Shown here one piece after another: positions 1 through 63,197 of a stretch of 63,197 nucleotides of DNA. Positions within the stretch are counted from its first letter, which is position 1. Every line of letters starts with the position of its first letter. The stretch is from the NCBI GenBank assembly GCA_001003605.1, contig LCPL01000005.1, forward strand, positions 1 through 63,197, read 5' to 3'. The notes beneath the pieces were generated by a model. It saw nothing but the letters and a program-made list of their open reading frames with translations, did not search any database and had not been told where the DNA came from. This stretch comes from Parcubacteria group bacterium GW2011_GWC2_48_17. GTDB taxonomy: Bacteria; Patescibacteriota; Minisyncoccia; Phycocordibacterales; UBA10002. Both the position numbers and the translations under genes were made by a program.

Positions 1-102
1 GCTTCCTCACGCTCAACGCCTGTCAGACGCCGGTATTGTGTTGGGTTGTGCATACAGATATGATACTCATATCCGTTGCGTTAAATGTCTGACTCCAAGT
101 TG

Positions 103-738
103 TTATTTCACGAAAGAATAAAAATTGTTTGTTTGTGCGAGTAAATCATCAGTAGAGTTTTTTAAGTCAGGAACTAACTCCCGGAGAAGAGCGGTGGTTT
201 TGAGCGAGGTCTTCCTCACTCTTTCATCCACGGTATCTTCTTCCCAAGAAGCGTTCGAAACACCACTCGCACGCTCCTCCGGGTCGCCAACAGGAAAAAA
301 GGCGCCTCCAACTCCTACAGGACCAAAGCGGCACTCTCCCCCTTTCTTCAAGACCCGCCGTATTTCTTCAATAAATCGACTAACATCCTTTCTGTCAAAA
401 GCGGCATGCAATGGAATGCTTGCGTGAGATACCACAATGTCAAAACTTTCGTCCGCAAAAGGCAGATGATCTCCGGATCCTTGAACATACCCTTCTTTCT
501 GATACGGCGCGACTCCTTCATCGTCAATCAACTTACGATCAAGCGAAACCACCTCAATTCCTTTTTTCCGAGCCGCGGCGCCGAACTCCGCTGAACCAGC
601 ACCAATATCCAGAATTTTCTTCCCTCGCAAATCCTCCCACGAGAAACCAAGCCGGCCAAGAATAAAATCCGCTCGAGCATCTACTTGATCCTCCGGAGAT
701 TCCTCTTGAGGCATGTTGTCGGGAAAATCTTTCACCAT
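103..738 (-). CDS. class I SAM-dependent methyltransferase
   Basis: 211 aa ORF with the glycine-rich SAM-binding motif ILDIGAGSAEFG followed by the acidic strand VVSLD, typical of the Rossmann methyltransferase fold. Confidence 0.7.
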   Translation of the reverse strand: MVKDFPDNMPQEESPEDQVDARADFILGRLGFSWEDLRGKKILDIGAGSAEFGAAARKKGIEVVSLDRKLIDDEGVAPYQKEGYVQGSGDHLPFADESFDIVVSHASIPLHAAFDRKDVSRFIEEIRRVLKKGGECRFGPVGVGGAFFPVGDPEERASGVSNASWEEDTVDERVRKTSLKTTALLRELVPDLKNSTDDLLAQTNNFYSFVK

Positions 739-843
739 GAGCCGATGGCCGCTGAAAAGTTAAAAGTTATTAGTTCCGCCTACGCTTCAGTTGTTAGTTT
801 TCGAGACTTTCAACTCCAAACTCTAAACTTACAACTACTCATA

Positions 844-916
844 AGCCGATGGCCAGAATTGCACTGGCGACCTACTCCTTACCATGGAGTTGCTCTACTA
901 CCTGAGCTACATCGGC
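844..916 (-). tRNA. tRNA-Thr (anticodon GGU)
   Basis: The reverse complement folds as a cloverleaf: GCCGATG TA GCTC AGGTAGTA GAGC A ACTCC ATGGTAA GGAGT AGGTC GCCAG TGCAATT CTGGC CATCGGC T. No CCA is encoded. The T-loop reads TGC, not TTC. Confidence 0.85.
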
Positions 917-1020
917 GACAAATAGCTTTTAGGTTCTAGCTTCTAGTTGCCAGCCTTCGTTATATACTATTTTAGTTTTGCTGATTTTGCAAAACCGTGT
1001 TGGCGACGGTAAGTGCTGTA

Positions 1021-2268
1021 TTACGGAAGCGAGATGCGTACCACTGTTCCCTTCCCCAATGTTGAATCCACGGAAATCGCGCCGCCGTGTTTTTCAATAA
1101 TTTGTTTCGCGATGTAGAGGCCGACGCCGCTTTCGTTCGGGTCAAGCAGGATGGCGTTCTTTCCGCGATAAAACCGCTCAAAGAGATACGGGAGGTCATC
1201 GGGGTGGATTCCGATGCCATTGTCGGCGACTGTTATCCCCGCGCCTCGATCGTCTTTTTGAAATGTTATCTCCACCTTGCCGCTCGGCGAATATCGGATA
1301 GCATTGTCCAGCACGTTAAGGAGAGCGGCGCTTAAGAGTTTTGGGTCCGCCTGAATTGATACTGGAGCTCGCCGTACGACAGAAACCGTAACGTGTTTTC
1401 GAGAAGCGAGGTATGTAAGCTCATCAATCGCGGAGGCAATAAGCGCATCGAACTCAACAGACACTTTTTTAGGAGAGAAGCGCGCGGTCTTCATCTCCAC
1501 CGTCCGGAGCATTTCATTGACTATACCAATAGCGTCTTCGGCCTTTTTTCTGCTGTCCGATAGAATAAGTCTGCTTTCCGCTTTAATTGAGGCATCGGAT
1601 AGCAAATTCTCAAGGCCCCAGCGAAGTCCGGAAAGCGGCGTGCGAAGTTGATGCTGAGCAACTGTTAGAAAATCCGTTTTTACTTTGTCGAGTTCTATGA
1701 GTTCAGAAAATTTTCGCTTGGTTTCTTCTTTTTCGTATTTTTGCCGCAAGGTTTCTTTGACGATTGAATACATGAAATAACTGATAACTCCGAAAAGGGT
1801 GGCACGCAGGGCATGTTTAACAATCGCCGAAGGGTCCGCGAGCGAAATCGGGTCGAACGCGATGAGAGCGCCGAAAAGAGAGGTTAGTAGGATGCCGATA
1901 ATGAAAGTAGCATGCTCATCAAGGTCGGCCGCCGAAACTAGTAGAGGAAAAATGAGAAGAAAAAGAAACGGACTGTGCACTCCGCCGGTAACATAGACGA
2001 TGGCAAGAAAGAAAAACACCCATATGTACCTGCTTATGACAAAAAATACTTTACTTCCTGTTAATTCTTGCAAAGCGAAAAGTATAGAATGGAGAATGAA
2101 GAGAGCGACAATTAGAGCTACAACAGCGTTTGGATGTATCAAGAAAAGAAAATATTCATGGTACAAATATATTGACCCGCCAACCACCGCAAGCACAATA
2201 AGCCCGCTTATCTGAGTAAGATAGTACAAGCCGCGAAGTTTCCAGTTGAGAGGTTTAGTGTCAGACAT
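1021..2268 (-). CDS. membrane sensor histidine kinase
   Basis: Multi-TM N-terminus, H-box AQHQLRTPLSGL, N-box LLNVLDNAIRYSP, G-boxes DNGIGI and GVGLYIAK. I chose the ATG at 2268 (MSDTK) because the longer ORF to 2325 overlaps the upstream gene. Confidence 0.85.
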   Translation of the reverse strand: MSDTKPLNWKLRGLYYLTQISGLIVLAVVGGSIYLYHEYFLFLIHPNAVVALIVALFILHSILFALQELTGSKVFFVISRYIWVFFFLAIVYVTGGVHSPFLFLLIFPLLVSAADLDEHATFIIGILLTSLFGALIAFDPISLADPSAIVKHALRATLFGVISYFMYSIVKETLRQKYEKEETKRKFSELIELDKVKTDFLTVAQHQLRTPLSGLRWGLENLLSDASIKAESRLILSDSRKKAEDAIGIVNEMLRTVEMKTARFSPKKVSVEFDALIASAIDELTYLASRKHVTVSVVRRAPVSIQADPKLLSAALLNVLDNAIRYSPSGKVEITFQKDDRGAGITVADNGIGIHPDDLPYLFERFYRGKNAILLDPNESGVGLYIAKQIIEKHGGAISVDSTLGKGTVVRISLP

Positions 2269-2269
2269 A

Positions 2270-3340
2270 TTATTGCCCCGTGAGAAAATCAGAAACACCC
2301 GAAAGAAGCGAAACGGCGTTACCAAGCGCGTCTTTTCCTTTTGAAAAGCTTCCCATGAACTCCGCGCTTCCCTCCTCGTCGATGTACAGGAGCGCGCTCC
2401 GAAGCTGTCTTGACGATTCCAAAAATTGCGAGAGGCTACTCACTAGGTCACCAACCTTTCCTGCGTACGCCACGGGGGTGCGAGCATCGCGGAAGTCGGC
2501 TATTTTATTCTTCGCTTCGTCAAAAAGAATCTTCCCTTGACCAATATATACACTCGCGACAGAAACGATCGCTGTTACATCCCGTTTGCTGTTTATCTCG
2601 GCGATGGCGTTATCAAGCTGCTCTTTCCCCTTTTGCGCCATATCCCTATAAATCCGAAATTCGTTGAAGAATTTCTGTTTGCTTTCCTTCTCAACTTGCT
2701 CCATGAGCTGCTTCGCGCGTGCCTGTTCCAAAAGAAGCGCCACTTGTTTGTCCTCCGAGTCCTTTTTGTATTGCTCGGCCTTTTGTTTTGCTATGGCAGT
2801 TTCAGACCTGCTTTGTGAAATGGAATTCTCTTTTTCCGAAAGCGTTCCTTCGAGCGATTTCTGTTTCTGCTCGAGTTCCTGTCGTTTGCTCTGTTCGGTC
2901 TTTGCCCTTTCTTCCAGGTTGGAAATAGTTACCGCCGCTTTATGAGCCACACCCGCCGCCAAAGCTTCAGCTTCTTGCAGGAGTTTTTTCGCTTCCTCGT
3001 AATATTTGAAAGACGAATTGCTCACTGCTTCGCTTCTTGTAAGGAGCGCGCGAGCGTCTACCCATCTTTCTTCTTTAGATGCTTTGACCGCCTGCCTATA
3101 GATGTCTTCAGCAACTAAAAACCGCGCGGTTTGTGTGATAGTTGTTTCAAGTTCCTCCGTTGATTTTCCTGCTTCTTTGATTTTTCCGGCGGTCGCGAGC
3201 GCCGCTAAATAATCACCAGCTTCAAGGCGATCGCGGAGGACCTTTCTAAGCGCCCGTACGCCGTCTTCTTTTACGACAAAATATCCACCAATCGCGAGCA
3301 CACCGAGAGCAACGACACTAACGACAAATTTGAGTAACAT
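2270..3340 (-). CDS. membrane-anchored coiled-coil protein, function unknown
   Basis: 356 aa ORF with an N-terminal TM helix (LLKFVVSVVALGVLAIGGYFVV) and a long Lys/Glu/Ala-rich helical region. No recognisable catalytic motif. Confidence 0.55.
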   Translation of the reverse strand: MLLKFVVSVVALGVLAIGGYFVVKEDGVRALRKVLRDRLEAGDYLAALATAGKIKEAGKSTEELETTITQTARFLVAEDIYRQAVKASKEERWVDARALLTRSEAVSNSSFKYYEEAKKLLQEAEALAAGVAHKAAVTISNLEERAKTEQSKRQELEQKQKSLEGTLSEKENSISQSRSETAIAKQKAEQYKKDSEDKQVALLLEQARAKQLMEQVEKESKQKFFNEFRIYRDMAQKGKEQLDNAIAEINSKRDVTAIVSVASVYIGQGKILFDEAKNKIADFRDARTPVAYAGKVGDLVSSLSQFLESSRQLRSALLYIDEEGSAEFMGSFSKGKDALGNAVSLLSGVSDFLTGQ

Positions 3341-3437
3341 GCGGATAAGTATAACTCCTCTACGGCTGTTGTAAATTTAAAGAGCGACACCGCGCATGGC
3401 GTTTACCCTGCGCGTAAGCGCATGGTGTCTTATTCGT

Positions 3438-3536
3438 CCCGTTAGAAGTCTTACAAAACATGGTATGTGATGAATATATGTTTGGAGCACTTATCGTATT
3501 TTTACCACTCAAATAAACTTTCGGGCTTCTAACGGG
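3438..3536. repeat. long-range inverted repeat CCCGTTAGAAG ... CTTCTAACGGG, copy 1
   Basis: 11-nt arms about 77 nt apart. The same arms recur at 25005..25123. Confidence 0.6.
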
Positions 3537-3582
3537 ATTCGTAGCCACTCGTATCATTCGCATAATTCGTATATTCGTATGT
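3537..3582 (+). repeat. CGAATA/TTCGTA word-repeat element, partial copy
   Basis: ATTCGTAGCCACTCGTATCATTCGCATAATTCGTATATTCGTATG shares ATTCGTAGCC and AATTCGTAT words with copies at 39219, 56891, 61627 and 62323. Confidence 0.6.
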
Positions 3583-3585
3583 TTA

Positions 3586-3621
3586 TCTCACAAAAACAAA
3601 GACGGCCTTGCGGGCGTCTTT
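3586..3621 (-). terminator. rho-independent terminator of the lipoprotein gene
   Basis: Stem AAGACG/CGTCTT, followed on the minus strand by TTTGTTTTTGTG. Confidence 0.6.
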
Positions 3622-3633
3622 GGACATCTGGAA

Positions 3634-4032
3634 TTACCGTGCTGTTTGTAACCGCGCCCACAACTCCTCGACTCGAAAACCAAGCTCGGCCCATGTCGCA
3701 TCCGGTTTCAGACGAAAAATTACGACAAGTCTTTCTCGTCGCTTCTCTGTGCATAGACTACGAATAAGCGGCATTTGAAGCATCTCGTCCCACGCGGCCG
3801 TTCTGTGGAGCTTCAGAAATCCGGCCAAATGCGGACGAAGTTCTTCAACCGTGGCGCTTTCGGGAAGGTGGAAGAAATCCGTCACCTTTTTGCGTGCTTC
3901 TCCGTACTTAACGAGATACTTGCGCTTTGTTGCTGTAAGTTCCGAAAGTGAAGAAATGTTCCTATTATCGCTTTTGGTACGGTGACAGCCGAAACAGGAG
4001 ATGAACACTGCGCAGAAAAGAAATAATCTCAT
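3634..4032 (-). CDS. putative lipoprotein, function unknown
   Basis: From the internal ATG at 4032, the protein starts MRLFLFCAVFISC with a lipobox-like FISC. No homology recognised. Confidence 0.4.
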   Translation of the reverse strand: MRLFLFCAVFISCFGCHRTKSDNRNISSLSELTATKRKYLVKYGEARKKVTDFFHLPESATVEELRPHLAGFLKLHRTAAWDEMLQMPLIRSLCTEKRRERLVVIFRLKPDATWAELGFRVEELWARLQTAR

Positions 4033-4107
4033 TGGTAGCCTTTCCGTAGCCAATACTAGCAGGAACGTGGAAAAAGAAAAGAGCCGACGAGAAGAGCTAC
4101 ACTGGAC

Positions 4108-4935
4108 TTACTCCACGAGTATAAGAAGAAGCATCAAACCGAAACCGAGTACAATCGCAAAGAGCTGAATGACCGTGCGGCCAAACCCTTCTGTCTTATG
4201 AAGCTCCGGCACCAGGTCGGAACCAGCGATGTAAATGAACGCGCCGGCCGTGAATGCCGTTGCGACAGGTACGAAATTCTCCACCCCCTCGCCCAAGACA
4301 AGTACGAGCGCGACTCCTAAGAATGCCGATAAGGCCGTAAAGAAATTCCAAAGAAGCGCTTTTCCGCGCGACCAGCCAGCGTGGATGAGCAGGCCGAAGT
4401 CCGCGATCTCCTGCGGGATTTCATGAAACACCACGGCAATTGTCGTCGCGACACCAACCTCCACACTGACCAGAAAACTCGCGCCAATAATGATGCCGTC
4501 TATCGCGTTGTGCACGAAATCGGCGGATAGAATGAGCGCGCCAAGACGCTTTGGCGCATGGTCATGAAGCGTGAGTGTGTCCGCGGATTCTTCATGCACC
4601 CCATGACAGTGGTGCCAATACAGGAATTTTTCAAGCGCGAAAAATAGCAGGATGCCGGACATGAGAGCGATGCCGGTAGTAACTTTGCCTATCCCGCTCC
4701 CGAGCGCTTCGGGAATGAGGTGAATGAAGGCGTCGCCAAAAAGCGCGCCGGTCGCAAGACCCACGAACAGGAACACTATGCGCTTCAAAGCCGCCTCGCG
4801 CATCGCTATCGCGACGAGGCCGGAAAAGGAAACGAGACTCACTATCGCGACTGCTCCGATGGCGTATAAGAAAGCCATACCGAAAGGATACCCTATTTGA
4901 CGCCACTCTTCCATCGTCGGGATGTGGAATCGCAA
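4108..4935 (-). CDS. zupT: ZIP family divalent metal transporter
   Basis: 275 aa polytopic membrane protein with the ZIP signatures HNAIDGIIIG and HEIPQEIADFGLL. Confidence 0.8.
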   Translation of the reverse strand: MRFHIPTMEEWRQIGYPFGMAFLYAIGAVAIVSLVSFSGLVAIAMREAALKRIVFLFVGLATGALFGDAFIHLIPEALGSGIGKVTTGIALMSGILLFFALEKFLYWHHCHGVHEESADTLTLHDHAPKRLGALILSADFVHNAIDGIIIGASFLVSVEVGVATTIAVVFHEIPQEIADFGLLIHAGWSRGKALLWNFFTALSAFLGVALVLVLGEGVENFVPVATAFTAGAFIYIAGSDLVPELHKTEGFGRTVIQLFAIVLGFGLMLLLILVE

Positions 4936-5007
4936 AAAACCGCCGGGCGCGTTGGCGACCAGCGGCTATGTTACGACTTTCGTGTGATTATCCCTTTAAG
5001 GGGAGCG

Positions 5008-6186
5008 TTATATTGCGGCGAGCCCCCTGGAAAGGCCGGCGATAATATCCGAGACGTCCTCAAACCCAAGCGAGAGCCGGAAGAAGCTGTCTCCGATTCC
5101 GAGCGACCGCCGTACGTCGCTCGGAAGACTTTTGTGGCTCATAAGTGGGGGGTACGCGAGAATAGTCTCCGGACTCGCTAGACTCTCGGCGTAAACAATT
5201 GGACCTTCCTTTCTCGCGAAATCCACAAATGTTTTGAGTTTTTCCAGTCGTGTTTCCGTAAGTTCAAACGAGAGCACCCCGCCGTAACCGTGTCGCATCT
5301 GCCGTTTGGCGACCATGTGCCCGGGATGCGAAGGCAGACCTGGATAGAGCACCCGCTTCACCGTGTGGCTTTCGGAAAGAAACTTCGCCACGCGCATGGC
5401 GCTCTCACTCACTTGATTCCACCTTATCTGAAGCGTCTTCACCCCTTGAAGCACTCTATAGCACTCGTCGGGCGAGAGCACCGCCCCCATGGTCTTTAAC
5501 ATGAAGACCAGTCTTTCATAGAGCGACGCGTCTTTGGTGACGACCGCTCCGCCGAGAATATCGTTGTGTCCCGCAATGTATTTGCTCAAGCTGTGAATGA
5601 CGGTGTGCACGCCGTACTCAAAGGGCCGCGTGGTGCACGGCGGGGCGAAGGTTCCGTCAACGACAAACGGAATCGCTGTCTCTCGGGAAACCTTCGCCAC
5701 GAGCGCGAGGTCAATAACATGTAGGGACGGATTGGTAGGCGTCTCTACCCACAGCCATTTTGTGTTCGTTAGGATAGACTCGCGAATGCCTGCTTCTGAG
5801 CTGAAGTTGGCATAGCTTGCCGTAATGCCGAAACGATGGAGTAGTCCATCCAAGAGGCGAAACGTTCCTCCGTACACCTCCTCACAGCAGAGGACATGGT
5901 CCCCCGGCGAGAGTGTGAGCAAAAAGGCCGTTTCGGCGGCGAGGCCGGAGCCGAAGAGTACCGCCTTCCCCCCTCCTTCAAGGATTGCCAGCTTTTCCTC
6001 AAGCTTGTCGCGGGTCGGATGCTTCCCCCGGCTGTATTGGTAGGTCGCTTCCACGCCGAAGGTCGCTTGGGCGAAGGTTTTGCTGCGAACGAGGACGGGC
6101 GCTATCGCGCCGGTCGCCTCATCAGGAGCTTCTCCGGCATGCACGAGCAAGGTTGAGAATCCGGGCGAGTGTTTTGTAGTGTTCAT
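5008..6186 (-). CDS. PLP-dependent Cys/Met metabolism enzyme (cystathionine gamma-synthase, beta-lyase or methionine gamma-lyase family)
   Basis: 392 aa. The layout is conserved for this family, including the PLP-lysine region SLSKYIAGHND and the N-terminal STLLVHAG motif. Confidence 0.8.
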   Translation of the reverse strand: MNTTKHSPGFSTLLVHAGEAPDEATGAIAPVLVRSKTFAQATFGVEATYQYSRGKHPTRDKLEEKLAILEGGGKAVLFGSGLAAETAFLLTLSPGDHVLCCEEVYGGTFRLLDGLLHRFGITASYANFSSEAGIRESILTNTKWLWVETPTNPSLHVIDLALVAKVSRETAIPFVVDGTFAPPCTTRPFEYGVHTVIHSLSKYIAGHNDILGGAVVTKDASLYERLVFMLKTMGAVLSPDECYRVLQGVKTLQIRWNQVSESAMRVAKFLSESHTVKRVLYPGLPSHPGHMVAKRQMRHGYGGVLSFELTETRLEKLKTFVDFARKEGPIVYAESLASPETILAYPPLMSHKSLPSDVRRSLGIGDSFFRLSLGFEDVSDIIAGLSRGLAAI

Positions 6187-6749
6187 TTTTATGTTCTGTT
6201 TTTCTTGATGATTTGAAACGATACCCGTCGTTCCAGAAGAGCCGTGAGTCGTTCCTGTGAGGTCACACCGACCGATTCATCCTTGAAGACGCTAAAACGC
6301 GCGGTCCCGGCACGCAATATGCCGAGGCCCCGTATCATTGCCTCTCGGCTCGAAAATCGTGTCCGAGCAAAGATGGACTTTCTAAAAAGAAATGCGAACC
6401 ACATAGATTGTTGTCAACGAACACACCGCCCATAATCGGGCGGTGTATCAAGGAGATATTCCAAAAACTGAAACGTCGAGAGTCAGTTGTATCTTTCCCC
6501 GCGGGGCGGGGCTGGAATTGGCACTTTATCCTTACCAAAATGGAAGGGCAAGTTGCCGATGGAGCGTCGGGCCATAACCCTTCATATCTCCACACTCTTG
6601 ATACACTCGTGTATTTTCTGCTTCTATCTTATGCTCGCGCGTATGCAATGTCAAGCCGATTTCGTGATTTTCTTTTTCTTGACGCGCTCCTTAGTAGACG
6701 CTGTTAGAACTACTTTTGAGCGGCTCAACAAGCCCATAATGCATTCCGA

Positions 6750-7883
6750 TTATTTTCCGAAAATCTTAACATACTCTGAAAAAGAAAAGAGCCGGTTTCT
6801 TTTATGACCCGTAAGTTCCTTAAGGATACCGATACGCACAAAAGCAGAGGTAAGTGAATGTGCTGACGGTGAAGTAACTCCCAATTTTTGTGTGATTTGA
6901 CGCACATTAACAACTGGTTGTGTGTAGAGGAAACGCAATAATTCCCGGCCGATATGAGCGCGTTTTCCCAATGTCAGAATGGCCTCTTCTGCCTTCTCAC
7001 GAAGGGCAACAATCTTCTCAAACGTCATTTTACCGTTTCGGGAAGTCTCAGCGACACCGACAAGAAAGAACTTGATCCAATGTTCAAGGTCGTTTGAACT
7101 TCGTACGCGTGTAAGTGCATCATAGTATTCTCCCTTATGGCGTTCAAAAAAATCCGAAAGGTACAGCGTCGGTTTTTGTAAAACCCCTTTATTAACCAGA
7201 TACAACGTTATCATCAGGCGACCAATGCGTCCGTTACCATCCAAAAAAGGGTGGATAGTTTCAAATTGGTAATGACTTACTGCCACGCGTATGAGATGCG
7301 GCGTAGGAAGCTTTTTGTTATGCCAGAACTTCTTCAAATCCCCAAGAAGTCCGGGAACATCAGACGGATGCGGGGAAATGAACACCGCATCCTTTAGAGT
7401 AGCACCGCCAATCCAGTTTTGACTCGTTCGTATTTCTCCAGGCATTTTATGCTTCCCACGCACACCACTAAGGAGGATTTTATGAGTATGTTTAAGAAGC
7501 CTCATTGAAAGTGGGATGTTCTTGAGTTCAGTAATGGCATAATTCATCGCTTTGGTATAATTTTGGACTTCCGCCCAATCATCGCGTCGTTCTGGATTCA
7601 CTTCTTCTCTCGGGAGAAGTGCTTCATCCATTCCTGTTTTTGTACCTTCAATTCGACTTGAGGTTGTGGCTTCTTTGTATATATGCATTTGGATGAAAAA
7701 ATCAACGTCTGGCACCAATCGCGAATAGGCATTTAACTCGCCAAGATATCGGGTCGCATCTTCAAGAAGCACATTAATTTGTGGGTCATTCCATAGGTAA
7801 AGCGAATTAACCGAGGTTGGTAAAAAACTCCGATATTCGGCCTGACTTTTGTAGATTCCTGACTTATAGCTTTTTTGCAGCAT
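6750..7883 (-). CDS. Fic family protein (AMPylase-type fold)
   Basis: 377 aa with a canonical Fic motif [12 protein letters not shown] and a C-terminal winged-helix-like region. Confidence 0.85.
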
Positions 7884-8061
7884 TGAACTTTTATTAAGAT
7901 TCTATATAGTTAAAGTTTACAGGATTACTTTAATTAAGTCAATTTATAGTAAAAGTGGGGTGTTAGTTTGCAAGTAGTGTTCGTATGTAAGAGCATACCA
8001 CAGTTCCACATCCGTAGGACCGTAATGGTTTCTACGGCTCAATTTCTTAAGCTTTTTGATG

Positions 8062-8135
8062 CGCGCCCGGCCGGATTTGAACCGGTAACCTCTTCCGTGA
8101 CAGGGAAGCGCTCCACCAGGTTGAGCTACGGGCGC
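8062..8135 (-). tRNA. tRNA-Asp (anticodon GUC)
   Basis: Reverse complement: GCGCCCG TA GCTC AACCTGGTG GAGC G CTTCC CTGTCAC GGAAG AGGTT ACCGG TTCAAAT CCGGC CGGGCGC G. Canonical D and T loops. Confidence 0.9.
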
Positions 8136-8315
8136 ACTGCTTCGCTAAAGCTACGCAGTGCAAGCATGTTATATTGCTTAAGCGTTTAAAAATGTAGCAA
8201 ATTTCAGAGCCAAACACAAACCCCTACGGAAAGCGAGGTTTGAGGAGAAATCTAGCGTTTGTAAAGTCTCTGGAGGTTAGACCTCAATAACTTTAGCAAT
8301 CTTGTGCGAACGCAA

Positions 8316-8386
8316 TGCCGGTGAATGGAGTCGCACCATTTTTTAGGGTTTATGAGTCCCTCGTTCTACTGTTGAACTACACCGGC
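8316..8386 (-). tRNA. tRNA-Met-like (anticodon CAU), elongator type, non-canonical elbow
   Basis: Reverse complement: GCCGGTG TA GTTC AACAGTA GAAC G AGGGA CTCATAA ACCCT AAAA AATGG TGCGACT CCATT CACCGGC A. The D-loop lacks GG and the T-loop reads TGC. Confidence 0.7.
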
Positions 8387-8413
8387 GTGGTTTCAATACT
8401 AATACGCCCCGTT

Positions 8414-8448
8414 AAGGAAAACAAACTGCGTCGCAGTTTGTTTTCCTT
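8414..8448. terminator. bidirectional hairpin terminator
   Basis: AAGGAAAACAAACTGCG-TC-GCAGTTTGTTTTCCTT lies between the tRNA and the DUF2283-like gene. Confidence 0.6.
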
Positions 8449-8463
8449 GCGGTATCGGTAACA

Positions 8464-8703
8464 TTATTTCACCAAAATCGGCGCGCCGAGATGTGACAGA
8501 CTGGCAATGCGCTTACGCCTTAAGTCGCGAAAAGAAGCAAAGTCAATGTCGTAAAGATTAACGCGCACCACCCTGCCCTGCCGATCATAGTCGATAACGA
8601 GATTGTCATGTATGTCAGAATCAACGCTTTTTCCGTTGCGAAGTTCTATGGAAAGCACTTTGCTTTCTTTATCATATGCGATTTTTTGTTTCTTCTTTTT
8701 CAT
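8464..8703 (-). CDS. DUF2283-like small protein (putative antitoxin)
   Basis: MKKKKQKIAYDKESKVLSIEL...VIDYDRQGRVVRVNLYD matches my recollection of DUF2283. The ATG at 8703 is preferred over the longer ORF start at 8784. Confidence 0.55.
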   Translation of the reverse strand: MKKKKQKIAYDKESKVLSIELRNGKSVDSDIHDNLVIDYDRQGRVVRVNLYDIDFASFRDLRRKRIASLSHLGAPILVK

Positions 8704-8784
8704 AAAAGCACTTTGTCTTATATAATTGCGTCGTTCGGTCGAAATGTAAACGCAAAGCCGTTTCCGCTTCTTCCTCACTAGCAA

Positions 8785-9033
8785 TTATAAATATTTTGAG
8801 ATTTTCGTGGTGTCTATAATCGTAATGATACATAACGTTTCGCCCTCCCATTCCGCGGCGAGGAGCAACAATCGTTCTTTTTTTCTTCTCGTATACAGCA
8901 TTTTGATGAGCAGTCGCCCACGAGAATCTTTCTCTATCTTTGTTGAATTCTCCAATGCAGAAGCCACCATTGCTTCCGAAACAAGTCGTTCCGACATTCG
9001 CTTTCTCGCATGTTCGGGAAGTCTAAAGCGCAT
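8785..9033 (-). CDS. DUF4258-like small protein (putative toxin)
   Basis: 82 aa. The HARKRMSER N-terminus and the hydrophobic C-terminal strand LCIITIIDT are typical of DUF4258. It is paired with a DUF2283-like gene. Confidence 0.55.
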   Translation of the reverse strand: MRFRLPEHARKRMSERLVSEAMVASALENSTKIEKDSRGRLLIKMLYTRRKKERLLLLAAEWEGETLCIITIIDTTKISKYL

Positions 9034-9132
9034 GGTATCGGCAACACTGAAATTACCAGTCGGACAAGCTTATTATACATAACGATTTACTTTACACAAA
9101 ATCTCTTGTAAACTACACAGACTTCTTCCTAA

Positions 9133-9174
9133 AAGCTACCTGTCCGCCGAAGCGTCGGCACAGGCGGGGAAGCT
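9133..9174. repeat. GC-rich hairpin element flanked by the 5-nt direct repeat AAGCT
   Basis: AAGCT-ACCTGTCCGCCGAAGCGTCGGCACAGGCGGGG-AAGCT. Related copies lie at 46974..47010 and 46794..46824. Confidence 0.6.
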
Positions 9175-9196
9175 AATAGCTAACAGCTATTATGAC

Positions 9197-9471
9197 CGCG
9201 GGGTGGAGTAACAGTAACTCGCAAGGCTCAAAATGGGCTGAACTCGGTGAAGCCTCATCTGCCAGATGGCGGATTGGTAATACCGAGCCAAGCCCGCCCA
9301 AATTTTGTAGAATAAAATTTAGGCGGGAAGGTGTAGAGACTAGACGGCGAGCCCCCGCTTTGGACGGGGTGAAGGTATAGTCCAGACCACAAATTCGCTT
9401 AAGGCGAAATGACGAAAGTCATAGCGGTATGCATAACCTTGAGATTCCGGGTGCGATTCCCGGCCCCGCAA
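9197..9471 (+). tRNA. initiator-like tRNA-Met (CAU) interrupted by a group I intron
   Basis: Exon 1: CGCGGGG TG GAGT AACAGTA ACTC G CAAGG CT. Exon 2: CATAA CCTTG AGATT CCGGG TGCGATT CCCGG CCCCGCA A. The C1xA72 mismatch is as in bacterial initiator tRNA. Confidence 0.85.
9229..9431 (+). ncRNA. group I intron (IC3-like, ORF-less) in the anticodon loop
   Basis: The 5' exon ends in U33 and the intron ends in G. The core strings CCGAGCCAAGC and GAAGGTGTAGAGACTAGACGGC match my recollection of the Azoarcus tRNA-Ile intron. Confidence 0.8.
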
Positions 9472-9476
9472 CAATC

Positions 9477-9517
9477 AAAACAAAACCGCCTTCAAACTTC
9501 AAAGGCGGTTTTGTTTT
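9477..9517. terminator. bidirectional hairpin terminator
   Basis: AAAACAAAACCGCCTT-CAAACTTCA-AAGGCGGTTTTGTTTT directly follows the tRNA. Confidence 0.7.
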
Positions 9518-9789
9518 AGATTTCGCGAAAGCAGTGAGCAAATTGCTTTGCTCATGTCGGTAATTGCAAGGCGCAGGCATATTCCACGCTTCGCGGAATG
9601 TCGAGCCGGGGCCGCGACCGAGCGAGGCGACGGCCGAGCGAGAGTTGTGACCGCTTCCCGGCCACGCACGAGTCCTCACTACTATACTTTAAAGTATAGA
9701 AGTAACACACCGAAGAAGAGCGAGTTTTGTGTGAAAACGGAACGGGCGTTACGATATACAAGATACGCGGAGGACTGCTAATCGCTTCT

Positions 9790-10353
9790 CTAGATGTAGT
9801 GAAATTCCCTAAACACCTCCTCATAGAGATTGATTACCCGCTTCGCTTCCCTTTCGGTAAGTGCAAACGCGGCGCCTTCGTGCGCTATTTTATTACGCAC
9901 GGCGTGCGCTTCCCATGCCTTATCAAGCGTTACAAAATCGCTTTTTTCAACGCCACGGAGCCGCTCGCCGAGTGAGTCGCCGTGATAACCCATATGAGTA
10001 ATCATTTCATCCAAAAGCACATCGGCTTCAAGCACAGCAAGACGCCAATCGCTTTCTCTTTCTGAATCAAGACGAGTCATTATGCGCCCCCATCTTTTCT
10101 CCGACGGATTTTCCCCATGCCAGCCTTCGCCCTCTTTTCCTCCATGGCCGTGACCTTTGCCGTGGCGCTTATCCTCGTGCAAAGTATCACTAACAATCTG
10201 TTCAATTCGCAAAAAACAGTACACGACGCCGGTGATTAATAGGAGAGAAAATACGGTCGAATAAGGAGTCAGCCACTCCAGGGAAACAAACACCTGCTCC
10301 TTGGAATTTATCCAAGAAGAAGTGAGTAATTCGCTTAAGTCGCTCAAAAGCAT
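9790..10353 (-). CDS. membrane protein with a C-terminal HEPN-like helical domain
   Basis: 187 aa with one TM helix, a His/Gly-rich linker (HGKGHGHGGKEGEGWHG) and a C-terminal AHAVRNKIAHEG containing an R-x4-H motif. Confidence 0.45.
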   Translation of the reverse strand: MLLSDLSELLTSSWINSKEQVFVSLEWLTPYSTVFSLLLITGVVYCFLRIEQIVSDTLHEDKRHGKGHGHGGKEGEGWHGENPSEKRWGRIMTRLDSERESDWRLAVLEADVLLDEMITHMGYHGDSLGERLRGVEKSDFVTLDKAWEAHAVRNKIAHEGAAFALTEREAKRVINLYEEVFREFHYI

Positions 10354-10371
10354 ATAAAAAAGGTGGCTATA

Positions 10372-11799
10372 TTATTTCGACTCGAATTTCTTCCCGAGCT
10401 TGAATAGTAATTTATCATGCCCGTACCCTGCCATGATTTGAAACCCGAGCGGCAATCTCTTTCCGTCGCGCTCCACAAAACCTGATGGGATGCTGACCGC
10501 GGGAATAGCGCCTATATTTGCCGGTACCGTGAAGATGTCCTCCATGTACATGGAAAGCGGGTCTTTTGTCTTTTCTCCAATTTTAAACGCGGGTGTAGGT
10601 GTCGTGGGGATTGCTATGATGTCTACGCTCTTGAACGCTTGAGTAAATTCTTTCTCTATCATCGCGCGCACGCTAATCGCCTTTCTATAATACGCGTCGC
10701 GGTACCCCGACGAAAGCACGTATGCGCCAAGGAGAAGCCGGCGGCGCGCTTCCATGCCAAATCCTTCGGTGCGCGTCGCCACATAATCGCCAAGAAGCGA
10801 CTCTCCATCCTTATGGAACCCATACTTAACTCCATCAAAACGTGAAAGGTTGGTGGAAAGCTCCGCGGGCATTATCACGTAATACGCCGCGAGCGCGTGC
10901 GGTACCGTGGGAAGCGTAATATCTTGTACTCTGCATCCGAGCTTTTGGAGCCTTTCGACAGACTCGCTGAAATTGGCGAGAACATCCTCGTCAATACCTT
11001 TTGCATCAAGAAAATTCCTCGGCACGCCCACGACAAAGCGTTCAGCGTTTAGCGTAGAGCGTTTAGTATTGAGTTCGATAGAGGTGCTGTCGAGCACGTC
11101 CTTCCCTCTGATTGCGTCAAACAAAATCTCACTGTCTTCCACAGTCTTTGTGATGGGTCCGATGATGTCAAGCGACGAGCCCATGGCAATGATTCCGTGG
11201 CGGGAAATGGAACCGTAGGTCGGCTTACTTCCGACCACTCCGCAAAAAGCGGCAGGCTGGCGCACTGAACCGGCCGTGTCGGTCCCAAGAGACGCGAGGG
11301 CAAGGTCGGCGCCGACCGCGGCCGCGGCTCCTCCAGAAGAGCCACCGGGAACACGGCTGGTGTCGTATGGATTTCTTGTCGGACCGAAGTAGCTCGTCTC
11401 CGTGGAACTCCCCATGGCAAACTCGTCCATATTGGTGCGACCGAGCACCACCACCCTTTCCGCTTTGAGCTTTGAAATAGCAGTGCTGTCGTACGGAGCG
11501 ACATATCCTTGGAGTATCTTCGAAGACGCGCTTACTTTTTTGCCCTTCATTAGAATATTATCCTTAAGCGCGATTGGAATACCGGTAAGCATTACGGCTT
11601 TCCCGGCTTTGATGAGTCGGTCCGCTTCTTTTGCCTGTTCCCGCGCGTCATCAAAAACTTCCAGATACGCATTCAGTCCCGCGTTTTTCTTTTCAATCTC
11701 CGAAAGATACGCTTCGGACAGCTCGAGGGCGGAATACTCGCCATGTATGAGAGCGTCGTGAGCTTTTTTAATTGTTAGAGTTTTGAGGTCAATAGACAT
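10372..11799 (-). CDS. gatA: Asp/Glu-tRNA amidotransferase subunit A
   Basis: Amidase signature GGSSGGAAAAV and conserved GatA layout. The ATG at 11799 (MSIDLK) is preferred. The 12 extra codons of the longer ORF are encoded by the GTGTAGCG repeat. Confidence 0.9.
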   Translation of the reverse strand: MSIDLKTLTIKKAHDALIHGEYSALELSEAYLSEIEKKNAGLNAYLEVFDDAREQAKEADRLIKAGKAVMLTGIPIALKDNILMKGKKVSASSKILQGYVAPYDSTAISKLKAERVVVLGRTNMDEFAMGSSTETSYFGPTRNPYDTSRVPGGSSGGAAAAVGADLALASLGTDTAGSVRQPAAFCGVVGSKPTYGSISRHGIIAMGSSLDIIGPITKTVEDSEILFDAIRGKDVLDSTSIELNTKRSTLNAERFVVGVPRNFLDAKGIDEDVLANFSESVERLQKLGCRVQDITLPTVPHALAAYYVIMPAELSTNLSRFDGVKYGFHKDGESLLGDYVATRTEGFGMEARRRLLLGAYVLSSGYRDAYYRKAISVRAMIEKEFTQAFKSVDIIAIPTTPTPAFKIGEKTKDPLSMYMEDIFTVPANIGAIPAVSIPSGFVERDGKRLPLGFQIMAGYGHDKLLFKLGKKFESK

Positions 11800-11802
11800 A
11801 AA

Positions 11803-11868
11803 ACGTGTAGCGTGTAGCGTGTAGCGGAGAATCATCCTGGCGCTATACGTTACACGTCTTGCGTTACA
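11803..11868. repeat. intercistronic word-repeat hairpin (GTGTAGCG)n ... (CGTTACAC)n
   Basis: CGTGTAGCGTGTAGCGTGTAGCG - loop - CGCTATACGTTACACGTCTTGCGTTACAG fills the gatC-gatA spacer. Confidence 0.75.
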
Positions 11869-12151
11869 GTATTTTCTTCACTTTGACATAGTTTCCTTCC
11901 CTTCTCGGCGCCGCCCCAATAAGTACGTCTGTGTATATGCCGCTTTCGTGCGGAGTACCATCCTCGCGCATCACATTCACCGTCGCTACGATTGAACGTA
12001 TGTTTTTTGCCGAGGCGGCGGAAACGTTGCGTATTGAGGCGACATATCCCAAAATCGCGTCAAACTCGCCGCGCATCCGCTCTTTCTCGTCTTCCGTAAG
12101 TGAAATTCTCGCGAGCGCCGCCAAGTTTTCTATTTCCTTCAGAGTAATCAC
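11864..12151 (-). CDS. gatC: Asp/Glu-tRNA amidotransferase subunit C
   Basis: 95 aa with LARISLTEDEKERM and a position directly upstream of gatA. Confidence 0.85.
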   Translation of the reverse strand: MITLKEIENLAALARISLTEDEKERMRGEFDAILGYVASIRNVSAASAKNIRSIVATVNVMREDGTPHESGIYTDVLIGAAPRREGNYVKVKKIL

Positions 12152-12284
12152 AAAGACATACTAACATATTTACACACATGAGCATTTCTTGACGAAGGCC
12201 GAAAAGACTGATAACTTATTCATCGGAGAACTGCGGTATATTGTGCCGCTTTTGCTCCTACAACAAAGAAGTCAACACACACAC

Positions 12285-12560
12285 ATGACAAAGCGAACGA
12301 AAAGGCCCTTTAAAAAGGGCGACCTCATCACTCCGGTACACCAAGCGGTCAAGGCGCTTAATCGCGCACTTGTGGCGACAGCGGGGAGAGTTTTCAGGGT
12401 TGTTTCCCTACTCCTTTGCCCGCGCATGGGATGGATTGTCTGCGTGACCGGCCATCTGAAATTCTTGGCGGAAAATTTCCGCAAGCTGGTCGCCAATCCG
12501 CCACCGCCTCGTAGGAGGGAGTCGAATCGGGTCTTCAGAAGACCTCTGCCCTTCGCGTAG
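12285..12560 (+). CDS. small basic hypothetical protein (doubtful)
   Basis: ATG-initiated 91 aa ORF in an otherwise gene-free 440-nt gap, followed by a hairpin at 12580..12602. No homology recognised. Confidence 0.25.
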   Translation: MTKRTKRPFKKGDLITPVHQAVKALNRALVATAGRVFRVVSLLLCPRMGWIVCVTGHLKFLAENFRKLVANPPPPRRRESNRVFRRPLPFA

Positions 12561-12579
12561 TCCGCGCTCAATTTCCAGA

Positions 12580-12602
12580 GACCGATGGCAACCCCATCGG
12601 TC
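12580..12602. terminator. hairpin shared by convergent transcripts
   Basis: GACCGATGG-CAACC-CCATCGGTC followed by TTATTT. It abuts the ligA stop codon. Confidence 0.5.
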
Positions 12603-14665
<2,063 letters not shown>

Positions 14666-14666
14666 T

Positions 14667-15209
14667 TTAGTATCGCACCCTCAACGCTCTTTCCACTCTA
14701 GCGGGATTTGGTCCGACTCCGCAATCATTTCTGCCGCGAGATTCTATCACAGTAAAACCGGAAACGGTCTTGCCGACCGTGACTATCGCGCAACCCTTAG
14801 GCGTAAAATCGAGCGTGAATGTGCTCGTTGCCGCGGCAGTATTGCCGCTAACAAAAGACACTGAAACATTTGGTGCGCCGTTACAGCCAATAAAAGCGCG
14901 CCCTATGTCGTCGTAGGCAGACGGAAATACGAGTTCGGTCTTCCCTGCATTGATATCCCAATAAAGCGCGCACTCGATTCCAGTGTCAGCGGAAAAAAAC
15001 GCGTATTCGGATTCCTTGCCGGCCACTGAAAGAAGAATTTCCCTTATAGACATATGCGCGATTGCGAGGCCAAGGGAGAAAAGGAGGCTCGCGACCAGCA
15101 CGGCAAAGAGGATGGTGAAGCCCGAAGAAGCGTTTAGCGTGGAGCGTTTAGTGGAATAGTCGTAGACTGCGTTTAGAAGGTACGCGCATTTGTGTATTTC
15201 TCTTTTCAT
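14667..15209 (-). CDS. pilin-like protein (minor pilin or pseudopilin)
   Basis: The ASSG/FTILFAVLVASLLF hydrophobic N-terminus resembles a class III signal but lacks Glu+5. The long leader MKREIHKCAYLLNAVYDYSTKRSTLNASSG is shared with 15930..16592. Confidence 0.6.
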   Translation of the reverse strand: MKREIHKCAYLLNAVYDYSTKRSTLNASSGFTILFAVLVASLLFSLGLAIAHMSIREILLSVAGKESEYAFFSADTGIECALYWDINAGKTELVFPSAYDDIGRAFIGCNGAPNVSVSFVSGNTAAATSTFTLDFTPKGCAIVTVGKTVSGFTVIESRGRNDCGVGPNPARVERALRVRY

Positions 15210-15244
15210 TTTTTTACTAACCGCTTTACGCTAACCGCTAGACG

Positions 15245-15925
15245 CTAGTTCTGGATGTACCAATTAAATATATTCTCGCTAATAGTTGTCGTGCGAAGCC
15301 CTAGCGAACCGGCTCGCCAAGTCATGCTCACCGTTATTTTTGCTTCTACGTCATTCTGTATTTCTTCTACAAAAACCTTCCGAATTAAATCTGTTTTGGT
15401 CCACCCGCTGTCAGTTCGATGTCCAAACAATCCTGTAAACGAAATATTGGACCCGGTATATTGATATAGGGCGCAATTGTAGTTAGAAGGCCTACAACCT
15501 ATTATCTGCAGGCCCAGAGGCGCCGTCGAGTCAATACCACATCCTTCAACTTGTAGGCACTCGTTCAATCCTTGTAGCCAATTTGCGCCGCCTCCTTGTC
15601 CATCTATAGCATTTCCATCTCGAACGTTGCGAACGTATTCGATTGCCTCCTGCGCGAGATAAAAAGCGGTTATTTCATGGCGTGCCGCTTCCGTGGCGGC
15701 AAGGCCTTTCTCTGCGATGGTTAGCGGAGCCGTTAGGGAAAGCAACAGTATTGCGATTGCGACAAGGGTTTCAATGATGGTAAAACCTTTTTGAGATGAA
15801 GTATGAAGTATGCCCGCCCGACTGAACGATTCCAGTCGTTCGGGCGGGAAGTATGAAGTATGAAAAAGCCAAGAAAACTGATGTCTCTTTCGTCTTCCTT
15901 CCTTAATTCTTAATTCAGTATTCAT
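15245..15925 (-). CDS. type IV pseudopilin
   Basis: Prepilin motif QKG/FTIIETLVAIAILL. The start is set at the ATG at 15925 (MNTEL), just past the upstream stop. The leader of about 47 aa is encoded by a repeat element. Confidence 0.65.
   Translation of the reverse strand: MNTELRIKEGRRKRHQFSWLFHTSYFPPERLESFSRAGILHTSSQKGFTIIETLVAIAILLLSLTAPLTIAEKGLAATEAARHEITAFYLAQEAIEYVRNVRDGNAIDGQGGGANWLQGLNECLQVEGCGIDSTAPLGLQIIGCRPSNYNCALYQYTGSNISFTGLFGHRTDSGWTKTDLIRKVFVEEIQNDVEAKITVSMTWRAGSLGLRTTTISENIFNWYIQN
15798..15863. repeat. GC hairpin inside a GAAGTATG word array, within the pseudopilin leader coding region
   Basis: GAAGTATGAAGTATG-CCCGCCCGACTGAACGATTCCAGTCGTTCGGGCGGG-AAGTATGAAGTATGA. Confidence 0.7.
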
Positions 15926-15929
15926 AATT

Positions 15930-16592
15930 CTAGTTTTCAACATCCAACAGTCTCTGCGATACCATCGTTTCAATGCCAAAGCTCGATACTGTCTTGCTTT
16001 TGCCCTGCACAGAACCTTTCACTAGGATAAGAACGCGCGGCTGCTCTTTGTCCGAAGTTAAGGTTCCGTCAACGTAAAAGTTCAGTTGCTCGATATGAAT
16101 CTCTGGCGAGGTGATTGGCACGAATGTCGCGGGGTCAGCGAGAAGTCCTTCCTCTCCCGCTCCCACGACTGCCCTGTCAATCGTGCCGTAACTTTCAGTC
16201 ATAGGTGTGTATTTATACACCATACGTTTCCCATTGCGAGCCGTAAAGATAATTGAGGAGGCGGGATTTTGGGCGCAGTCGCGTGTTTCTGTAAGAGTGC
16301 CTTCTGTTATGTCGCAGTGGTAAAGAAAGCCGGTGCGAAGATTTCTCGAGATGTTTTCAAACGCGAAGTAAAGATTATTGACCACGGTCTTCTGTGAGCG
16401 GGCTTTGTGATTTGCTTCGAGGAGCGAAGCGAGACTACCGACTGATATGACCATGATAACCAGAAAAATACCAAACGCCACTATCATCTCCACGAGGGTA
16501 AATCCAGAAGAAGCGTTTAGCGTATAGCGTTTAGTGGAATAGTCGTAGACTGCGTTTAGAAGGTACGCGCATATGTGTATTTTTCTTTTCAT
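15930..16592 (-). CDS. type IV pseudopilin
   Basis: Prepilin motif SSG/FTLVEMIVAFGIFL with a 30 aa leader almost identical to that of 14667..15209. Confidence 0.7.
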   Translation of the reverse strand: MKRKIHICAYLLNAVYDYSTKRYTLNASSGFTLVEMIVAFGIFLVIMVISVGSLASLLEANHKARSQKTVVNNLYFAFENISRNLRTGFLYHCDITEGTLTETRDCAQNPASSIIFTARNGKRMVYKYTPMTESYGTIDRAVVGAGEEGLLADPATFVPITSPEIHIEQLNFYVDGTLTSDKEQPRVLILVKGSVQGKSKTVSSFGIETMVSQRLLDVEN

Positions 16593-16627
16593 GTTTTTAC
16601 TAACCGCTAGACGCTAATCGCTAACCG

Positions 16628-17344
16628 CTATTTAATGGATATTTGCCCAGTGTTGGCAACCTCGACTACCCGCTTATCTCCCGACGGAGAAATGACATAT
16701 ATTCGTGCCGCTTTATATTGATGACCAAAAACGCTTTGATTTGTCTTAATGATAGCATCAGGATTCGGACGCAAGAATGTGACGTCAAGATAAGTAATCG
16801 CTGGATTCGACGCGGGTAAAGAGAGCGTGTTGCATTCCTCATTCTTCTCGCTATCTGGAGCATCCCGTCCCAAATCTCCAGTAGGAAGTACTCCGCAAAA
16901 TTTGTATATGCGGTTTCCCTTCTCCAAAAGAAAGACGTTCATGCATTCGGTGGCACTAAGACATCCTGTAGTGTTGTACGCCGTCCCGTAAGACCCGTTT
17001 AGGACTGCGTCGCCACTCTCGCCTCCTTGGTCCGCAAAAAGCGCGTACGTGTTTAAGCTCTCGGAATCAAAGTGCAGTCCATATCCAACGTTGAAAGTCC
17101 CGGCCCCTCCGCCTTGGAATTCGTGAACGCTCACGCCGTAGCTTTGCGCCTGACGCAGTGATAAGGCGAGTTCGTACGCAAGCGTGGTAACAAAGAGTTG
17201 ATTGCTAACTTTTCTGTACGATAAAAGTATGAGAGTGGCTATGGTGCCAAAGAGCGCTATGGCGACTAGAAGCTCGACGAGCGTGAAGCCCCTTCGGGGA
17301 GAGAAGGTAGAAAGTAGAGGGTAGAGGGTAGAATGAGATTTCAT
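16628..17344 (-). CDS. type IV pseudopilin
   Basis: The internal ATG at 17344 gives MKSHSTLYPLLSTFSPRRG/FTLVELLVAIALFG. The longer ORF to 17626 overlaps pilD and is rejected. Confidence 0.7.
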   Translation of the reverse strand: MKSHSTLYPLLSTFSPRRGFTLVELLVAIALFGTIATLILLSYRKVSNQLFVTTLAYELALSLRQAQSYGVSVHEFQGGGAGTFNVGYGLHFDSESLNTYALFADQGGESGDAVLNGSYGTAYNTTGCLSATECMNVFLLEKGNRIYKFCGVLPTGDLGRDAPDSEKNEECNTLSLPASNPAITYLDVTFLRPNPDAIIKTNQSVFGHQYKAARIYVISPSGDKRVVEVANTGQISIK

Positions 17345-17358
17345 GATATTGCTAGAAC

Positions 17359-18213
17359 CTAGAAGCTGACAGCCAAAAGCTGATCTAAACCGGTTACATC
17401 CCACCCGAATAAATACACCAGAAACAAGCCGAATACCAAAAATGGGCCAAGTGGAAGTTCTGTCTTTGGACCAAGAGCGCTTAGTTTCATTTTGTAATTC
17501 GGTGACAGGATGTTCGACAAAAATGGCAGAAAGGCTTTGAGTAGAAGCGCGCCGAGAGCGAATGCCGCGCCGATCCAAAAACCGACAATAAGCGCGGAGA
17601 GACCCTTCGCGAAGCCCAAAAGCCACGGAAACAAGACGACGAGCTTCGCGTCACCGAGGCCCATCGCTCGCCCGCTTGAGAAAAACCACAGTAGAGCGAA
17701 AGGAGCCGCGATAAGAAAACCAACCCAGAAATCAAAGAAGTATGAAGTATGAAGTATGAAGTATGAATAAAGGAAAAGAAAAAAGGAAACAAATATGGCG
17801 CCGTAGACAAGTCTGTCGGGGATGATTTTGTGCCTGAAATCGTAAACGGAGATGGCGATAAGGAGAGACCAGAAGCAGAGAGAAAGTAGAAGGTAGAAGG
17901 TAGAAGGTAGAGAAAGAGAAGAAAGAATGAGGGAAGATTCTTTCCAGGCCACGCCGAAAAATACGAGGCCGGTGATAAGCTCGACCAAAGGGTATTGGAT
18001 GGAGATACTTCCCTTGCAGCCGAGGCACCGTCCTTTTTGGACCAAAAAGCTAAACAGCGGAAGAAGTTCAAACCAGCTCAAGGTCTTGCCGCAAGATAAA
18101 CATTTTGAGCGTCCGTTAAGTCCCTGCGCGCCATGTCGCAGGACGATTACATTCAGAAAACTTCCGACAATCGTGCCAAGCGCAAAGAAAAACAGGAGAA
18201 TAATTGTGGTCAT
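17359..18213 (-). CDS. pilD: prepilin peptidase / N-methyltransferase
   Basis: Cys motifs CLSCG and CLGCKG, and catalytic Asp contexts YDFRHKIIPD and GLGDAKLV. Polytopic membrane protein. Confidence 0.85.
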   Translation of the reverse strand: MTTIILLFFFALGTIVGSFLNVIVLRHGAQGLNGRSKCLSCGKTLSWFELLPLFSFLVQKGRCLGCKGSISIQYPLVELITGLVFFGVAWKESSLILSSLSLPSTFYLLLSLCFWSLLIAISVYDFRHKIIPDRLVYGAIFVSFFLFLYSYFILHTSYFFDFWVGFLIAAPFALLWFFSSGRAMGLGDAKLVVLFPWLLGFAKGLSALIVGFWIGAAFALGALLLKAFLPFLSNILSPNYKMKLSALGPKTELPLGPFLVFGLFLVYLFGWDVTGLDQLLAVSF

Positions 18214-18320
18214 GGCATTATTTCGTCTAGCGAGGAGCGCCGCGCAAACTTCTTAGTTTGCATGGCGTCCGAGCGAAGACGAACTATAAGGGTATTAATA
18301 CCGCTTTTATTGTATCACGC

Positions 18321-18354
18321 AAAAACCGCTCCGACCTATGCCGGAGCGGTTTTT
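18321..18354. terminator. hairpin terminator downstream of pilA
   Basis: AAAAACCGCTCCG-ACCTATGC-CGGAGCGGTTTTT. Confidence 0.7.
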
Positions 18355-18366
18355 GAAGTAACCGTG

Positions 18367-18840
18367 TTAATTATTCACGTCGTAGGTCCATGGGTCAGCT
18401 GTATCAGCGCCACTGAACTTTGTTCCGCCGCCCCAAGCAGTAGAGTTTGCGTCCGAATCGGCGGTATCAAGGGTAGTTTGAGTCATTGTTTGCTCCATGG
18501 TCGCCCCCAGATGATACTTAGTTGGGCTAGCGAGCGGGTCCCAAGAGAACTTGTAAGCTGACTGGTCTTTCGGGTCGGTTGGGAGTACTGGGAGCGAAGC
18601 TCCTGAACCCGAACCAACGAGCGACGAAAGCGCTACCGGATAAGAACCGTTGGCATCATAATAAAGCTCCATTGCGATTTGAATCTGCTTGAGGTCCGCT
18701 ACGCGGCGAGTATCGCGGGCCTTCGTTCGCGCGCTGTTAAGAGAAGCGAGTACCACGGAAGAAAGGATGCCGATGATTGCTATGACAACCAAAAGCTCAA
18801 TCAGCGTGAAACCGCGCGAGTTCTTCGAAGAAGAATTCAT
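18367..18840 (-). CDS. pilA: type IV major pilin
   Basis: The ATG at 18840 gives MNSSSKNSRG/FTLIELLVVIAIIGILSSV, a canonical class III signal with Glu+5. The gene has its own promoter-like sequence and terminator. Confidence 0.85.
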   Translation of the reverse strand: MNSSSKNSRGFTLIELLVVIAIIGILSSVVLASLNSARTKARDTRRVADLKQIQIAMELYYDANGSYPVALSSLVGSGSGASLPVLPTDPKDQSAYKFSWDPLASPTKYHLGATMEQTMTQTTLDTADSDANSTAWGGGTKFSGADTADPWTYDVNN

Positions 18841-19046
18841 TTGGGTGAATCCCTTGTGATTCGCCTTAGAGAAGAATTTCGACATACATAATAAAATTAT
18901 CGAGTAAAGGGCGTTAACCCATTTGTTGCGTCTTCACTCGGACGAAACGAAAGTCAGAAGAATTTTCATTTCGATCCTTGCTGGCCGCAATAACAACTTA
19001 AAGGCTCTCTTCCGACCGGTAAGAAAGCGCCACTTATTTTGACTCC

Positions 19047-19078
19047 ATTATAGTATACCGCTAAATAGGCATATTCAA
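19047..19078 (-). promoter_or_regulatory. sigma70-like promoter candidate for pilA
   Basis: The minus strand reads TTGAAT - 17 nt - TACTAT (overlapping TATAAT). Confidence 0.35.
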
Positions 19079-19112
19079 GTAAGTAACTGGGGATAAGTAC
19101 ACTAGGTAATAG

Positions 19113-20318
19113 CTACTCCCCTCCAACAATGCTGTAAATCGGCATAAGCACCGAAGCGAGCAAAAATCCCACCCCAAGGCCAAGAAGAACGATTAGGGCG
19201 GGCTCAATGAGCGACACGATGGTGTCAACCGCGTTCGTTACCTCACGCCGATAAAACCGCGCCATGGTTTCAAGGATATTGCCGGTTTCCCCGCTTTCCT
19301 CTCCCACCCTCATCATTTGAATCATGATGCCTGGAATAACACGACTATGGGAAAACGCATCGGAAATTGAAGAGCCGCCTTTAACTTCTTCCGCCGCGAG
19401 TATAATAGCTTTTTCGAAAATCGCATTATCCACCACTTCGGCCGTAATCTCAAGTACCCTTATTATGGGAATTGCCGCGGAAAGTTGCGTATGCATATTG
19501 TCGGAGATGCGTGAGAGATACAATTTTCTATATAGGTCACCAATATAGGGGAGTCGTATTTTAAGCTCGCTTAGCGCATAACGGCCGCCTTGTGTCCTTG
19601 AAAACCTCCATAGGAAGAGTCCGGCCACGATGAGAAGTACGAGCAAAAACCAGCCATAGTGAACGAAAAAGAAGCTCATGCCTAGCACAATTTTGGTATA
19701 GATTGGTATTTCCTGTCCGGATTCTATTAGAATTGAACTTATGCTAGGTATCACGGTCGTAAGCATTAGAATCATCACGCCGATAAATGTCACAATGACG
19801 AAAATTGGATAGACTAGAGCGCTCTTCGCCTTGGAAGTTACTTCATAGGTTCGTTCAAGATAGTCCGCCAAGAATCCGAATATCTTGTCGAGCCTTCCCG
19901 CCTCCTCGCCGGAACGCACCATGTTTACATAAAAACTGGAAAACGCTTGGGGATGTTTCCCCATTGCCTGCGAAATGGAGCTTCCACCCTGAAGGTCATC
20001 TGACACAGATGTGAGTACCTGTCGAAGCATTGGGTGGTCAATCTCACTAGCCAAGAGTCGGAATATTCTCATAGCCGAGACTTGCGCCTCAAATAGCGTG
20101 GATATCTGGCGCGAGAGAATAACGATATCCTTGCTTTTAATCCGCTTCCAAAAAGATAAATCGCGCTTAAAAATAGATGAACTCCCCGCAGGCGCGATGG
20201 TAGAAATTGTAAAACTTCGTTTCTGGAGCGCGTTAATAGCAACTTCTATGTTGAGAGCTTCAATACTCCCGTTTATAGCCCGTCCGGAGGAATCAGAGAC
20301 TTTGTAGATGAAGAGCAT
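19113..20318 (-). CDS. pilC: type IV pilus platform protein (GspF family)
   Basis: 401 aa with two GspF-type repeats and three TM segments. Confidence 0.85.
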   Translation of the reverse strand: MLFIYKVSDSSGRAINGSIEALNIEVAINALQKRSFTISTIAPAGSSSIFKRDLSFWKRIKSKDIVILSRQISTLFEAQVSAMRIFRLLASEIDHPMLRQVLTSVSDDLQGGSSISQAMGKHPQAFSSFYVNMVRSGEEAGRLDKIFGFLADYLERTYEVTSKAKSALVYPIFVIVTFIGVMILMLTTVIPSISSILIESGQEIPIYTKIVLGMSFFFVHYGWFLLVLLIVAGLFLWRFSRTQGGRYALSELKIRLPYIGDLYRKLYLSRISDNMHTQLSAAIPIIRVLEITAEVVDNAIFEKAIILAAEEVKGGSSISDAFSHSRVIPGIMIQMMRVGEESGETGNILETMARFYRREVTNAVDTIVSLIEPALIVLLGLGVGFLLASVLMPIYSIVGGE

Positions 20319-20319
20319 G

Positions 20320-20388
20320 GCGTGTAGCGTGTAGCGTGTAGCGTGTAGCGTGTCTGACTGTTTTGGACTTGCGTTACACGTTATACGA
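20320..20388. repeat. intercistronic word-repeat hairpin (GTGTAGCG)n ... CGTTACACGTTATACG
   Basis: GCGTGTAGCG x4 - loop TGTCTGACTGTTTTGGACTT - GCGTTACACGTTATACG. The arm ends 2 nt from the pilC ATG. Confidence 0.75.
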
Positions 20389-20401
20389 TTTGAGTTTCGC
20401 G

Positions 20402-21460
20402 TTATAACAACCGGTCCATTATCTGCGGATTAGGCGAATAGGCAAAAGCATTTTCGGCGGTAATCTCCCCTCTACGCACCAAATCCGCGAGGCTTCTGTT
20501 CATATCGGTCATACCCTGCTCAAGTCCGGTTTCTATAACGGTATTTATTTCATGCGTTCGCTTCTCTCTTATAAGATTAGCGACGGCATTATTCGCGATA
20601 AGGAGTTCATAAGCGGGTATTAGTCCTCCGGATATTCTCGGCACCAAGCGCTGCGAGAAAACTCCCGTGAGAGAAGAGGCAAGCTGAAGTCGTATCTGCT
20701 CTTGCTGCCCAGGAGGAAAGATATCGATTATGCGGTCTATCGACTGAGCCGCGTTGTTTGTGTGAAGCGTAGAAAATATAAGGTGTCCGGTTTCAGCGGC
20801 GGTTACAGCTGAGCTGATTGTTTCCTGGTCGCGCATCTCTCCTATGAGCGCGACATTTACGTCTTCTCGAAACATAGATATGAGCGCCGTGCGGAAATCT
20901 TTCGTGTCAATGCGCACTTCGCGCTGGTCAATAATAGAGAGCTTCTCCTCATATACATACTCTACCGGGTCTTCAATCGTCATGATGTGTTCGGAGCGGC
21001 TTCCATTAATTATTTCTATAAGAGAAGCCAGTGTGGTTGATTTTCCGTGCCCCATTGGCCCCACAACAAGAAAAAAGCCTTGTCTTTTTTTGGTAAACTG
21101 CCCAAGCGTCTCTGGAAGATTGAGTTCTTTTAGGCTCGGGATCTTTCTGGGGATTAGCCGAAGCGCGATACCGATGTTTCCTTTTTCGAAATAGGCATTG
21201 CCTCTGAAGCGTACTCTGTCGCCAAAATTATATGAAAAATCGATTTCTTTATTCTGCAAGAAAAGTCTCCTATCCTCCGAAGAAAGAATTCCTTCAATAA
21301 ACGCCGACAAATTATCCGCAGTAAGCAAAGCCTTCTTTACGAGAGGCGTAATCCCTCCAGAAACGCGGAGCACGGGGTGACGGCCTACCAAGAGGTGGAG
21401 GTCGGACGCGCCCTCGTGAATGGTCGTTTCGATGAGATTTGTTAAAAGTTCTTTGGACAT
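20402..21460 (-). CDS. pilT: twitching motility retraction ATPase
   Basis: 352 aa with Walker A GPMGHGKSTT, an Asp box, Walker B and the His box of the PilT/GspE family. It lacks the long N-terminal domain of PilB. Confidence 0.85.
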   Translation of the reverse strand: MSKELLTNLIETTIHEGASDLHLLVGRHPVLRVSGGITPLVKKALLTADNLSAFIEGILSSEDRRLFLQNKEIDFSYNFGDRVRFRGNAYFEKGNIGIALRLIPRKIPSLKELNLPETLGQFTKKRQGFFLVVGPMGHGKSTTLASLIEIINGSRSEHIMTIEDPVEYVYEEKLSIIDQREVRIDTKDFRTALISMFREDVNVALIGEMRDQETISSAVTAAETGHLIFSTLHTNNAAQSIDRIIDIFPPGQQEQIRLQLASSLTGVFSQRLVPRISGGLIPAYELLIANNAVANLIREKRTHEINTVIETGLEQGMTDMNRSLADLVRRGEITAENAFAYSPNPQIMDRLL

Positions 21461-21535
21461 AGCGTGTAGCGTGTAGCGTGTAGCGTGTAGCGCGACTCTG
21501 GCGTTATACGCTTTACGTTACACGTTTTGCGTTAC
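21461..21535. repeat. intercistronic word-repeat hairpin (GTGTAGCG)n ... (CGTTAYACG)n
   Basis: AGCGTGTAGCG x4 - loop - GCGTTATACGCTTTACGTTACACGTTTTGCGTTAC lies between the receiver gene and pilT. Confidence 0.75.
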
Positions 21536-21930
21536 TTTAGCTTCTTAGCTAAAATGGCTTTGACCTCTGCCACCACTTCCGATGGAGTAGCCGTTGCTTT
21601 CACTATATATCCGTCAACTCCTAGACTTTTGGCGCGTTCAATATCAGCGGATTGACTTGTGTTCGTGAGAACGAGTATCGCGGAATCTGGAGAAAGATGT
21701 TCATCTCTTAGCTTTTTTATGAATTCAAGCCCGTCCATAGTCGGCATTATAAGGTCACATAGTATCGCGTTTGGAGAATAGCCATCACGAAGCGTCCGTA
21801 GCGCAGTATCCGCGTTATTTGCCGTTTCAATGTCAAATCCGGAATTCTTGAATTTAAGCGCGTACATGTTCAAAAGGAACTGGTCATCATCAAGAAGAAG
21901 GAGTGAGGTCTTTTTCGGTTTAGTTTCCAT
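21532..21930 (-). CDS. single-domain response regulator (CheY-like receiver)
   Basis: 132 aa with LLLLDDD, the phospho-acceptor context LCDLIMP and a conserved Lys (YIVKA). Confidence 0.85.
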   Translation of the reverse strand: METKPKKTSLLLLDDDQFLLNMYALKFKNSGFDIETANNADTALRTLRDGYSPNAILCDLIMPTMDGLEFIKKLRDEHLSPDSAILVLTNTSQSADIERAKSLGVDGYIVKATATPSEVVAEVKAILAKKLK

Positions 21931-22048
21931 ATGCCTATTATAGCAGATACCAATATGCTAATGGGTACGAATGATACTAATAATACGAATACCGCGATTT
22001 CCTATTGGTACTATTCGTTTCATTAGTATACATTGGTATATTTAGTAT
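21931..22048. repeat. AT-rich word-repeat hairpin (TACGAAT / GGTAT words) with a TATAAT 6 nt from the receiver ATG
   Basis: The spacer between the pilB stop and the receiver start is filled by complementary arms. The minus strand reads GCTATAATAGGCAT-ATG. Confidence 0.6.
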
Positions 22049-23761
22049 CTATAATTTATTCACTTCTTCCCATGGAATCTCGTGTTTAAAAGCCTTGATA
22101 ATGGCATCTTCACGCAAAGTAAGCATGCCTTGCTTTCTTCCGACACGCATAATCTCCGCTTCAGACGGATTCTTTAATATGACTCCCTCAAGTTCACGGT
22201 CCATCTGAAGAATCTCGAAGACTGCCGCTCTGCCGCGCGTACCTTTCGGGCAATCGGGCGTGATGTCAATTAGAAGTACGTCCTTTGAAAAAGGAATGTC
22301 TTTCTTAAAGGCATCCGACAGGTCGCTAAAGTCCTTGTCAATCGATGCCTTGATGCTACCTTCAACCGGCACGACTTTCCCCGTATTGGGACAAATGAGC
22401 TGTACGAGACGCTGGGCTATCGCGAGAATAAGTGTTGGCGCTATGAGAAACGGGTCAACGCCCATGTCGATTAGGCGCGGAATTACTCCGGCGGCGTTGT
22501 TGGTGTGGATGGTCGAGAATACGAGATGTCCAGTGAGCGCAGCCTGTACGGCAAGTTGCGCGGTTTCTTTATCGCGTATCTCACCCACCATGATTATGTC
22601 GGGGTCCTGCCTTAGCGTGTGCCGAAGGCCTGCCGCAAAAGTATACCCAATTTCAGGCCGTATTTGCGACTGACTTACGCCAGGGATGTTGTATTCTACT
22701 GGGTCCTCAAGCGAGAGTACATTGCTTTTATCGCGGTCTATTTCATTTAACATCGTATACAAAGTTGTTGATTTTCCTGAACCTGTGGGGCCGGAAATCA
22801 GCACCATGCCATACGGACGCTGAATAGCCTCGCGAATGAGAGCGAGATTTCTTTTGGAGAGCCCCATCTCCTCCAATGGCTTCACTCCCTTCTCGGTGTC
22901 CAAAATACGCATCACGGCCTTTTCTCCGTAATAAGAAGGAAATGTGGAAACACGAAAGTCAATGCGGTGTCCCTCTATACGCGCGCTGAAGCGTCCGTCT
23001 TGCGGTTTTCTTTTTTCATCGAGTTTCATATTCGAGAGAATTTTTATGCGCGCGAGGAGAGCTGCGTGTACTTTTGTGGGGAGTATGAGTGAAGTGTTCA
23101 GAACTCCATCTACTCTGAAACGAACGCGGATTTCATTCCCCATATGTTCAATGTGGATATCCGAGGCGTTGCCCTCGGCGGCATAGTGCAATATGGTGGC
23201 CACGATTTTAGTTACAGGAGCGTCTTCTGTAATGCGGGTTTCTGCGTTCGCTCCGATAGAAGAAGCTCCATGGGTGGACGATTCTTCAGGACTTAGTTCC
23301 GTGTCGAGCTCGGATAGCGCCTGGGTTACTTCGCCGGATAGACCTTTGTACGACTGCAGTACTCTTTCAAAATCATCCTCCGATATGAGGTACAATTTAT
23401 ACGGCATGCTGAGCTTGGAGGATATGAAATTGATAGCATCCATCGCCTCCAGATTGTCCGGGTCTACGATGCCAAGAAGAAGAGCGCCATCAGTAAGTCC
23501 GATAGGTACGAAGCGATAGAATGTAGCCGATTCCTCCGGAACATATTTTAATATTTCAAAAGAGATATCTTTGCCTTCTAGGCTCTGAAATGGAATGCCG
23601 TGGAGTTCAGCCTTACCCGCAAAAATGTCTTCGCGTTTTAAGCCGTAGTTAATAAGAGCGGTCTCAATGTCCCCGCCGAGCGAGTTTGAGCGTTCGGAAA
23701 GCGCTGGAATATCGGCTTCCGATATAATTCCCTTTTTAGTTAAAATCTCAAGTAGTGTCAT
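22049..23761 (-). CDS. pilB: type IV pilus assembly ATPase
   Basis: GspE N-terminal domain and Walker A GPTGSGKSTT. I prefer the ATG at 23761 (MTLLEIL). The GTG at 23806 used by the ORF track lies inside a leader element also found upstream of glmS and rpmI. Confidence 0.85.
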   Translation of the reverse strand: MTLLEILTKKGIISEADIPALSERSNSLGGDIETALINYGLKREDIFAGKAELHGIPFQSLEGKDISFEILKYVPEESATFYRFVPIGLTDGALLLGIVDPDNLEAMDAINFISSKLSMPYKLYLISEDDFERVLQSYKGLSGEVTQALSELDTELSPEESSTHGASSIGANAETRITEDAPVTKIVATILHYAAEGNASDIHIEHMGNEIRVRFRVDGVLNTSLILPTKVHAALLARIKILSNMKLDEKRKPQDGRFSARIEGHRIDFRVSTFPSYYGEKAVMRILDTEKGVKPLEEMGLSKRNLALIREAIQRPYGMVLISGPTGSGKSTTLYTMLNEIDRDKSNVLSLEDPVEYNIPGVSQSQIRPEIGYTFAAGLRHTLRQDPDIIMVGEIRDKETAQLAVQAALTGHLVFSTIHTNNAAGVIPRLIDMGVDPFLIAPTLILAIAQRLVQLICPNTGKVVPVEGSIKASIDKDFSDLSDAFKKDIPFSKDVLLIDITPDCPKGTRGRAAVFEILQMDRELEGVILKNPSEAEIMRVGRKQGMLTLREDAIIKAFKHEIPWEEVNKL

Positions 23762-23860
23762 GGCTGATTTTTTTAACGAGCGGAGCGAGTTTTTAAAAAT
23801 CGCCACCCCGTTAAATCCCGCTCCGCGGGAATCCGCCTTTGGCGGATTATTTAACGGGGT
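23762..23860 (-). promoter_or_regulatory. shared 5' leader cassette (three-way junction), copy A, upstream of pilB
   Basis: The minus strand reads ACCCCGTTAAATA-[ATCCGCC AAA GGCGGAT]-[CCCGC GGA GCGGG]-ATTTAACGGGGT-GGCGATTTTT...AAAAATCAGCC-ATG. Confidence 0.65.
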
Positions 23861-23922
23861 AATGTTCGGCAGCCGCAGTTTCGATATTCAGAGACTGAAT
23901 CCCGAAACTGCGGGCCGAGCCA

Positions 23923-24348
23923 TTATTCTATATCAAATCCATCCGAAACTGGCGCTTTTGGCGCGGAGGTCGGCTTGCTTGACGCGCTCTCTGTGGCCTT
24001 TGGCTTGGTAGAACTTCCTCCTTTCGTATCTGCTGTCTCCTCGAATGAAGCGAACGGATTGCGGCGACCTATCGGCTGAGGCGCTATCTCGACTCCGAAA
24101 TCTTTCAAACTGTTGAATACTGGGTCGTCAAAAATAGTTTTATCCAGCTTGGTGGACTTCAGTTTAGCAAGCGCGGCAAGAAGTTCGCGGCCAAGTTTGG
24201 CGTCAAGCGGAGAAATCGGAAGTGTGGTTATCTCCCCGGAATCCGAACGCTTGTTTGAAAGTGAATAGAATAAAAATACAATCAGCAAAACGACCATAAA
24301 CAAGAACGCCAAAATCGTCTTTTTATCTATATTTCCAAAAATGTTCAT
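23923..24348 (-). CDS. single-pass membrane protein of the pilus locus (PilP-position), function unknown
   Basis: 141 aa with an N-terminal TM helix and a Ser/Thr/Pro/Lys-rich tail. It sits between pilO and pilB. Confidence 0.45.
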   Translation of the reverse strand: MNIFGNIDKKTILAFLFMVVLLIVFLFYSLSNKRSDSGEITTLPISPLDAKLGRELLAALAKLKSTKLDKTIFDDPVFNSLKDFGVEIAPQPIGRRNPFASFEETADTKGGSSTKPKATESASSKPTSAPKAPVSDGFDIE

Positions 24349-24404
24349 GGCTGATTTCGTATAGTTAAAGAGTGAAAAAATGAGAGGCTATTTTGAGATG
24401 GATT

Positions 24405-25004
24405 CTAAAAGACGTTTGCTGAATCAGCGCTTAAGCGATAGGTCGAAACTGCTACCACATATTCGTATAAATCTTCTCTGGAACTAAATGAAATCGTCTC
24501 TATATCCACAAGTCGGAGGCTTTGCTCTAAGTCCCGTATGAACGAGCGAAAGTTATCGTAGGAACCATCCACGCTGAACTTAAGACCAACAGACTTGAAA
24601 CGTTCCTGCGCTGGACCTAAAGTAAGCGAAGCCGCGGGAGCGGTCGCGGAATCGGACTGTGTCAGACTTATGTTCTTTAGCTTCATTCCGTACTGCGCTG
24701 CCATATTGTTTACGTCAATGATAAGTCTGACAGAATCAATATGGTCAGGGAGTAATTTTTCTATTCTTTCACGGCCGTCGGCAGGTATGCGGGCATATTC
24801 TTCGAGTAGACCGGTTCGCGCTTGTTCTATTTCTTTCGTCTTATTCAGCGCGTCTATATAACGGCTTTGCTCTTCTTTTAGCTCGCTTATGCTTCGCTCG
24901 CTTAGTTCCACGTTCCCGGTTACGGCTCTGTAAGTGGGGCTCACATAGCCGAAAAATACGCCTATGGAAACGAGAATGAGAAAGATTGAGATAATATTGC
25001 TCAT
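24405..25004 (-). CDS. pilO: pilus assembly protein PilO-like
   Basis: 199 aa with an N-terminal TM helix, a coiled coil and a ferredoxin-like C-terminus. The position after pilN supports the call. Confidence 0.6.
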   Translation of the reverse strand: MSNIISIFLILVSIGVFFGYVSPTYRAVTGNVELSERSISELKEEQSRYIDALNKTKEIEQARTGLLEEYARIPADGRERIEKLLPDHIDSVRLIIDVNNMAAQYGMKLKNISLTQSDSATAPAASLTLGPAQERFKSVGLKFSVDGSYDNFRSFIRDLEQSLRLVDIETISFSSREDLYEYVVAVSTYRLSADSANVF

Positions 25005-25123
25005 CCCGTTAGAAGCAGATCGCGACCACGCGAACCTGCTTAACTACCTTCTTTAGTGATTCGACCATGGTATTGAAGTGATACATAGAAATAATACTTT
25101 AGGCGATTGCGGCTTCTAACGGG
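25005..25123. repeat. long-range inverted repeat CCCGTTAGAAGC ... GCTTCTAACGGG, copy 2
   Basis: It starts 1 nt upstream of the pilO ATG. The arms are the same as at 3438..3536. Confidence 0.6.
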
Positions 25124-25138
25124 ACTCATGTATAAATG

Positions 25139-25771
25139 TTACTTTGCTGATGCCTCATCCTTTGTGTCCGAATCATCTTTGCCAAGTATGGTTTCGCGAT
25201 ACAAAAGAAGTTTCGGGTCGACTGTCGTCTGAAAATTGAATATGACATCTCCGCGCTCGTTCAGGCTGAAGTTGGAGAATATGGGGTCCTTGAATGAACG
25301 CTCCGTGCCGAACACATCGGATTGCAGGGCTACGGAATTAAAGCTCTTCGCCTGACCGGTCATTCCAACAGTGACTTCACGCTTTCCCTCGGCGTTGAAA
25401 TGGAAATCTTGGAAGCGAACGCTTTCAAGCGTTTTTTTTTCCAGAATGTCGAATAGCGGCGAAAGTGCTCGGTGTGAATTAAGGAGCTCTTTCGCGCCTT
25501 CAATTCTTGCGTTAAGCAAAGAGGCCTCGGCTATAAACTCGGGGTCAAAGCTCTTCTTGGCCTGGAGGAGCGAGGCGTCAAGTTCGGCAATTGACTTAAT
25601 GAGATATGATTTATAGAAAAACACGGATACCGCGAGACCGATTACGACGAAAAAGACTAGTATGGCAAGAACAAAGAATAAATTGATGCTTCTGCCGCCG
25701 ATTCCTTGCGAGGTTGGCAAGGCGCTTGGTGTTTTCTTGGGAATGAAAGAGGTTTGTATTTGAATAGGCAT
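25139..25771 (-). CDS. pilN: pilus assembly protein PilN-like
   Basis: The internal ATG at 25771 (MPIQIQTSF) gives a 210 aa protein with one TM helix. The longer ORF extends into the repeat spacer. Confidence 0.6.
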   Translation of the reverse strand: MPIQIQTSFIPKKTPSALPTSQGIGGRSINLFFVLAILVFFVVIGLAVSVFFYKSYLIKSIAELDASLLQAKKSFDPEFIAEASLLNARIEGAKELLNSHRALSPLFDILEKKTLESVRFQDFHFNAEGKREVTVGMTGQAKSFNSVALQSDVFGTERSFKDPIFSNFSLNERGDVIFNFQTTVDPKLLLYRETILGKDDSDTKDEASAK

Positions 25772-26020
25772 GGTAGGAAAGCACAAATCTTGGAAAACTG
25801 CCCAAAGCACAGACTGCACAATATCCCCGCCTGCGCCAACCTGTCTGCCGTGCCAACGGCACAGGCAGGGGCTATGGCGGGCAGGCAAACAAAGCCACAA
25901 ACTACTCAAAACACAAACGGTTGGGAAGTTTGGGACAGTGTGTCTTGTCTGGGTTTTTGTGTACTGTGCTTTGTGCTTTTATCCCTTAATTGTACCGTAC
26001 TTCTGCAAAGAACATATCCC
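25772..26020. repeat. strand-asymmetric long hairpin (CACAAA / TTTGTG word family) with embedded GC hairpin
   Basis: An A/C-rich arm (AAAGCACAAA, CCCAAAGCACAGACTGCACAAT) faces a G/T-rich arm (TGTGTACTGTGCTTTGTGCTTTT). In the centre is CTGCCGTGCCAACGGCACAGGCAG. Confidence 0.65.
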
Positions 26021-27184
26021 CTATCCGCTCTCCTGAAGTTCTCTAAAGGCAATGCCGAGCGCGACGGTGAATTCAGGCCCCGCATTTTTGAGCACTTCTT
26101 CCAAAAACGCCGGAGCTTCTACCTGCTTAAAAGGGTCGGCCCTTTCAACGGGAATTGAAAAATTCTTCTGCGCGAGCGTAGAAATGCCTCCGAGATTGGC
26201 CCCGCCGCCGGAAAGTATAATATTTTTTACTTTTCGCCCAAACTTGTGTTCAAAACTAAGTAAGGTGCGGCTGGTCTCCGAAAAGATGACATTGAGGATG
26301 GCAGTGAGCGACGCGGTCTCTTCACGCCCTTCATTTTGAAGCCCTTCTCTTCGTTTCATCTTTTCCGCTTCTTCCACGCTAATGCCGAGCGCGCGGGAAA
26401 GCGAGAGCGTTATATCTTGCCCGCCATGACTTATTATGTGAGAGGTGCGTATAAGCCCCCTGTCGATTATATAGAGTTTGGTTTCTCCGGCGCCAAGGTC
26501 AAGCACCGCGTGCGGTTCAAGGTCTTGAGGAAAGAGAGCTCGTATTGTGCTAAAAAGTTCAACTTCTAAAAAACTTGATTCAAGACCGCTATCCTTAACT
26601 ATATCGCGATACCGATTAAGAGCTTCGTTATGGATGGCCGCGATCAGGATTTTCATATTTATCGGAGTGTCTGCTCCTTTACCGCCTGAATCCGCGGAAG
26701 GAGAAACTTGGTCAGAAGAGTTCGGGGGAGTTTGTCCGCCAACATTTTCTTGCACCGTTGGCTCCTCCGGTATAACCCACCAGTCTAAATTCACTTCGGA
26801 AATCGGGACGGGAATATATTTCCTCGCTTCGAGCGAAACAACGGTCGCGAGCTGTCTTTGGTCGAACACGCGCATATCCATGGAAGTCACGAGACTTGAA
26901 GAGAACGGGATGGCGAAGGCCGCTCGTTTTGACGTGGCGTGCGCTTCGCGAAGAATGTCACGAAGCGCTTCGGCTATTTTGTCGGGGGGGAGATGAGTCG
27001 CCCGTCCAATTTCCACTCCGGCATATGGTCCAAGCGCGAGCGACCCGTATGTTTCAAGGACGGCCTTACCGCTCTTTCGCCGAAGCTGCACTATTTTGAT
27101 GTAAGCGTTACCGATGTCCACGCCGACCACACTGTCATTTTGAGATTGGAGGTTCGTTAGCAGATTTTTGAGCCGATCAAACAT
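26021..27184 (-). CDS. pilM: pilus assembly ATPase-fold protein PilM
   Basis: Actin/HSP70-like fold motifs (VGVDIGNAYIK, DLGAGETKL). The ATG at 27184 (MFDRLKNLL) is preferred. Confidence 0.8.
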   Translation of the reverse strand: MFDRLKNLLTNLQSQNDSVVGVDIGNAYIKIVQLRRKSGKAVLETYGSLALGPYAGVEIGRATHLPPDKIAEALRDILREAHATSKRAAFAIPFSSSLVTSMDMRVFDQRQLATVVSLEARKYIPVPISEVNLDWWVIPEEPTVQENVGGQTPPNSSDQVSPSADSGGKGADTPINMKILIAAIHNEALNRYRDIVKDSGLESSFLEVELFSTIRALFPQDLEPHAVLDLGAGETKLYIIDRGLIRTSHIISHGGQDITLSLSRALGISVEEAEKMKRREGLQNEGREETASLTAILNVIFSETSRTLLSFEHKFGRKVKNIILSGGGANLGGISTLAQKNFSIPVERADPFKQVEAPAFLEEVLKNAGPEFTVALGIAFRELQESG

Positions 27185-27280
27185 AATGACAGTATAACAA
27201 ATTACTAAATAACTCATAACTGAATAACGGGAGCGGAATACGCTTGGGTCATTCAGTTATTCAGTGATATGTTATAGGTT

Positions 27281-27997
27281 ATGTTCGAATTCTTGCTCGA
27301 TATCATCTTTCCCAAGAAGCTTCTCGTCCAGGAGCTCGAGCGGATGGACGCGTCCGAATTTGCCTCGCGGGCAACAAGAGGTGCGTCTAATTTCGGCGGC
27401 GCGAACGACTCTGCAAAGGGAGGACTAGAACGGACAGGCCGAAACGCCTCCGCAAACAGCGGACTCGGACGGGCAGGCAAAGAAATTCTTTCGTGTTTCG
27501 ACTACCGCGACAGACTGGTGCGGCAGGCTGTCTTTGAACTAAAGTATCGCGGCAACAAAAAAGTGGCGCGGCTCCTTGCGACGACGCTTTATGACGAACT
27601 TCTTGCCTTTCTTGAAGAATACGCGCCTCTCACAAATTTTACCGAGCCGCTTCTTGTGCCGATTCCTCTGTCAAAAACTCGGGAGTCGGAGCGCGGATTC
27701 AATCAGTGTAAACTCCTTGTAGATATTCTTTTGGAAATGGACGGCGGCAGGAATTTTACTCTTTCCTTCGCGCTCACAAAATGCAAAGACACCGGAAGCC
27801 AGACCAAAATGGACACGCGAAAAAAACGACTTGAAAATCTCAAGGGGTGTTTTGTTGCGGACGGCAAAGCCGTCGAAGGGCGGAACATCATTCTCATAGA
27901 TGATGTGGCGACTACGGGCGCGACGCTTGTGGAAGCGCGAAAGACGCTCCTTCGCGCTGGAGCGCGCAAAGTCATCGCCTTCACCGTGGCGCATTGA
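27281..27997 (+). CDS. comFC: ComF family phosphoribosyltransferase-domain protein
   Basis: C-terminal PRT motif IILIDDVATTGATL and ComF-like core RGFNQ. Confidence 0.75.
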   Translation: MFEFLLDIIFPKKLLVQELERMDASEFASRATRGASNFGGANDSAKGGLERTGRNASANSGLGRAGKEILSCFDYRDRLVRQAVFELKYRGNKKVARLLATTLYDELLAFLEEYAPLTNFTEPLLVPIPLSKTRESERGFNQCKLLVDILLEMDGGRNFTLSFALTKCKDTGSQTKMDTRKKRLENLKGCFVADGKAVEGRNIILIDDVATTGATLVEARKTLLRAGARKVIAFTVAH

Positions 27998-28012
27998 AGA
28001 AGCGTATAGCGG

Positions 28013-28468
28013 TTAGCGTTTAGTTTGGAGAAATTGAGTACCTCCTTTTCGGAGTTTCCGTTGTTTGTAGATGATGATGGCAAGCGAGATGAGGAAAAAG
28101 AGCGGGGGCAGAAGAACGGTCGCGAACTCTTCGTCGCTTCCCCAGTTGACCCACCCGCCCATTTGGGACTTGTTGTTGTAGGTGTAGAAAATGACGGCGA
28201 GCATGACGGCGAAAGTGGGCGCCGCGAACTTCGCCCAGGCGATAAATGTCTCCCGCCGGACAAATAGGAGGATGAAAGAGATAGCGAGAAGCGGGAGGAA
28301 AGACCAAAGTAAAGGTTCTATTTTCTGTTCAAAAAAACCATTGCAAAGGAAGTTCTCAAAAGCACTGGTAGAACCCCAACAGTCTATAGAAAAGATAAGA
28401 AGTGACGCCCCTCCTACAATTACTAAAGAGATAATAAAAATTATTGATACAAATTTCTTGTGGAACAT
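28013..28468 (-). CDS. polytopic membrane protein, function unknown
   Basis: 151 aa with four predicted hydrophobic helices. Confidence 0.45.
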   Translation of the reverse strand: MFHKKFVSIIFIISLVIVGGASLLIFSIDCWGSTSAFENFLCNGFFEQKIEPLLWSFLPLLAISFILLFVRRETFIAWAKFAAPTFAVMLAVIFYTYNNKSQMGGWVNWGSDEEFATVLLPPLFFLISLAIIIYKQRKLRKGGTQFLQTKR

Positions 28469-28472
28469 AAAA

Positions 28473-31400
28473 CTATTCTACCACCATATTCATAATGTTC
28501 TCCAACATAGTTATCAACTCCGTCGCCTCTCCTGCCGTGAGCAGTTTCTTCTTTTCATAGAGAGAAATGAGACGAAAAACCTTGGCAAAGGCCTGTTTTG
28601 TCTTGAGCTTCTCCAATCGCTCTTTCTTACGCTCTTTCATAAGCTCCTTCTCCAGTTTGTCCATCCGTTTTAGAAGCTCCTTTTCCTTCTTCGGCGGTAG
28701 CTCAAGCGTCTTTATGAGTCCCTTTACAATGCCGACAAGCTCCTCGGCCGTCAGTCCCCCGGGTGTTACTTCCGCGTCTGTGTTTCCATCTCCGTCAATG
28801 TCAAGCGAAAGCACCGGGGAAACACTCCCTCCCGCCTCAAGTGTTGCAACGGTCGTGGTTGCCGTAGGAATATCCTCAAAAATCGTCGTGGTTGCGACCT
28901 CTCCGCCAAGGAGTTCCTCGATATCAATCGTGAATGTTCCAAGCCCCGAACCGTAGAGGGTAACGGTCGTGGTCGCATCGCCTCCTGCTCCGGCATACTG
29001 CCCTTCGCCGATTCGCCAGTAGTAGCTGTTGGGAATCTGCTCTTCGACAAGCTTGAAGTCCGAATCGGGATTGGTATTGGGAACCGGCCCGGTGTGCCGG
29101 CCGAGAGAGTCGGAAAGGTGAAGCAGAACCGGAGAGTGGGCGCTCAACCGTACTCGTTTGTCGGCGTCGGTAATCTCCGGCCGTGTTGATGAAATAAAAG
29201 CTGGGAGTGTACTTGTGGATTCATTCTTGATAAGTGCCGTGATTAAATCTTGAAGAGAGTTAATTTCAAGAATATTTTTGTGTTCGCGGTTGAGATTTCC
29301 GGGGACTTTATTGTATCTATATACATCCACATAATACCTCTCTCCTTGAAGCGCCTCGGCCGATGGGACAACCACCGTCGCATCGCCTTCAAATGTATCA
29401 AGTGGCTCCGGGTCAAGCACATCGGTCATTAAACACGCGGAATTGTTCTCGTTACACACGCGCTTCCTCGCTGAGGCGTATTTAATTCCGTACGGCGTCG
29501 CAAGTCCCCAACCGACAACTTCAATCACCGGAATCCCCGAAGGCGGCGTCCATGTATCCGCCGCGCCATGATACTCCTCGGCGTTGCTCAAGAAATTCTC
29601 CTTGAGCACATTGGGCACATCCACCTCACTCGTCGCCGGCTCGGCGCGGCTCCCGTCTTCGCCACGAAGAAACCGCCGAAGCGAGTCGTAATCGGAAATG
29701 GAATCACCGTAGAGAGTCCTAAACTCCTCCGTCACATCGGTCGTCGTAGAAAACTCAACCATCGGGCGCATCAAGGGCGCGCCCTGCCTTGTGAAGTATT
29801 CGCGCGAGGGCAAAAGCGCGTAGGCGCTTTTCATATTCTCGCCAAGCTCCCGCGTGGCTTCACGGCTTGGAAGTCCGAGGAAAAATTCGCTGCCATGCAA
29901 GAGCTGAAGAACGGCGTCAGGCGTCCCAAGCTCCGGCGCGGCAACCATAATCACTCGGTCAATCAAACCAGCTTTTCCAAGCCGCGCAAGCTCGCTTAAA
30001 AGCTCCTTCGCCACGAGTCCGCCGTTTGAGTGCGTGATGAGCGTCACTTTTCCCGTCTCCGACGAGGTGGCGAGCGCCTCAATGCGAGAAACCATTGCGT
30101 ACGACGCGCCATCTTGAAGCGCGATGTCGCCGACAGCGACATCGCGGACGTCAAATCGCCAATCATAGGGCAGTGGCTCAAACGCATTGATAACGCCGTC
30201 CGCGACAAGACTCTCCATACGCGCGATAAATTCTTTGTAAATGTTGCCTGCAATCGGAAAGCCGAGTGGCTCGTCAAGCACATCGCGCGTGTAAATTCCG
30301 GCGTTGACACTTTCGCCGGTCGTAGTCGAGAGCGCGAGCTCCGCCACATCATGATTGTTGTTCGGCTCCCACAGCTTGTCCTCAAACAAAATGCCCTCCT
30401 TATACAACCGGCTCGCCTCAAGACCGGGAATAAACGCGACCGACGAACAGCACAGAACCTCCGCAAGCGGGTCGCTTGAAAGCCAATCAGAAAAGTCCAC
30501 ATTGTCCGAAACCTCATCGCCAAAACCAGCGGGGTTCAATGCCGGATGAAACGGGCCCGTTGCATCGCCCCAAAAATTCGCGCGAGCATCCACTACTGTA
30601 GTAGTCGAATTAAAGAAACCGTAGAAAAGATTTCCGAAAATCGAGCTGTTATCAACGGAAACATTTGGCTGAAATTCGAAAGTTGAGCCTACTCGCGCAC
30701 CGTATCCGTTGCCGCGAAGCGTTGTCCTCTCAACCAGCGCCGAACTCCCAAACACCGCCAGACCAAAACGACCAAAATCCTCAATCGTTGAATCGGCAAG
30801 ATAAATGGAAGAGCCACCGAAACTGAAGTCGCGATACAATTCAACTCCTGAATCCATGCCGCTCGCGAAACGAGACGCAGTCGCCGTCGCGTGAGCGCCG
30901 TAAAGTCCGAGTGCCGCTCCAAAACCAACTCCATCCACCAAAAAATTATCTAAAAAGATTTTTGCCCCGCGGTAGAAACTGGCCGCGTCGCGACCTGCCG
31001 TAACATCGCGAATCTCAGAATTAGCGATAACAAAGACACCTCCGTCGCCCCAGATTCCATCGCCGGCGACGTTTTGAATGGAAACATTTTCAAGTCCGAT
31101 GTCGCTATTCCCGCCCGCCCCAATCGCGTCCGTGATGTTCTCAAACCGGACATCATTGAAATCCGCGCTCGTGCCGTAAAAAAATAAGGTGTCGTAAGAA
31201 TAAGAAAAATCCGTATGCTCTATTTTGTGGGGTCCAGAGCCAAAATTAAAGTTGATATTCCATCTATCAGACTCGCTCGGCTCCGTTAAATCGGCATCGC
31301 CATTCGTGTCGCCGCTGTTCGCGTCGTTTCGAAGCGAAGTTAAATACGCTGGTTTTTCGGCGGTTCCCAAAACGTTGAGGGTGCCGTTTACGTTTATCCC

Positions 31401-31664
31401 CGAATTGCTTCCGGCCTTAACAACCGCGCCGGCTCCAATGGTAAGTATTACTCCCGCGTTCACCCGAATCCGGAATCCGTCGGGAATGACATAAGGACTG
31501 CCGGCTTCAGTCCAGACCGTATCGGTGGAAATGCTCCCGGTGACTTCAGTTGCCGCAAAAGCGGTGGGAGTGAGCATAAACATGGCGACACTCGCCACTA
31601 AAAAAACAGTGAGAAAAGAAAAACGAGTGGAGCAAGAACGGTAGGAAATTGCGAGGTTGGACAT
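28473..31664 (-). CDS. large secreted protein: N-terminal parallel beta-helix repeats plus alpha/beta-hydrolase (lipase/LCAT-like) domain
   Basis: 1063 aa with a signal peptide (FLVASVAMFMLTPTAFA), Gly/Asn/Asp-rich beta-helix-like repeats, the nucleophile elbow ITHSNGG and a C-terminal Lys/Glu coiled coil. Confidence 0.7.
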   Translation of the reverse strand: MSNLAISYRSCSTRFSFLTVFLVASVAMFMLTPTAFAATEVTGSISTDTVWTEAGSPYVIPDGFRIRVNAGVILTIGAGAVVKAGSNSGINVNGTLNVLGTAEKPAYLTSLRNDANSGDTNGDADLTEPSESDRWNINFNFGSGPHKIEHTDFSYSYDTLFFYGTSADFNDVRFENITDAIGAGGNSDIGLENVSIQNVAGDGIWGDGGVFVIANSEIRDVTAGRDAASFYRGAKIFLDNFLVDGVGFGAALGLYGAHATATASRFASGMDSGVELYRDFSFGGSSIYLADSTIEDFGRFGLAVFGSSALVERTTLRGNGYGARVGSTFEFQPNVSVDNSSIFGNLFYGFFNSTTTVVDARANFWGDATGPFHPALNPAGFGDEVSDNVDFSDWLSSDPLAEVLCCSSVAFIPGLEASRLYKEGILFEDKLWEPNNNHDVAELALSTTTGESVNAGIYTRDVLDEPLGFPIAGNIYKEFIARMESLVADGVINAFEPLPYDWRFDVRDVAVGDIALQDGASYAMVSRIEALATSSETGKVTLITHSNGGLVAKELLSELARLGKAGLIDRVIMVAAPELGTPDAVLQLLHGSEFFLGLPSREATRELGENMKSAYALLPSREYFTRQGAPLMRPMVEFSTTTDVTEEFRTLYGDSISDYDSLRRFLRGEDGSRAEPATSEVDVPNVLKENFLSNAEEYHGAADTWTPPSGIPVIEVVGWGLATPYGIKYASARKRVCNENNSACLMTDVLDPEPLDTFEGDATVVVPSAEALQGERYYVDVYRYNKVPGNLNREHKNILEINSLQDLITALIKNESTSTLPAFISSTRPEITDADKRVRLSAHSPVLLHLSDSLGRHTGPVPNTNPDSDFKLVEEQIPNSYYWRIGEGQYAGAGGDATTTVTLYGSGLGTFTIDIEELLGGEVATTTIFEDIPTATTTVATLEAGGSVSPVLSLDIDGDGNTDAEVTPGGLTAEELVGIVKGLIKTLELPPKKEKELLKRMDKLEKELMKERKKERLEKLKTKQAFAKVFRLISLYEKKKLLTAGEATELITMLENIMNMVVE

Positions 31665-31699
31665 CGTAGGGGTACGATAAAAGATGCCAAAATTGTATC

Positions 31700-32405
31700 A
31701 ACCAACCTATCCCGCGCGCAAGCGCGTATCTGGTGGGACTCCGTAAACTATTTTGCGCTAAGAGTGCGTATGTCCCTAACTATGAAATCAATTACCACCG
31801 TCAGAGGCGGTGGTATGAACTTCAACCTAAAAGGCATTAGCTGGTAACCCAGTACGTCACGTTCCTGCTGTCATTTTACTTACTTCCGTATCTGCTCCTC
31901 ATCAGCTCCGATACAGATACGTGCTCACTCCGCGTCTATCTGACCGAGCATCATGATGGATCGGTGTTTCTCTGTCCGGTATTTAGCAATAGTATGCTAT
32001 AGCATACTATTGCTAAGTGCCAGATGACTTGAATACACCTGCAGAGCCTTGTGTTAGAGTCACCGCCGGAGGCGGTGGCTTAGAAGAATCAAAATATTTC
32101 TTAGCATTTGCTCACGGCCGTGAGTAAATGCTAAATGGAGAATACCCTAGTAGCACTTGAATCAAAATAAAGGGTACTAAACCGCAGGGCAAGCCCTGCA
32201 CCCATAATGAGTTCGCAGACTCGCGCTTCACCGCCCCGAGGGGCGGGGTAGTACACCCTTTGATTCGACTTCGTTTTGACGCCGTGCAAACTAGCAAGTT
32301 GTCGTGGCTTTCCCTACGGGAACGGTACACCTTTCGCAGGTGAAGACACCTGGCTCAAGGTCTTGCGGAAGCTCCATGCATTCGCTTCCTCACCTCGCTT
32401 GTCGA
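31700..32405 (-). other. ORF-free, hairpin-dense region; possible RNase P RNA with insertions (uncertain)
   Basis: The minus strand contains GAGGAAG...GAGCCAGGTGTCTTCACCTG...TTCCCGTAGGGAAAGCCACGAC in the same order as E. coli M1 GAGGAAAG...GCCAGGUAACGCCUGG...GGGAAACCCACGAC. The canonical AGUCC of P4 is not seen. Confidence 0.3.
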
Positions 32406-32458
32406 AATAAGAAATTCTTGAAGCGGTGGCAAGAATAGGATATAGTTCACATTCTAGT

Positions 32459-32545
32459 GGAGGGTTGGCTGAGCGGTCGAAAGCAGCACACTGCTAATGT
32501 GCTGTCCGGGAAACCGGACCGTGGGTTCGAATCCCACACCCTCCG
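32459..32545 (+). tRNA. tRNA-Ser (anticodon GCU)
   Basis: GGAGGGT TG GCT GAGCGGTCGAA AGC A GCACA CTGCTAA TGTGC, long variable arm TGTCCGGGAAACCGGAC C, GTGGG TTCGAAT CCCAC ACCCTCC G. Confidence 0.9.
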
Positions 32546-33015
32546 TTTGAGTCCGCGAAAACGGATGGTAGAAAGCGTGGGACGCTTTCGTGTGGGATTC
32601 GAAAAGCTTTTGAGCGTATGTTCGAGCTTCAAAGCGAAGAACATACCCAAAAGGTATACTGCTCATGTAATGAGAGAAACTCCCACACCCTCCGTTTTTA
32701 CTTAAGCGCAACAAAGAATTGAAGTTGTCGAACTTTAAAGCTTTGCGATGATTTACAATAAAAGCATCAATATTTTAAATAAATCTTAAACTTATGAACT
32801 TGGAAAGATATTCTGGGTGGCATAGCAATAATTTTGTTGATTGGTGGTTTGTATAACTCAATAGGCACACTAGGTTTTACTTTGGGGTCTAGGGCAGAGG
32901 TACTCGGTTCCAACTCTTTTACCGCTCTTCTTTGGATAGGCACAATTTGGTTTTTGTATCGAAAACTAATTAAGAAAGTCTGAGAAACTGTCTGAAAAAC
33001 TCCCATACTCTCCAT

Positions 33016-33501
33016 ATGACAACCAAATACCGGAATCCGATTATAAAAATTGTTATTATTACACAAGGTTTCTTACTACTTCTTGGAACTCTTTTCTCGT
33101 TTATTTCTGACTATTATGAAGGAGTTACTGATAACAAGATTATCGAGGTAAATTCTCGTTTTCTAGAACTTATGAGGGAAGAAAACTCTATTTCAGATAG
33201 TAGGTTGGAACTTCTTGAGATGGCTACTGTAAAAGAGCATCTGGTATTGGATAAACCACAACTAGAATCTTTTAATATCAACATAAAAAAAATTCTTGAA
33301 AGATATGATAAAAAGTTAAACACATACAAGCCTGACAGCTATAGAGAAATAAGATCTTTTTCTAATGAAATTTTAGAGGATGTCGAGCAAAAAAGAATGA
33401 TTTTCAAAAATCTCGCATTAATGCTTATCGTGCTAGCTTTCCTGATTAATGCATACGGAGTATGGACAATCAGCAAATTTCCACTACAGAGTATGCCTTA
33501 A
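33016..33501 (+). CDS. hypothetical two-TM protein in an AT-rich islet
   Basis: 161 aa with N- and C-terminal hydrophobic helices. Composition is visibly lower in GC than the neighbouring genes. Confidence 0.4.
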   Translation: MTTKYRNPIIKIVIITQGFLLLLGTLFSFISDYYEGVTDNKIIEVNSRFLELMREENSISDSRLELLEMATVKEHLVLDKPQLESFNINIKKILERYDKKLNTYKPDSYREIRSFSNEILEDVEQKRMIFKNLALMLIVLAFLINAYGVWTISKFPLQSMP

Positions 33502-33510
33502 TCTATTTTA

Positions 33511-34341
33511 ATGAGAAACAAAATTATAGGAAGAAAATCTAGAGAGGCTTCGACCTCATGGGGAAAGGTGGCAGAGTGGTACGACGAAACCGTTGAACAG
33601 AAAGGTTCATACCAGCAGGATTTGATTCTTCCGAACCTCCTGCGGCTCATGGAAATACAAAAAGGTGAGAGGATTCTTGACCTTGCTTGCGGGCAAGGAC
33701 TTTTCGCGCGCGCTTTTTATGAAGCGGGAGGAAAAGTGATTGCCTCGGATATCTCGGAGGAGCTACTTGATATCGCGAAGAAAAAATCTCCAAAGGAAAT
33801 CGCGTACTATTCCGCGCCCGCTCATGCGCTCCACTTCCTTAAAGACGGAAGCGTAGACAAGATAGCGATCGTGCTCGCCATTCAAAATATTGAAAACCTA
33901 AACGAAACATTTGCGGAATGCGCTCGTGTGCTTGCCGCGCGTGGCAAACTATACATAGTATTGAATCACCCTGCCTTCCGAATCCCAAAGGAAAGCTCAT
34001 GGGGCTTTTCCGCCGAAGGTGGACCCGCCTCTGGCGGGGATGAATCCAAGAAGAAGTGGGTACAGTACCGACGTATTGACCGATATCTCTCGAATGTGAA
34101 CATAGGGATAGATATGCACCCTGGGAGGAAATCAGGCGAGCAGACCTTTTCCTTTCACCGACCTCTTCAGACTTACGTAAAAGCTCTATTCAAACAAAAC
34201 CTTTGCGTAAGACGCCTGGAAGAATGGAGTTCCGGAAAAACCAGTCAAAAAGGTCCGCGCGCGGAAGCGGAAGACCGCGCGCGGAAAGAGATTCCGCTTT
34301 TCTTGACAATAGAGGCGCAAAAAATGCCGCGTGGCGATTAA
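33511..34341 (+). CDS. class I SAM-dependent methyltransferase
   Basis: Motif I ILDLACGQGLFARAF and motif II-like VIASDIS. Confidence 0.7.
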   Translation: MRNKIIGRKSREASTSWGKVAEWYDETVEQKGSYQQDLILPNLLRLMEIQKGERILDLACGQGLFARAFYEAGGKVIASDISEELLDIAKKKSPKEIAYYSAPAHALHFLKDGSVDKIAIVLAIQNIENLNETFAECARVLAARGKLYIVLNHPAFRIPKESSWGFSAEGGPASGGDESKKKWVQYRRIDRYLSNVNIGIDMHPGRKSGEQTFSFHRPLQTYVKALFKQNLCVRRLEEWSSGKTSQKGPRAEAEDRARKEIPLFLTIEAQKMPRGD

Positions 34342-34427
34342 TTCTTGCGCGTGACCAGAGAAACTTGATAAAATGAAGGACGAACCATTCTTTTGTTGAG
34401 GTCATTACAAACTAGCTAAAGAAATAC

Positions 34428-35288
34428 ATGCGAATCAACACAAAACAAGGACTCGCGCCAATTGCGGCGATTATCATCGCGCTTCTTGTCATCGGCGGCG
34501 GAGCGTACGGAATTAAAAAAGCGATGGATAAAAAGGCAGCGGGAGGCGAACCGGAAAAACAATCGGCAGAAGAAGTGGAAACGCGAATGCCGGTGCCGGG
34601 TACCGACACGAAAGAAACCGATATCATGAAAGTGCCGCCAGCGAAGAAAGATTCCGCGGTGACAAGCGACCCGACGACGCTTCAGGTCAAACTGGACGAG
34701 CAAAATATGTCGGGCCGAGGAGGACAAGCGGTCATCGTACAAATAGGAACCAGCACAGTGCGAGTCATTGTGAATCTGGTTGGGAAGCCGTCTCTCGAGG
34801 CGGAACCGGCGCACATTCATCTTGGTAGTTGCCCAAATCCCGGCATTGTCAAATATCCGCTCACAAATGTTGGAAATGGCGCGTCGCAGACCAATATTCC
34901 CAACATGACGCTAAGGCAATTGCTTTTGGAACTTCCGCTCGCCATCAACGTGCATAAATCCGCCGATGACCTCAAGGCCTATGTTTCCTGTGGAGATATT
35001 CTGGCAAATCAGGCGAAAGTTAAGGTAACCTACAGCATAGACGGATTTACTCCTGATACTATTAGAATCAAGAAGGGCGATACGGTCTTGTTTGAGAATG
35101 TAACCGGCAAACAGGCTTCGATTGCTTCAAATGAACACCCGGCGCACCTTTTGTATCCGGAGTTTGACCAGTACAAAACGAACCAGCGCGGAAAAACCGA
35201 ATTTCGCTTCACCTTCGATAAGGTTGGTACATGGAAGTACCATGACCACCTTAACTCAACAATGACGGGGACAGTAGTTGTGGAGTAA
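34428..35288 (+). CDS. membrane-anchored CHRD-like plus cupredoxin-like domain protein
   Basis: N-terminal TM helix, the AHIHLGSC...NVH pattern (CHRD-like) and a C-terminal IRIKKGDTVLFENV...WKYHDHLN...GTVVVE cupredoxin-like beta sandwich. Confidence 0.5.
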   Translation: MRINTKQGLAPIAAIIIALLVIGGGAYGIKKAMDKKAAGGEPEKQSAEEVETRMPVPGTDTKETDIMKVPPAKKDSAVTSDPTTLQVKLDEQNMSGRGGQAVIVQIGTSTVRVIVNLVGKPSLEAEPAHIHLGSCPNPGIVKYPLTNVGNGASQTNIPNMTLRQLLLELPLAINVHKSADDLKAYVSCGDILANQAKVKVTYSIDGFTPDTIRIKKGDTVLFENVTGKQASIASNEHPAHLLYPEFDQYKTNQRGKTEFRFTFDKVGTWKYHDHLNSTMTGTVVVE

Positions 35289-35430
35289 AATTCCAAATCA
35301 CAATTCCCAAATCACAAACAATGCACAAATTATCCAAACTCTCCAAACCAAATTTTCGTCTATGTTTTGAGTGACTGTGTTTTGTTTGGATTTTTGGATA
35401 CTGTGTTTTGTGTTAGGGTCGTAAACATAC
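35289..35430. repeat. strand-asymmetric long hairpin (CACAAA / TTTGTG word family)
   Basis: AATCACAATTCCCAAATCACAAACAATGCACAAATTATCCAAACTCTCCAAACC faces TTTTGAGTGACTGTGTTTTGTTTGGATTTTTGGATACTGTGTTTTGTG. Confidence 0.65.
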
Positions 35431-35775
35431 ATGAGCAAAACATCAAATATACTCTTGCGAGTCGCGCTTGCTTTTGCGTTTTTGTATCCTGCCTATGGGT
35501 TTTGGAAAAATCCGTTAAGTTGGGTTGGGTATATTCCGTCGTTTGTGAAAGACTTTGGACTTTCGCAGGATACGCTTCTCATAGGACTCGCTGTGGTGCA
35601 TGTTATCATCGCGCTCTGGATTCTTTCCGGCTTGCGCATTGCCATCCCATCTGTCGTGGCGGCACTCTTTCTTGGGAGTGTGGTGTACTTCAACTGGAAT
35701 CAAATTGATATTTTATTTCGTGACATTTCGCTCGCACTCGCGGCGCTCGCGCTCGCGTTCTCCAATCGGCGTTAG
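35431..35775 (+). CDS. small membrane protein (DoxX-like)
   Basis: 114 aa with four hydrophobic helices. The family assignment is weak. Confidence 0.4.
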   Translation: MSKTSNILLRVALAFAFLYPAYGFWKNPLSWVGYIPSFVKDFGLSQDTLLIGLAVVHVIIALWILSGLRIAIPSVVAALFLGSVVYFNWNQIDILFRDISLALAALALAFSNRR

Positions 35776-35963
35776 TTTTACAAGGTCGGACCTTGTAAAT
35801 AATGCCGGGTAAACCCGGTTTTCGTCGAGTTTTTGCGACATTCCCATTCGTCTTAGAGTTGTAGTGGTTACCGAGAGCAACCCCAATAGTAGTCCGCCTG
35901 AGGCGGACACTACGAGGTGGCTGTTGCAGAACACAACAGAGTACAGCTAAAGTATATGTTGTG

Positions 35964-36079
35964 ACCCTGTTAAATCCCAGCCGGAGGCTGGGAATCCGCC
36001 CGCGGCGGATTATTTAACAGGGTGGCGATTTTGTAACATCTCATCTTCGCTATGCTCGATTCGATTAACAAAATCAGCC
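35964..36079 (+). promoter_or_regulatory. shared 5' leader cassette (three-way junction), copy B, upstream of glmS
   Basis: ACCCTGTTAAAT-[CCCAGCC GGAG GCTGGG]-A-[ATCCGCC CGC GGCGGAT]-TATTTAACAGGGT-GGCGATTTT...ACAAAATCAGCC-ATG. Confidence 0.65.
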
Positions 36080-37912
36080 ATGTGCGGCATTATTGGATAC
36101 GTCGGGAAAAAAGAGGCGCTGCCCATCATTCTCGATGGGCTTCATCGGCTTGAATATCGCGGATATGACAGCGCCGGAGTCGCCGTCCAAAGTAGCGTGG
36201 GGATAAAGACCGCTCGCGCGGTTGGCAAAGTTGCCGCGCTTGCCGAGCGATGTGAAGGGAAAAGCTTGGCGGGAACGGCAGGCATCGGCCACACGCGCTG
36301 GGCCACTCATGGCAAACCGTCTGAGAAGAACACTCATCCGCATACCGATTGCACCAAGTCTTTTTTTATCGCGCATAACGGCATCATAGAAAATTTCCAA
36401 GAACTCAAGGAACAATTATCAAAAATCGGACATACATTCAAGTCTGAAACGGATTCGGAAGTAATCGCGCACCTCATAGAAGACGCGTACAAAAAAACAC
36501 TGAACCTTGAGCAAGCGGTGCAATCTGCTCTACGAAAGCTCCGCGGGACATATGGGCTTGCGGTGATTTCAAGTTTGGAACCGGAAAGAATCATTGCCGC
36601 CCGCATGGGGTCTCCGATTGTGATTGGGTTTGGCGAGGGAGAAAACTTTGTTGCCTCCGATGCCTCCCCGCTTCTCTCTTACACGCGAACGATGCTCTAT
36701 CTTGAAGACGGCGAGATGGCGACCTTAACTCCGCAGGCGCATACGGTGCGTACGCTTAACGACAAAATTGTAATGAGGAGCGCCGAGATGATTGAGTGGG
36801 ACGCGAATAAAATACAAAAGGGCGGATTCTCGCATTTTACATTAAAGGAGATTATGGAGGGACCTAAGGTGATTGAAAATACTCTTCGCGGCCGACTTAT
36901 TGCCGAGGGTGGCCTCGCAAGGCTCGGGGGACTCCAAACTATCTCCGAAAAGCTCCGCACGGCGAAACGTATTATCATCATCGCGTGTGGCACCGCTTTT
37001 CACGCTGCGCAAGTCGGCGAATATATGCTGGAGGAATACGCTGGAATACCGGTAGAAGTGGAGTTTGCTTCGGAATTCAGGTATCGGAAGCCCATTATAA
37101 ATAGCGAAACCATCGTTATCGCCATCTCACAGTCTGGCGAGACCGCGGATACCCTTGAAGCTATACGTGAGGCGAAGCGAAAGGGCGCGACGGTACTCGG
37201 TATAGTAAATATCGTCGGTTCTACAATCGCGCGCGAAGTAGATGCCGGCGTCTACAACCATGCCGGACCGGAGGTGAGCGTTCTATCGACCAAAGCGTAC
37301 ATTTCACAGCTTGTGGTGCTTGCCCTGCTCACCATCCACATAGGGAGAGAGCGGCAGATGTCACTCTCCGTAGGGAGGCGAATAGCGAAAGAGCTTCAAG
37401 AACTTCCCAAGAAAATGGAAAAGATATTTGAAAGCGCGAAAAATATAAAAAGTCTCGCGAAAAAATACGCGAAGTACGAGCATATGCTCTATCTTGGACG
37501 AAAATATAATTTTGCGACCGCCTTTGAAGGCGCGCTTAAAGTGAAAGAAGCGTCATACATCCACGCAGAAGGGTGCGGCGCTGGAGAAATGAAGCATGGA
37601 TTTATCGCGATGATAGACAAGGAGTTTCCGACCGTTGCTATGGCGCTCCAAGATAGCGTGTATGATAAGATGCTGTCAAACATACAGGAGATTAAAGCGC
37701 GAAGCGGACGAGTCTTTGCGATAGCAACGGAGGGGGATAAAAAAGTGGCCAAATTCGCAGATGATGTGGTGTTCATTCCCCAAACGCTTGAAATGCTCTC
37801 CCCCATTCTCGCCGTGATTCCGCTACAACTCTTTGCGTATTATTTAACGCTTGAACGCAACCTCGATCCTGATAGGCCGAGGAACTTGGCGAAAAGCGTA
37901 ACGGTGGAATAG
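36080..37912 (+). CDS. glmS: glutamine--fructose-6-phosphate aminotransferase
   Basis: 610 aa with the N-terminal nucleophile MCGIIGY, two SIS domains and the C-terminal KSVTVE. Confidence 0.95.
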   Translation: MCGIIGYVGKKEALPIILDGLHRLEYRGYDSAGVAVQSSVGIKTARAVGKVAALAERCEGKSLAGTAGIGHTRWATHGKPSEKNTHPHTDCTKSFFIAHNGIIENFQELKEQLSKIGHTFKSETDSEVIAHLIEDAYKKTLNLEQAVQSALRKLRGTYGLAVISSLEPERIIAARMGSPIVIGFGEGENFVASDASPLLSYTRTMLYLEDGEMATLTPQAHTVRTLNDKIVMRSAEMIEWDANKIQKGGFSHFTLKEIMEGPKVIENTLRGRLIAEGGLARLGGLQTISEKLRTAKRIIIIACGTAFHAAQVGEYMLEEYAGIPVEVEFASEFRYRKPIINSETIVIAISQSGETADTLEAIREAKRKGATVLGIVNIVGSTIAREVDAGVYNHAGPEVSVLSTKAYISQLVVLALLTIHIGRERQMSLSVGRRIAKELQELPKKMEKIFESAKNIKSLAKKYAKYEHMLYLGRKYNFATAFEGALKVKEASYIHAEGCGAGEMKHGFIAMIDKEFPTVAMALQDSVYDKMLSNIQEIKARSGRVFAIATEGDKKVAKFADDVVFIPQTLEMLSPILAVIPLQLFAYYLTLERNLDPDRPRNLAKSVTVE

Positions 37913-37915
37913 CTT

Positions 37916-37998
37916 ATTAGCTATTTAGCTTACTAGCTTTCTAGATTAGTAGTCAGGATTTTCCTTAAAAGCTAAGAAGCTGATAAGCTAGAAAGCTC
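37916..37998. repeat. intercistronic word-repeat hairpin (TTAGCT / AAGCTA words)
   Basis: CTTATTAGCTATTTAGCTTACTAGCTTTCTAG - loop - AAAAGCTAAGAAGCTGATAAGCTAGAAAGCTC ends 5 nt before the tdh ATG. Confidence 0.75.
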
Positions 37999-38003
37999 AT
38001 ACT

Positions 38004-39218
38004 ATGCGCGCATTAGTATTTGATACAACTCTCGGCTCATGGGACGACACACGCGGTTTTGAATTGCAGGATGTCCCGGAGCCAGTGCTTGATGAGAAGA
38101 AGGACCCGACTGACGCTGACAAAGTGCTGTTAAGGGTGCATTACGCGGGCATCTGCGGAACCGACCGCGGCATTTGGAACCGCGCCGCGTTTCGGGACCA
38201 AATCCTCGGGAGCATCACAGCGGAAGGAAACACTCGGCGGATCTTGGGGCATGAATTCTTCGGCGAGGTTGTCGCACTTGGAAGTAAAGCGTCTGCATTA
38301 GCGCCATCCCCCTTAATAAGGGGGGTGCCGAGGTCTTCCGAGGAGGGGGTTGTTGCTCCGCTCAAAATCGGCGATTTTGCCGCACCCGAATCGCATGTTG
38401 TTTGCAACAAATGTTTCCAGTGCTTGCGTGGCGAGAAGCATGTCTGCACAAATGAAAAAATTCTAGGCATCTCGCATGACGGCGGCTTCGCCGAATTTGT
38501 AAAATTGCCAGCGCACATAATCTGGAAGACCGACACCTCAAAGATTCGGCCGGAGCTCGGAGCGATGCAAGAGCCGTTCGGCAACGCCGTGCATGCCGCG
38601 AGCAAAGTCCCGCTTCAGGGAAAAACAATCGCCATCTTCGGCCTCGGACCAATCGGCCTGTTCCTAATACTGGTGGCACGCGGTCTTGGCGCAACGACCA
38701 TCATTGGCGTTGAGCCGAATCCGATATCACAAGAAATGGCGAGGCGCCTCGGTATCGACTATATTATTCCTCTTTCTCCCCGACAGAAGGACACCGCTGC
38801 GCACCACCGCGATGAGGCCGTCATCAAGAAAATCGAAGAGCTGACGGAGGGCTTGGGAGTAGATGTATCCTTTGAAATGGCGGGATTCAATTCATCATTT
38901 AACAACTGCTTGTTTGCAACGCGCCGAGGAGGAGATATGATTGCTTTCGGTATTAAAATGGGCGACTTCGTGCTTGAAAACTATAACCGATTCATCATTC
39001 GAGGAATCACCATGCACGCGGTCATTGGGCGCCGACTTCCGGAAACATGGGAGATGACGCAGAGACTTTTCTCGGATACGAAAAATAAAATTCAGGAGAA
39101 TATATGGAACATCATTCTCGCGCAGGGTAAAGATACGATTCTTTCGCTTAAGGACTATACTAAAGAGCGATTCGAGGAGATGATGGCGAAGCACCCCAAA
39201 ATACTCATAGAGATATAA
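38004..39218 (+). CDS. tdh: L-threonine 3-dehydrogenase (Zn-dependent MDR family) with an internal insertion
   Basis: GICGTDRGIW, GHEFFGEVV, the structural-zinc Cys cluster CNKCFQCLRGEKHVC, and linkage to kbl. There are about 22 extra residues near 38290..38355. Confidence 0.8.
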   Translation: MRALVFDTTLGSWDDTRGFELQDVPEPVLDEKKDPTDADKVLLRVHYAGICGTDRGIWNRAAFRDQILGSITAEGNTRRILGHEFFGEVVALGSKASALAPSPLIRGVPRSSEEGVVAPLKIGDFAAPESHVVCNKCFQCLRGEKHVCTNEKILGISHDGGFAEFVKLPAHIIWKTDTSKIRPELGAMQEPFGNAVHAASKVPLQGKTIAIFGLGPIGLFLILVARGLGATTIIGVEPNPISQEMARRLGIDYIIPLSPRQKDTAAHHRDEAVIKKIEELTEGLGVDVSFEMAGFNSSFNNCLFATRRGGDMIAFGIKMGDFVLENYNRFIIRGITMHAVIGRRLPETWEMTQRLFSDTKNKIQENIWNIILAQGKDTILSLKDYTKERFEEMMAKHPKILIEI

Positions 39219-39320
39219 CATACGAAACAACGAATTATGCGAATATACGAATTTGCTACGAATAAGATTTCGGATTCGTAGCCATTCGTTGGTTTTTAAT
39301 TCGTATTTTCGTATATCACC
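39219..39320 (+). repeat. CGAATA/TTCGTA word-repeat element abutting the kbl start
   Basis: CATACGAAACAACGAATTATGCGAATATACGAATTT-GCTACGAAT-AAGATTTCGG-ATTCGTAGC-CATTCGTTGGTTTTTAATTCGTATTTTCGTATATCACC-ATG. Confidence 0.75.
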
Positions 39321-40565
39321 ATGTATTCAAACGAACTTAAAACCCAAATAGAAAAGGAACTCCAGGCCATGCGCGATGGGGGAATGTTCAAGGTGGAAAA
39401 GACTATTGAGGGACATCCAGGCACGGAGATAAAGGTTGACGGGAAAAAGCTCATAAACCTTTGCGCCAACAATTACCTCGGCGCCTCCCAGCAAAAGAAA
39501 GTTATAAAAGCCGCTCAAAAAGCATTGAAAGAATATTCGCTCGGCTTGAACAGCGTGCGCTTTATCGTCGGCACCACCGACCTGCACAAAAGACTTGAAG
39601 CGGCTATATCGAAGTTCTTCCAAACAGAAGACACTATATTGTATACTTCCTGTTTTGACGCGAACACTGGACTTTTTGAAGTCCTACTCACAGAGGAAGA
39701 CGCTATATTTTCCGATGAGCTGAATCATGCCTCCATCATTGACGGCGTGCGACTCTGTAAGGCCGAGCGTTTTCGTTTCGCTCACGGCAACATGGAGGAA
39801 CTTGAGAAACATCTCATTAAAGCAAAGGGCGCTCGGAGAAGACTTGTGGTTACTGATGGCGTCTTCTCCATGGATGGAGAAATAGCGAAGCTTGATGAAT
39901 TAAGGGCGCTTACGGATAAATATGACGCCATGCTCGTCGTGGACGATTCGCACGGAACTGGAGTACTCGGCAAGACCGGCCGCGGCAGTATTGAAGAAAA
40001 AGGAATCTTGGGCAAAGTAGATATACTTACCGGAACATTCGGAAAGGCGCTCGGCGGCGCTGGCGGCGGATTTACGACGGGACGCAAGGAAGTGATTGAT
40101 ATTCTTCGCCAGCGTAGCCGCACCTATCTCTTTTCAAACTCGCTTATGCCGGCCATTGCTGGAGCCGCGTTGTATGTAATAGAGCATTTCGATAAGGAGT
40201 TTTTGCCACTAAAGGAAAAGCTCACTGAAAACACAAAATATTTCAGAACAAAATTGGAAACATTGGGTTATACGTTGGGAGGTACTCCTTCTCTTTCTTC
40301 AGTTAAGGATGAAGGATTAAAGATTAAGGATTCTGCCTCCCACCCCATCACCCCCATCATGACCATGGATGAGCGAAAAACCATGGCGCTCGCGGATGAA
40401 CTTTTTAAGGAAGGCGTATATGTGCGGGGCTTCGCGTACCCCGTGGTGCCGAAAGGAAAAGGGAGAATCCGCGTGCAGATTTCCGCCGCACATACAAAGA
40501 AGCAGCTTGACGCAGCACTCGGGGCGCTGGAACGCGCAGGCAGGAAGCTGAAGATTATAAAATAA
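39321..40565 (+). CDS. kbl: 2-amino-3-ketobutyrate CoA ligase (glycine C-acetyltransferase) with an internal insertion
   Basis: Alpha-oxoamine synthase family with the PLP-lysine context GTFGKALGG and the C-terminal YPVVPKGKGRIRVQISAAH. There are about 16 extra residues near 40283..40337. Confidence 0.9.
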   Translation: MYSNELKTQIEKELQAMRDGGMFKVEKTIEGHPGTEIKVDGKKLINLCANNYLGASQQKKVIKAAQKALKEYSLGLNSVRFIVGTTDLHKRLEAAISKFFQTEDTILYTSCFDANTGLFEVLLTEEDAIFSDELNHASIIDGVRLCKAERFRFAHGNMEELEKHLIKAKGARRRLVVTDGVFSMDGEIAKLDELRALTDKYDAMLVVDDSHGTGVLGKTGRGSIEEKGILGKVDILTGTFGKALGGAGGGFTTGRKEVIDILRQRSRTYLFSNSLMPAIAGAALYVIEHFDKEFLPLKEKLTENTKYFRTKLETLGYTLGGTPSLSSVKDEGLKIKDSASHPITPIMTMDERKTMALADELFKEGVYVRGFAYPVVPKGKGRIRVQISAAHTKKQLDAALGALERAGRKLKIIK

Positions 40566-40574
40566 GGAGGGACA

Positions 40575-40646
40575 AGAGCTGTTTAGCTTATTAGCTTGTT
40601 AGAAAAGATGGGCTAGGAAGCTAGTGGGCTAGGAAGCTAAAAAGCT
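40575..40646. repeat. intercistronic word-repeat hairpin (TTAGCT / AAGCTA words)
   Basis: GCTGTTTAGCTTATTAGCTTGTTAG - loop - GGCTAGGAAGCTAGTGGGCTAGGAAGCTAAAAAGCT ends at the yvcK ATG. Confidence 0.75.
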
Positions 40647-41636
40647 ATGAAAACTGTTGTTATCATCGGCGGCGGCACCGCGACTTTTACTCTACTGAAG
40701 GGACTTCGACAGTTCCCAACTAATAATATCGTCATCGTCTCTACTGCTGACGATGGGGGTTCGACTGGTATTCTAAGAAAAGAGCTTGGCGTGATGCCTA
40801 TGGGGGACATCAGGCAGTGTCTCATCGGCCTTTCATACACCGTACCGGCGCTTCAGAAGCTTTTCACATACCGCTTCGAAAGTAGCTCACTTAAGGGGCA
40901 TAGTGTTGGTAATATCTTGCTTGCCGCACTTGAAAAAGTGACGGGAAGTCCTGAAGGAGCAATCGCCGAAGCTGCTCGCCTTCTCAATGTGCGAGGCGAG
41001 GTGCTTTTTGTTTCAAAACAACCGACCACGCTTTCGGCAAAGCTTTCCGACGGCACGCTTATCAAAAGCGAGCATGAGCTCGATGAACCGGTGACAAAAA
41101 AGCGCGCGCCTATCGCGAAACTCATGCTCTCAAAGGCTGACGCGAATCCGCGTACCATCGATGCAATCGCAAGGGCCGACGCAATCATTCTCGGACCAGG
41201 AGATCTCTATACCTCCACTTTCCCCAATCTCCTCGTACCCGGCGTTGCTGAAGCGATCAAGACATCAAGGGCGAGGAAGGTGCTTATCACCAATATCATG
41301 ACCAAACTCGGTCAGACCGATGGATTTACCGCCTCCGATTTTGTGCGCGAAGCGAATATGTATCTGGGGGCGGACAAAGGAGTGTCGGTCATCGATACGG
41401 TCATTGTCAATACTAAAAAACCCTCGTCGGAAGCGCTTGTACTGTATAAAAAGGAAAAATCGTCGTTCGTCGAACTTGATAGTGATGCCCTTAAAAAGAT
41501 TGGTGTAGATGTTATTTCGGATGCAGTTATCTCAAATCAAATCCATAAAAAGCAAAATGGGGACATCCTAAAGCGAAGTATTGTCCGGCACGACCCTCTA
41601 AAAACCGCGGAGATTATTTGGAAGCTGATAAAGTAG
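40647..41636 (+). CDS. yvcK: YvcK/CofD-like gluconeogenesis factor family protein
   Basis: N-terminal VVIIGGGTATFTLLKGL and LGPGDLYTSTFPNLLV motifs. Confidence 0.8.
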   Translation: MKTVVIIGGGTATFTLLKGLRQFPTNNIVIVSTADDGGSTGILRKELGVMPMGDIRQCLIGLSYTVPALQKLFTYRFESSSLKGHSVGNILLAALEKVTGSPEGAIAEAARLLNVRGEVLFVSKQPTTLSAKLSDGTLIKSEHELDEPVTKKRAPIAKLMLSKADANPRTIDAIARADAIILGPGDLYTSTFPNLLVPGVAEAIKTSRARKVLITNIMTKLGQTDGFTASDFVREANMYLGADKGVSVIDTVIVNTKKPSSEALVLYKKEKSSFVELDSDALKKIGVDVISDAVISNQIHKKQNGDILKRSIVRHDPLKTAEIIWKLIK

Positions 41637-41713
41637 TGTAACGCAAAACGTATATCGCAAAGCGTAAAGTTATTGTAATTCGCATCTGACGTTACACGAT
41701 ATACGCTACACGT
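41637..41713. repeat. intercistronic word-repeat hairpin (GTGTAACG / CGTTACAC words)
   Basis: GTGTAACGCAAAACGTATATCGC - loop - GACGTTACACGATATACGCTACACG. Confidence 0.7.
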
Positions 41714-41723
41714 TCTATATGTC

Positions 41724-42068
41724 ATGAGGATACAGAAAGAAACAAGGCAGGAGAAATACGCGATACGGTTGTCCATGACGGATGGTGGTGAGGAGTTGGG
41801 GGCGCTTTATCTGTACCTCATACGAAACGACTCACATAAAGAACCGTACGGACTTATTGAAGACCTTTTTGTGAAAGAAGCGTACAGAAAAAGGGGTGTG
41901 GGCAGCGCTCTAGTTAAGGAGGCAATCAGGGAAGCGAAACGGCTTGGCTCCTACAAAGTTATCGGCACGAGCCGCCTCTCCCGCGAAGAAGTGCATCGCT
42001 TCTACAAAAAACTTGGGCTAAAAAAATATGGTTTTGAATTCCGCATAGACTTGTTAAAACTAAAATGA
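41724..42068 (+). CDS. GNAT family N-acetyltransferase
   Basis: 114 aa with acetyl-CoA binding motif A RKRGVGSALVKEAIREAKRLG. Confidence 0.8.
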   Translation: MRIQKETRQEKYAIRLSMTDGGEELGALYLYLIRNDSHKEPYGLIEDLFVKEAYRKRGVGSALVKEAIREAKRLGSYKVIGTSRLSREEVHRFYKKLGLKKYGFEFRIDLLKLK

Positions 42069-42080
42069 GAGATATTTCAT

Positions 42081-42108
42081 CTCTACTATACTACAAAGTA
42101 TAGTAGAG
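42081..42108. terminator. perfect 12-bp hairpin between convergent genes
   Basis: CTCTACTATACT-ACAA-AGTATAGTAGAG. Confidence 0.6.
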
Positions 42109-42169
42109 ATTATAGCTGTTTCACTTCTCCCTTTCCTAAATGGAGTGATAAGTCGTAGTATGTGACAAA

Positions 42170-42976
42170 TTACGACTTATCGAGTGATTTCTGTATCGCC
42201 TCAAAGAATTGGGAGTGGAGATGAGTGTTGGTACTTAACATCTTTTCAGGCGCGGAAAGTGTATAAGGATTTCCTTCAAAATCAGAGATTTTTGCACCTG
42301 CTTCCGAGGCGATAAGAATGCCCGCCGCAATGTCCCACGCGTGGACTCCCGTAACAACATAAAAATCTAGTTTTCCCTCGGCGAGAAAACAGAGTTGCAT
42401 AGCAGAGCTTCCCAGTACTCGTATTTTTCCGATATTCGGAATAAGTTTTGCAAAAAGTTCACTGGCCTCTTTTCGAGTCCCCCATCCAAGCGCCCCGAAA
42501 GAGAGATTGAAATCAGAAACTTTGGAAACAGTGATTGGTTTTCCACTTTTGAATGCGCCTATGCCTCTTACCGCGTGGAACAGCTCACCTGTTTGTGGAT
42601 TTGAAATGACTCCCACAAGCGGACCGGTTTTATCCGCAAGACCAATAGAAATACAGCAAAAAGGGATGCCGTGAATGTAAAGTGAGGTTCCGTCAATGGG
42701 GTCAAGGTACCATGTATACGTTTCCGAAACGGGTGCGTTTGGAGAAAACTCTTCTCCGACAATACCATGATGAGGAAATTGTCGTTTGATCTCCGCGACG
42801 ATAAGCTGCTCAATTTCTCTGTCCACGTCGGTCACCCAATTGCGTGGATTGTTGCCTTTTGCATGTACCTCTCCTGGATTGCCAAAATATCTCTTAAAAA
42901 TCGGCTCAGCTTTCTTAACCGCTTCAAGCGCCACATCCAAAAACTTCTTTGTATCATCTATCATAGTGAGTACCAT
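42170..42976 (-). CDS. inositol monophosphatase family protein (SuhB/CysQ-like)
   Basis: Motifs VGEE and WYLDPIDGT, and C-terminal WDIAAG. The start is uncertain (ATG at 42976, 42964 or 43015). Confidence 0.8.
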   Translation of the reverse strand: MVLTMIDDTKKFLDVALEAVKKAEPIFKRYFGNPGEVHAKGNNPRNWVTDVDREIEQLIVAEIKRQFPHHGIVGEEFSPNAPVSETYTWYLDPIDGTSLYIHGIPFCCISIGLADKTGPLVGVISNPQTGELFHAVRGIGAFKSGKPITVSKVSDFNLSFGALGWGTRKEASELFAKLIPNIGKIRVLGSSAMQLCFLAEGKLDFYVVTGVHAWDIAAGILIASEAGAKISDFEGNPYTLSAPEKMLSTNTHLHSQFFEAIQKSLDKS

Positions 42977-43026
42977 ACTATCACCAGCAGTTATTCTCGC
43001 AAAATGGTGATACACTCTTAAACATT

Positions 43027-45225
43027 ATGCAGCTTGCCGCACTAATCGAAACTATTTTTCGAATAACGGAATCGCAGCGAAAAGCGCTTCATAAATTCCG
43101 CATAAAAACGATTGAGGATTTGCTGTATCACTTCCCTTCCCGCTATGGTGATGTCGCTGAAGTGCGAAATATTGAAAATCTTCAGAAAGGAGAAACAGCC
43201 GTCGTGTTCGGACGAATCTCAAACCTAAAAGCGACTAAAGCATTTAGAAAAAAGATACCGATGGGTACGGGCGAGCTTCACGACGATACTGGGAAGATAC
43301 AGATAGTATGGTTCAATCAGCCCTATCTTGCCAAAATGATTCCGGAAGACGCTCTTGTTCGCGTCGAAGGAAAAGTATCGGAGCGACGAAAGAGTGGCAC
43401 GCTCTATTTCAGCAACCCAAAGATTGAAAAAGTTGAAACTATTCCGCATGAGGTCGGCAATTCTCTTTTTCGTAAGAGTCAGACTCTCTCCGCCGAGAGT
43501 CTGACTCTTACACCAGAAAATCATGCTCTCCACTCCGTGTACTCCGAATCGCGGGGAATTACTTCAAACTGGTTTTATCATGCAGTCCAAAAAATCCTTA
43601 AAACCGGCGTACTTGAAACCTTGACCGACCCGCTACCGCAGGAAATTCTCAAGAAGTATCACCTCCCCTCGTTCAAAACCGCACTGATTTGGATTCACGC
43701 GCCGCAAAAAGAGTCGGACGCCGTTGCGGCGCGAAAACGCTTTTCGTTTGAAGAGGTATTTTTAATCCAACTTGAAAAACAAAAAGAAAGGCGGCTGTGG
43801 CAGAAAGAAAAATCATTTACCATTGAAAAGGGCGAGGAACATATTGCACGCTTTACGAAACGTTTTCCTTTTTCGTTTACCAATGCTCAAAACAAGGCTG
43901 TCAGCGGAATTCTTGAGGACTTTAGAAAAGGCGTCCCTATGGCGAGGATTCTCGAGGGTGATGTGGGAAGCGGCAAGACCGCCGTTGCGGCTACTACCTC
44001 CTATGCTGTAGTCACAAGCCGTCCCCAAGGACAGTCCTATGGAACATTGCAAGTTGCATATATGTGCCCTACCGAGATTCTTGCGAAACAGCAGTTTGAA
44101 AACTTCATCTCCTTTTTTTCTCATCTCCCTATCAACATTGGCCTCATTACCTCTTCCGGCTGCAGAAAATTCCCCTCCAAAGTAAATCCACACGGCGCAA
44201 CGGATATTTCCAAATCACAACTCCTCAAGTGGGTGCAAAACGGCGAGATACCGATTCTAGTCGGGACGCACGCGCTTATTCAAAAAGTCGTGAAGTTCAA
44301 ACATCTTGCCTATGCCATCATTGATGAACAGCACCGGTTTGGGGTCGCTCAAAGAAAAGCGTTGGTACATAAAGAAAAAATTGTACCTCACCTCTTAAGT
44401 ATGACCGCGACCCCTATTCCACGAACCCTCGCGCTCACAATGTACGGCGATTTGGATTTAACGATTCTTGATGAGCTACCGCCAGGGAGAAAACCGATTA
44501 TCACCGAATTAATAGCACCCAAGGATCGAGACACGACGTATGAGAAGATACGCAAGGAATTACAGACTGGCCGCCAGTGCTACATCATCACGCCTCGAAT
44601 TGACGAGCCGGACCCTGATAAGGAATTCGCAGTTCAAGCACGGTCGGCAAAAGCGGAGGCAAAACGGCTCAAAGAAAGAGTCTTCCCTGAATTTGAGATT
44701 GGCGTGATGCACGGCAAGCTCAAAGATGCCGAGAAAGAATCGGTGATGGAAGACTTTAAGGACGGCAAAATAAGCATCCTTGTTTCAACATCAGTCGTCG
44801 AGGTCGGCGTTAATATAGAAAACGCGACCGTCATTGTCATTGAAGGCGCCGAGCGTTTCGGGCTCGCGCAACTCCATCAACTGCGCGGCAGAGTGCTTCG
44901 CAGTACCCACCAAGCGTACTGTTATGTCTTCACGGAGTCTGGCGGAAAAAAAGTCTTGGAGCGCTTACGAGCTTTGCAGGAAGCAAAAAACGGTTTTGAA
45001 CTCGCAGAGTACGACCTCAAATTCCGCGGCGCGGGCAAACTCTCCGGCAGAGAGCAGTGGGGAGTTTCAGATGTCGCGATGGAAGCCCTCCAGAATCTTA
45101 AAATGGTAGAAGCCGCCCGTTTTGAAGCGAAGCGGCTTCTAGAAGAAGATGCGACTCTTTCACAGTATCCCTTTCTTATTGAACATCTCGCTTCACGTAA
45201 AAAAGAAGAGATTCATTTTGAGTAA
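43027..45225 (+). CDS. recG: ATP-dependent DNA helicase RecG
   Basis: 732 aa with an N-terminal wedge/OB domain, Walker A GDVGSGKT, DEQHRFGV and the conserved C-terminal helicase motifs. Confidence 0.9.
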   Translation: MQLAALIETIFRITESQRKALHKFRIKTIEDLLYHFPSRYGDVAEVRNIENLQKGETAVVFGRISNLKATKAFRKKIPMGTGELHDDTGKIQIVWFNQPYLAKMIPEDALVRVEGKVSERRKSGTLYFSNPKIEKVETIPHEVGNSLFRKSQTLSAESLTLTPENHALHSVYSESRGITSNWFYHAVQKILKTGVLETLTDPLPQEILKKYHLPSFKTALIWIHAPQKESDAVAARKRFSFEEVFLIQLEKQKERRLWQKEKSFTIEKGEEHIARFTKRFPFSFTNAQNKAVSGILEDFRKGVPMARILEGDVGSGKTAVAATTSYAVVTSRPQGQSYGTLQVAYMCPTEILAKQQFENFISFFSHLPINIGLITSSGCRKFPSKVNPHGATDISKSQLLKWVQNGEIPILVGTHALIQKVVKFKHLAYAIIDEQHRFGVAQRKALVHKEKIVPHLLSMTATPIPRTLALTMYGDLDLTILDELPPGRKPIITELIAPKDRDTTYEKIRKELQTGRQCYIITPRIDEPDPDKEFAVQARSAKAEAKRLKERVFPEFEIGVMHGKLKDAEKESVMEDFKDGKISILVSTSVVEVGVNIENATVIVIEGAERFGLAQLHQLRGRVLRSTHQAYCYVFTESGGKKVLERLRALQEAKNGFELAEYDLKFRGAGKLSGREQWGVSDVAMEALQNLKMVEAARFEAKRLLEEDATLSQYPFLIEHLASRKKEEIHFE

Positions 45226-45226
45226 A

Positions 45227-45484
45227 TCAGGAGTAGATGTCGTGGTCGCCGATCTCATGAAAAGTTACCATCTGGTTTTCTCCAAACTCGAAGGTGATTC
45301 TGATTTTTCTGGTAACGAAAAACGCCCACAGGTCAGATAATCTCCCGTGCAACTTATGCGTTTCCAACCGTGCGTCAAAGGGATTCTGACGAAATATATG
45401 TTCTCTCACCTCCGCGCGTTGTTGAATATCGCGCTCAAGTTTTCGGTAGAGCCGCCGAAAAGTCGGGGAGTAGATAATCTGCAT
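45227..45484 (-). CDS. RelE/YafQ-type toxin (mRNA interferase family)
   Basis: 85 aa with HKLHGRLSDLWAF...RITFEF...FHEIGDHDIYS, typical of the family. Confidence 0.7.
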   Translation of the reverse strand: MQIIYSPTFRRLYRKLERDIQQRAEVREHIFRQNPFDARLETHKLHGRLSDLWAFFVTRKIRITFEFGENQMVTFHEIGDHDIYS

Positions 45485-45489
45485 ACTGG

Positions 45490-45729
45490 CTAACGCAAAT
45501 CTTTAAGTGATCGAAGAACTCTGCCTTTTCCAGCAGCAATTTCGGCTCGGCTTTTTTCCACAGTTCGCATCAACTGCTCCGTATTCCACACACGAATCAA
45601 ATGGCGCATGAACTCGCTCGTGGAAGCAAACTTCCCCGCCTTCACTCCGCGCCTAATGTCTACCACCATCTCTTTCGGCAGTGATATGTTTACGATGTTT
45701 CGCATATGCTCATATTTTAGTTGTAACAA
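45490..45729 (-). CDS. ribbon-helix-helix antitoxin
   Basis: 79 aa. NISLPKEMVVDIRRGVKAGKFASTSEFMRHLIR is a CopG/RHH pattern. It lies directly upstream of the toxin. Confidence 0.65.
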   Translation of the reverse strand: MLQLKYEHMRNIVNISLPKEMVVDIRRGVKAGKFASTSEFMRHLIRVWNTEQLMRTVEKSRAEIAAGKGRVLRSLKDLR

Positions 45730-45772
45730 TCTGTATTACAGAGTATAGCAAGTGCTACCTTCGCCGTCAAGC

Positions 45773-46357
45773 TCAAACGGTAAACTTATTTTGAGATGGC
45801 CATTCTTCTAATTCCCACTCTGCGACAGATTTGTACCTTTTTTTTCTTGCCTTTTCAGTAATCGCCATAATCGCCCGCTGATAATCGCCCTTTTGCATAT
45901 CCGGCCAAAGTGGCCCATCCCAGTCAATTTTACCCAACACTTGTCCATCAACTGGACAGTGTGGTGGATCAAAATCTATTTGGCGGGTACACCACAAGTA
46001 TTTCAAGTAAAGATTGACAAGTTTCTGAACAGTACCGAAGGTAATTTTGCTTTCGTTATCTTTATTAAGGATATCTGAAAATCCTTCATCCACTTCCTCC
46101 TTAAGCTTATCCATGCAATCTTCTAATTCCGCCGAGGACAGCTGTTTCTTACCTCGCCACTTAATATCTACATATTTTTCAAGAAATTCACGGAGAAAAT
46201 CTTTGAACTTTTCCTTCCTTTTGGTGTCGGGGAAGGGTTGATATACACCACGCTTACGCCCATCCTTTCCCTTGCCCCTTTGAGCAAATGCCGAGAAAAC
46301 ACTATTGCTAAAAAAGATATGTAACAAAAATTTCTTTTTTGGGTCGTCCATATCCAT
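45773..46357 (-). CDS. hypothetical protein
   Basis: 194 aa, Lys/Glu-rich with no motif recognised. It lies between the TA pair and the tRNA cluster. Confidence 0.4.
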   Translation of the reverse strand: MDMDDPKKKFLLHIFFSNSVFSAFAQRGKGKDGRKRGVYQPFPDTKRKEKFKDFLREFLEKYVDIKWRGKKQLSSAELEDCMDKLKEEVDEGFSDILNKDNESKITFGTVQKLVNLYLKYLWCTRQIDFDPPHCPVDGQVLGKIDWDGPLWPDMQKGDYQRAIMAITEKARKKRYKSVAEWELEEWPSQNKFTV

Positions 46358-46381
46358 AGTGGATTAGTTTATAACTCCTAA

Positions 46382-46453
46382 TACCCTCGGCAGGATTCGA
46401 ACCTGCAAAACCTCGGTAGAAGCGAGGCAGTTTATCCGTTAGCTTACGAGGGC
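46382..46453 (-). tRNA. tRNA-Arg (anticodon UCU)
   Basis: Reverse complement: GCCCTCG TA AGCT AACGGATA AACT G CCTCG CTTCTAC CGAGG TTTT GCAGG TTCGAAT CCTGC CGAGGGT A (G1-U72 wobble). Confidence 0.8.
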
Positions 46454-46553
46454 AAGACAAAGAGGCGCGACAGTTGCGCCCAAATCTTCATCTTCTCTTC
46501 CTCGTAAAAGAAAACATATTACTTAAGATAACAGAAATTACATAAATCTCCAA

Positions 46554-46774
46554 TCCGCCCCCTTGGACTCGAACCAAGAACCCCCGAGGTATATTTCATA
46601 TAATTGCTTCACTCGGACGAAAAACAAGAACGCTTTGCGCGTGCTAGGACTCGAACCTAGAACCCCCGAGGTATAAGCTCGGTGCTCTAACCATTGAGCT
46701 ACACGCGCATTTTTGTTTTTCGCTCCTCTCTAGCAATTATAAGCTCGGTGCTCTAACCATTGAGCTAGGGGCGG
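46554..46774 (-). other. split tRNA-like gene (anticodon UAU after joining) whose 148-nt intervening sequence contains a complete tRNA
   Basis: 5' half 46738..46774: CCGCCCC TA GCTC AATGGTTA GAGC A CCGAG CTTATA. 3' half 46554..46589: C CTCGG GGGTT CTTGG TTCGAGT CCAAG GGGGCGG A. The break is at position 37/38. Confidence 0.6.
46636..46708 (-). tRNA. tRNA-Ile (anticodon UAU)
   Basis: Reverse complement: GCGCGTG TA GCTC AATGGTTA GAGC A CCGAG CTTATAC CTCGG GGGTT CTAGG TTCGAGT CCTAG CACGCGC A. Confidence 0.85.
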
Positions 46775-46779
46775 GATAA

Positions 46780-46836
46780 CGCTCTTACCATTGCCTGTCT
46801 GCCGAAGCTTTTAGCGTAGGCAGAAGCTACGGGCGT
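46780..46836 (-). pseudogene. tRNA 5' fragment (acceptor plus D-arm) interrupted by a 31-nt hairpin
   Basis: ACGCCCG TA GCT[TCTGCCTACGCTAAAAGCTTCGGCAGACAGG]C AATGGTAA GAGC G. Removing 46794..46824 restores a perfect D-arm. There is no anticodon or T-arm. Confidence 0.6.
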
Positions 46837-46963
46837 ATGTTGAAATCGTAGCGCATATACGTCACTTTCGCAAAATCACTTAGCACATCTATTCCACTAT
46901 TCGCGCGAATAATGGAATAGATATGACTTGTTGGAGAATTTGGAATTTGTGGATTGTTTAGAA

Positions 46964-47020
46964 ATTAGGAATTACCTGCCCGCCGAAGCCGCTTCGGCGC
47001 AGGCGGGGATATTAGGAATT
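46964..47020. repeat. GC-rich hairpin element flanked by the 10-nt direct repeat ATTAGGAATT
   Basis: ATTAGGAATT-ACCTGCCCGCCGAAGCCGCTTCGGCGCAGGCGGGGAT-ATTAGGAATT. Confidence 0.7.
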
Positions 47021-47023
47021 GCA

Positions 47024-47061
47024 CCAGAAATAATCCGCCAGCTGGCGGATTATTTCTGGTG
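47024..47061 (-). terminator. hairpin at the ftsH 3' end
   Basis: CCAGAAATAATCCGCC-AGCT-GGCGGATTATTTCTGG overlaps the ftsH stop codon. It shares the AATCCGCC/GGCGGATT arm with leader cassettes A and B. Confidence 0.5.
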
Positions 47062-49023
47062 CTCTATGTCTTTCTTCTTTTTCGGCATGATGCCGTGCGC
47101 GATGATGATTTTTTCGTATTCTTCCTGCTCCAGCGTCTCAACTTCAATGAGCTTCGTCGCAATAGCATCAAGCGCGACGCGGTGCTTCACAAGAATAGTC
47201 TCTGCTTTTTTGTATGCCTCCGCGATGATTTTCGCGACTTCCGCGTCAATCGCGTCACTTACCTTCTCGCCATACTCTTTTTCCTCGTGGATGCGCTGTC
47301 CGCCGAGCCGGCCGAGCAATGTTTCAAATGCAATCGGACCAAGCTTTTCAGACATGCCGTATTTGGTCACCATGTCCCTTGCAAGCGCGCTCGCCACCTG
47401 GAGGTCGTTCGATGGACCGGTCGTGATATCGCCAAAGAGCATTTCTTCGGTGATAAAGCCTCCGAGCGTCACCGCTATGTCGTCCAAGAATTCCCTGCGG
47501 GATTGCAATTTTCTGTCCTCAAGCGGAAGCTTCAGCGTGTACCCCCCGGCTCGGCCTCTCGCGATGATGGAAACTTTGTGCACCGGGTCGGCGTACGGAA
47601 GCACCGAAGATACAAGCGCGTGTCCGGCTTCGTGATAGGCCGTTATTTCTTTCTCCTTTTCCGAAAGGAGATGGCTTTTCCGTTCCGGACCGAGCATAAC
47701 CTTTTCAATGGAGCGAATCAGGTCAAATTGAGCAACCTTGACCCGTTCCTCGCGCGCGGCAAGAATCGCCGCTTCATTTACGATTGAATGAAGGTCGGCA
47801 CCGGAAAATCCTGGCGTTCGTTCCGCGACAACGCGCAAATTCACATCTTCAGCGAGTTGTTTTTTAAGCGCGTGTACTTTAAGTATAGCCTCGCGGTCGT
47901 TTCGATCGGGAAGGTCTACGACAACGCGTCGGTCAAACCGTCCGGGACGCACAAGTGCGGAATCAAGAACGTCACTGCGATTAGTTGCCGCCATCACAAT
48001 CACCTTGTCATGCTGTTCGAATCCGTCCATTTCAACCAGTATTTGATTAAGTGTCTGCTCGCGTTCGTCATTGCCGCCACCGACTCCGGTTCCGCGCACG
48101 CGGCCGACCGCGTCAATCTCATCAATAAATACAATAGCTGGCGCAGCTTGCTTCGCGAGTTTGAAGAGGTCGCGTACGCGCGAAGCGCCGACACCGACAA
48201 AAAGTTCAACGAACTCCGAGCCGGATATAGAAAAGAAGGGTACGCCCGCCTCGCCAGCCACCGCACGCGCGAGAAGTGTCTTTCCGGTGCCGGACGCGCC
48301 CATGAGAAGCACGCCTTTCGGAATTTCCGCGCCGATATCCAAAAACTTCTTTGGGTTCTTCAAAAAATCAACAATCTCGGCGAGTTCCTGTTTTGCTTCC
48401 TTCACTCCGGCAACATCTTTGAATGTTACCTTCTGCTTTTTATCATGCGGAAAAATGATGCGCGGCTTTGATTGCCCGAAGGTGAAGGCCTGCATGCCGG
48501 CGCCCTTGACTTGCCGAGTTAAAAACCAAATGAATACGGCGATAAAGAGAATCGGGATGATGAACGGCGCGAGGTTGAGGAACCAATACCCGAAGCCTCC
48601 TTCTTTTTCCACGGAAATCTTGACATTCTGCAGCCGCTCGATTGGCACTCCGTAATTAACAAATGTCTGTGAAAGTCCGACTCCGGGTTCTTTCCGCGAC
48701 TGTTTTTCAATGTTGCCTTTTCCGTACAAAACTGTGACGGATTCCCCGGAAACTTTTATTTCAGTCACATCTCCGCGAGCTACATCAAAAGCGACTTCAG
48801 AAATTGGAACATCCGAAACGGGAGCGCGGTTCTCTGCGATGAATGAATACAGCGTCATAAGCGCAAGGAAAATGAAGAGCACTCCCATTGCCTTGTTCAA
48901 AAATTCGCGCCCGGGCTGAATTGGCGGGCTATTTTTGTCCTTGCTTCCCTTGTTAGAAAGCGTCTTGAGGACTTTTTTGCCTTTTTCCTTTACCTCTTTC
49001 ATGTTGTCTTTAAGGGGGGTCAT
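47050..49023 (-). CDS. ftsH: ATP-dependent zinc metalloprotease FtsH
   Basis: 657 aa with two TM helices, AAA+ Walker [12 protein letters not shown] and the zinc motif HEAGH. Confidence 0.95.
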
Positions 49024-49083
49024 GACGCCAATTATACATAATTTTTCCTTTATGGAAACAAAGAGGTCTGCTACTATTGACGC

Positions 49084-49521
49084 ATGCTAATCGAAAATCG
49101 CAAAGCAAAATTCAATTATGAATTTCTTGAAAAACTTGATGCCGGAATCGAGCTTCTTGGCTCTGAAGTGAAATCTCTGAGGGCAAAACTTGGTTCGCTT
49201 GAAGGCGCTTATGTGATTGTCCGCGGTAATGAGGCATTCATGGTTGGCGCGTATATTCCCGCTTACCAACCTAAGAATACTCCAAAAGGTTACGATGAAC
49301 GGCGAAACCGTAAGCTCCTCCTCACAAAAAAGGAGATTGCCTCGCTCATGGGGGCAGAGGCAAAGAAAGGATTGACAATAGTGCCGATTTCAGTATATAA
49401 TAGGGGCCACAAGCTAAAGGTTACATTGGCAATCGCGCGCGGCAAGAAGAAATTCGATAAGCGCGAAACAATCAAACTGCGCGACACCGAACGCGACATC
49501 CGTCGTGAGATGCATGGATAG
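49084..49521 (+). CDS. smpB: SsrA-binding protein
   Basis: 145 aa with NRKAKFNYEF and GSEVKSLR motifs. tmRNA lies immediately downstream. Confidence 0.9.
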   Translation: MLIENRKAKFNYEFLEKLDAGIELLGSEVKSLRAKLGSLEGAYVIVRGNEAFMVGAYIPAYQPKNTPKGYDERRNRKLLLTKKEIASLMGAEAKKGLTIVPISVYNRGHKLKVTLAIARGKKKFDKRETIKLRDTERDIRREMHG

Positions 49522-49615
49522 GCTCGTACTTTGAAAATAACTGTCATTCGTCTTCAGTCCATGATTTATTCTTACCTTAATTCATACTTCATATCCCATA
49601 CTTCATAGCTTGAGG

Positions 49616-50038
49616 GGGGATGACAGGCATAGACATGTGGTCTCCTTCTTTCCGCGCATTGTGGAACTCCAGTAATTCCTTAAACTGCTGGAACAATTAA
49701 GTGCAAAAACCTTAATTTCAAAAGCTAAGTCTATCGTCTCACCATATTTTGGTGAACGCGGGCTCGCTTTCGCTTACGCTTCGGCGTAAGTGACATCTAT
49801 TTCCCCGACGTCCGATAGGGATACATAGGTGTTATAGATTCGGAATCGAGCGTGCCGCAGGTAGTCGTAGACTATCTCTTTCTCGGCTCACGCTTTAACT
49901 TTAGAGAATCGGCATCAAGACGCTTCTGTTACCCTTTTAGTCTTGATGTTTAAAACCCGCAAGGGTAAAGAGTAACTACGCAATGTAGAACCGGAAAAAA
50001 GAATCATGTGCACGCGCGTTCGATTCGCGCCATCTCCA
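49616..50038 (+). ncRNA. ssrA: tmRNA
   Basis: The 5' GGGGATG pairs with the 3' CATCTCC (G3-U70), followed by A. T-arm GCGCG TTCGATT CGCGC. Candidate tag frame 49724..49789: AKSIVSPYFGERGLAFAYASA-stop. Confidence 0.85.
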
Positions 50039-50132
50039 TTCGATTCGCTTGTATCAGAATACAAGCTCACTTGTGGTAAATCACTGCAAATACACCACCA
50101 GAAATGGCATAGTTAATGAGCATCATTGTCGC

Positions 50133-50630
50133 CTATGGAGAGCGCTTGACCCGAATATATTCTCGCATAGCGTTAACAAATCCATGCGTAAATCGCTTCG
50201 GTTCCTGGTGTATTGAAGCAATTACATCCTCCAGTTTCATCTTTTCAAGAGACCAGACCTCCTTAGTGGGCTTGAACTTCCAGTTCATCGGCGCATTCGC
50301 TGTATAAATTGTCCAAAAATGATTAAGACGCGCGTCCGTGGGGAAAAAAGTGGACACAAGTTGTATCGGCACCGTGAGCCCGATTTCCTCCAGCATTTCC
50401 CGCTTGGCCGCGTCTTCGTATGATTCGCCTTTTCGCACATGTCCTCCAACTGAAAGATCGCATTTCCCGTATTTGTTGCCTGTCTGAAGGTACAAATTTC
50501 CGTCAGCGTCAAAAACAAAGACGCCAGCGATTCTGTGCCTAAGCCCTTCCGCATGCGCCGTCGCCACATCGGACTCCCCGATGATGTTATTATCCTTGTC
50601 AACGACATCTATCAACTCGGTTTCAGACAT
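50133..50630 (-). CDS. NUDIX hydrolase
   Basis: Nudix box GGHVRKGESYEDAAKREMLEEIGL. Confidence 0.8.
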   Translation of the reverse strand: MSETELIDVVDKDNNIIGESDVATAHAEGLRHRIAGVFVFDADGNLYLQTGNKYGKCDLSVGGHVRKGESYEDAAKREMLEEIGLTVPIQLVSTFFPTDARLNHFWTIYTANAPMNWKFKPTKEVWSLEKMKLEDVIASIHQEPKRFTHGFVNAMREYIRVKRSP

Positions 50631-50725
50631 ATTTTGTCTTAACTAGCGGGGTCTCATTTCGCTGTGATGCCGCTTCCATTCACGCACATGCTCGTCCTGT
50701 TGGGTAACTACATCAGTGACTATCT

Positions 50726-52057
50726 TCATCTCATCTGCATACGCTCGCTTAAGCTCCTTAAACTCAGCATTCTCTGACAACTTTGGCTCATTCGAATCGC
50801 GTAAATAGGGTCGATATACTTTAATTTCACGGAAGCCTCCGTGCCAGGAGAAACATCTTCTCCGATGACACCCAACTCGAGCAGCCGCTCTCGATTTTCG
50901 ACAGTAACTGGAATATTAAATTCACATTCGTTTAATTCATGCCAAAGTTCGCCTCCCAGGGTTTTTCTTCTCGATAATTCGGCATAGATGCCTAAATTAT
51001 CCGTCGAAAGATATTGGCGCATAAATTGCGGAAATCGCTTTAGCGGGAGTGGGACCTCAATCGGCGGTTTCACTCGACTGCTCGACAAAAGCGTATCGTA
51101 CCAGAGTTTTTCAAATTCCTGGGTTTGCTCGCTGTGAAAATCAACGGGCTTTTGTCCCCACTCCAGCATTTCTGGAGAAAATGTAATGCCGATTCGTGAA
51201 CACAATTCGCGCAATTGTTCCTCGGGGGCCGCTCGAATATCGGTTGTGTCAAAGACAAAGTGCTTTTTCCCTGCTGACTCCAAATATCTGACTTCTTCAT
51301 CAAGTCTCTTGAACTCATCCTTCTCAAAGCTCATTCGTCGCGGATTCGCTTTTAGAATATCTTCAAAGAAGATGTAATCGCACTCAGCATACAATTTTCT
51401 TTCCACCAAATCCCTCCAGTTACTGTAACCATTTTTGCGCGCCTTGAAATTGAGCAGCTCGTTTTGGACGCTTAAAATTGAAGTGTCGTACAGGCGGTCT
51501 ATATCTTCTCCGTTTCGTATAAAATCAAGCGGTTTCGCATAGGCACCGCTCTTAATGGCGATTAAGAAATCGCACCACTTTGAGAAGCCCCTCTCGGTTG
51601 CCACATAATCCAGCATTGCGCGCTGGAGATCAATACTCGATCTCATGTCCAATGTGCTCACCACGCGTCGAATGCGAGACTCAACAGACAATAATGGGTT
51701 GCGAACTAAGATTAAAATCGGATTACGCGTTAGTTCTACCAATCTTGTGTACTCTTCATTCTTTCCTATCCAGTGAGACATTTCCTTGACTGCAACACTC
51801 GTTTTTTCCATCGAATGTTCGAACTGCTCGCCGCCTATTGACTCGAATATCTGCTTATACCCATGGTCAGGATCGAAATCATCTTGGCGCGCCCCGAGAA
51901 AAGGTTCGTGGCACTCATGATGAATGTCAGGCGAATTGCCCATCACATGCTCCACCAGCGAAGAGTTAGTTCTCGGCGGCGCAATGATTAGATGCATGGA
52001 TAAACGCCCGTCATCTACAAGCCCTTTCAATTTCTGATAATGTGAGCCGTTACTCAT
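50726..52057 (-). CDS. sulfotransferase-family-like protein
   Basis: 443 aa. The N-terminal IIAPPRTNSSLVEH resembles the 5'-PSB loop (PKSGTT/PRSGST), and LVRNPLLSVESRIRR resembles the 3'-PB motif RNPxDxxxS. Confidence 0.45.
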   Translation of the reverse strand: MSNGSHYQKLKGLVDDGRLSMHLIIAPPRTNSSLVEHVMGNSPDIHHECHEPFLGARQDDFDPDHGYKQIFESIGGEQFEHSMEKTSVAVKEMSHWIGKNEEYTRLVELTRNPILILVRNPLLSVESRIRRVVSTLDMRSSIDLQRAMLDYVATERGFSKWCDFLIAIKSGAYAKPLDFIRNGEDIDRLYDTSILSVQNELLNFKARKNGYSNWRDLVERKLYAECDYIFFEDILKANPRRMSFEKDEFKRLDEEVRYLESAGKKHFVFDTTDIRAAPEEQLRELCSRIGITFSPEMLEWGQKPVDFHSEQTQEFEKLWYDTLLSSSRVKPPIEVPLPLKRFPQFMRQYLSTDNLGIYAELSRRKTLGGELWHELNECEFNIPVTVENRERLLELGVIGEDVSPGTEASVKLKYIDPIYAIRMSQSCQRMLSLRSLSERMQMR

Positions 52058-52549
52058 GAGAAAATGATAGCATTTTTTTCGTTGCTTACAAATGAATAAG
52101 AGAGCACAGTCGCCGTTATTCGCGCCCCAAGCACAGCGGCTTTGAGGGGATGACCATGTCTATAGGTGTACCCGCTAAACTACTATTTGAAGATTTCATA
52201 ACGAAGGAGGTGGTAATGGTGTATACAGAAATTTAGAAAGAATAACAGGAGCGCCGCAAGTCTAAAAGCTGGAGTCGTGCCAGGGATTGCCAAAGAGCTT
52301 CTGCGGTGGCGAGAGCTTTATGGTGAATTGGAATGGGATACTTTACCGTCGATGTGGTGCTCTGTTCATACCATGCCTACTGCTACTGTTCTAACAAGAA
52401 GATGAGAAAGAAGAGATACAATCTAGCGTTGCGCTAAAAGGTCATTTCTCGGTATTTCTTCCGCTCGTGATAATCATGGATTACATCGGCATATTGAAAA
52501 ATAAGGGTTTCTAATTCGTTCCAATCTTTTTTAACCATCTCCACCATCA

Positions 52550-52582
52550 AAACGAACACCGCCTTAAGGCGGTGTTCGTTTT
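52550..52582. terminator. perfect hairpin in a gene-free region
   Basis: AAACGAACACCGCC-TTAA-GGCGGTGTTCGTTTT. Confidence 0.55.
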
Positions 52583-52652
52583 GTTCCTCGTCTTGAATCT
52601 TGGGTGAGAAATCATGTATTGCTCTCTTTGAATTCAAAAATAGTTTATACTA

Positions 52653-53255
52653 GTGGTCATGCACATCGGCACAACGACGCTCGCCATTCTCTACGCCTAT
52701 GAGTTCCCCGCACTTTTCTTCGGGGGATTCTTTTTTGGCGAAACCGTCATCATTCCGGCGGCGTTCCTTGCTGGACAAAATATCCTCTCGCTCCCCGAAG
52801 TATTTTGGCTGGCGTTTCTTGGCACCGTCTGCGCGGATACGCTTTGGTTCCTTGCAGGCCCCATTCTATGGAAGTTCGCCCACCGCTTTGAGACCATATC
52901 AAAGAGAAGTGAAGCGGTGCTTAAGCGGCTTGACGAACTCTACGCGAATCAACCGTTCCGCGCGCTTCTCGTGAGCAAGTTCATTTATGGCACGAGATTT
53001 CTTACGGTTATCTACCTCTCACTCGAACGAGTGTCAGCGATACGATTTCTAGTTATGAACTTCCTTTCGACGCTTTTGTGGCTCATCACGATAGTCGCGA
53101 TAGGATGGCTTGCCGGAAAAAGCATCGTTAACCTCTTGCCGATTATCTCCGACGTGAAATACGCGCTTCTCCTCATCGTCCTCCTTATCATCGGCCTCAA
53201 GCTCGCGCCCATCTGGTTTCAGAAAAAAGTCATGCACGAGGAGGAGCCGCTCTGA
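52653..53255 (+). CDS. DedA family membrane protein
   Basis: 200 aa. FFFGETVIIPAAFLAG and the polytopic layout are typical of DedA/SNARE-associated proteins. Confidence 0.7.
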   Translation: MVMHIGTTTLAILYAYEFPALFFGGFFFGETVIIPAAFLAGQNILSLPEVFWLAFLGTVCADTLWFLAGPILWKFAHRFETISKRSEAVLKRLDELYANQPFRALLVSKFIYGTRFLTVIYLSLERVSAIRFLVMNFLSTLLWLITIVAIGWLAGKSIVNLLPIISDVKYALLLIVLLIIGLKLAPIWFQKKVMHEEEPL

Positions 53256-53433
53256 ACGTGCGGAAGAAACAGATAAAATAATTTTCTTTTTTGGTTCGTT
53301 ATTCTTGAGCTCTGCTTGTAAGTTTTTTCATTATTGCTGATACGTGGGGAAAATTTTGATGAGGTTTGACAACTAACGAAATGGGCGTAGTCTTCACTGC
53401 AGATAAACCTCGACAAGAAAGGCATGGTGAACT

Positions 53434-54606
53434 ATGCAAGGTATCGAACGAACCTACTGCAACATCTGTATCAATGCTCTCGTCGGCGCGTGGCGCCAGA
53501 TGATGGAAACAAACGGCAATGAAGCGCTCCAACAAGTGCCCTATGGAAAAGGAGACACGCTCGGACTTGATGCAATCCCCGAAATTACCATCGCTCGGCG
53601 AATCGGGAATTTCGACCAGCACGCTATCCTTATCACTGAAGAGCTCGATGACCAGGCGATACGCCGTTGGCCGACGGATGCGGACCCGATTAAACAGCCG
53701 CTTATGTTTTTCTGTGACCCAACGGACGGATCTGCCCCGTTCAAGAAATTCCTTGAAGAGCTGACAAAAACCGACCGTGCGGCGAAGATTGGGCATCTTT
53801 TGGAGGCCTGCAATTCGGAGGGAATGTGGGAGGAAATGTTTAAGGCGCCAGCTTCCATCACAGCGCCGACAACTTCTATCACATGTGTTCGCAAGGGAGA
53901 GATCGTGTTCTCGGTCATCTTGGGCTATATCTGCGGAACAGTGTGCGTCGCATCAGACAACGGTGTGTACCGCTATAAATTGAAATCATTTTGTGACCCG
54001 CAGAACGAAGAGGTCACGCTTGCTGATGTCACTCACCGAGGCCAGCGCCTTCATTTCCCCAGTGTGCGAGAACTTAAATACTCGCCCGATGATTGCAGAT
54101 GGTTTGCAACCTTCCTCGGGAAAAACGAGGTGTACTTGAAAAACTTCAGGGACAGCAAGCTTTTTGGCGAAGCAGAAAAAGCAGACAGATTTGTGCACTA
54201 TCGAGAACCGCCAGGGCCGCCGCGACCGCTATTCCTCTCCGAGCTGCAAAACGGTCATGGACCGGTCGGTTTTATCCTCGCTAATGGGGAAAAGATTGGA
54301 GAATGGATGCATTGGCTTGCCTTTGTGAAATATGCCAAAGATGGGGATGAAAGCCAAGCGCTGCGCGCGTTCGAAGTCGCGCTTGAGCGCCCGTGGACTA
54401 AGGAAGGTGTGCTCATGTCAACCTCGGAGGCATACAGCATCTTCTGCCGCTCCGAGGGGAAAACGTACCTTGATATCAGCCGTCTGCGCAACTTCCCACG
54501 CCCGAGCCAGTTTCGGTGCATGCTGGTGGTGACACGGCACGACAATGAGCGTGTCATCCAGGTTCTGCAGCAGCATCAGTGCCGGGAAGTAACAAACTTC
54601 TTTTGA
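53434..54606 (+). CDS. divergent FIG (IMPase/FBPase/CysQ) superfamily-like protein
   Basis: 390 aa. ILITEELD (metal-binding EE) and FFCDPTDGS (DPxDGS/T) are in the order expected for the family. The remainder is unrecognised. Confidence 0.4.
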   Translation: MQGIERTYCNICINALVGAWRQMMETNGNEALQQVPYGKGDTLGLDAIPEITIARRIGNFDQHAILITEELDDQAIRRWPTDADPIKQPLMFFCDPTDGSAPFKKFLEELTKTDRAAKIGHLLEACNSEGMWEEMFKAPASITAPTTSITCVRKGEIVFSVILGYICGTVCVASDNGVYRYKLKSFCDPQNEEVTLADVTHRGQRLHFPSVRELKYSPDDCRWFATFLGKNEVYLKNFRDSKLFGEAEKADRFVHYREPPGPPRPLFLSELQNGHGPVGFILANGEKIGEWMHWLAFVKYAKDGDESQALRAFEVALERPWTKEGVLMSTSEAYSIFCRSEGKTYLDISRLRNFPRPSQFRCMLVVTRHDNERVIQVLQQHQCREVTNFF

Positions 54607-54631
54607 AAACTCTTGAAAACAGTTTTCTCGA

Positions 54632-54661
54632 CCCGCTTCTTACAAGAGGCGGGACTCTTTT
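54632..54661 (+). terminator. rho-independent terminator candidate
   Basis: CCCGCTTCT-TACA-AGAGGCGGG followed by ACTCTTTTG. Confidence 0.5.
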
Positions 54662-54931
54662 GTAAACTCCGCTCGCCCTATCCCTCTGCGGGAGCACAGG
54701 GCGTTCGACGAGCGAAGTTTCCTTTAAGAACCCTCGGTTCAGAACGCTCGTTCGCAGACTCGCTCACTGCTCTCCTCAACGGGGAAACTACAGTTTCCCC
54801 GAGACCCCTTTCGTTGACCAGCCATTCATCCCTGCGCGGAGCGCAGGGAGTTCTGGCGGGTCATTAATCAAGGGAATTAAATAAGCCCCCATGAAAGATA
54901 TCAGGGGGCGGTAGGCGTCTGGCTTTCTTTT

Positions 54932-55585
54932 CTAGCGAAAAGCGGAGGAGAGTCTAGTGAGCGCTTCGCACACTTCTCGCATCACGGTGTCTTCCGGCAA
55001 ACAGCCGTCAATTTCTTCCTTTGACAACTCTACGCGATGATACAAACCCACAAGAAGAGGGTGCAATCTTTCAAGATATGCGCGGTACCGGCGCATAATG
55101 GCGCCATGTTGTCGCCGGGGAAAATAAATCAACCGCTGCTCATACTTCGGCAACCGGCGCAGCCACGATTCCCCAGGCGGCACATTGATGAATACCACCT
55201 TGGCACGGGCCAGTTTTAACCTCATCATGTACTCGTCATAGTGCGACTTGGTATCGTGAATGCCGTGTGCCGCAGCGTGCGCGATGGTGAATATATTGCA
55301 CTCGTCAAGGTATACCGCGCGATCTCCTTTGCGGGAGAGTACAGCATCCATGCGAGACAAATCACACCTTACTACCTCTTCCTCGTGTTCCGCTGTCATA
55401 AAAATGCCGCCGAGGAGAGCGTGTGTATGAACCACAATCTGCCGGCTTTCTTGGAGTGGAAACAGGAGTGGGCTTTTGTTCCTGGGAAAAAGCGGTCGTA
55501 TGTTTTGGTATTGCTCAGTGAGTCTTTGTATAACCGTTGACTTCCCGGCAGCTTGCGGTCCAGCAATAATGATGAATTCGTTCAT
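54932..55585 (-). CDS. P-loop kinase/NTPase, function unknown
   Basis: 217 aa with N-terminal Walker A IIIAGPQAAGKSTV. The size and layout resemble small-molecule or nucleotide kinases. Confidence 0.5.
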   Translation of the reverse strand: MNEFIIIAGPQAAGKSTVIQRLTEQYQNIRPLFPRNKSPLLFPLQESRQIVVHTHALLGGIFMTAEHEEEVVRCDLSRMDAVLSRKGDRAVYLDECNIFTIAHAAAHGIHDTKSHYDEYMMRLKLARAKVVFINVPPGESWLRRLPKYEQRLIYFPRRQHGAIMRRYRAYLERLHPLLVGLYHRVELSKEEIDGCLPEDTVMREVCEALTRLSSAFR

Positions 55586-55767
55586 ACATGCCTACAGTAA
55601 ATGGTTTCAGTGAACGTAATTTCTATCTGTTTCTTACTCCTTTTTCCCTGCGTTGTCAAAACATTGACACAAAAACTGTAGTATGCTAGCATCATACACA
55701 ACAAAGTCGCGTGTAGAAAAAGTCGATTCATAACATAAGTCTTTGTATTTATAAGTAGAAACCAAAG

Positions 55768-55965
55768 ATGACAGGAACAATCAAGAAGCTCACTGACAAG
55801 GGTTTTGGATTCATCACAGGCGAGGGCCTTTCGAAAGACTTGTTCTTTCACAGCAAGGCGCTCGTAGGTGTGCAGTTCAGCGATCTCCAGGAAGGAGATA
55901 AAGTTTCTTTCGAGACTGAAGAGTCTCCGAAGGGAATGAATGCCGTCAACGTGCAGCGAGCTTAA
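55768..55965 (+). CDS. cspA: cold-shock protein
   Basis: 65 aa with RNP motifs KGFGFI and FFH. Confidence 0.9.
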   Translation: MTGTIKKLTDKGFGFITGEGLSKDLFFHSKALVGVQFSDLQEGDKVSFETEESPKGMNAVNVQRA

Positions 55966-55970
55966 GCTCC

Positions 55971-56010
55971 AAAACAAAACACCCCGCCTCATGGCGGGGT
56001 GTTTTGTTTT
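55971..56010 (+). terminator. rho-independent terminator of csp
   Basis: AAAACAAAACACCCCGCC-TCAT-GGCGGGGTGTTTTGTTTT. Confidence 0.75.
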
Positions 56011-56078
56011 GCGGGGCGAGTTCTTTGCTTTATCCCCATTCCGTGATATAAATAGGTCTTTCATAACCTTTTTAGACT

Positions 56079-56591
56079 TTGGCCACCATAAGAATTCGGA
56101 TAAATCATCAAATACGAGCTCCAGAACTGCGGGTCATTGGACCAGTAGGAGAAAACATAGGGGTTGTCCCCCTTCAGGAAGCTCTCAGCAAGGCCACGGA
56201 AGCAGGCCTTGATTTGATTGAAATATCCCCGAGTGCCACGCCTCCAGTTGCAAAGATTATGGACTATGGTAAGTTTCAGTACTCTGAAAACAAGAAACAA
56301 AAGGCCGCGAAAGCAAAGGTGCATACGGTAGAGGTCAAAAATATTCAGATAAAAATAGGAACGAGCGAGCACGACTTAGAGCTAAAGGCAAAACGCGTCG
56401 GTGAATGGCTATCTGAAGGGAATCGGGTAAAGATAGACCTTTTCCTTGTTGGCCGGTCAAAGTATATGGAATTCAAATTCCTGCAAGAGCGGCTAGCGCG
56501 AATCCTTAAGCTGATACCGATGGAATATAAAGTCGCTGACCCAATCAAGAAGGGTATGAAAGGGCTGACGATAATCATAGAGAAACAATGA
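56079..56591 (+). CDS. infC: translation initiation factor IF-3
   Basis: RINHQIRAPELRVIG plus conserved N- and C-domains. There is no in-frame ATG. The start is TTG at 56079, or ATA/ATT a few codons later. A non-AUG start is usual for infC. Confidence 0.9.
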   Translation: MATIRIRINHQIRAPELRVIGPVGENIGVVPLQEALSKATEAGLDLIEISPSATPPVAKIMDYGKFQYSENKKQKAAKAKVHTVEVKNIQIKIGTSEHDLELKAKRVGEWLSEGNRVKIDLFLVGRSKYMEFKFLQERLARILKLIPMEYKVADPIKKGMKGLTIIIEKQ

Positions 56592-56614
56592 GCGTAGCGA
56601 ATATGTTTCTCATG

Positions 56615-56710
56615 ACCCTGTTAAATCCCGCTAAAAAGCGGGCGCCCGCAGCGGGCGATTTAACAGGGTGATGATTTTCAACATTCGCTTCGCTCATAAG
56701 AAAATCAATC
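56615..56710 (+). promoter_or_regulatory. shared 5' leader cassette (three-way junction), copy C, upstream of rpmI
   Basis: ACCCTGTTAAAT-[CCCGC TAAAAA GCGGG]-[CGCCCGC AGC GGGCG]-ATTTAACAGGGT-GATGATTTT...AGAAAATCAATC-ATG. Confidence 0.65.
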
Positions 56711-56890
56711 ATGAAAACCAACAAATCATTCACAAAGCGTCTCAGGGTAACCAAGAACGGCAAAATCATGATGCGTGGCAAGGGACAGAATCATTTCAAC
56801 GCCAAGGCGAGGCGTCGAGCCCAGCTCGGAAGGAAGCGCATGGTTTCCTTGCATATGAAGAAAGGAGATATCGCCCGTTTTTTAAGTTAA
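56711..56890 (+). CDS. rpmI: 50S ribosomal protein L35
   Basis: 59 aa ORF below the track threshold: MKTNKSFTKRLRVTKNGKIMMRGKGQNHFNAKARRRAQLGRKRMVSLHMKKGDIARFLS. It lies between infC and rplT. Confidence 0.85.
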   Translation: MKTNKSFTKRLRVTKNGKIMMRGKGQNHFNAKARRRAQLGRKRMVSLHMKKGDIARFLS

Positions 56891-57003
56891 ACATACGAAC
56901 AACGAATTTTACGAATATACGAATTGCTACGAAACAGAAGTGACTTAATTCTTATTCGTAGCCATTCGCAGGACTTTAATTCGTATTTTCGTATAGCAAA
57001 TTT
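56891..57003 (+). repeat. CGAATA/TTCGTA word-repeat element abutting the rplT start
   Basis: CATACGAACAACGAATTTTACGAATATACGAATT-GCTACGAA...TTCGTAGC-CATTCGCAGGACTTTAATTCGTATTTTCGTATAGCAAATTT-ATG. Confidence 0.75.
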
Positions 57004-57348
57004 ATGAGTAGAGTCAAAAAAGCAGTAAATGCCTTGAAGTTTCGTCGCACGCTTCTCAAAAAAGTAAAAGGTTATCGCCATGGCCGCTCAAAGAAGGAGC
57101 GCGCGGCATGGGAAGCGTATGTCCATGCCGGCAAATATTCTTTTGCCCACCGCAAGGATAAGAAAAATGATTTCCGTGCGCTCTGGAACATCCGCATCAA
57201 CGCCGCTACAAGGCCGCTAGGATTCTCCTACAGCAAATTCATCCATGCCATCAAATTGAAAGGCGTCAAACTCGACCGCAAGATCCTCGCCGGCCTTGCC
57301 AAGGACGAGCCAAAAACATTTGAGCGGGTTGTCGCGCAGGTGAAATAG
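57004..57348 (+). CDS. rplT: 50S ribosomal protein L20
   Basis: 114 aa starting MSRVKKAVNALKFRRTLLKKVKGYRHGRSK. Confidence 0.95.
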   Translation: MSRVKKAVNALKFRRTLLKKVKGYRHGRSKKERAAWEAYVHAGKYSFAHRKDKKNDFRALWNIRINAATRPLGFSYSKFIHAIKLKGVKLDRKILAGLAKDEPKTFERVVAQVK

Positions 57349-57479
57349 AAGCGGGAATAACAAATAAGGAATAAAGGTTTAGAATGCATCGGGCTTTCGC
57401 TTAGCGAAGATGATGTATGCTTTTTGATATTTAATTTCAACAACGTTTCAAAACGTTTCAATGTTTGCTGTTATGTTCT

Positions 57480-58338
57480 TTAAGGGGCCGCTTTATCTTT
57501 GCTTTTTTCATAGGCATCAACAAATTCCCGCTTTTGTCTTTCGGTCATCGCCGCAATAACTTTTTTGACTTTCTCGACTCCTTCTGGACGAAGAGGATAA
57601 CGTCTCTCCATTTCTAACAAAATCTTAACCGCAAAATCCATATCGTCACCGGCCTCTAAACATACGATTAAAGCGCCTTCGGCCTTAAGAGATTGCTTTC
57701 CGGGATTAGTAAAATCAAGATTGGAATCAAGATGAAGTATAGAACCACGATTTCGTTCCAGCCAGAAATCACGCTGATATTCAAAATTCTTATCAAGTTC
57801 TTCAGCGGAACCCATGCGTTTTAGTTCTTCTTTTGTGACTCTCTCCAAACCAGTTAAGAATAAACCAGAATAATCTTTAGAAAAGTGCAACTCTGGGAAA
57901 GCATCGAAAAATTTCTTACTGCCGCCCTTAGCTTGATACTCGGCTTCTATTCTGTCCCGCAACTCAACAATCTCTGCCTGCTGAGCATTTATCTTAAGGC
58001 GTGCATCTATAAAACCTGCTCTATCGCCCCTCAGTACATAATAGTCCTGTCGCCCCAACTCTAACTCACCCGCCGCATCAAATGAGCGCACTTTTTCATT
58101 TAACTCACCAAATAACGGTTTACATTTCTCTCTAATTTCTTCTTCTATTTTTTCTTCTTGAGCTTCCTTGCCTTCTGCCGATTGAGGTTCGGTTTCTTTG
58201 ATATCATTCTTAACAGACGAAACAAAACTGTCTAATAAAAATTTTGGGTCATTTTCATTTCTCTTCCGTTCTTCTGCCTTTGCTTTTTCTAAAACGGCAT
58301 CAAGCACTGGGTCTGATGTTGGTTGTTCGTTTATCACG
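57480..58338 (-). CDS. acidic coiled-coil hypothetical protein
   Basis: The long ORF runs to 58556 and overlaps the divergent gene at 58425. I propose a GTG start at 58338 (VINEQPTSD), about 30 nt downstream of a TATAAT. Confidence 0.35.
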
Positions 58339-58424
58339 GATATTAAGTTAACATTAATACTTGAATTATAGCGGGGGGGGTAAAAGCGCAAGCATGGAAA
58401 ATGAAGATGTGATATGCTGTTGCT

Positions 58425-58706
58425 ATGCGAATATTTCGCTCTCCGTGGGGAAAGATTGAACTTACCGAGGAGCGAAAGCGGCACATAAGTATATTTCATC
58501 CTGATGTCACGCCGTATGTACGGTATTTTGATGCGACGCTTCTTGCGCCAGAACATATTACTCGCTCAAAGCATGATTCCGATGTGCTCATCTGCTATCG
58601 TCAATTGCCTCGGCGAAGACTTTTTCTCGCCATTGTTGTGCGACTCAAGCCAAACAATAATTTCATTCTGACCGCATATGCAACAAGTAAGATAAAATCA
58701 ACATGA
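58425..58706 (+). CDS. DUF4258-like small protein (putative toxin)
   Basis: 93 aa with a C-terminal hydrophobic strand NFILTAYA. It overlaps the start of a DUF2283-like gene by 4 nt. Confidence 0.45.
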   Translation: MRIFRSPWGKIELTEERKRHISIFHPDVTPYVRYFDATLLAPEHITRSKHDSDVLICYRQLPRRRLFLAIVVRLKPNNNFILTAYATSKIKST

Positions 58707-58933
58707 AAAAACCATTGCAATATTTTTACGACAGAGAGGCGGATATATTTTATTTCTCATCTGGAGCGCCTAAATCAACAGATGCAACCGTGGAAGCTGG
58801 AGATGATGTGCTTCTTCGTCTTGACCCAAAAACAAAACGGGTGCGCGGTTTTACCCTGATTAACGCGTCAAAACGCCTTTCCTCAAAGGGACGCGCATCT
58901 TTGCTTCCTTTTTCGCTAGTGCAAACAGCATAA
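58703..58933 (+). CDS. DUF2283-like small protein (putative antitoxin)
   Basis: 76 aa. YFYDREADIFYFS...DDVLLRLDPKTKRVRGFTLIN is a pattern like that of 8464..8703. Confidence 0.5.
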   Translation: MKKPLQYFYDREADIFYFSSGAPKSTDATVEAGDDVLLRLDPKTKRVRGFTLINASKRLSSKGRASLLPFSLVQTA

Positions 58934-58947
58934 CAACAAATAATTAC

Positions 58948-60378
58948 TTACAGTTCGATTTCGACGGATTCGCCAAGTTCGGGAACATTCGCATCAACGC
59001 CCGCGTAATCGCGGATGCGCTGGGCGAGAAAGAGCGCGGAGCGCGGTTCGCCCATGACGACAAACACCTTTTTAAGCGCGCCGCTTTCCACCGCGCGTGC
59101 GGAAAACTCTAGGAGATGTTCACTGTCCATATGTGACGAATAGCCGGTAATCGTCTCTACCCGCGCACGGATATGGATATCTTCATGATTGATGCGCACT
59201 TTCTTCACACCTTCCTGAATCTGCCGGCCCAAGCTCCCCACCGCCTGATAGCCAATGAATAAAATTGTGTTCTTCGGGTCTCCGAGGAACCTCTGCTCAT
59301 GGTCCAAAATGCGCCCGCCGGCTGACATGCCGGAACCGGCAATAATAATTTTGGGACTTTGCGCATGTACGATTTCAGAGGACGCTTTGGAGTCCATCGT
59401 TATTCGCAGACTCGGGAAGGAAAAAATGTCATCTCCTTTTCGCAAACGCGCTCTTGCTTCTTCATTGAAAGATTCCGCATAGCGCCGATAGACATCGGTT
59501 ACTTTTATCGCGAGCGGAGAATCCAAGAAAACCGGAATTTTCGGAATCTGCCCTTTTGCCAAGAGGTCATCCATTTCATACAGCAGTACCTGTGTTTTCT
59601 CGAGCGAAAAGCAGGGTATAAGGAGCACGCCGCCTCTTTTCGCATTTGCCCGAATGACCTCGGCGAGGCGTTCTTTCCGCCGCTCTTCGCCTTCGTGGTT
59701 TCGGTCTCCGTATACGCTTTCCAAGACGAGATAGGTTGCGCCGGCAACCGTTTCAGCTTCGTTGAGGAGGGGCGTGGGAGCATTGCCGAGGTCTCCGGTA
59801 AACACGATGCTTCGCTTCTGTTTCGTGTCCGCTAAGGTTCGACCTTTTTCCCGATTTAAGGTCGAACCTTGCCCCTGCCTAGTAATCACGAACATGACGG
59901 AACCAAGAATGTGGCCACTGTCTTTCATGACGACTTCGAATTCCCCAGCGGAGAAAGTTTGGTGAAGTGGTACTCCTTTCCATAGCGAAAAAGCTTTTTC
60001 AATATCTTGTTCGTCATACATGGGCATTTCTCCATGCGGTAGTTCGGACCTTAAGACCGAAAACGCATCCGGCAACATGAGCCTTGAGAGCTCAAGTGTC
60101 TGCGGAGTGCTAAAGATTTTCCCGATAAAGCCATCTTTCACTAATTTAGGAATTCGTCCAATGTGGTCAATATGCGCGTGCGTGACAAGGAGGTAGTCAA
60201 TTGAAACCGGGTCATAGGCAAATGGCTCTCGATTCGCCTCATGCGCGAACCTCTCTCCTTGAATAAGACCGCAATCGACAAGTAGCCGCGTTTGCTCGCC
60301 AGCGAGTAAGAAATTTGCACCAGTAACACTGCCGACTCCGCCGTAAAATGAAAGGGTGGTCTTATGCATTGACCTCAT
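58948..60378 (-). CDS. MBL-fold beta-CASP RNA-metabolising hydrolase (RNase J/CPSF-like)
   Basis: 476 aa with the metallo-beta-lactamase motif VTHAHIDHIG and beta-CASP-type downstream motifs. Confidence 0.75.
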   Translation of the reverse strand: MRSMHKTTLSFYGGVGSVTGANFLLAGEQTRLLVDCGLIQGERFAHEANREPFAYDPVSIDYLLVTHAHIDHIGRIPKLVKDGFIGKIFSTPQTLELSRLMLPDAFSVLRSELPHGEMPMYDEQDIEKAFSLWKGVPLHQTFSAGEFEVVMKDSGHILGSVMFVITRQGQGSTLNREKGRTLADTKQKRSIVFTGDLGNAPTPLLNEAETVAGATYLVLESVYGDRNHEGEERRKERLAEVIRANAKRGGVLLIPCFSLEKTQVLLYEMDDLLAKGQIPKIPVFLDSPLAIKVTDVYRRYAESFNEEARARLRKGDDIFSFPSLRITMDSKASSEIVHAQSPKIIIAGSGMSAGGRILDHEQRFLGDPKNTILFIGYQAVGSLGRQIQEGVKKVRINHEDIHIRARVETITGYSSHMDSEHLLEFSARAVESGALKKVFVVMGEPRSALFLAQRIRDYAGVDANVPELGESVEIEL

Positions 60379-60820
60379 AAATTATAGATCTGCTGATAAA
60401 GAAACGAAACGCAACTATGCCTCCTATAACATCGAAAATCACGTCAAGAATCGTGTCTAGGTAGTATCCCTCGATGCTAGAAGTTACCACGAGCGCTCGC
60501 TCAAAGACCTCCCAACCAATTCCTACAGCGAGAGCAGACAGTACAATGAACCAGAAAACCAGGACTTTTGACGGGATCCTCGGGGTGCCAAAATATCCTG
60601 AAAAGAAGCAGAGCCAAAGAATCAAAAGTCCCGAGAATGTCCCGCCAAGAAAATGCACGATAATGTCATACCACCAAAATGTCCAATAGAGATGAAAAGT
60701 AAGCGCCGTGAACTGCAACGCGGCAATAACGCACACTAGCACGGCAAGCACTACGAGCAGGTGAGTTCGGGACATAAGATTATTATAAAGCACAAAGCAC
60801 AGTATCCAAAGACCAAACAA
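60362..60820 (-). CDS. polytopic membrane protein (possibly VanZ-like)
   Basis: 152 aa with four hydrophobic helices and the C-terminal DTILDVIFDVIGGIVAF. Confidence 0.4.
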   Translation of the reverse strand: MFGLWILCFVLYNNLMSRTHLLVVLAVLVCVIAALQFTALTFHLYWTFWWYDIIVHFLGGTFSGLLILWLCFFSGYFGTPRIPSKVLVFWFIVLSALAVGIGWEVFERALVVTSSIEGYYLDTILDVIFDVIGGIVAFRFFISRSIIYEVNA

Positions 60821-61015
60821 AGGAGGAAACTAACCAAAGCACAGTACACAAAAAACCAAACAAATCTTCAAAGCACAAAACCCCAAAGACCAAACAATAA
60901 AGACAAACCACACAAAAAGGAGATGAGTTTGTGTTTTGTATAGTTTGTGGTTTTGTTTGGATACTGTGTAGTCTGTGTTTTGTGTATTTTCGTTAGATTT
61001 GTGTTTTGTATTTCT
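60821..61015. repeat. strand-asymmetric long hairpin (CACAAA / TTTGTG word family)
   Basis: An A/C-rich arm (AAAGCACAAAGCACAGTATCCAAAGACCAAACAAAGG...) faces a G/T-rich arm (GTTTGTGTTTTGTATAGTTTGTGGTTTTGTTTGGATACTGTGTAGTCTGTGTTTTGTG). Confidence 0.65.
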
Positions 61016-61017
61016 GC

Positions 61018-61051
61018 ATCAAAAAACTCCGCTTTCGGAGTTTTTTGATGG
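61018..61051. terminator. perfect hairpin terminator
   Basis: CATCAAAAAACTCCG-CTTT-CGGAGTTTTTTGATG. Confidence 0.7.
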
Positions 61052-61626
61052 TTACTCGGATGTTCCCTAGAACGAATCTAGGTGGGTGTTCTCAATTGAA
61101 TGTAAGAGAACCAATGAAGGTTCTGCAGCAAGCAATGATTCGAACTCCCTGAAAAATTGTTATAGAGGTAACATCTCAAGTAACCTGAATCAGTATAACA
61201 TGTAACCGATAACACGTAACTGGAACTGGAACCAGAGCAGATTTCTTGATAATTTCAAGCGTCTTGATTTCTGGTTACCGTTACTAGTTCCAGTTACAAG
61301 TTCGGCTGGAGTACAACCAATCCGCCACCCACATGGGGTTGGCGGACGGTTTCATGGTCCCCCGACAAGCATAGAGCGCATATGTTTATTCTTATCCCGC
61401 ACCGTAGCCCAAGGGCTTGCGTGTAGCAAGGGATGATTTTTTAAATTATTTTAGGCTCACTTATCAGGAGACAGTGTCATCATTATACCCCTCATATAAC
61501 GAAACAAAGGTCAAGAAGTTCATAACCTGTTTATAAAAAGTGGAAAGCAATAAAAATCTCTCGCCTGCGTATGGAAGCAAGACTGTGGATAATTGAGGCC
61601 GGCAAAAGACTTGACAAGTTTCAGGA

Positions 61627-61713
61627 CATACGAAACAACGAATTATGCGAATAAGAACAATTCTTCATTCGTAGCCATTCGTTGGACTTTAATTCGTATT
61701 TTCGTATAGCGGA
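61627..61713 (+). repeat. CGAATA/TTCGTA word-repeat element, downstream flank of ndk
   Basis: CATACGAAACAACGAATTATGCGAATAAGAACAATTCTTCATTCGTAGCCATTCGTTGGACTTTAATTCGTATTTTCGTATAGCGGA. Confidence 0.75.
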
Positions 61714-62322
61714 TTACTCCAATAGCCCGTCCAAATTCACATCATACAAAATCTGCTCTTGCACAAGGCGATAGCTCACGAGTTCGTCTTTTCCAAACCA
61801 GTGTTTGATTTCGTTTGTCGCTTCCTCCACCGAGCCTGATGCGTGAATAAGATTTCTGACCGCACGCCCATCCGTGTCGGCCATTTGATATGAGTCGTGA
61901 ACGAAATCCCCGCGAATCGTGCCGACATCGGATGTGAGCGGCTCGGTTCCGCCCGTCACTTTGCGCACAATCTTTACCGCGTGCGCGCCTTGCCAGACCA
62001 TGGCAACGACTGGCCCGCTTGTAAGGTAGCGCTGGAGCGCTTCGATGACTTTGTCTCCGAGTACGAGCGGGTCCATGGAGGGCGGCTTGATTCCCTTTTT
62101 CTGATATGCCTCAATGGACTTTTCGCCGACGATGCGTTTCCAGTTTGGGTCAAGACTGTAGTGCTTCAGAATGTGCGCTTTGGTCGGCAAGGCCATTTTT
62201 AATCCCACAAGCTTGAGTCCTATTCGCTCATAACGACGGATAATCTCGCCAGCGAGCGTCCTTTGCAAACCGTCGGGTTTAATAATGACGAGCGTGCGTT
62301 CTGTTTTTGGGTGTGTGGACAT
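61714..62322 (-). CDS. ndk: nucleoside-diphosphate kinase (long form)
   Basis: ERTLVIIKPDG, the catalytic His context NLIHASGS. An internal insertion of about 50 aa makes it 202 aa. Confidence 0.85.
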   Translation of the reverse strand: MSTHPKTERTLVIIKPDGLQRTLAGEIIRRYERIGLKLVGLKMALPTKAHILKHYSLDPNWKRIVGEKSIEAYQKKGIKPPSMDPLVLGDKVIEALQRYLTSGPVVAMVWQGAHAVKIVRKVTGGTEPLTSDVGTIRGDFVHDSYQMADTDGRAVRNLIHASGSVEEATNEIKHWFGKDELVSYRLVQEQILYDVNLDGLLE

Positions 62323-62386
62323 AAAGATGCGAAAATACGAATTAAACGAATATACGAATGACTACGAATAAGAAATGCCGAAACTA
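62323..62386 (-). repeat. CGAATA/TTCGTA word-repeat element, inverted copy abutting the ndk start
   Basis: The minus strand reads CTTATTCGTAGTCATTCGTATATTCGTTTAATTCGTATTTTCGCATCTTT-ATG. Confidence 0.7.
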
Positions 62387-62656
62387 TCAATAGGTGCTTG
62401 ATGTGCGGCGTTCTACTTTGAAAACCAGAATCTCCTTCGTGGAAATGATGACTCTATAGAAAACCCTGTATGGACCGACACGGCGTCTCCATGCGTTATC
62501 TTCACCTTTCAATTTCTCTATGTCTCCGAAGTACGGGTTGACTGGCAACAAACCAATCACCACAGTAATGCGCTTCGCATAGTTTCTCGGTATGCGGGCC
62601 AATTTCTTATGCACCGCGGGGTCAACTTCCAAAACCCAATTTTCTGACCAGTTCAT
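62387..62656 (-). CDS. RelE/ParE family toxin
   Basis: 89 aa. WRRRVGPYRVFYRV...ILVFKVERR is a typical RelE/ParE C-terminus. Confidence 0.7.
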   Translation of the reverse strand: MNWSENWVLEVDPAVHKKLARIPRNYAKRITVVIGLLPVNPYFGDIEKLKGEDNAWRRRVGPYRVFYRVIISTKEILVFKVERRTSSTY

Positions 62657-62840
62657 GGTACGAAAGAGTCTTCCCGGCGCTTAAATTCTTTTCCGCTCGG
62701 CGCAGAGCTTGTTTTTGCGCTTTAGATATACGCACTTCCCGATAGGTTCTAAAACTCAAAAGCGCCTCGTACTCTTTTCGGGGTACAACCACCAAATCGT
62801 CCTTCGGGGCCAAAGTTTTGGGAATAGTAATCGTATTCAT
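62622..62840 (-). CDS. antitoxin of the RelE/ParE pair
   Basis: 72 aa directly upstream of and overlapping the toxin. It has an N-terminal beta-strand-like ITIPK and a helical C-terminus. Confidence 0.55.
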   Translation of the reverse strand: MNTITIPKTLAPKDDLVVVPRKEYEALLSFRTYREVRISKAQKQALRRAEKNLSAGKTLSYHELVRKLGFGS

Positions 62841-62875
62841 AGAAATATCATAGCAAATATCGCTTAAAAAGCCAA

Positions 62876-63052
62876 TTACAGCTGAAGCTTTCTCTTAGAG
62901 GCCTCAATGAACTTACTAACTTTGTTATTGAGAAGGCTAGATTTCTTATCCAGCATGTCTTTTTCTGCATATTCCAAACAGACAAGAAGGTTACTACGGG
63001 CTTTTTCATGCAGTTCTTTTGCCTTTGGATTTTGGCCGATTTTAGCAAACAT
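62876..63052 (-). CDS. small helical hypothetical protein
   Basis: 58 aa ORF below the track threshold: MFAKIGQNPKAKELHEKARSNLLVCLEYAEKDMLDKKSSLLNNKVSKFIEASKRKLQL. Its composition is more protein-like than the two overlapping track ORFs. Confidence 0.3.
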   Translation of the reverse strand: MFAKIGQNPKAKELHEKARSNLLVCLEYAEKDMLDKKSSLLNNKVSKFIEASKRKLQL

Positions 63053-63197
63053 TTGGAGTGCCGCATTCCATCGCTGTATATACCCCTCGTCAGTATTGTC
63101 AGACTTTCTATGTTAGATTTTTAAAGTCGCATATTCTTCCCCGTGGTTCATGGCATCCTGCTTGCCCGCCTCCGGAGGACTTCCTCCCTAGACGGTA

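Follow-up and report, generated by a model that had tools for sequence, protein, structure and literature searches.

The window analysed here is the whole 63,197 nt stretch of contig LCPL01000005.1 from Parcubacteria group bacterium GW2011_GWC2_48_17. A pilT-like gene (20402-21460) and a pilC-like gene (19113-20318), both on the minus strand and both assigned by Pfam, are separated by a spacer that is filled from the pilT stop to the pilC ATG by one copy of the GTGTAGC/GTAACG family (20319..20401, minus strand). On the plus strand, positions 20320-20388 consist of (GCGTGTA)x4.9, whose units are 100% identical according to TRF, a loop and then GCGTTACACGTTATACG. Read as mRNA the spacer runs TAA|CGCGAAACTCAAATCGTATAACGTGTAACGC, loop, (CGCTACA)x4.9 GCC|ATG. 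The copy number of this perfect (CGCTACA) array varies within the population: L006 and L222, which belong to the same species, carry two units fewer before pilC (14 nt), the rest being ~99.5% identical.

Folding of the spacer differs markedly between the strands. The plus-strand RNA reaches -36.0 kcal/mol (z -4.08, 0/200 shuffles), the mRNA strand only -13.2 kcal/mol (z -0.33, 75/200 shuffles). Folded as single-stranded DNA, neither strand of this spacer is significant. The strand asymmetry that the original prediction had ascribed to the minus-strand operons is thus real at the focal spacer, but the tie to such operons does not hold since the asymmetry belongs to one repeat family.

Further copies of this family lie in three other spacers. 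The copy at 21461..21531 (minus strand) separates the response-regulator gene from pilT (sense -21.1, antisense -42.7), and its (CGCTACA)x4.7 touches the ATG with a gap of 0 nt. Between gatC and gatA the copy at 11800..11863 (minus strand; sense -23.1, z -3.6; antisense -32.8, z -5.7) is homologous to the 21461 copy in arm 1 and the beginning of the loop. A degenerate copy at 41637..41723 (plus strand) occupies the spacer from the CofD/YvcK-like gene to a GNAT gene (sense -16.4, z 0.0; antisense -24.1); relative to transcription it is oriented as the copies on the minus strand. Overall 12-13 copies from six contig sets have arm 1 (TAACGCAAAACGTGTAACG) in common as well as (CGCTACA)n as arm 2; three of them sit in successive spacers within one ribosomal-protein operon (L144). 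The mean folding energies are -39.0 kcal/mol antisense and -19.4 kcal/mol sense, with the antisense strand being stronger in 12/12 copies, and one A.C mismatch per word is present in all 12 copies examined across the six contig sets. The other families fold symmetrically or stronger on the sense strand. The G-U/A-C asymmetry is hence an inherited, fixed trait of this one family and not a property of minus-strand operons. Inside operons the family is found in one orientation only, the weakly folding strand being the mRNA in 12/12 copies. In metagenomes the raw orientation count of (GTGTAGC)3 arrays is 43 to 11, and it drops to 21 to 11 after removal of arrays lying in a single open frame. A (GTGTAGC)3 array carries TAG in all frames of one strand. 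Some of the reverse-orientation metagenome arrays belong to other sub-families.

Word-built elements also accompany the minor pilin genes. A GCGGTTAGCG/CTAAACGC sub-family hairpin (14584..14666, minus strand; sense -36.6, z -6.4; antisense -37.5) separates the last of these genes from ligA, whose start at 14583 is backed by alignment to relatives. The minor-pilin 5' module at 15100..15244 (minus strand, ATG at 15209) has its arm 1, made of GCGGTTAG words, 5' of the ATG; the ATG itself is located in an A-rich loop and arm 2, made of CTAAACGC words, codes for the prepilin leader that is cleaved off, ending at G|FT. The same module is found on a paralogous minor pilin (16480..16627, minus strand, ATG at 16592). 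In one same-species contig it is exchanged for another word family, and the exchange stops exactly at the G|FT cleavage site.

At least four families with 3-7 copies each occur within the 63 kb, and the same families are present at other loci in related genomes. The TTAGCT/AAGCTA family forms a hairpin of 8-nt words between glmS and a tdh-like gene (37913..38003, plus strand; sense -27.6, antisense -23.7) and another one between a kbl-like and the CofD/YvcK-like gene (40566..40646, plus strand; sense -29.1, z -4.7; antisense -15.8), in which arm 2 contains a perfect 16-nt duplication and touches the ATG. The identities of glmS and of the tdh-like, kbl-like and CofD/YvcK-like genes were confirmed by Pfam. 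The ACGAAT/ATTCGT family comprises three full copies and two half copies (3541-3585 and 62323-62375), which have non-repetitive sequence in common, e.g. ATTCGTAGCCATTCGTTGG. One full copy fills the spacer from the tdh-like to the kbl-like gene (39219..39320, plus strand; z -7.0 and -7.2). The second (61625..61713) is located just 3' of the gene at 61714-62322 (minus strand); both copies share the genomic strand although their flanking genes are on opposite strands. The third (56885..57003) was recognised by alignment to the other copies. Alignments moreover connect the 39219 copy with an element in the non-orthologous pilB-RR spacer of L215, a relative with 82% identical PilC, at a mean column identity of 75%. 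The comparison of this family for compensatory changes covers few copies with invariant outer arms.

A hairpin of ACGAAT/TACTAAT words (21931..22048, minus strand; sense z -2.9, antisense z -3.2) follows the pilB stop. It is succeeded by an extended -10-like box, TGCTATAAT-N6-ATG, in front of the response-regulator gene, and this box is conserved in five species. The long CAAA/TTTG-family hairpin at 35289..35430 (plus strand) has relatives at 60821-61010 and, with one arm, at 25940-26020; the family is also found in the pilM-pilN spacer of L215 and, in the divergent left end of L208, at the tdh-kbl site in place of the ACGAAT/ATTCGT copy. A CTGAATAA/TTATTCAG word hairpin (27194..27280) occupies a 63-nt divergent spacer, and the same words build the pilT-pilC spacer of the related genome L007. 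Finally, a GTAAC/GGAAC-family hairpin (61170..61310; z -4.4 and -4.0) lies in a long non-coding stretch, and in L215 and L216 this family is located upstream of the major pilin promoter.

The word-built hairpins are confirmed as a real feature of the spacers. Tandem words, a loop and a near-complementary array had been described for seven of them (the words measure 7-8 nt), and this architecture is present in 7/7, with 4, 7, 1-2, 0, 5, 0 and 10 nt between array and ATG. Within the window at least 13 of the 22 co-directional spacers of 35-150 nt contain a word hairpin that extends from stop to start. The elements are not confined to intercistronic sites. They occur in every kind of non-coding position, including a divergent spacer, tRNA-adjacent sites, long non-coding DNA and both sides of promoter-like boxes, and also in coding sequence.

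Both the words and the folds exceed expectation. The sequence GTGTAGCGTGTAGC occurs 14 times with up to 2 mismatches (0.17 expected), and 24 period-7 tandem arrays compare to 0.77 in shuffles (shuffle maximum 2), i.e. a ~30-fold enrichment. Raw sliding-window MFE was discarded because it is confounded by GC content. Folding was compared with shuffled controls for 47 spacers of at least 40 nt from the window and four syntenic relatives. On at least one strand 31/47 show z < -2, compared to 3/47 length-matched coding controls (Mann-Whitney p ~1e-7). This part of the original prediction was borne out, but on the mRNA strand z <= -2 is reached in just 4/7 of the initially named spacers, the focal one and 41637 falling short. 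Over the 47 spacers there is no bias between sense and antisense folding (14 vs 15; Wilcoxon p 0.90). Selection on mRNA structure next to start codons is thus not supported as a general rule, and the focal element is essentially unfolded on its mRNA; a structure general to the mRNA strand was rejected on this comparison.

The heptamer bias is not restricted to spacers but is also present inside genes of the same genome. Thirteen of the 24 period-7 arrays sit in coding sequence. Arrays inside genes include a TCTACCC-type array (17302..17333, minus strand) in the leader-coding part of a minor pilin gene (ATG at 17344), and in-frame arrays in pilD (17737-17767 and 17881-17911), ligA (12993-13021), gatA (11037-11063) and kbl (40303-40332). 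Several of the larger coding arrays hold ~4 copies, consistent with an in-frame gain of +21 nt, and the first pilD array corresponds to a gap of 6-7 aa in aligned relatives. Like the hairpins, the period-7 arrays are clade-restricted. The arrays next to the ATG are perfect and their partner arms degenerate. Taken together, the ~30-fold enrichment, the in-frame arrays in genes and the copy-number polymorphism support the common generating mechanism that had been proposed as one possibility.

Known signals do not account for the hairpins. SD-like motifs precede 4/54 starts, compared to 15% of intragenic background positions. The organism is an SD-less Parcubacteria/Taylorbacteria-like bacterium, and hence the missing SD sequence at the hairpins, correctly noted before, is a genome-wide property and not specific to them. 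For the same reason, a role of the hairpin as SD substitute was rejected. Genome-wide, the G content of the 20 nt before starts is 16-18%, compared to 25% in coding sequence. A scan of 9-28 kb for consensus promoters and intrinsic terminators gave counts equal to the shuffled expectation and flagged no word hairpin, so that a reading as intrinsic terminators (GC-rich stem, short loop, T-run) was rejected. Classical terminators with GC stem and T-run are found elsewhere, e.g. at 8414-8448, 9477-9517, 52548-52583 and 55970-56011. Rfam 15 at gathering thresholds detected tRNAs, tmRNA and a SAM riboswitch in the whole window and left the hairpins unmatched; a permissive Rfam scan of 11.7-22.1 kb gave no match at the hairpins either.

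Comparison of orthologous spacers, which had been suggested as a check, reveals a fast turnover. The pilT-pilC spacer has 77-97 nt in five syntenic species and is built from five different word families. In most relatives with a PilT identity of at most 68% it is plain and only 4-30 nt long. At some other sites one species has an empty spacer of 2-16 nt and another a filled orthologue. In L005 and L208 elements seem to be replaced, but divergence rises abruptly at the same places, so these contigs may represent recombinants or assembly chimeras of co-occurring strains. The same-species contigs that could be compared are almost clonal. A search of viral contigs with two family cores gave no match, and Pfam revealed no transposase (RAYT, IS200-like, Y1 domain or other) among the ~40 window proteins scanned.

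Based on these data the focal feature is probably one copy of dispersed, slippage-grown palindromic repeats which fill the non-coding DNA of one Patescibacteria clade. This clade consists of tiny groundwater Patescibacteria (Parcubacteria / Ca. Taylorbacteria-like). The family is best read as closer to repeats of the REP/MITE type and to heptamer microsatellites than to a dedicated regulatory RNA. An element is an imperfect palindrome of ~60-150 nt with two inverted arms, in each of which a few units of 7-8 nt follow one another. It is probably shaped by two processes. Whole elements would be copied or swapped between sites, through mobilisation resembling transposition or through recombination (ectopic or inter-strain), which would explain why the same family occurs at unrelated loci and in different species while orthologous spacers carry different families. 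In addition, slippage of the 7-8 nt unit during replication lengthens, shortens and homogenises the arms. Purifying selection would set in at the two flanking codons, the upstream stop and the downstream ATG (in pilins, at the site of prepilin cleavage instead of the ATG). The extent from stop to start could then follow from the compactness of these genomes, which have nothing else conserved in the spacers that were sampled and do not use SD sites. The orientation of the GTGTAGC family places a G-poor, unstructured (CGCUACA)n before the start codon and may have been filtered by constraints on translation initiation. Most copies, we infer, are neutral or selfish rather than functional. Mobilisation likewise is inferred rather than observed directly, because neither a target-site duplication nor a clean empty-vs-filled polymorphism among near-identical strains was found. 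Several points stand against this reading: no transposase is seen in the 63 kb window, it offers no mechanism for why both arms are arrays of complementary units, and a selected function would likewise predict both that one spacer keeps its stop-to-start hairpin across five species and that a ribosomal-protein operon carries the elements.

These latter two points also speak for considering the hairpins as selected cis-acting RNA of polycistronic mRNAs. Folding would bring the upstream stop close to the downstream start and so couple termination to reinitiation, or the hairpins would serve RNase III-type processing or 3' stabilisation and thereby set relative cistron levels. The span from stop to start, with the outermost pairs at most 9 nt from both codons in the clearest intercistronic cases, fits such a role. 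So does the persistence in five species despite a fully changed sequence, and internal cistrons without SD sites need another route of initiation. A heptamer repeat as one arm of an RNase III-cleaved 5' UTR hairpin in H. influenzae provides a precedent (PMC12721329). However, the transcribed strand is not the more stable one over the 47 spacers, the focal copy and 41637 are unfolded on the mRNA, and the same operon manages with spacers of 4-30 nt in more distant relatives. Moreover the families are dispersed in multiple copies like selfish or neutral repeats, and they surround promoters and occur in divergent spacers, next to tRNAs and in coding sequence. A selected cis-acting RNA is hence unlikely. 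In a more far-reaching version the stop-hairpin-start modules would serve as operon punctuation, folding joining stop and start such that ribosomes reinitiate, while the 7-nt copy number of the start-proximal arm, or of cleaved pilin leaders, would act as a heritable, reversible rheostat or on-off switch for each cistron. We consider this decidedly unlikely. If true, it would represent a genome-wide, repeat-based translational control without described counterpart, and the switched cistrons would include pilus genes, presumably for host contact in these episymbiont-type bacteria. Another reading takes the arrays as contingency loci of the type IV pilus genes (pilC, pilT and minor pilins), in which the 7-nt copy number would tune or switch a phase-varying attachment apparatus. 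Perfect arrays are indeed located right before the starts of pilT and pilC and in minor pilin leaders, where one unit would shift the frame; a two-unit polymorphism precedes pilC, metagenomic (GCTACAC)n arrays are often found immediately before prepilin G|FT motifs, and the hmw locus of H. influenzae is again a precedent (PMC12721329). But the same elements separate housekeeping genes (gatC-gatA, glmS-tdh, ribosomal proteins), the arrays are short (3-5 units), and 10 same-species contigs revealed no frame-shifting copy-number variant in their pilin leaders. We thus give little credence to contingency loci.

For the GTGTAGC family alone, the strong strand could act as antisense RNA, its G-U hairpin together with a U-rich stretch (ACGUUUUGCGUUA) stopping antisense transcription into the operons. 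The energies in 12/12 copies, the focal antisense z of -4.08, the A.C / G.U mismatch conserved per word in every copy and the constant orientation relative to genes all fit. Descent from one founder would give a conserved mismatch as well, though, the asymmetry is limited to one family and the sites are not flagged by a simple terminator scan, so that this function is very improbable. The least probable reading is a purely local origin, in which each spacer grows its own hairpin by heptamer slippage and intrastrand template switching that copies one arm to the other. It would account for the strong genome-wide slippage signal including genes, for perfect arrays on the ATG side opposite degenerate partner arms and for the copy-number polymorphism. 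Yet long non-repetitive stretches and loops are common to unrelated loci and different species, and whole modules are swapped within a species. As the sole process, local origin is thus largely refuted.

The elements were also compared with known systems. Pneumococcal BOX, Neisseria Correia elements, Rickettsia palindromic elements and cyanobacterial STRR are small, non-autonomous palindromic or tandem intergenic modules. The middle module of BOX is repeated in tandem, in-frame insertions in genes are formed by Rickettsia palindromic elements, and STRR are intergenic heptamer arrays. To our knowledge, inverted heptamer arrays are not a described feature of any of these four. Unlike MITE-like repeats, the elements studied here revealed no signature of terminal inverted repeats with target-site duplication. 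The comparison with REP/BIME in the original prediction is apt with respect to dispersed multi-copy families at non-orthologous sites across species. REPINs consist of two REPs that together form a hairpin (Bertels & Rainey 2011, PMC3116915). As in REP, BIME and REPIN, there are several families of short imperfect palindromes, highly multi-copy, mostly extragenic and often between co-transcribed genes, with copies dispersed in the genome and variable between close relatives. For REP doublets a hairpin is predicted in ssDNA or mRNA; here 31/47 spacers support folding overall, and the focal copy is not significant as ssDNA. Differences are evident too: the arms are tandem arrays of 7-8 nt in variable copy number rather than two REP units, the elements are A/T-rich instead of GC-rich, no RAYT was seen among the ~40 window proteins scanned, and copies run into pilin leaders and occupy most sampled spacers of a streamlined CPR genome. 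REP palindromes have a conserved GTAG-type tetranucleotide at their 5' end. Here GTAG is present in GTGTAGC and ATTCGTAGCC words and absent from the TTAGCT and CAAA families, and chance alone would place it in most stretches of 80 nt.

Among heptamer repeats, long simple sequence repeats with units of this length were reported by Mrazek et al. 2007, as far as the account in PMC4679880 relates. Beggiatoaceae carry intergenic TAACTGA repeats (MacGregor 2015, PMC4679880), i.e. 2-6 direct heptamer repeats a few nt 5' of starts in spacers without canonical ribosome-binding sites, also found in some ORFs and in ribosomal-protein operons. These features are seen here as well. TAACTGA, however, is one word genome-wide that forms direct repeats, a single one of 170 cases being inverted (PMC4679880), whereas here many word families exist and nearly every array has an inverted complementary partner. 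In the 5' UTR of H. influenzae hmw1A an (ATCTTTC)n hairpin has been shown experimentally to be cleaved by RNase III and to affect expression (Rapun-Araiz et al. 2025, PMC12721329). It is located upstream of an adhesin gene, on the transcript between upstream signals and the ATG, and resembles our elements by a heptamer repeat forming an arm of a long hairpin and by a repeat number that varies in populations. Unlike the dozens of loci described here at the sequence level, with repeats in both arms, it is a single promoter-proximal locus with a G-rich, non-repeat partner arm. TIGR arrays are built of 36-nt units, in which conserved edge and loop repeats frame two variable spacers, and lie next to a Nop-domain Tas gene (PMC12045711); TIGR-Tas was rejected as a candidate since the units here have 7-8 nt and no variable spacers, and no Nop/Tas-like protein was found in the window. 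A search of the literature on Patescibacteria, CPR and Parcubacteria for repeats, hairpins, palindromes and SD yielded no description of these elements.

The repeats are of interest beyond this locus. A whole clade here carries fast-evolving palindromic heptamer modules in most sampled spacers, in cleaved leader peptides and in variable protein loops. Patescibacteria genomes are regarded as streamlined and repeat-poor. Questions arise as to the SD-free translation of internal cistrons, the way repeats are mobilised where a genome has few recognised genes of mobile elements, and a possible phase variation of pilus components in these putative episymbionts. On the practical side, gene callers push ORFs into the arrays (gatA was called from 11835 instead of 11799), and assemblies are interrupted or wrongly joined at the elements, where public contigs show N-runs and apparent chimeras. 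The variable arrays could serve strain typing. As a minor observation, L220 has deletions of ~120 nt that are likely assembly artefacts.

The focal spacer (20320-20388) is flanked by the minus-strand ORFs of a PilT-type ATPase (20402-21460) and a PilC/T2SSF protein (19113-20318), both identified by Pfam. On the plus strand it consists of (GCGTGTA)x4.9 with zero mismatches, a 17-nt loop and GCGTTACACGTTATACG; as mRNA it reads TAA-CGCGAAACTCAAATCGTATAACGTGTAACGC-loop-(CGCTACA)4.9-GCC-ATG. The original prediction described six further spacers with this anatomy, and all were borne out, the ATG-side array ending 0-10 nt from the ATG. The gene names gatC/gatA, glmS, tdh-like, kbl-like and CofD/YvcK-like match Pfam. 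The hairpin observation is confirmed and reaches well past the listed sites: after correction of start codons, 13 of the 22 co-directional window spacers of 35-150 nt contain word hairpins, one a one-armed array and three other palindromic repeat families, while five show nothing obvious.

Four comparisons show that the feature exceeds chance. The double word GTGTAGCGTGTAGC occurs 14 times with at most two mismatches (0.17 expected), and TRF finds 24 period-7 arrays in the window versus 0.77 in locally shuffled sequence (shuffle maximum 2). In dinucleotide shuffles, six of the seven listed spacers have a z-score between -2 and -7 on one strand or both. In a set compiled without picking by eye, comprising every 40-230 nt spacer between pilM and gatA in the window and in the syntenic stretches of four related genomes, 31 of 47 spacers show z < -2 on a strand (median -2.7), compared with 3/47 length-matched coding controls (Mann-Whitney p ~1e-7).

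The elements fall into dispersed families. The window contains ACGAAT/ATTCGT three times in full (39219-39320, 56885-57003, 61625-61713) and twice as a half copy (3541-3585, 62323-62375). These copies have long non-repetitive stretches in common, e.g. ATTCGTAGCCATTCGTTGG and TAATTCGTATTTTCGTATA, and most of their differences are insertions or deletions of whole words close to the loop. A clear homologue (mean column identity of 75% in the alignment) is located in the spacer between pilB and a response regulator gene (RR) of the related species L215, whose PilC is only 82% identical, at a site orthologous to no window copy. All 13 copies of the GTGTAGC family, gathered from six contig sets, have an arm 1 resembling (GTA)TAACGCAAAACGTGTAACG(TATAACG) and an arm 2 of (CGCTACA)3-5 around a variable loop. 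On the related contig L144 one element of this family, loop included, fills three consecutive ribosomal-protein spacers (S17-L14-L24-L5; 3874-3950, 4323-4407, 4708-4785) from TAA stop to ATG, with the last codon and TAA of the upstream gene inside the first word GTATAAC. Its loop carries an SD-like AAGAGGG/AAGGAGG ~40 nt before the ATG. The TTAGCT, CAAA/TTTG, GTAAC/GGAAC and CTGAATAA families were found again at other loci of related genomes. Two further families are not built from tandem words (window 23859-23922, ~35976-36040, 56610-56674; also 3441-3545, 25020-25138): a CCC(T)GTTAAATCCC...ATTTAAC(A)GGG repeat encloses two small GC hairpins and has the look of a three-way junction, and a CCCGTTAGAAG...CTTCTAACGGG repeat forms a long-range stem around ~90 nt.

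Orthologous spacers were compared in five syntenic species with PilC 70-100% identical. The pilT-pilC spacer measures 77-97 nt from stop to start in all five and is built from five different word families, namely GTGTAGC in the window, TTAGCT/AAGCTAAC in L215, TAGGC in L216, TTAAGAT in L217 and CCAACCA/TGGTTG in L218. The gatC-gatA, pilB-RR, x142-pilB and pilin-ligA spacers show the same turnover, and some orthologous sites are empty (2-16 nt) in one species and occupied in another. Homologues of PilT and PilC assign the window to Patescibacteria. Its relatives carry the names Ca. Taylorbacteria, Parcubacteria or Paceibacterota, one nearly identical contig comes from Parcubacteria group bacterium GW2011_GWA2_47_64, and the window strain is found in many groundwater metagenome assemblies. 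Patescibacteria with a PilT identity of ≤68% mostly have a pilT-pilC spacer of 4-30 nt without structure, and period-7 arrays are common in the clade of the window and otherwise in just a few scattered lineages. Public assemblies break or are mis-joined near the elements: an N-run in L001 (2446-2545) stands in place of the word hairpin at 21931-22048, another in L003 (1351-1390) lies within the response regulator gene (window ~21755-21810), L220 has deletions of ~120 nt, and in L005 and L208 identity jumps abruptly from 100% to 75-95% at or beside a spacer.

Array length also varies within the species, as one contig has exactly two units (14 nt) fewer in the pilT-pilC array and is ~99.5% identical elsewhere. 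Among the long simple-sequence repeats of prokaryotes, heptamers are established as the most frequent unit (Mrazek et al. 2007, summarised in PMC4679880). Of the 24 period-7 arrays in the window, 13 are located in coding sequence (gatA, ligA, pilD, kbl, pilin leaders). Several larger ones comprise ~4 copies, equalling +21 nt with the frame kept; one PilD array stands opposite a gap of 6-7 residues in the alignment with relatives, and (TTTTCAA)x4 in ligA encodes FQFSIFN. The window ligA (12603-14583, minus strand) moreover lacks 44 nt (AGCCTCTCCCGGAATTCAAGAAATTGAAACACGAAGTAACGCAG) at ~14378 that are present in four other same-species contigs, where LigA is intact with 674 aa. The loss puts domain Ia in a different frame from the rest of the protein and reflects either strain variation or an error of assembly.

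In the minor pilin genes (pln1-pln4) the module lies partly or wholly within the coding sequence. In window pln2 and pln4 the A-rich loop contains the ATG, arm 1 lies upstream of it, and the leader MKR.IH.CAYLLNAVYDYSTKR.TLNASSG|FT is encoded by arm 2, whereas in a second type (window pln3, L215 pln1/pln2/pln4 and L217 pln3) arm 1 has the ATG as its first word. This start reads ATGAATACTGAATTAAGAATTAAGGAAG (leader MNTELRIKE...); its arm 1 is nearly identical in nucleotide sequence across species and paralogues, and in the L215 copies an array of four heptamers, (ACTTCAT)x4 or (CCTTCAC)x4, comes before the cleavage site G|FT. One same-species contig has the pln2 module exchanged from the first to the second type, and the exchange stops exactly at the prepilin cleavage site, the mature protein being ~99% identical. 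Prepilin peptidase removes the leader of type IV pilins, hence the leader sequence is weakly constrained, which accounts for modules running up to G|FT in pilins and only up to the ATG in ordinary genes. The elements would thus extend as far as selection permits. At the same motif, a ~30-nt in-frame palindrome flanked by duplicated GGnTTCAC occurs in the major pilin gene of the window (18811-18846 within 18367-18885, minus strand; ...KGFT-QMNSSSKNSRG-FTLIE) and in L217 pln2 (14393-15004; ...RGFT-RTNFSPENSRG-FTLIE); the inserts are related in sequence despite different genes and species. Among metagenome matches to GTGTAGC x3 (loci L087-L206), (GCTACAC)n often lies directly 5' of the prepilin motif G|FT(L/I)xE in an open frame (L089, L130/L193, L132, L190, L192, L174; contigs of 60% GC among them), and 22/43 co-oriented arrays fall within one long open frame. 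Mixed or nested arrays occur too: L198 alternates GCGGTTA and GCGTGTA, and L200 has an array as loop of another word hairpin.

The predicted strand asymmetry was reproduced, each GTGTAGC arm-1 word (GTGTAACG) forming with the arm-2 word (CGCTACAC) one A.C mismatch on the mRNA and a G.U pair on the other strand. In all 12 folded copies the weak strand is the mRNA (mean -19.4 kcal/mol, versus -39.0 antisense). For the focal spacer folded as RNA, the z-score is -0.33 in mRNA orientation and -4.08 for the plus strand; folded as DNA it is significant on neither strand. The remaining families either show no asymmetry or have the more stable fold on the sense strand, and the 47 spacers show no sense/antisense bias (14 versus 15 differ by >3 kcal/mol; Wilcoxon p 0.90). 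It follows that a single family has inherited the asymmetry. We infer that selection maintains the constant orientation: (CGCUACA)n, unstructured and poor in G, would suit the initiation regions of this genome, which are G-poor too, and the reverse orientation would place a strong hairpin before the ATG, together with an array of 43% G. That this family terminates antisense transcription is possible but weakly supported; a U-rich ACGUUUUGCGUUA follows the antisense hairpin, but a consensus terminator scan of 9-28 kb flagged none of the word hairpins.

G content is 16-18% in the 20 nt before starts versus 25% in coding sequence. SD-like motifs precede only 4/54 starts, under the 15% at random intragenic positions; the missing SD is thus genome-wide and not peculiar to the hairpin spacers. 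In 5/5 species the pilB-RR spacer ends, after the word hairpin, in an extended -10-like box (TGnTATA[A/C]T, 6-7 nt, ATG). A TA(C/T)AAT box directly 3' of the pilM stop lies ahead of a word hairpin, and L215 and L216 have a word hairpin upstream of the major pilin promoter. That hairpins are found in 5' leaders, ahead of promoters and also between coupled cistrons argues against one positional function. The original interpretation is partly right: the REP/BIME-like nature and the common generating mechanism are both supported. An RNA function tied to start codons is conceivable but lacks support as the general explanation. Extended -10-like boxes 6-7 nt before the ATG occur at 21931-21945, 49024-49040 and 52058-52075 and in the pilB-RR spacers of L215-L218, with the sequences TGCTATAAT-N6-ATG (kept in five species), TATAAT-N7-ATG before ftsH and TGCTATCAT-N6-ATG. 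They suggest that, in this genome without SD sites, the mRNAs beginning at operon starts are leaderless.

By behaviour, REP/BIME/REPIN is the closest known system, sharing dispersal, families, extragenic location and hairpin potential, but the arms of the window elements are arrays of short units. TAACTGA of Beggiatoaceae also provides heptamers before start codons in SD-poor spacers, though as direct repeats of one word. In H. influenzae hmw, RNase III cleaves a long leader hairpin in which a heptamer array makes up one arm, and changes in repeat number depend on both the hairpin and RNase III (PMC12721329). TIGR arrays do not fit, and we found no report of such elements in the literature on Patescibacteria.

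GC and AT skew track transcription direction over 1-63197, the sense strand being G- and A-rich, and flip with gene orientation at ~32 kb and ~42 kb; a 793-nt non-coding stretch (31665-32457) is located at the first flip. An initiator-tRNA-like gene (9181-9478, plus strand; 5' part CGCGGGGTGGAG... near 9195, 3' part ...GGGTGCGATTCCCGGCCCCGCAACA near 9455-9478) is apparently split by a group I intron (Rfam Intron_gpI at 9181-9404, 36.1 bits, E 1.3e-7, under the gathering score) and was not called by ARAGORN. The window further contains a tRNA-Ile with anticodon UAU (46635-46709, minus strand), a tmRNA (49616-50038, plus strand) with an unusually long tag (AKTLISKAKSIVSPYFGERGLAFAYASA) adjoining smpB, and a SAM riboswitch (6486-6607, minus strand) upstream of a Cys/Met-metabolism PLP enzyme (5008-6186).

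Follow-up and report, generated by a model that had tools for sequence, protein, structure and literature searches.

Three genes in the window, the 63,197-nt stretch of Parcubacteria group bacterium GW2011_GWC2_48_17 analysed here (contig LCPL01000005.1), are each preceded by a cassette in which a palindrome (S1) is followed by a second hairpin (R) that ends at the base before the ATG. The best explanation of this arrangement, put forward tentatively, is that R is an RNA leader hairpin governing translation initiation independently of a Shine-Dalgarno (SD) sequence, and that S1 is a selfish palindrome co-opted into the leader. Alignment confirmed the three copies of the original prediction at 23759-23860 (minus strand; copy A), 35964-36082 (plus strand; copy B), and 56615-56713 (plus strand; copy C), the ATG included, in identical orientation relative to the downstream gene. 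RNAfold likewise recovered the predicted outer stem and its two GC hairpins, followed by the second hairpin (GATTTT../..AAAATC), with z-scores of -5.6 to -7.9 for the three copies against dinucleotide shuffles. The parts of the cassettes, with scores from a covariance model of the 3' hairpin (R1), are as follows.

23873-23913, minus strand: alternative left module of copy A, a hairpin CCGCAGTTTCG...CGAAACTGCGG and then CTGCCGAACATT, which replaces hairpin L
23805-23860, minus strand: S1 palindrome of copy A, ACCCCGTTAAAT/ATTTAACGGGGT
23762-23804, minus strand: hairpin R of copy A, stem GATTTTT/AAAAATC, loop with TCGCTCCGCTC, linker GGC pairing with GCC; R1 63 bits
23759-23761, minus strand: ATG of the pilB-like ATPase gene, its true start, the ATG lying directly after R in more than 100 cassettes
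35964-36023, plus strand: S1 palindrome of copy B, inner hairpin order inverted relative to copy A
36024-36079, plus strand: hairpin R of copy B, stem GATTTTGT/ACAAAATC, enlarged loop with TCGCTATGCTC, linker GGC pairing with GCC; R1 32.1 bits
36080-36082, plus strand: ATG of glmS (gene 36080-37912), residue 2 being the catalytic Cys
56580-56611, plus strand: hairpin L of copy C, stem GAGAAACA/TGTTTCTC, loop ATGAGCGTAGCGAATA (the reverse complement of the R loop); its reverse strand matches R1 with 28 bits
56589-56591, plus strand: infC stop codon TGA inside hairpin L of copy C
56602-56607, plus strand: -10-like TATGTT in hairpin L of copy C, 7 nt before S1
56615-56669, plus strand: S1 palindrome of copy C, outer stem ACCCTGTTAAAT/ATTTAACAGGGT and two GC hairpins
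56670-56710, plus strand: hairpin R of copy C, stem GATTTTC/GAAAATC, bulged A, loop with TCGCTTCGCTC, linker GAT pairing with ATC at -3..-1; R1 65.8 bits
56711-56713, plus strand: ATG of rpmI (L35; gene 56711-56890)

Within the window, exact matches to the 12-mers ACCCYGTTAAAT and ATTTAACRGGGT were confined to the three cassettes, each time as an inverted pair, as were those to GGGTGRYGATTTT and AAAATCARYCATG, and a window search with R1 returned exactly the three copies and one opposite-strand mirror at 56573-56620. The inner hairpins had been described as differing between copies; their sequences do vary, but not independently, as the pair in copy A is the pair of copy B in inverted order (AATCCGCC..GGCGGATT forms hairpin 1 in copy A and hairpin 2 in copy B), indicating that the palindrome was flipped relative to its flanks. 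The described start-codon context, G(G/A)(C/T)GATTTT and AAAATCA(G/A)(C/T)C, was present as well, with the addition that the trinucleotide following the outer stem (GGC or GAT) is base-paired with the one just ahead of the ATG, so that the second hairpin terminates at -1. Regarding the genes, GlmS scored above its curated cut-off, as did IF3 and L20; the ATPase downstream of copy A belongs to the PilB/GspE family, and the weak match for L35 was backed by infC-rpmI-rplT synteny. The glmS cassette was identical across four assemblies, with strain-level polymorphism absent among these four. The proposal that the element supplies a translation start fails at glmS, where ATG-TGC encodes the native N-terminus of the enzyme.

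The S1 part, predicted as a three-way junction, is a perfect palindrome, ACCCYGTTAAAT...ATTTAACRGGGT, that was found in at least 120 loci of Patescibacteria, Omnitrophota, WOR-3, and other phyla, where about one would be expected by chance. It is 45-75 nt long, with perfect arms of 12-15 bp (12 bp, extended to 15 bp by TTY/RAA in approximately 115 of 132 copies) that form terminal inverted repeats of the MITE kind, generic flanks of TTY upstream and RAA downstream, and a freely variable interior that is unconserved between copies and holds no, one, or two inner hairpins in 8, 38, and 86 of 132 copies, respectively. Its internal orientation runs either way round and showed no correlation with gene direction, and tandem and nested copies also occurred. 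Moreover, S1 lies in frame within real genes, namely those encoding GatA, GT4, DsbD/DsbD_2, RmlD, Aminotran_5, the FtsZ linker, and PolA; Pfam domains continue through the palindrome in GT4, Amidase (GatA), DsbD_2, and RmlD; in Aminotran_5 the palindrome breaks the match in two. GatA homologues that lack it are shorter by 20-25 aa, and an arms-only version occupies the same site in one GatA orthologue. Searches for a target-site duplication revealed a weak direct-repeat signal (about 39% versus about 33% identity), CGCAGA-type 6-bp repeats flanking WOR-3 copies, and a single asymmetric TTC^AAA as the dominant insertion flank. No autonomous transposase element with S1 ends was found among approximately 240 loci, in which partnerless arms enclose at most about 290 nt. 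The occurrence in either orientation and in frame inside real genes shows that S1 behaves like a selfish repeat of the Rickettsia-palindromic-element, REP, or MITE type. The cassette is thus not the single unit that had been proposed, as its three-way junction is independent of R, insensitive to orientation, and present without R in other phyla and in coding sequences; at many loci, S1 alone lies 6-19 nt from an ATG.

Hairpin R consists of an 11-bp stem that carries a bulged A and is closed by the loop TCGCTnnGCTC. Its base lies at -1 of the ATG, and it was detected in at least 118 metagenome loci upstream of rpsL, rpsS, rplP, rpmA, rpmG, rpmH, nusA, mraZ, and others. The proteins encoded downstream were verified as S12, S19, L16, L27, L33, L34, NusA, and MraZ, and many others were recognised from their N-termini. 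The expectation of a portable module at a fixed position before start codons was accordingly upheld by very many copies elsewhere; the association with pilB, glmS, and rpmI is real but not specific, the same 3' hairpin standing before dozens of housekeeping genes. In the three window copies and in 117 non-redundant database copies, R lies flush against the ATG, a spacing that the search pattern demanded, and the conservation of its invariants (GATTTT, TCGCT, GCTC, AAAATCA, and CATG) is partly an ascertainment effect as these were preset by the same pattern. Other R families have different stems with the same CGCT..GCTC loop and end 0-3 nt from the ATG. In all cases an ACCC..GGGT stem comes before R, measuring 31-260 nt and taking many unrelated sequences.

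The compensatory changes that had been proposed as a check proved abundant. In the R alignment, 91.7% of cells were paired, and 189 double-sided changes were counted against 72±9.5 in shuffles (0 of 500 reached the observed number), a signal that collapsed when the pairing partners were slid. The linker and pre-ATG triplets covary as GGC/GCC, GAT/ATC, GGT/ACC, GAC/GTC, and GAA/TTC, and R1 matches outside the search pattern showed compensatory GATTTG/CAAATC, GTTTTTT/AAAAAAC, and AATTTAT/ATAAATT changes within the A/T runs. Divergent genomes also kept R at orthologous positions (rpmI, rplP, rpmA, rpsC, and others) but exchanged S1; at orthologous rpmI sites, the 55-nt palindrome of the window is replaced by stems of 99 and 104 nt. 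The orientation of R is constant before more than 100 different conserved genes, at an offset of zero. Cassettes separate consecutive, normally co-transcribed ribosomal-protein genes (three in locus L128, four in L167), and in 84 of 103 cases the ORF ahead of the cassette runs in the same direction, its stop usually falling within or just before the third component, L.

Hairpin L mirrors R on the other side of S1 and overlaps the upstream stop codon in many copies; among the window copies it is confined to copy C, with the infC stop codon inside the arm. The L arm of copy C is present at many related loci, with an identical hairpin at L235, and the left-flank type of copy A (...TGCCAAACMTT|ACCC) recurs at the loci L177, L180, L203, and L224. 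L carries a -10-like TAnnnT at -14..-10 from S1, 5-7 nt before it, in 53 of 69 copies, rising to 39 of 40 where the L loop is present, and the mirrored side, R, has one in 14 of 69; the first base of S1 is A in 67 of 69. These hexamers suggest that transcription of the downstream gene may start at S1. Window copies A and B are without L, and no -35 element stands at canonical spacing in L.

The host lineage provides a context in which such a leader could matter. About half of Parcubacteria are reported to be without an anti-SD sequence, and how their start codons are found is unknown (PMC9297842). In the window, none of 57 genes had GGAG, GAGG, or AGGA at -15..-1, and the 16S tails of the cassette-bearing L134 and of L058 do not contain CCUCC, which rejects an SD site as the identity of the conserved elements. 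Pairing of the R loop or the pre-AUG bases with the 16S rRNA of L134 and L058 was limited to chance-level matches of 7-11 nt including G-U. TAnnnT was mildly enriched at -12/-13 of other genes, suggesting leaderless starts. Only three of approximately 60 window genes have the cassette, others having different upstream repeats, and therefore it cannot be the sole start signal.

Under the preferred reading, the cassette would be an intergenic unit of modular build, belonging to a lineage of the Parcubacteria/Paceibacteria type that dispenses with SD sequences and, in the relatives checked, with a 16S anti-SD. R would be the functional core of the cassette, transcribed as the final ~45 nt of the leader and controlling initiation without an SD: the AU-rich 11-bp stem would hold the bases from -1 upstream, the always single-stranded pyrimidine loop with its two TCRYT repeats would be the place at which either the 30S subunit or protein bS1 docks (a standby site) or a trans-acting RNA-binding regulator recognises members of a housekeeping regulon, and the AUG would be presented at the exact foot of the helix. 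S1 would be a very stable ACCC...GGGT clamp of free sequence stacked directly on R; in the window copies this clamp is built from the widespread selfish palindrome that also inserts elsewhere, in frame into genes included; its role is likely structural, shielding R from upstream sequence, and it may be a 5'-terminal protective stem of the transcript. L, where present, overlaps the upstream stop and places a -10-like TAnnnT, as a possible promoter element, some 7 nt ahead of the A with which S1 begins. Against a promoting role of R, sequestration of -1..-11 in a helix would classically inhibit initiation. A bolder and unlikely extension is that the S1/R stack is a cis-encoded substitute for the SD:anti-SD helix, making it a general portable SD-independent start signal assembled partly from domesticated selfish palindromes. 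The mRNA of anti-SD-less Parcubacteria would then itself carry the helix that the ribosome needs, and the 30S subunit would be drawn in by the pyrimidine loop of R, bS1 and the conserved helix h26 being possible intermediaries. Taken together with their flanks, the ACCC(Y)/(R)GGGU closing pairs are similar to the canonical 16S tail and to a long SD, at 8 of 11 positions each.

Several observations could also be accommodated by RNA processing, an improbable alternative according to which L-S1-R is a punctuation signal cut by an endonuclease (RNase III-like on the S1 helix, or a Cas6-like loop-specific enzyme at the 3' foot of R), freeing monocistronic mRNAs that start at or near the AUG and would suit leaderless-type initiation in an anti-SD-less lineage. 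The coincidence of the R foot with -1 of the AUG, the conserved loop, bulged A, and fixed stem length typical of protein-recognised hairpins, the cassettes between co-transcribed ribosomal-protein genes in L128 and L167 with the upstream stop in L, and the SD-less genome with its mild TAnnnT enrichment at -12/-13 of other genes all agree with it, whereas no candidate nuclease was found, other R families end 3 nt rather than 0 nt from the ATG, and a foot cut at S1 copies without R, 6-19 nt from the ATG, would give no 5'-AUG. Action at the DNA level, which appears no more probable, would have S1 terminate the upstream gene and R or L promote a start at the ATG or at S1, the palindromy reflecting protein binding or cruciform formation instead of RNA folding. 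The mismatch spectrum agrees with it: G-U versus A-C counts were 16 versus 23 in S1 and about 9 versus 17 in R stems, a symmetry without any G-U excess that is unusual for RNA helices under selection, in keeping with DNA palindromes, and thus also a point against the RNA-leader reading. The exact ATG spacing suits a leaderless promoter, R has nAAAAT at -11..-6, TATAAT-like hexamers occur in L 7 nt before S1 with a strong top/bottom-strand asymmetry of 53 versus 14, and the AGCG/CGCT core that the R and L loops share with heptamer arrays upstream of other window genes could mark sites for a DNA-binding protein. However, compensated R variants destroy the -10-like hexamer (ACAAAT, AAAAAC) and keep the helix, which contradicts a leaderless promoter in R; the three pre-ATG bases covary with a linker 40 nt upstream, which promoters do not need; the loop of window copy B is 14-17 nt larger, breaking any -35/-10 spacing; S1 elsewhere lies 6-12 nt from the ATG, leaving no room for a promoter; and scans for the sigma-70 consensus (-35/-10 with 16-18-nt spacing) gave nothing above chance in the cassettes. 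A cassette acting solely as a terminator of the upstream gene, as the original prediction had allowed, is likewise unsupported: a sense-strand scan for intrinsic terminators did not call S1, the T-run begins 5 nt past the stem instead of within 0-2 nt, and the generic flanks (TTY, RAA) are the reverse of those of a terminator.

That the whole cassette is selfish MITE-like DNA without host function, with L and R as long imperfect terminal inverted repeats and S1 nested between them, is in our view distinctly unlikely. Although L and R mirror each other around S1, S1 is promiscuous (many phyla, both orientations, tandem, nested, and in frame in genes), and the stems are nearly perfect Watson-Crick helices with a symmetric mismatch spectrum, this idea is difficult to reconcile with the zero offset and constant orientation of R before more than 100 different conserved genes and with its retention at orthologous sites across divergent genomes while S1 was exchanged. 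Furthermore, the L and R stems are systematically flipped (A-run/T-run) rather than simple inverted copies, and neither an L/R target-site duplication nor an autonomous partner was found. A three-way-junction regulator of the riboswitch or protein-binding type, shared by pilB, glmS, and rpmI, has almost no likelihood left and is already contradicted: a stable junction is predicted in all three copies and in leader position, but it has zero unpaired junction bases and no conserved junction or loop nucleotides, its inner hairpins vary freely, number zero, one, or two, and are flipped between copies A and B, it is replaced by unrelated stems at orthologous sites and occurs in coding regions, and no Rfam family matches it.

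Comparison with known elements gave no match to the cassette in Rfam or in the literature searched. A cmscan of the window at Rfam 15 gathering thresholds left the cassettes without a match and found only a tmRNA, six tRNAs, and a SAM riboswitch elsewhere; the glmS ribozyme (RF00234) and L20 leader (RF00558), which had not been recognised in the original prediction either, had no match at the cassettes at gathering score. In four related loci scanned at E<=1, the cassettes were empty save for a sub-threshold MIR2599 match over the L103 palindrome (28.9 bits versus a gathering score of 120, E = 0.11), which was read as chance. Literature searches by literal sequence and by keyword found no published description of the element. 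An integron attC site, defined by RYYYAAC (R'') ... GTTRRRY (R') with extrahelical bases downstream of cassette ORFs near intI, was rejected, as the heptamers are present but run the other way round on either strand (GTTAAAT ... ATTTAAC), and the flanking genes are core genes. Also rejected were a DNA-uptake sequence (the 12-mer is never single and never inside genes in the window), a boxA/NusB-type site (only GCUC is in common, and the bases after it are linked by covariation to the opposite half of the loop), and a phage origin (a single IMG/VR match).

Rickettsia palindromic elements (RPE), reportedly described by Ogata et al. in 2000, are palindromic repeats inserted in frame into protein-coding genes. 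S1 is similarly a short, many-copy palindrome that lies between genes and in frame within conserved genes with the ORF intact; this likeness is one of behaviour alone, in-frame insertion included, and membership of the RPE family is not claimed, as S1 has another sequence, is much smaller (45-75 nt), resides in Patescibacteria and several other phyla rather than Rickettsia, and has some copies recruited as a clamp beside a start-codon hairpin. REP/BIME/REPIN elements occur in Proteobacteria and are mobilised by RAYT transposases. Like them, S1 is an abundant GC-rich intergenic palindrome in operons, in either orientation and sometimes tandem or nested, with possible effects on the mRNA stability or translation of neighbouring cistrons, but its head is ACCC without GTAG, copies lie inside ORFs, which REPs do not do by definition, the same arms recur across phyla whereas REPs are species-specific, and an unsystematic look noticed no RAYT/IS200-type gene among the examined loci. 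With MITEs such as the Correia elements of Neisseria, S1 shares terminal inverted repeats, many copies, an intergenic position near gene starts, and a possible contribution of expression signals; it differs in its unclear target-site duplication (only the preferred flank TTC^AAA), the absence of an autonomous element from the loci searched, and its unconserved interior. As a very stable helix before or between cistrons, it further recalls the ompA-leader stem-loop and the RNase III sites of phage T7, and if L is a promoter, the conserved first A of S1 could be +1, as in 5'-terminal stabilising stem-loops, although S1 is built from a mobile palindrome and its 5' end is only putative. Structured SD-less initiation regions or operators are known from the E. 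coli rpsA leader, the MS2 coat-protein operator hairpin, and ribosome standby sites. R resembles them in placing a conserved hairpin at the start codons of SD-less genes with high expression, its conserved loop being single-stranded and its AU-rich stem weak, so that the 30S subunit could open it or a protein lock it, but it is not homologous to them and is one lineage-wide module across dozens of unrelated genes rather than a gene-specific leader.

A covarying hairpin that ends at the AUG of core genes in anti-SD-less genomes makes the question of start-codon finding directly testable. In addition, tiny palindromes of a family that crosses phyla lie in these reduced genomes, both between genes and in frame in essential ones, and some of the palindromes appear to have been recruited into expression cassettes. 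Such palindromic repeats also mislead gene callers, as illustrated by two spurious GTG starts in the window that had been suspected to be artefacts: the GTG at 23806 extends the pilB-like ORF upstream in frame, and that at 56668 opens a 91-aa ORF in a frame different from that of rpmI (56711-56890).

The finding described in the original prediction is real and much larger than was visible there: it comprises a new cross-phylum palindromic repeat family, similar to Rickettsia palindromic elements (RPE) and REP sequences, and a lineage-wide start-codon hairpin cassette in Parcubacteria without an anti-Shine-Dalgarno (anti-SD) sequence. No description of the cassette was found in the literature or in Rfam. 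The sequences of the three window copies were as claimed, aligning over ~100 nt up to the ATG (alignment A1):

23759-23860, minus strand: copy A, before a pilB-like ATPase gene
35964-36082, plus strand: copy B, before glmS
56615-56713, plus strand: copy C, before rpmI
56711-56890: rpmI, encoding L35

In the 63-kb window, exact matches to the 12-mers ACCCYGTTAAAT and ATTTAACRGGGT formed three inverted pairs only, and the two motifs downstream of the outer stem were matched exactly at these three sites only. Each copy folds as predicted, with an outer stem enclosing two GC hairpins (S1) followed by a second hairpin (R) reaching the ATG (z-scores of -5.6 to -7.9 against dinucleotide shuffles). 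The downstream products were likewise correctly named as a PilB/GspE-family ATPase, GlmS and L35, the last flanked by IF3 and L20. Both GTG starts are artefacts of gene calling, as suspected: the ORF from 56668 differs in frame from rpmI, and that from 23806 merely extends its ORF upstream in frame. Moreover, Rfam returned no match at any of the three copies, in agreement with the noted absence of a glmS ribozyme and an L20 leader.

Further copies exist in large numbers outside the window. For S1, the pattern ACCCNGTTAAAT-N20-50-ATTTAACNGGGT, searched in one genome per GTDB species, returned at least 120 loci with at least 132 instances, compared with a chance expectation of ~1 by our own estimate (596 Gb x 31 spacings / 4^22); IMG/VR yielded one match. 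Among the matches listed, hosts were mostly Patescibacteria (Parcu-, Nomura-, Moran-, Nealson-, Staskawicz-, Kaiser-, Doudna- and Saccharibacteria), with others among Omnitrophota, WOR-3, Thermodesulfobacteriota, Bacteroidales, Cloacimonadota and Calditrichaceae MAGs. Among these matches, the arms mostly extend to 15 bp (TTY...RAA) and enclose two hairpins in 86 copies, one in 38 and none in 8; the interior has no conserved sequence, and the junction has zero unpaired bases. The bases just outside the arms were T..G in 41 copies and C..A in 36, being Watson-Crick in just 14/127 of the matches listed; they represent a single asymmetric flank, TTC^AAA, readable on both strands, with its A-rich side tending toward the downstream gene. 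Copy A carries the inner hairpins of copy B arranged the other way round, indicating that the palindrome was flipped relative to its flanks, and no relation between internal orientation and gene direction was found across the loci listed. R was present at only ~8/100 of the S1 loci listed.

In addition, S1 occurs in frame within real genes, namely those for a GT4 glycosyltransferase, GatA, DsbD_2 and RmlD, where Pfam domains continue through the insert; an Aminotran_5 match is cut in two by it, and further in-frame sites are the C-terminal linker of FtsZ and a position between PolA domains. The in-gene core length was 1 mod 3 in 8/8 cases, versus 64/135 overall. GatA inserts were found in frame in two variable linkers of related Nealsonbacteria-type genomes, at these database loci:

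L003, 6848-6905: palindromic insert in GatA
L244 (P0003): palindromic insert in GatA
L245 (P0009): palindromic insert in GatA

GatA homologues (77% identity) are shorter by 19-25 aa, and one orthologue has the arms only (ACCCTGTTAAAT-TTGACAGGGT) where L003 holds the 58-nt element. In another GatA, a different ~50-nt palindromic repeat occurs twice, at aa 247 and 359. Given its promiscuous spread, variable interior and in-frame insertion into genes, S1 behaves like RPE or REP/MITE-type selfish repeats, unlike an aptamer. It shares with RPE the in-frame placement inside protein-coding genes. Neither a clear target-site duplication nor an autonomous partner element was found at the S1 loci examined.

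Hairpin R was scanned on metagenome contigs as GATTTT-N2-14-TCGCTNNGCTC-N1-12-AAAATCANNCATG, giving at least 118 loci; among the matches listed, an ORF directly follows the motif in 117 non-redundant copies. Eight of these genes were verified by NCBIfam above curated cut-offs (S19, L33, L16, MraZ, L27, NusA, L34 and S12). Judged by their N-termini, the others include more ribosomal proteins, NusB/NusG, LepA, TypA, EF-P, SSB and RecR, as well as FtsA/FtsX, MurG, ClpP, DnaJ, GAPDH, Ndk, Obg and others. The three-base linker between S1 and GATTTT pairs with the three bases before the ATG (GGC/GCC, GAT/ATC, GGT/ACC, GAC/GTC, GAA/TTC), the two bases past GATTTT pair with the two before AAAATC, and the loop-adjacent base also covaries. 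Compensatory change, which the original prediction had proposed as a test, was abundant: in an alignment of 108 R sequences (A2), 91.7% of stem cells were paired, falling to 39-60% when partners were slid by one column, and 189 double-sided changes were counted versus 72±9.5 in column shuffles (0/500), positions fixed in the search pattern being invariant by construction. Furthermore, a covariance model of R recovered additional copies outside that pattern, including some with compensated A/T runs (GATTTG/CAAATC, GTTTTTT/AAAAAAC, AATTTAT/ATAAATT) and loop variants keeping the two TCRYT repeats. Other hairpin families after S1 have different stems, the same CGCT..GCTC loop and an end 0-3 nt before the ATG. 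In A2, the bases three positions after GATTTT and three before AAAATC were nearly always identical (T/T 44, A/A 54), pairing in 15 sequences versus 57 expected by chance; two major sub-families or selection for an open loop may explain this.

A stem starting with ACCC (or ATCC/GCCC) and ending with GGGT precedes R in every copy with zero spacer, ranging from 31 to ~260 nt across many unrelated sequence classes, of which the window's palindrome is one (20/126 of the copies listed). At orthologous rpmI sites the stem is a 55-nt palindrome in the window, 104 nt in locus L235 and 99 nt in locus L155; S1 can therefore be exchanged, with only its closing pairs retained. The proposed portable expression module is partly right, the cassette being repeated at gene starts. 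A single structured regulatory unit was not supported, S1 being an independent palindromic repeat exchangeable next to R, nor was the idea that the cassette donates the start codon. Many copies also have an upstream hairpin (L), GAAAAAT-AAC-GAGCGnAGCGA-cTAT-ATTTTTC, whose loop is the reverse complement of the R loop and whose A/T stem is flipped, thereby creating a TAnnnT hexamer (TATAAT, TATATT, TATGTT). This hexamer starts 10-14 nt before S1 in 53/69 copies, compared with 14/69 on the mirrored R side, and the first base of S1 is A in 67/69. Where the upstream ORF is co-directional, its stop codon lies mostly within or just before L. In the window, L accompanies copy C only and is identical to that of L235; the left module of copy A is of another kind, also found at other loci.

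56580-56611: hairpin L of copy C, holding the infC stop; its reverse strand matches the R model

No SD-like tetramer was found at -15 to -1 of 57 ORF starts in the window; position -1 was C or T in 45/57, and TAnnnT starting at -12/-13 was mildly enriched, a hint of some leaderless genes. Two complete 16S genes from related genomes both have a 3' end without the CCUCC anti-SD:

L134, 5351-7020: 16S gene at a locus carrying the cassette, tail GGAUUAAUUCAAUG instead of GGAUCACCUCCUUA
L058, 3178-4691, minus strand: 16S gene, tail GGAUCACUACAUUUU instead of GGAUCACCUCCUUA

The anti-SD is reported to be lost in about half of Parcubacteria, with the consequences left open (Tsurumaki et al. 2022, PMC9297842).

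We favour, at a little under even confidence, a reading in which R would be a hairpin of the RNA leader, governing SD-independent initiation. The exact phasing of its foot with the AUG, the selection for pairing even at the cost of a -10-like sequence, the conserved single-stranded loop, the gene set and the SD-less host together argue that R matters as a helix at the translation start, rather than as a promoter hexamer or inert selfish DNA. R could be a docking or standby structure for the ribosome/bS1, or an operator for a trans-acting regulator; S1, stacked on R, could act as a clamp of free sequence that a selfish palindrome often supplies, and L may contribute a -10 element, with the transcript starting at S1. 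Counting against the RNA leader, no complementarity to the 16S rRNA of L134 and L058 was found beyond chance level, the cassette is used by only three window genes, and mismatches in the stems (G-U 16 versus A-C 23 in S1; ~9 versus 17 in R) form a symmetric spectrum, closer to that of DNA palindromes than of RNA helices.

A terminator/promoter unit acting at the DNA level is rather unlikely, since R keeps its pairing even where compensation abolishes the -10-like sequence. An RNA-processing or punctuation signal giving 5' ends near the AUG is equally unlikely. A purely selfish composite MITE would suit the behaviour of S1, yet the exact AUG phasing and the genes behind R make it quite improbable, and a ligand-binding junction is highly improbable beside so unaptamer-like an S1.

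As minor observations, the S1 arms with flanks (e.g., 35961-35975 and 36012-36028 in the window) show two resemblances that may be coincidence: at 8/11 positions, TTCACCCTGTTA (generic 5' arm plus flank) agrees with TCACCTCCTTA, the canonical tail of 16S rRNA at its 3' end, and TAACAGGGTGA (3' arm) agrees with a long SD, TAAGGAGGTGA, at 8/11 as well. Period-7/8 tandem arrays (units GCGTGTA, TAGCGTG, AGAAGGT, GAAGTAT, CTAACCG, GCTAGGAA) crowd the intergenic regions, often as inverted pairs spanning a gene boundary, and several abut start codons, as at 20318 and 21460 (both minus strand), where 4-5 GCTACAC units immediately precede the ATG. An AGCG/CGCT core is common to many array units and the L/R loops. 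A second palindromic intergenic family (ACGAAT.../...ATTCGT) has a layout analogous to L-S1-R, the left arm lying over the upstream gene end and the right arm at the ATG; one copy runs from the rpmI end to the rplT ATG (57004), and the ATG at 39321 marks the end of another. Further window features are also included below:

14590-14663, 16600-16630, 17302-17333, 17737-17767, 17881-17911, 20320-20353, 21460-21492, 40609-40651 and ~20 more: tandem arrays
3537-3583, 39217-39322, 56893-57002, 61626-61715, 62325-62377: ACGAAT/ATTCGT family
6486-6607, minus strand: SAM riboswitch upstream of the minus-strand genes 6189-6404 and 5008-6186
49616-50041, plus strand: tmRNA gene
15111-15250 and 16494-16633: 140-nt repeat (89% identity) at two paralogous minus-strand genes, in each spanning the start and the region upstream of it

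Finally, GAAATCAGCC ATG (24346-24358, minus strand) lies at the start of gene 23923-24348, just upstream of pilB; its last 10 nt are as in the cassette, the R stem and S1 are absent, and the site may be a cassette remnant or chance.

Follow-up and report, generated by a model that had tools for sequence, protein, structure and literature searches.

In archaea and eukaryotes, protein-spliced tRNA introns (bulge-helix-bulge (BHB) motif, EndA plus RtcB) sit between positions 37 and 38, one base 3' of the anticodon, and are self-pairing sequences that adjoin the anticodon stem. Archaeal introns can carry other RNAs, such as C/D box sRNAs, and embedded RNAs are released there by processing stems. 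In the split, tri-split and permuted tRNAs of Nanoarchaeum, Caldivirga, Thermofilum and Cyanidioschyzon, the halves lie apart at or near 37/38 and are kept together by complementary, leader-type sequences; a link between split or permuted tRNA genes and mobile introns has been proposed (PMC10714607, PMC4033280 and PMC4390854).

Bacterial group I introns in tRNA-Leu, tRNA-fMet, tRNA-Ile and tRNA-Arg genes also occupy the anticodon loop and are patchily distributed and mobile. The anticodon loop is a known integrase target, and integrative elements (P4-type integrases, genomic islands) both disrupt a tRNA gene and supply a replacement. IS630/Tc1-mariner-type elements and MITEs have short inverted termini next to TA or TATA, can be of non-autonomous size and leave footprint-like remnants. 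The leader-trailer stems of rRNA operons, associated with RNase III in bacteria and with BHB motifs in archaea, are long imperfect flanking helices with a conserved internal loop that is a putative cleavage or protein site.

Here we describe a locus in a 63,197-nt stretch of patescibacterial DNA (hereafter the window) in which a complete tRNA-Ile(UAU) gene lies inside another. Its insertion point, self-pairing flanks and RNA cargo resemble those of archaeal and eukaryal introns, but it lacks an hBHBh' motif at the junctions, belongs to a bacterium and carries a complete tRNA with the same anticodon, and the outer genes decay. Unlike split and permuted tRNAs, the halves lie on one transcript in normal order with a whole tRNA between them and no BHB, and it is doubtful that they function. 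The 148-nt insert differs from group I introns in lacking a group I core and in consisting, for half its length, of a tRNA. Whereas integrative elements are kilobases long, encode an integrase and replace only the 3' segment of their target, this gene-free insert brings a whole tRNA and both displaced halves are kept. In contrast to IS630/Tc1-mariner MITEs, the cassette has termini that covary rather than being conserved, a tRNA as cargo, a single locus and no linked transposase. Finally, unlike rRNA stems, its stem surrounds a single tRNA and lies in turn within another. Our literature search, incomplete in coverage, found neither tRNA-in-tRNA nesting nor a non-group-I tRNA intron in CPR bacteria, and nesting thus appears to be a genuine way of interrupting and replacing a tRNA gene, one for which we found no earlier description.

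Anatomy of the nested locus

Along the minus strand, the nest comprises the 5' half of an outer tRNA-Ile(UAU), which is the middle layer of the locus (46774..46738; positions 1-37, with the CCGCCCC acceptor strand, the D arm, CCGAG and CTTATA), a 29-nt spacer 1 (46737..46709), a complete inner tRNA-Ile(UAU) with acceptor GCGCGTG (46708..46636; called by ARAGORN and matching Rfam RF00005 at 75.1 bits), a 46-nt spacer 2 (46635..46590) and the outer 3' half (46589..46554; positions 38-73), with which the acceptor stem pairs 7/7, the anticodon stem 5/5 and the T stem 5/5. An initial annotation had laid out this anatomy correctly to the base. Its placement of the break at 37/38 also stands, since the joined outer halves are called as tRNA-Ile(tat) by ARAGORN with all stems perfect, which means that a tRNA complete in every other respect is interrupted at 37/38. 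Since the insert and the 5' exon both end in TATA, there are up to 4 nt of play in where exactly the break falls.

Run in intron mode on the intact sequence, ARAGORN misses the outer tRNA and finds it only once the inner one has been masked; with a shuffled inner tRNA, ARAGORN -i returns a single tRNA-Ile with a 148-nt intron. A pattern written for the nested arrangement had 0 matches in 100 shuffles of the window.

The downstream neighbour, outside the nest, is tRNA-Arg(UCU) (46381..46454, minus strand), separated from it by a terminator-like hairpin identified by consensus match only (46463..46481, minus strand). Upstream, the tRNA-Ile(UAU) locus is bordered by ftsH (47050..49023, minus strand; Pfam Peptidase_M41 and AAA), a neighbour that is conserved. 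A conserved upstream element, TTGCGA and TACGAT separated by 17 nt (46845..46873, minus strand), may be a promoter; it is below the threshold of our consensus promoter scan, and the same element lies 5' of the outermost tRNA at locus L009 and of the outer tRNA at locus L133. That scan gave no match upstream or in either spacer and so lends no support to a separate, internal promoter of the inner tRNA. The inner tRNA-Ile(UAU) is presumed to be the working gene.

The spacers pair as a covarying helix

The 148-nt insert is made up of the complete tRNA-Ile(UAU) and its two spacers and has no ORF; we rejected an integrase-mediated island on this ground and because both displaced halves are present. 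As the initial annotation had proposed, the spacers pair with each other: they form an inverted repeat (I1) whose 35-nt arms are 74% complementary and lie exactly 73 nt apart, and both helices are present in the minimum free energy (MFE) fold of the locus (z = -5.25). On the minus strand, spacer 1 holds the 5' strand of helix P1 (ATTGCT, 46737..46732), a purine-rich loop (AGAGAGGAG, 46731..46723) and the 5' strand of helix P1b (CGAAAAACAA, 46722..46713). Spacer 2 holds the P1b 3' strand (TTGTTTTTCG, 46627..46618), a loop (TCCGAGTGA, 46617..46609), the P1 3' strand (AGCAAT, 46608..46603) and a hairpin, P2 (TATATGAAATATA, 46602..46590), that ends at the junction. A spacer-1 mini-ORF, with an apparent Shine-Dalgarno sequence and ATG-NNN-GTG-TAG, was dropped as a candidate since it is not conserved (absent in L078 and L096).

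This anatomy is conserved across loci: a terminal helix P1, a purine-rich internal loop (consensus ARNGAR / GARYGA) and P2, a small TATAT-loop-ATATA hairpin whose end falls exactly at position 38. When a sequence-only anchor fixes the register, 13 of 15 loci have P1 fully paired (5/5), through 12 distinct sequences, and at any shifted register none of the 15 does. The covariation score of P1 is 0.613 compared with 0.179 in shuffles (0 of 500 reach 0.613) and at most 0.148 with the partner slid, and a joint test of P1 and P2 gives a Fisher p of 5e-8. At a single locus, a P1 of 5-6 bp is not significant when helix length is compared with shuffles. It is from the pairing and covariation of P1 and the joint test that we take the flanks to be under selection for structure. 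Such long-term covariation, together with a conserved internal loop, is more than a dead insertion needs, and demands either a host-level role or selection at the level of the element.

Folding is more favourable for the sense strand than for the antisense (-24.0 vs -21.1 kcal/mol, p = 0.009). A nested double cloverleaf scores -72.5 kcal/mol against -89.3 kcal/mol for the MFE fold, a comparison that is uninformative, as the isolated tRNAs do not form a cloverleaf in this model either.

Nesting recurs across CPR genomes

Two collection scans found the same architecture at at least ~45 distinct loci in independent assemblies, a frequency that is rough because both scans were limited by their pattern (a GGTTAGAGC D arm and a CTTATA loop) and one of them also to the matches listed. 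Among those matches the cassette occurs at tRNA-Ile loci only, plus once at a tRNA-Val: locus L054 has a nested tRNA-Val(GAC) with perfect 13-bp inverted termini abutting the halves. A comparison of the orthologous locus in related CPR genomes, as the initial annotation had advised, shows that nesting recurs, often downstream of ftsH: an FtsH homologue lies directly upstream on the same strand at at least 24 nested loci, out of 51 distinct metagenome or genome loci considered. FtsH is also upstream in many un-nested relatives, and the locus is therefore orthologous. The nested state is patchy on the FtsH tree.

This recurrence disposes of the worry that the nest is a misassembly. The inner and outer copies share direct repeats of 30 nt and 32 nt that could in principle confuse an assembler, and two tandem tRNA-Ile genes might thus have been joined wrongly or chimerically. 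However, the same order is found with different sequences on ~45 independent contigs from many studies and assemblers, among them a MAG from groundwater published in 2015 (L063) and contigs as long as 510 kb, and compensatory differences between inner and outer stems cannot arise in this way. We regard an assembly artefact as vanishingly improbable.

Outer shells are layered and decay

The initial annotation had noted a third tRNA fragment, broken by a 31-nt hairpin, directly upstream of the nest, and this fragment is real (46836..46775, minus strand). It is the 5' part of a tRNA-Ile of the ACGCCCG type, reading ACGCCCG-TA-GCT, then the hairpin, then CAATGGTAAGAGCGTTATC. The palindromic hairpin (46824..46794) splits the D loop, the fragment is truncated at the anticodon arm and no matching 3' half survives. 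Its ortholog is the intact outermost 5' half at L009, which has the same upstream element, and the ACGCCCG type matches the un-nested tRNA of L052. Judged by sequence, the third fragment is a decayed and still older shell rather than an unrelated fragment.

L009 is the nearest relative, with an FtsH 86% identical to that of the window. There, the ortholog of the window's outer tRNA is uninterrupted and is itself nested in an ACGCCCG-type tRNA, of which the window keeps only the decayed stump. Multi-layer nests or surplus 5' or 3' halves also occur at L173, L163, L142, L141, L154, L155 and L179, and leftover shells are present at several loci scored as un-nested (L066, L067, L087 and L097).

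Outer shells are fully intact at only 23 of the ~42 assessable loci, window included; about 45% are damaged, with broken stems, hairpin insertions or missing halves. An intact inner tRNA is called by ARAGORN in nearly every nested locus. Inner and outer tRNAs differ by 0 to 26 nt across loci, and the trees of tRNA and FtsH conflict. The joined outer tRNA of the window is 1 nt from the tRNA of L001, where FtsH is 66% identical, and 14 nt from that of L018 despite an FtsH identity of 90.7%; its inner tRNA differs from the outer one at 10 nt but from that of L067 at 5 nt. Compared to the sister locus L133, the window's outer tRNA differs by exactly one compensated pair, C7:G66 vs U7:A66. Together with the flawless outer tRNA of the window, this pair gives a hint that outer pairing is still under selection, or else that two resident alleles acquired the insert independently.

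We favour a reading, to which we assign a probability of roughly 0.55, in which the resident tRNA-Ile(UAU) gene has been split time and again by a structured cassette that brings a replacement tRNA; the innermost copy would work and the shells would be co-transcribed relics. An insertion cassette with inverted termini and a replacement tRNA had been the second choice of the initial annotation, and it is the comparative data that bring it forward: the 'outer' tRNA is uninterrupted at L009, shells decay while inner genes stay intact and the third fragment is an older decayed shell. Weighing against it are the flawless outer tRNA and its compensated pair, the covariation of P1 with the conserved loop, the confinement of the spacers to this one place in the window and the failure to find a mobility enzyme or mechanism.

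Splicing and split-tRNA explanations

The initial annotation had leaned instead towards a functional outer tRNA, made either from paired halves or by an archaeal-type intron. This is unsupported, as the junctions lack a BHB. The strict motif, two 3-nt bulges on either side of a 4-bp helix, with a further helix beyond each and the splice sites in the bulges, was sought in every junction register. The window was negative and 3 of 25 nested loci gave weak matches; both archaeal controls, L126 and L175, which came from the same collection scan, were positive. No EndA-type splicing endonuclease or ligase was found among 28 window proteins scanned. The annotation's statement that the insert is not a group I intron is borne out: it has no group I core, and no Intron_gpI match (RF00028, core P3-P8) occurs at E<=1 in 45500-48000. 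A tRNA-Leu(CAA) group I intron is detected in the same window (9197-9472, 36 bits). Self-cleaving ribozymes (hammerhead, twister, pistol, hatchet and HDV-like) gave no Rfam family at E<=1, and the only matches at the locus at this threshold are tRNAs and chance matches.

Could the cassette be an intron of a new kind? The outer pre-tRNA would be cut after A37 and before N38 and religated into a second functional tRNA-Ile(UAU), for example by an endonuclease acting at a three-way junction of anticodon stem, P1 and P2 and by an RtcB-type ligase, while RNase P and RNase Z release the inner tRNA. P1 and P2 do bring both junctions to one three-way junction, and the covariation of P1 and the better folding of the sense strand are consistent with this. 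Every nested locus compared has its break at 37/38 and an insert that ends in ...ATA. The pseudo-symmetry of the purine-rich loop hints at a dimeric RNA-binding protein, and the flawless outer tRNAs of 23 loci, like the compensated pair against L133, also speak for this reading. Against it stand the lack of BHB and of any match to a ribozyme or intron family, the damage to about 45% of outer tRNAs, the dead outermost shell of the window and the redundancy of an outer tRNA whose inner partner has the same anticodon. If splicing worked, insertions without an inner tRNA should also be tolerable, yet none occurs among the 122 matches listed from a scan that was unconstrained after the anticodon. 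We therefore consider a new intron kind unlikely. It is decidedly unlikely, too, that Patescibacteria have a third tRNA splicing route, dependent on neither a group I ribozyme nor a BHB endonuclease, in which the cassette is a true intron excised where anticodon stem, P1 and P2 meet, with the purine-rich loop as a protein handle, two tRNAs from each transcript and reverse splicing or homing into the embedded tRNA; were this true, that last step would explain the recursive nesting.

Alternatively, the outer halves might stay paired after RNase P and RNase Z processing and function, unligated or ligated in trans, in the manner of Nanoarchaeum. Complementarity is perfect in their acceptor and anticodon stems, and P1 is a further helix by which they could be held. 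However, a tRNA whose anticodon loop is open and bears tails of 29 and 46 nt cannot decode, the BHB through which archaeal split tRNAs are joined is absent here and the outer shells decay. The halves also share a strand and an upstream element, with 148 nt between them, whereas those of the Nanoarchaeum type are transcribed separately and joined through complementary leaders that form a BHB. We judge a split tRNA very improbable.

Possible mobility of the cassette

A further possibility is that the cassette is an active, MITE-like, non-autonomous element with P1 as its inverted termini and a TA or TATA duplication, mobilised in trans by a transposase or homing endonuclease. Its target would be the TATA of the tRNA-Ile(UAU) anticodon loop, and P2 would be a footprint or an internally deleted second element. 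Most subtype-1 loci have the matching layout of TATA, inverted termini, TATA, a short palindromic remnant and TATA; in the window, TATA, ATTGCT...AGCAAT and TATA are present and an extra TGAAA-TATA follows. At L009, a full cassette makes up the P2 arm (TATA-TGAATT...tRNA...AATTCA-TATA), which, like the perfect termini of the nested tRNA-Val(GAC) at L054, the patchy distribution and the incongruent tRNA and FtsH trees, speaks for mobility. A GIY-YIG nuclease gene lies inside the nest at L112, but GIY-YIG homologues at other loci are kilobases from the nest. The termini vary by locus and covary, unlike the transposase-bound inverted repeats of one family, and subtype-2 loci have no TATA between P1 and P2. 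Neither dispersed copies nor a cognate transposase were found: the spacers have no further copy elsewhere in the 63-kb window (<=3 mismatches), the cassette occurs, among the matches listed, only at tRNA-Ile loci and once at a tRNA-Val, and the 20 further window proteins scanned include no transposase or other linked mobility enzyme, being housekeeping or type IV pilus proteins. An active element of this type thus seems doubtful to us. An IS200/IS605-type element was rejected: the hairpin (P2) is at the right end only, and the left end pairs with the right spacer.

A proposed stack of replaced tRNA genes

If the resident gene has indeed been split repeatedly by a cassette carrying its replacement, the locus would be a stack of tRNA-Ile(UAU) genes, each inserted at 37/38 of its predecessor. 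The inserted unit would be a tRNA-Ile(UAU) between spacers that pair as P1 and P1b around the purine-rich loop and that end in P2. From the upstream promoter, one transcript would run through all shells and the innermost tRNA, which ordinary end-processing enzymes (RNase P, RNase Z and/or exonucleases) would presumably release. The leader-trailer helix may serve as a processing or insulating stem, P1 being the putative insulator. The outer halves, as the former resident gene, would not be rejoined and would decay over time. Recombination between repeated halves could add, remove or homogenise layers, and homologous recombination with incoming DNA could carry the cassette between lineages.

These results add 'nested' to the ways in which tRNA genes are disrupted (intron, split, tri-split and permuted), and they do so in Bacteria, at the canonical 37/38 site that is usually regarded as archaeal or eukaryal. 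Because tRNA finders report the inner gene only, outer shells and stumps would go unnoticed across thousands of CPR genomes, or might be taken for pseudogenes or faults of assembly. The covarying helix and conserved purine-rich loop point to an RNA-protein interaction in organisms not yet grown alone. An essential single-copy tRNA gene, the only AUA reader in these TilS-independent lineages, would have been overwritten repeatedly by a cassette that brings its own replacement, which may serve to model, in compact form, both selfish gene replacement and the origin of split and intron-bearing tRNAs.

Structure of the nested tRNA locus

Reading the minus strand of 46300–47100 and placing the pieces by exact match, we found five consecutive parts: an outer 5′ half of 37 nt (CCGCCCC TA GCTC AATGGTTA GAGC A CCGAG CTTATA; 46774..46738), spacer 1 of 29 nt (46737..46709), a complete 73-nt inner tRNA-Ile(TAT) (46708..46636), spacer 2 of 46 nt (46635..46590) and an outer 3′ half of 36 nt (C CTCGG GGGTT CTTGG TTCGAGT CCAAG GGGGCGG A; 46589..46554). 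ARAGORN and Rfam call the inner gene alone. The outer halves, once joined, are called by ARAGORN as tRNA-Ile(tat) with all stems perfect. The tRNA-within-tRNA layout proposed in the initial annotation is confirmed in full. The intron-mode search suggested there gives a single tRNA-Ile with a 148-nt intron once the inner tRNA is shuffled. Because the insert and the 5′ exon both end in TATA, the breakpoint can be placed at any of four bases. Together the spacers make an inverted repeat, with exactly the length of one tRNA between its arms, and both of the spacer–spacer helices predicted earlier are present in the minimum free energy fold (z = -5.25). Shuffled versions of the window gave zero matches to the arrangement pattern. 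The insert holds no ORF, and neither spacer has a further copy in the 63-kb window.

No group I core was detected in the insert, in agreement with the earlier judgement that the break does not follow a group I pattern, and no known ribozyme family was detected at the nest. The same method does detect the sub-threshold group I intron of the window's tRNA-Leu(CAA) (9197–9472, plus strand; Rfam Intron_gpI, 36.1 bits, E = 1.7e-7, gathering score 50), whose 203-nt anticodon-loop insert probably represents a diverged member of the group I introns known from bacterial tRNA-Leu. An archaeal bulge-helix-bulge (BHB) intron was also considered: the window was negative in a strict search over every possible junction register, 3 of 25 nests were weakly positive, and both archaeal controls were positive.

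Other features were seen in passing. A 194-aa ORF adjoining tRNA-Arg (45773–46357) has no Pfam match, and 3′ of the tRNA cluster lies a toxin-antitoxin-like small pair (45227–45729, minus strand): one member weakly matches a YafQ-like toxin (E = 5.6e-4), and the other is a ribbon-helix-helix protein (E = 2.5e-3). A SAM riboswitch (6486–6607, minus strand; RF00162, 48.1 bits) lies upstream of a gene of the cystathionine gamma-synthase/methionine gamma-lyase family (5008–6186, minus strand).

Recurrence in other genomes

We ran two scans, both limited to one D-arm/anticodon pattern, and loci found in them carry L numbers. The first took one genome per species, with the 5′ half of this tRNA type as query, and returned at least 120 loci; among the matches listed, at least three further nests (L063, L078, L096) occur amid ordinary tRNA-Ile(UAU) genes. 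The second searched JGI metagenomes for a 5′ half ending CTTATA followed by 20–42 nt and TAGCTCA; of the 60 loci it returned, about 45 are distinct nests. Two of its metagenome contigs, L126 and L175, carry tRNA-Ile(UAU) genes interrupted at 37/38 by introns of 47 and 43 nt, respectively, and pass the strict BHB test, in which they served as positive controls; they are presumably archaeal, with ordinary archaeal-type introns.

All nests, including that of the window, share one order: 5′ half, 14–34-nt spacer, complete tRNA-Ile(UAU), spacer of about 37–76 nt, 3′ half. Comparison with orthologous loci in relatives, as initially proposed, yields about 45 distinct nests with the window's architecture. 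The nest is neither an artefact nor unique to the window, and a misassembly of this contig has next to no probability.

The nest of the window has ftsH, on the same strand, as its immediate upstream neighbour; at least 24 of 51 distinct loci share this synteny, as do many un-nested Patescibacteria tRNA-Ile(UAU) genes. Nested and un-nested genes therefore represent two states of one orthologous locus. Beside ftsH in the window, and divergent from it, are smpB and directly afterwards the tmRNA gene (tag AKTLISKAKSIVSPYFGERGLAFAYASA; 49084–50041, plus strand).

In the DNA fetched around the loci, half-copies lie beside 53 of 174 tRNA-Ile(UAU) genes versus 5 of 252 other tRNAs. One of these five, L054 (contig CAYOXM010000030.1, about 2170–2550 of the locus), is an unambiguous nest: a complete tRNA-Val(GAC), bounded by perfect inverted termini of 13 bp (TCCCCACACCTTT / AAAGGTGTGGGGA), sits between the halves of another tRNA-Val, whose anticodon loop is short of a few bases. 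Nesting is therefore not strictly confined to tRNA-Ile(UAU). We found no description of tRNA-in-tRNA nesting in the literature, which is absence of evidence only, given incomplete coverage.

Anatomy of the insert

Across loci, the 5′ strand of helix P1 is formed by the first 5–9 nt of the insert and its partner strand by the bases directly before a terminal hairpin, P2, which ends exactly at position 38, mostly as ...ATA. Using the first TATA within the last 30 nt of spacer 2 as a P1-independent anchor, we found that in 13 of 15 loci all five bases 5′ of it are complementary to the five that open the insert. These 13 loci show 12 different sequences, and shifted registers never reached 5/5 pairing in any of the 15. 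In a fixed-length alignment of the segments, all five pairs vary on both sides, and the covariation score is 0.613 versus 0.179 in shuffles (0/500 reach 0.613) and at most 0.148 with partners slid.

The larger subtype, to which the window belongs, has a purine-rich internal loop after P1 (5′ strand ARNGAR, 3′ strand GARYGA; in the window these read AGAGAG / GAGTGA), where tandem sheared G.A pairs could form, and beyond it a helix P1b reaching the inner acceptor stem. In subtype 2 (L127, L141, L154, L162, L168, L178), with tRNA-Val and tRNA-Leu downstream, P1 is longer, P2 is GC-rich and the purine-rich loop is missing. Folding of the spacers is better in sense than in antisense orientation.

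Layers and history of the locus

L009 (FtsH 86% identical) is the closest relative to retain the locus. It shares the window's conserved upstream element, which is followed by the 5′ half of a tRNA-Ile(UAU) of ACGCCCG type, still intact. Next come a P1 arm lacking a tRNA and a P2 arm (TATATGAATT...AATTCATATA) that holds an uninterrupted CCACCCC tRNA, and last the matching 3′ half. The outer tRNA of the window is orthologous to this CCACCCC tRNA, from which it differs at 3 nt. The initial annotation had noted a third, hairpin-broken tRNA fragment upstream of the nest (46836..46775). It is indeed there, and we identify it as the decayed ortholog of the outermost 5′ half in L009, with which it shares the upstream element and ACGCCCG-TAGCT...CAATGG; its D loop carries a 31-nt palindrome, and its anticodon arm and 3′ partner are lost. 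In L052, a member of the sister lineage, the ACGCCCG type is un-nested. Comparison with L009 and L052 therefore gives three layers in the window: the innermost insertion postdates the divergence from L009, and the oldest shell, that of the decayed fragment, is dead.

The palindrome in the dead shell (TCTGCC...GGCAGA CAGG; 46794–46824, minus strand) is GC-rich and has an 84% similar copy at about 46971–46989, 180 nt upstream in the ftsH–tRNA spacer. Similar small hairpins are many in the dead shells of L063 and L112 and break the T arm in L151 and L160. Palindromic T-arm inserts also occur in Bacteroidota tRNAs of L119 (Ferruginibacter, 330–560) and L050 (Mucilaginibacter, about 5230–5330); L119 carries GCCTGCCTGCCGGCAAAGGCAGG in two adjacent tRNAs, one called by ARAGORN as a 96-nt tRNA-Ile. 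Between ftsH and the nest lie two perfect or near-perfect 42-nt palindromes with 21-nt arms and no loop (47021–47062 and 46884–46925), the first also scoring as a bidirectional terminator-like site. A direct repeat of 6 nt, GTTATC (46775–46780 and 46527–46532, minus strand), encloses the whole middle-layer nest together with 21 nt of trailer. Chance may explain it (by our own estimate roughly 2%), or it may be the scar left when the outermost shell lost its anticodon arm and 3′ half by deletion.

Judged by sequence distance, the tRNAs of the locus do not track the host tree. A single nucleotide (1 nt) separates the window's outer tRNA from that of L001 (FtsH 66% identical), against 14 nt for L018 (FtsH 90.7%) and 20 nt for L052. 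Outer and inner tRNA differ solely in five stem pairs, all fully compensated, and the inner tRNA has its nearest matches in other lineages (L067, at 5 nt). On a quick, rough neighbour-joining tree of FtsH, the nested state is spread over at least eight clades, and one deep clade (subtype 2) is wholly nested.

Possible mobility and the state of the outer genes

Inner and outer copies are identical in L127, L155, L157 and L176 and differ by up to 26 positions elsewhere. Spacer 1 is repeated in leaders 5′ of some outer tRNAs (L078, L155, L179, L180), and triple nests and surplus 5′ or 3′ halves occur (L173, L163, L142, L141, L154). Given an existing nest, all of this variation is what its repeated halves would generate by gene conversion and unequal recombination, and the reciprocal product would be an un-nested gene with a leftover shell. 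Leftover shells are frequent at loci scored un-nested (L066, L067, L087, L097).

The succession TATA, inverted termini, TATA, remnant, TATA would suit an element that actively transposes or homes, as would the perfect termini of L054 and a GIY-YIG gene inside the nest of L112 (Parcubacteria Gr01-1014_31; locus 795–1500). There, a 5′ half riddled with hairpins precedes a second tRNA-Ile whose T loop holds a GC-rich insertion of about 85 nt. Next comes a GIY-YIG nuclease ORF (PF01541, E = 1.4e-15), with the intact inner tRNA immediately downstream, and then a 3′ remnant with the same T-loop insertion. However, the termini covary rather than being conserved and dispersed copies are absent, which speaks against a classical transposon, and we consider active mobility rather doubtful. 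The window also encodes a type IV pilus cluster (PilB, PilT, PilC, pseudopilin; 18367–23806, minus strand). In CPR bacteria the presumed role of such clusters is uptake of DNA or attachment to a host, and this one is relevant here only as a possible route of cassette exchange.

Were the insert a spliced intron of a new kind, the outer genes would be live. The window's outer tRNA is flawless, a single compensated pair separates it from its counterpart at the sister locus L133, whose insert is the same (spacers 89% identical), and P1 pairing is retained across many substitutions, all of which count for live outer genes. Yet acceptor, anticodon and T stems are all intact in only 23 of about 42 assessable outer tRNAs; the rest show stem mismatches, T-arm hairpin inserts (L063, L151, L160) or degenerate or absent halves. 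ARAGORN calls an intact inner tRNA in nearly all nested loci, and the frequent leftover shells at loci scored un-nested likewise count against live outer genes. Among the matches listed from the first scan, which set no condition 3′ of the anticodon, none has an anticodon-loop insertion without an inner tRNA; inner-less insertions would do no harm if spliced, so their absence counts against live outer genes. On this balance a new type of intron seems unlikely, and a split tRNA whose halves act together is very improbable.

Both sides can be reconciled if near-identical outer halves in a common transcript must be kept from mispairing with the essential inner tRNA; we propose that this is why flank and outer–outer pairing would be selected. 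Overall we favour, at a probability of roughly 0.55, replacement by cassette, a reading that overlaps with that of an active element: a structured, tRNA-bearing cassette would recurrently replace the resident tRNA-Ile(UAU), with the innermost gene functional and the outer halves persisting as co-transcribed relics.
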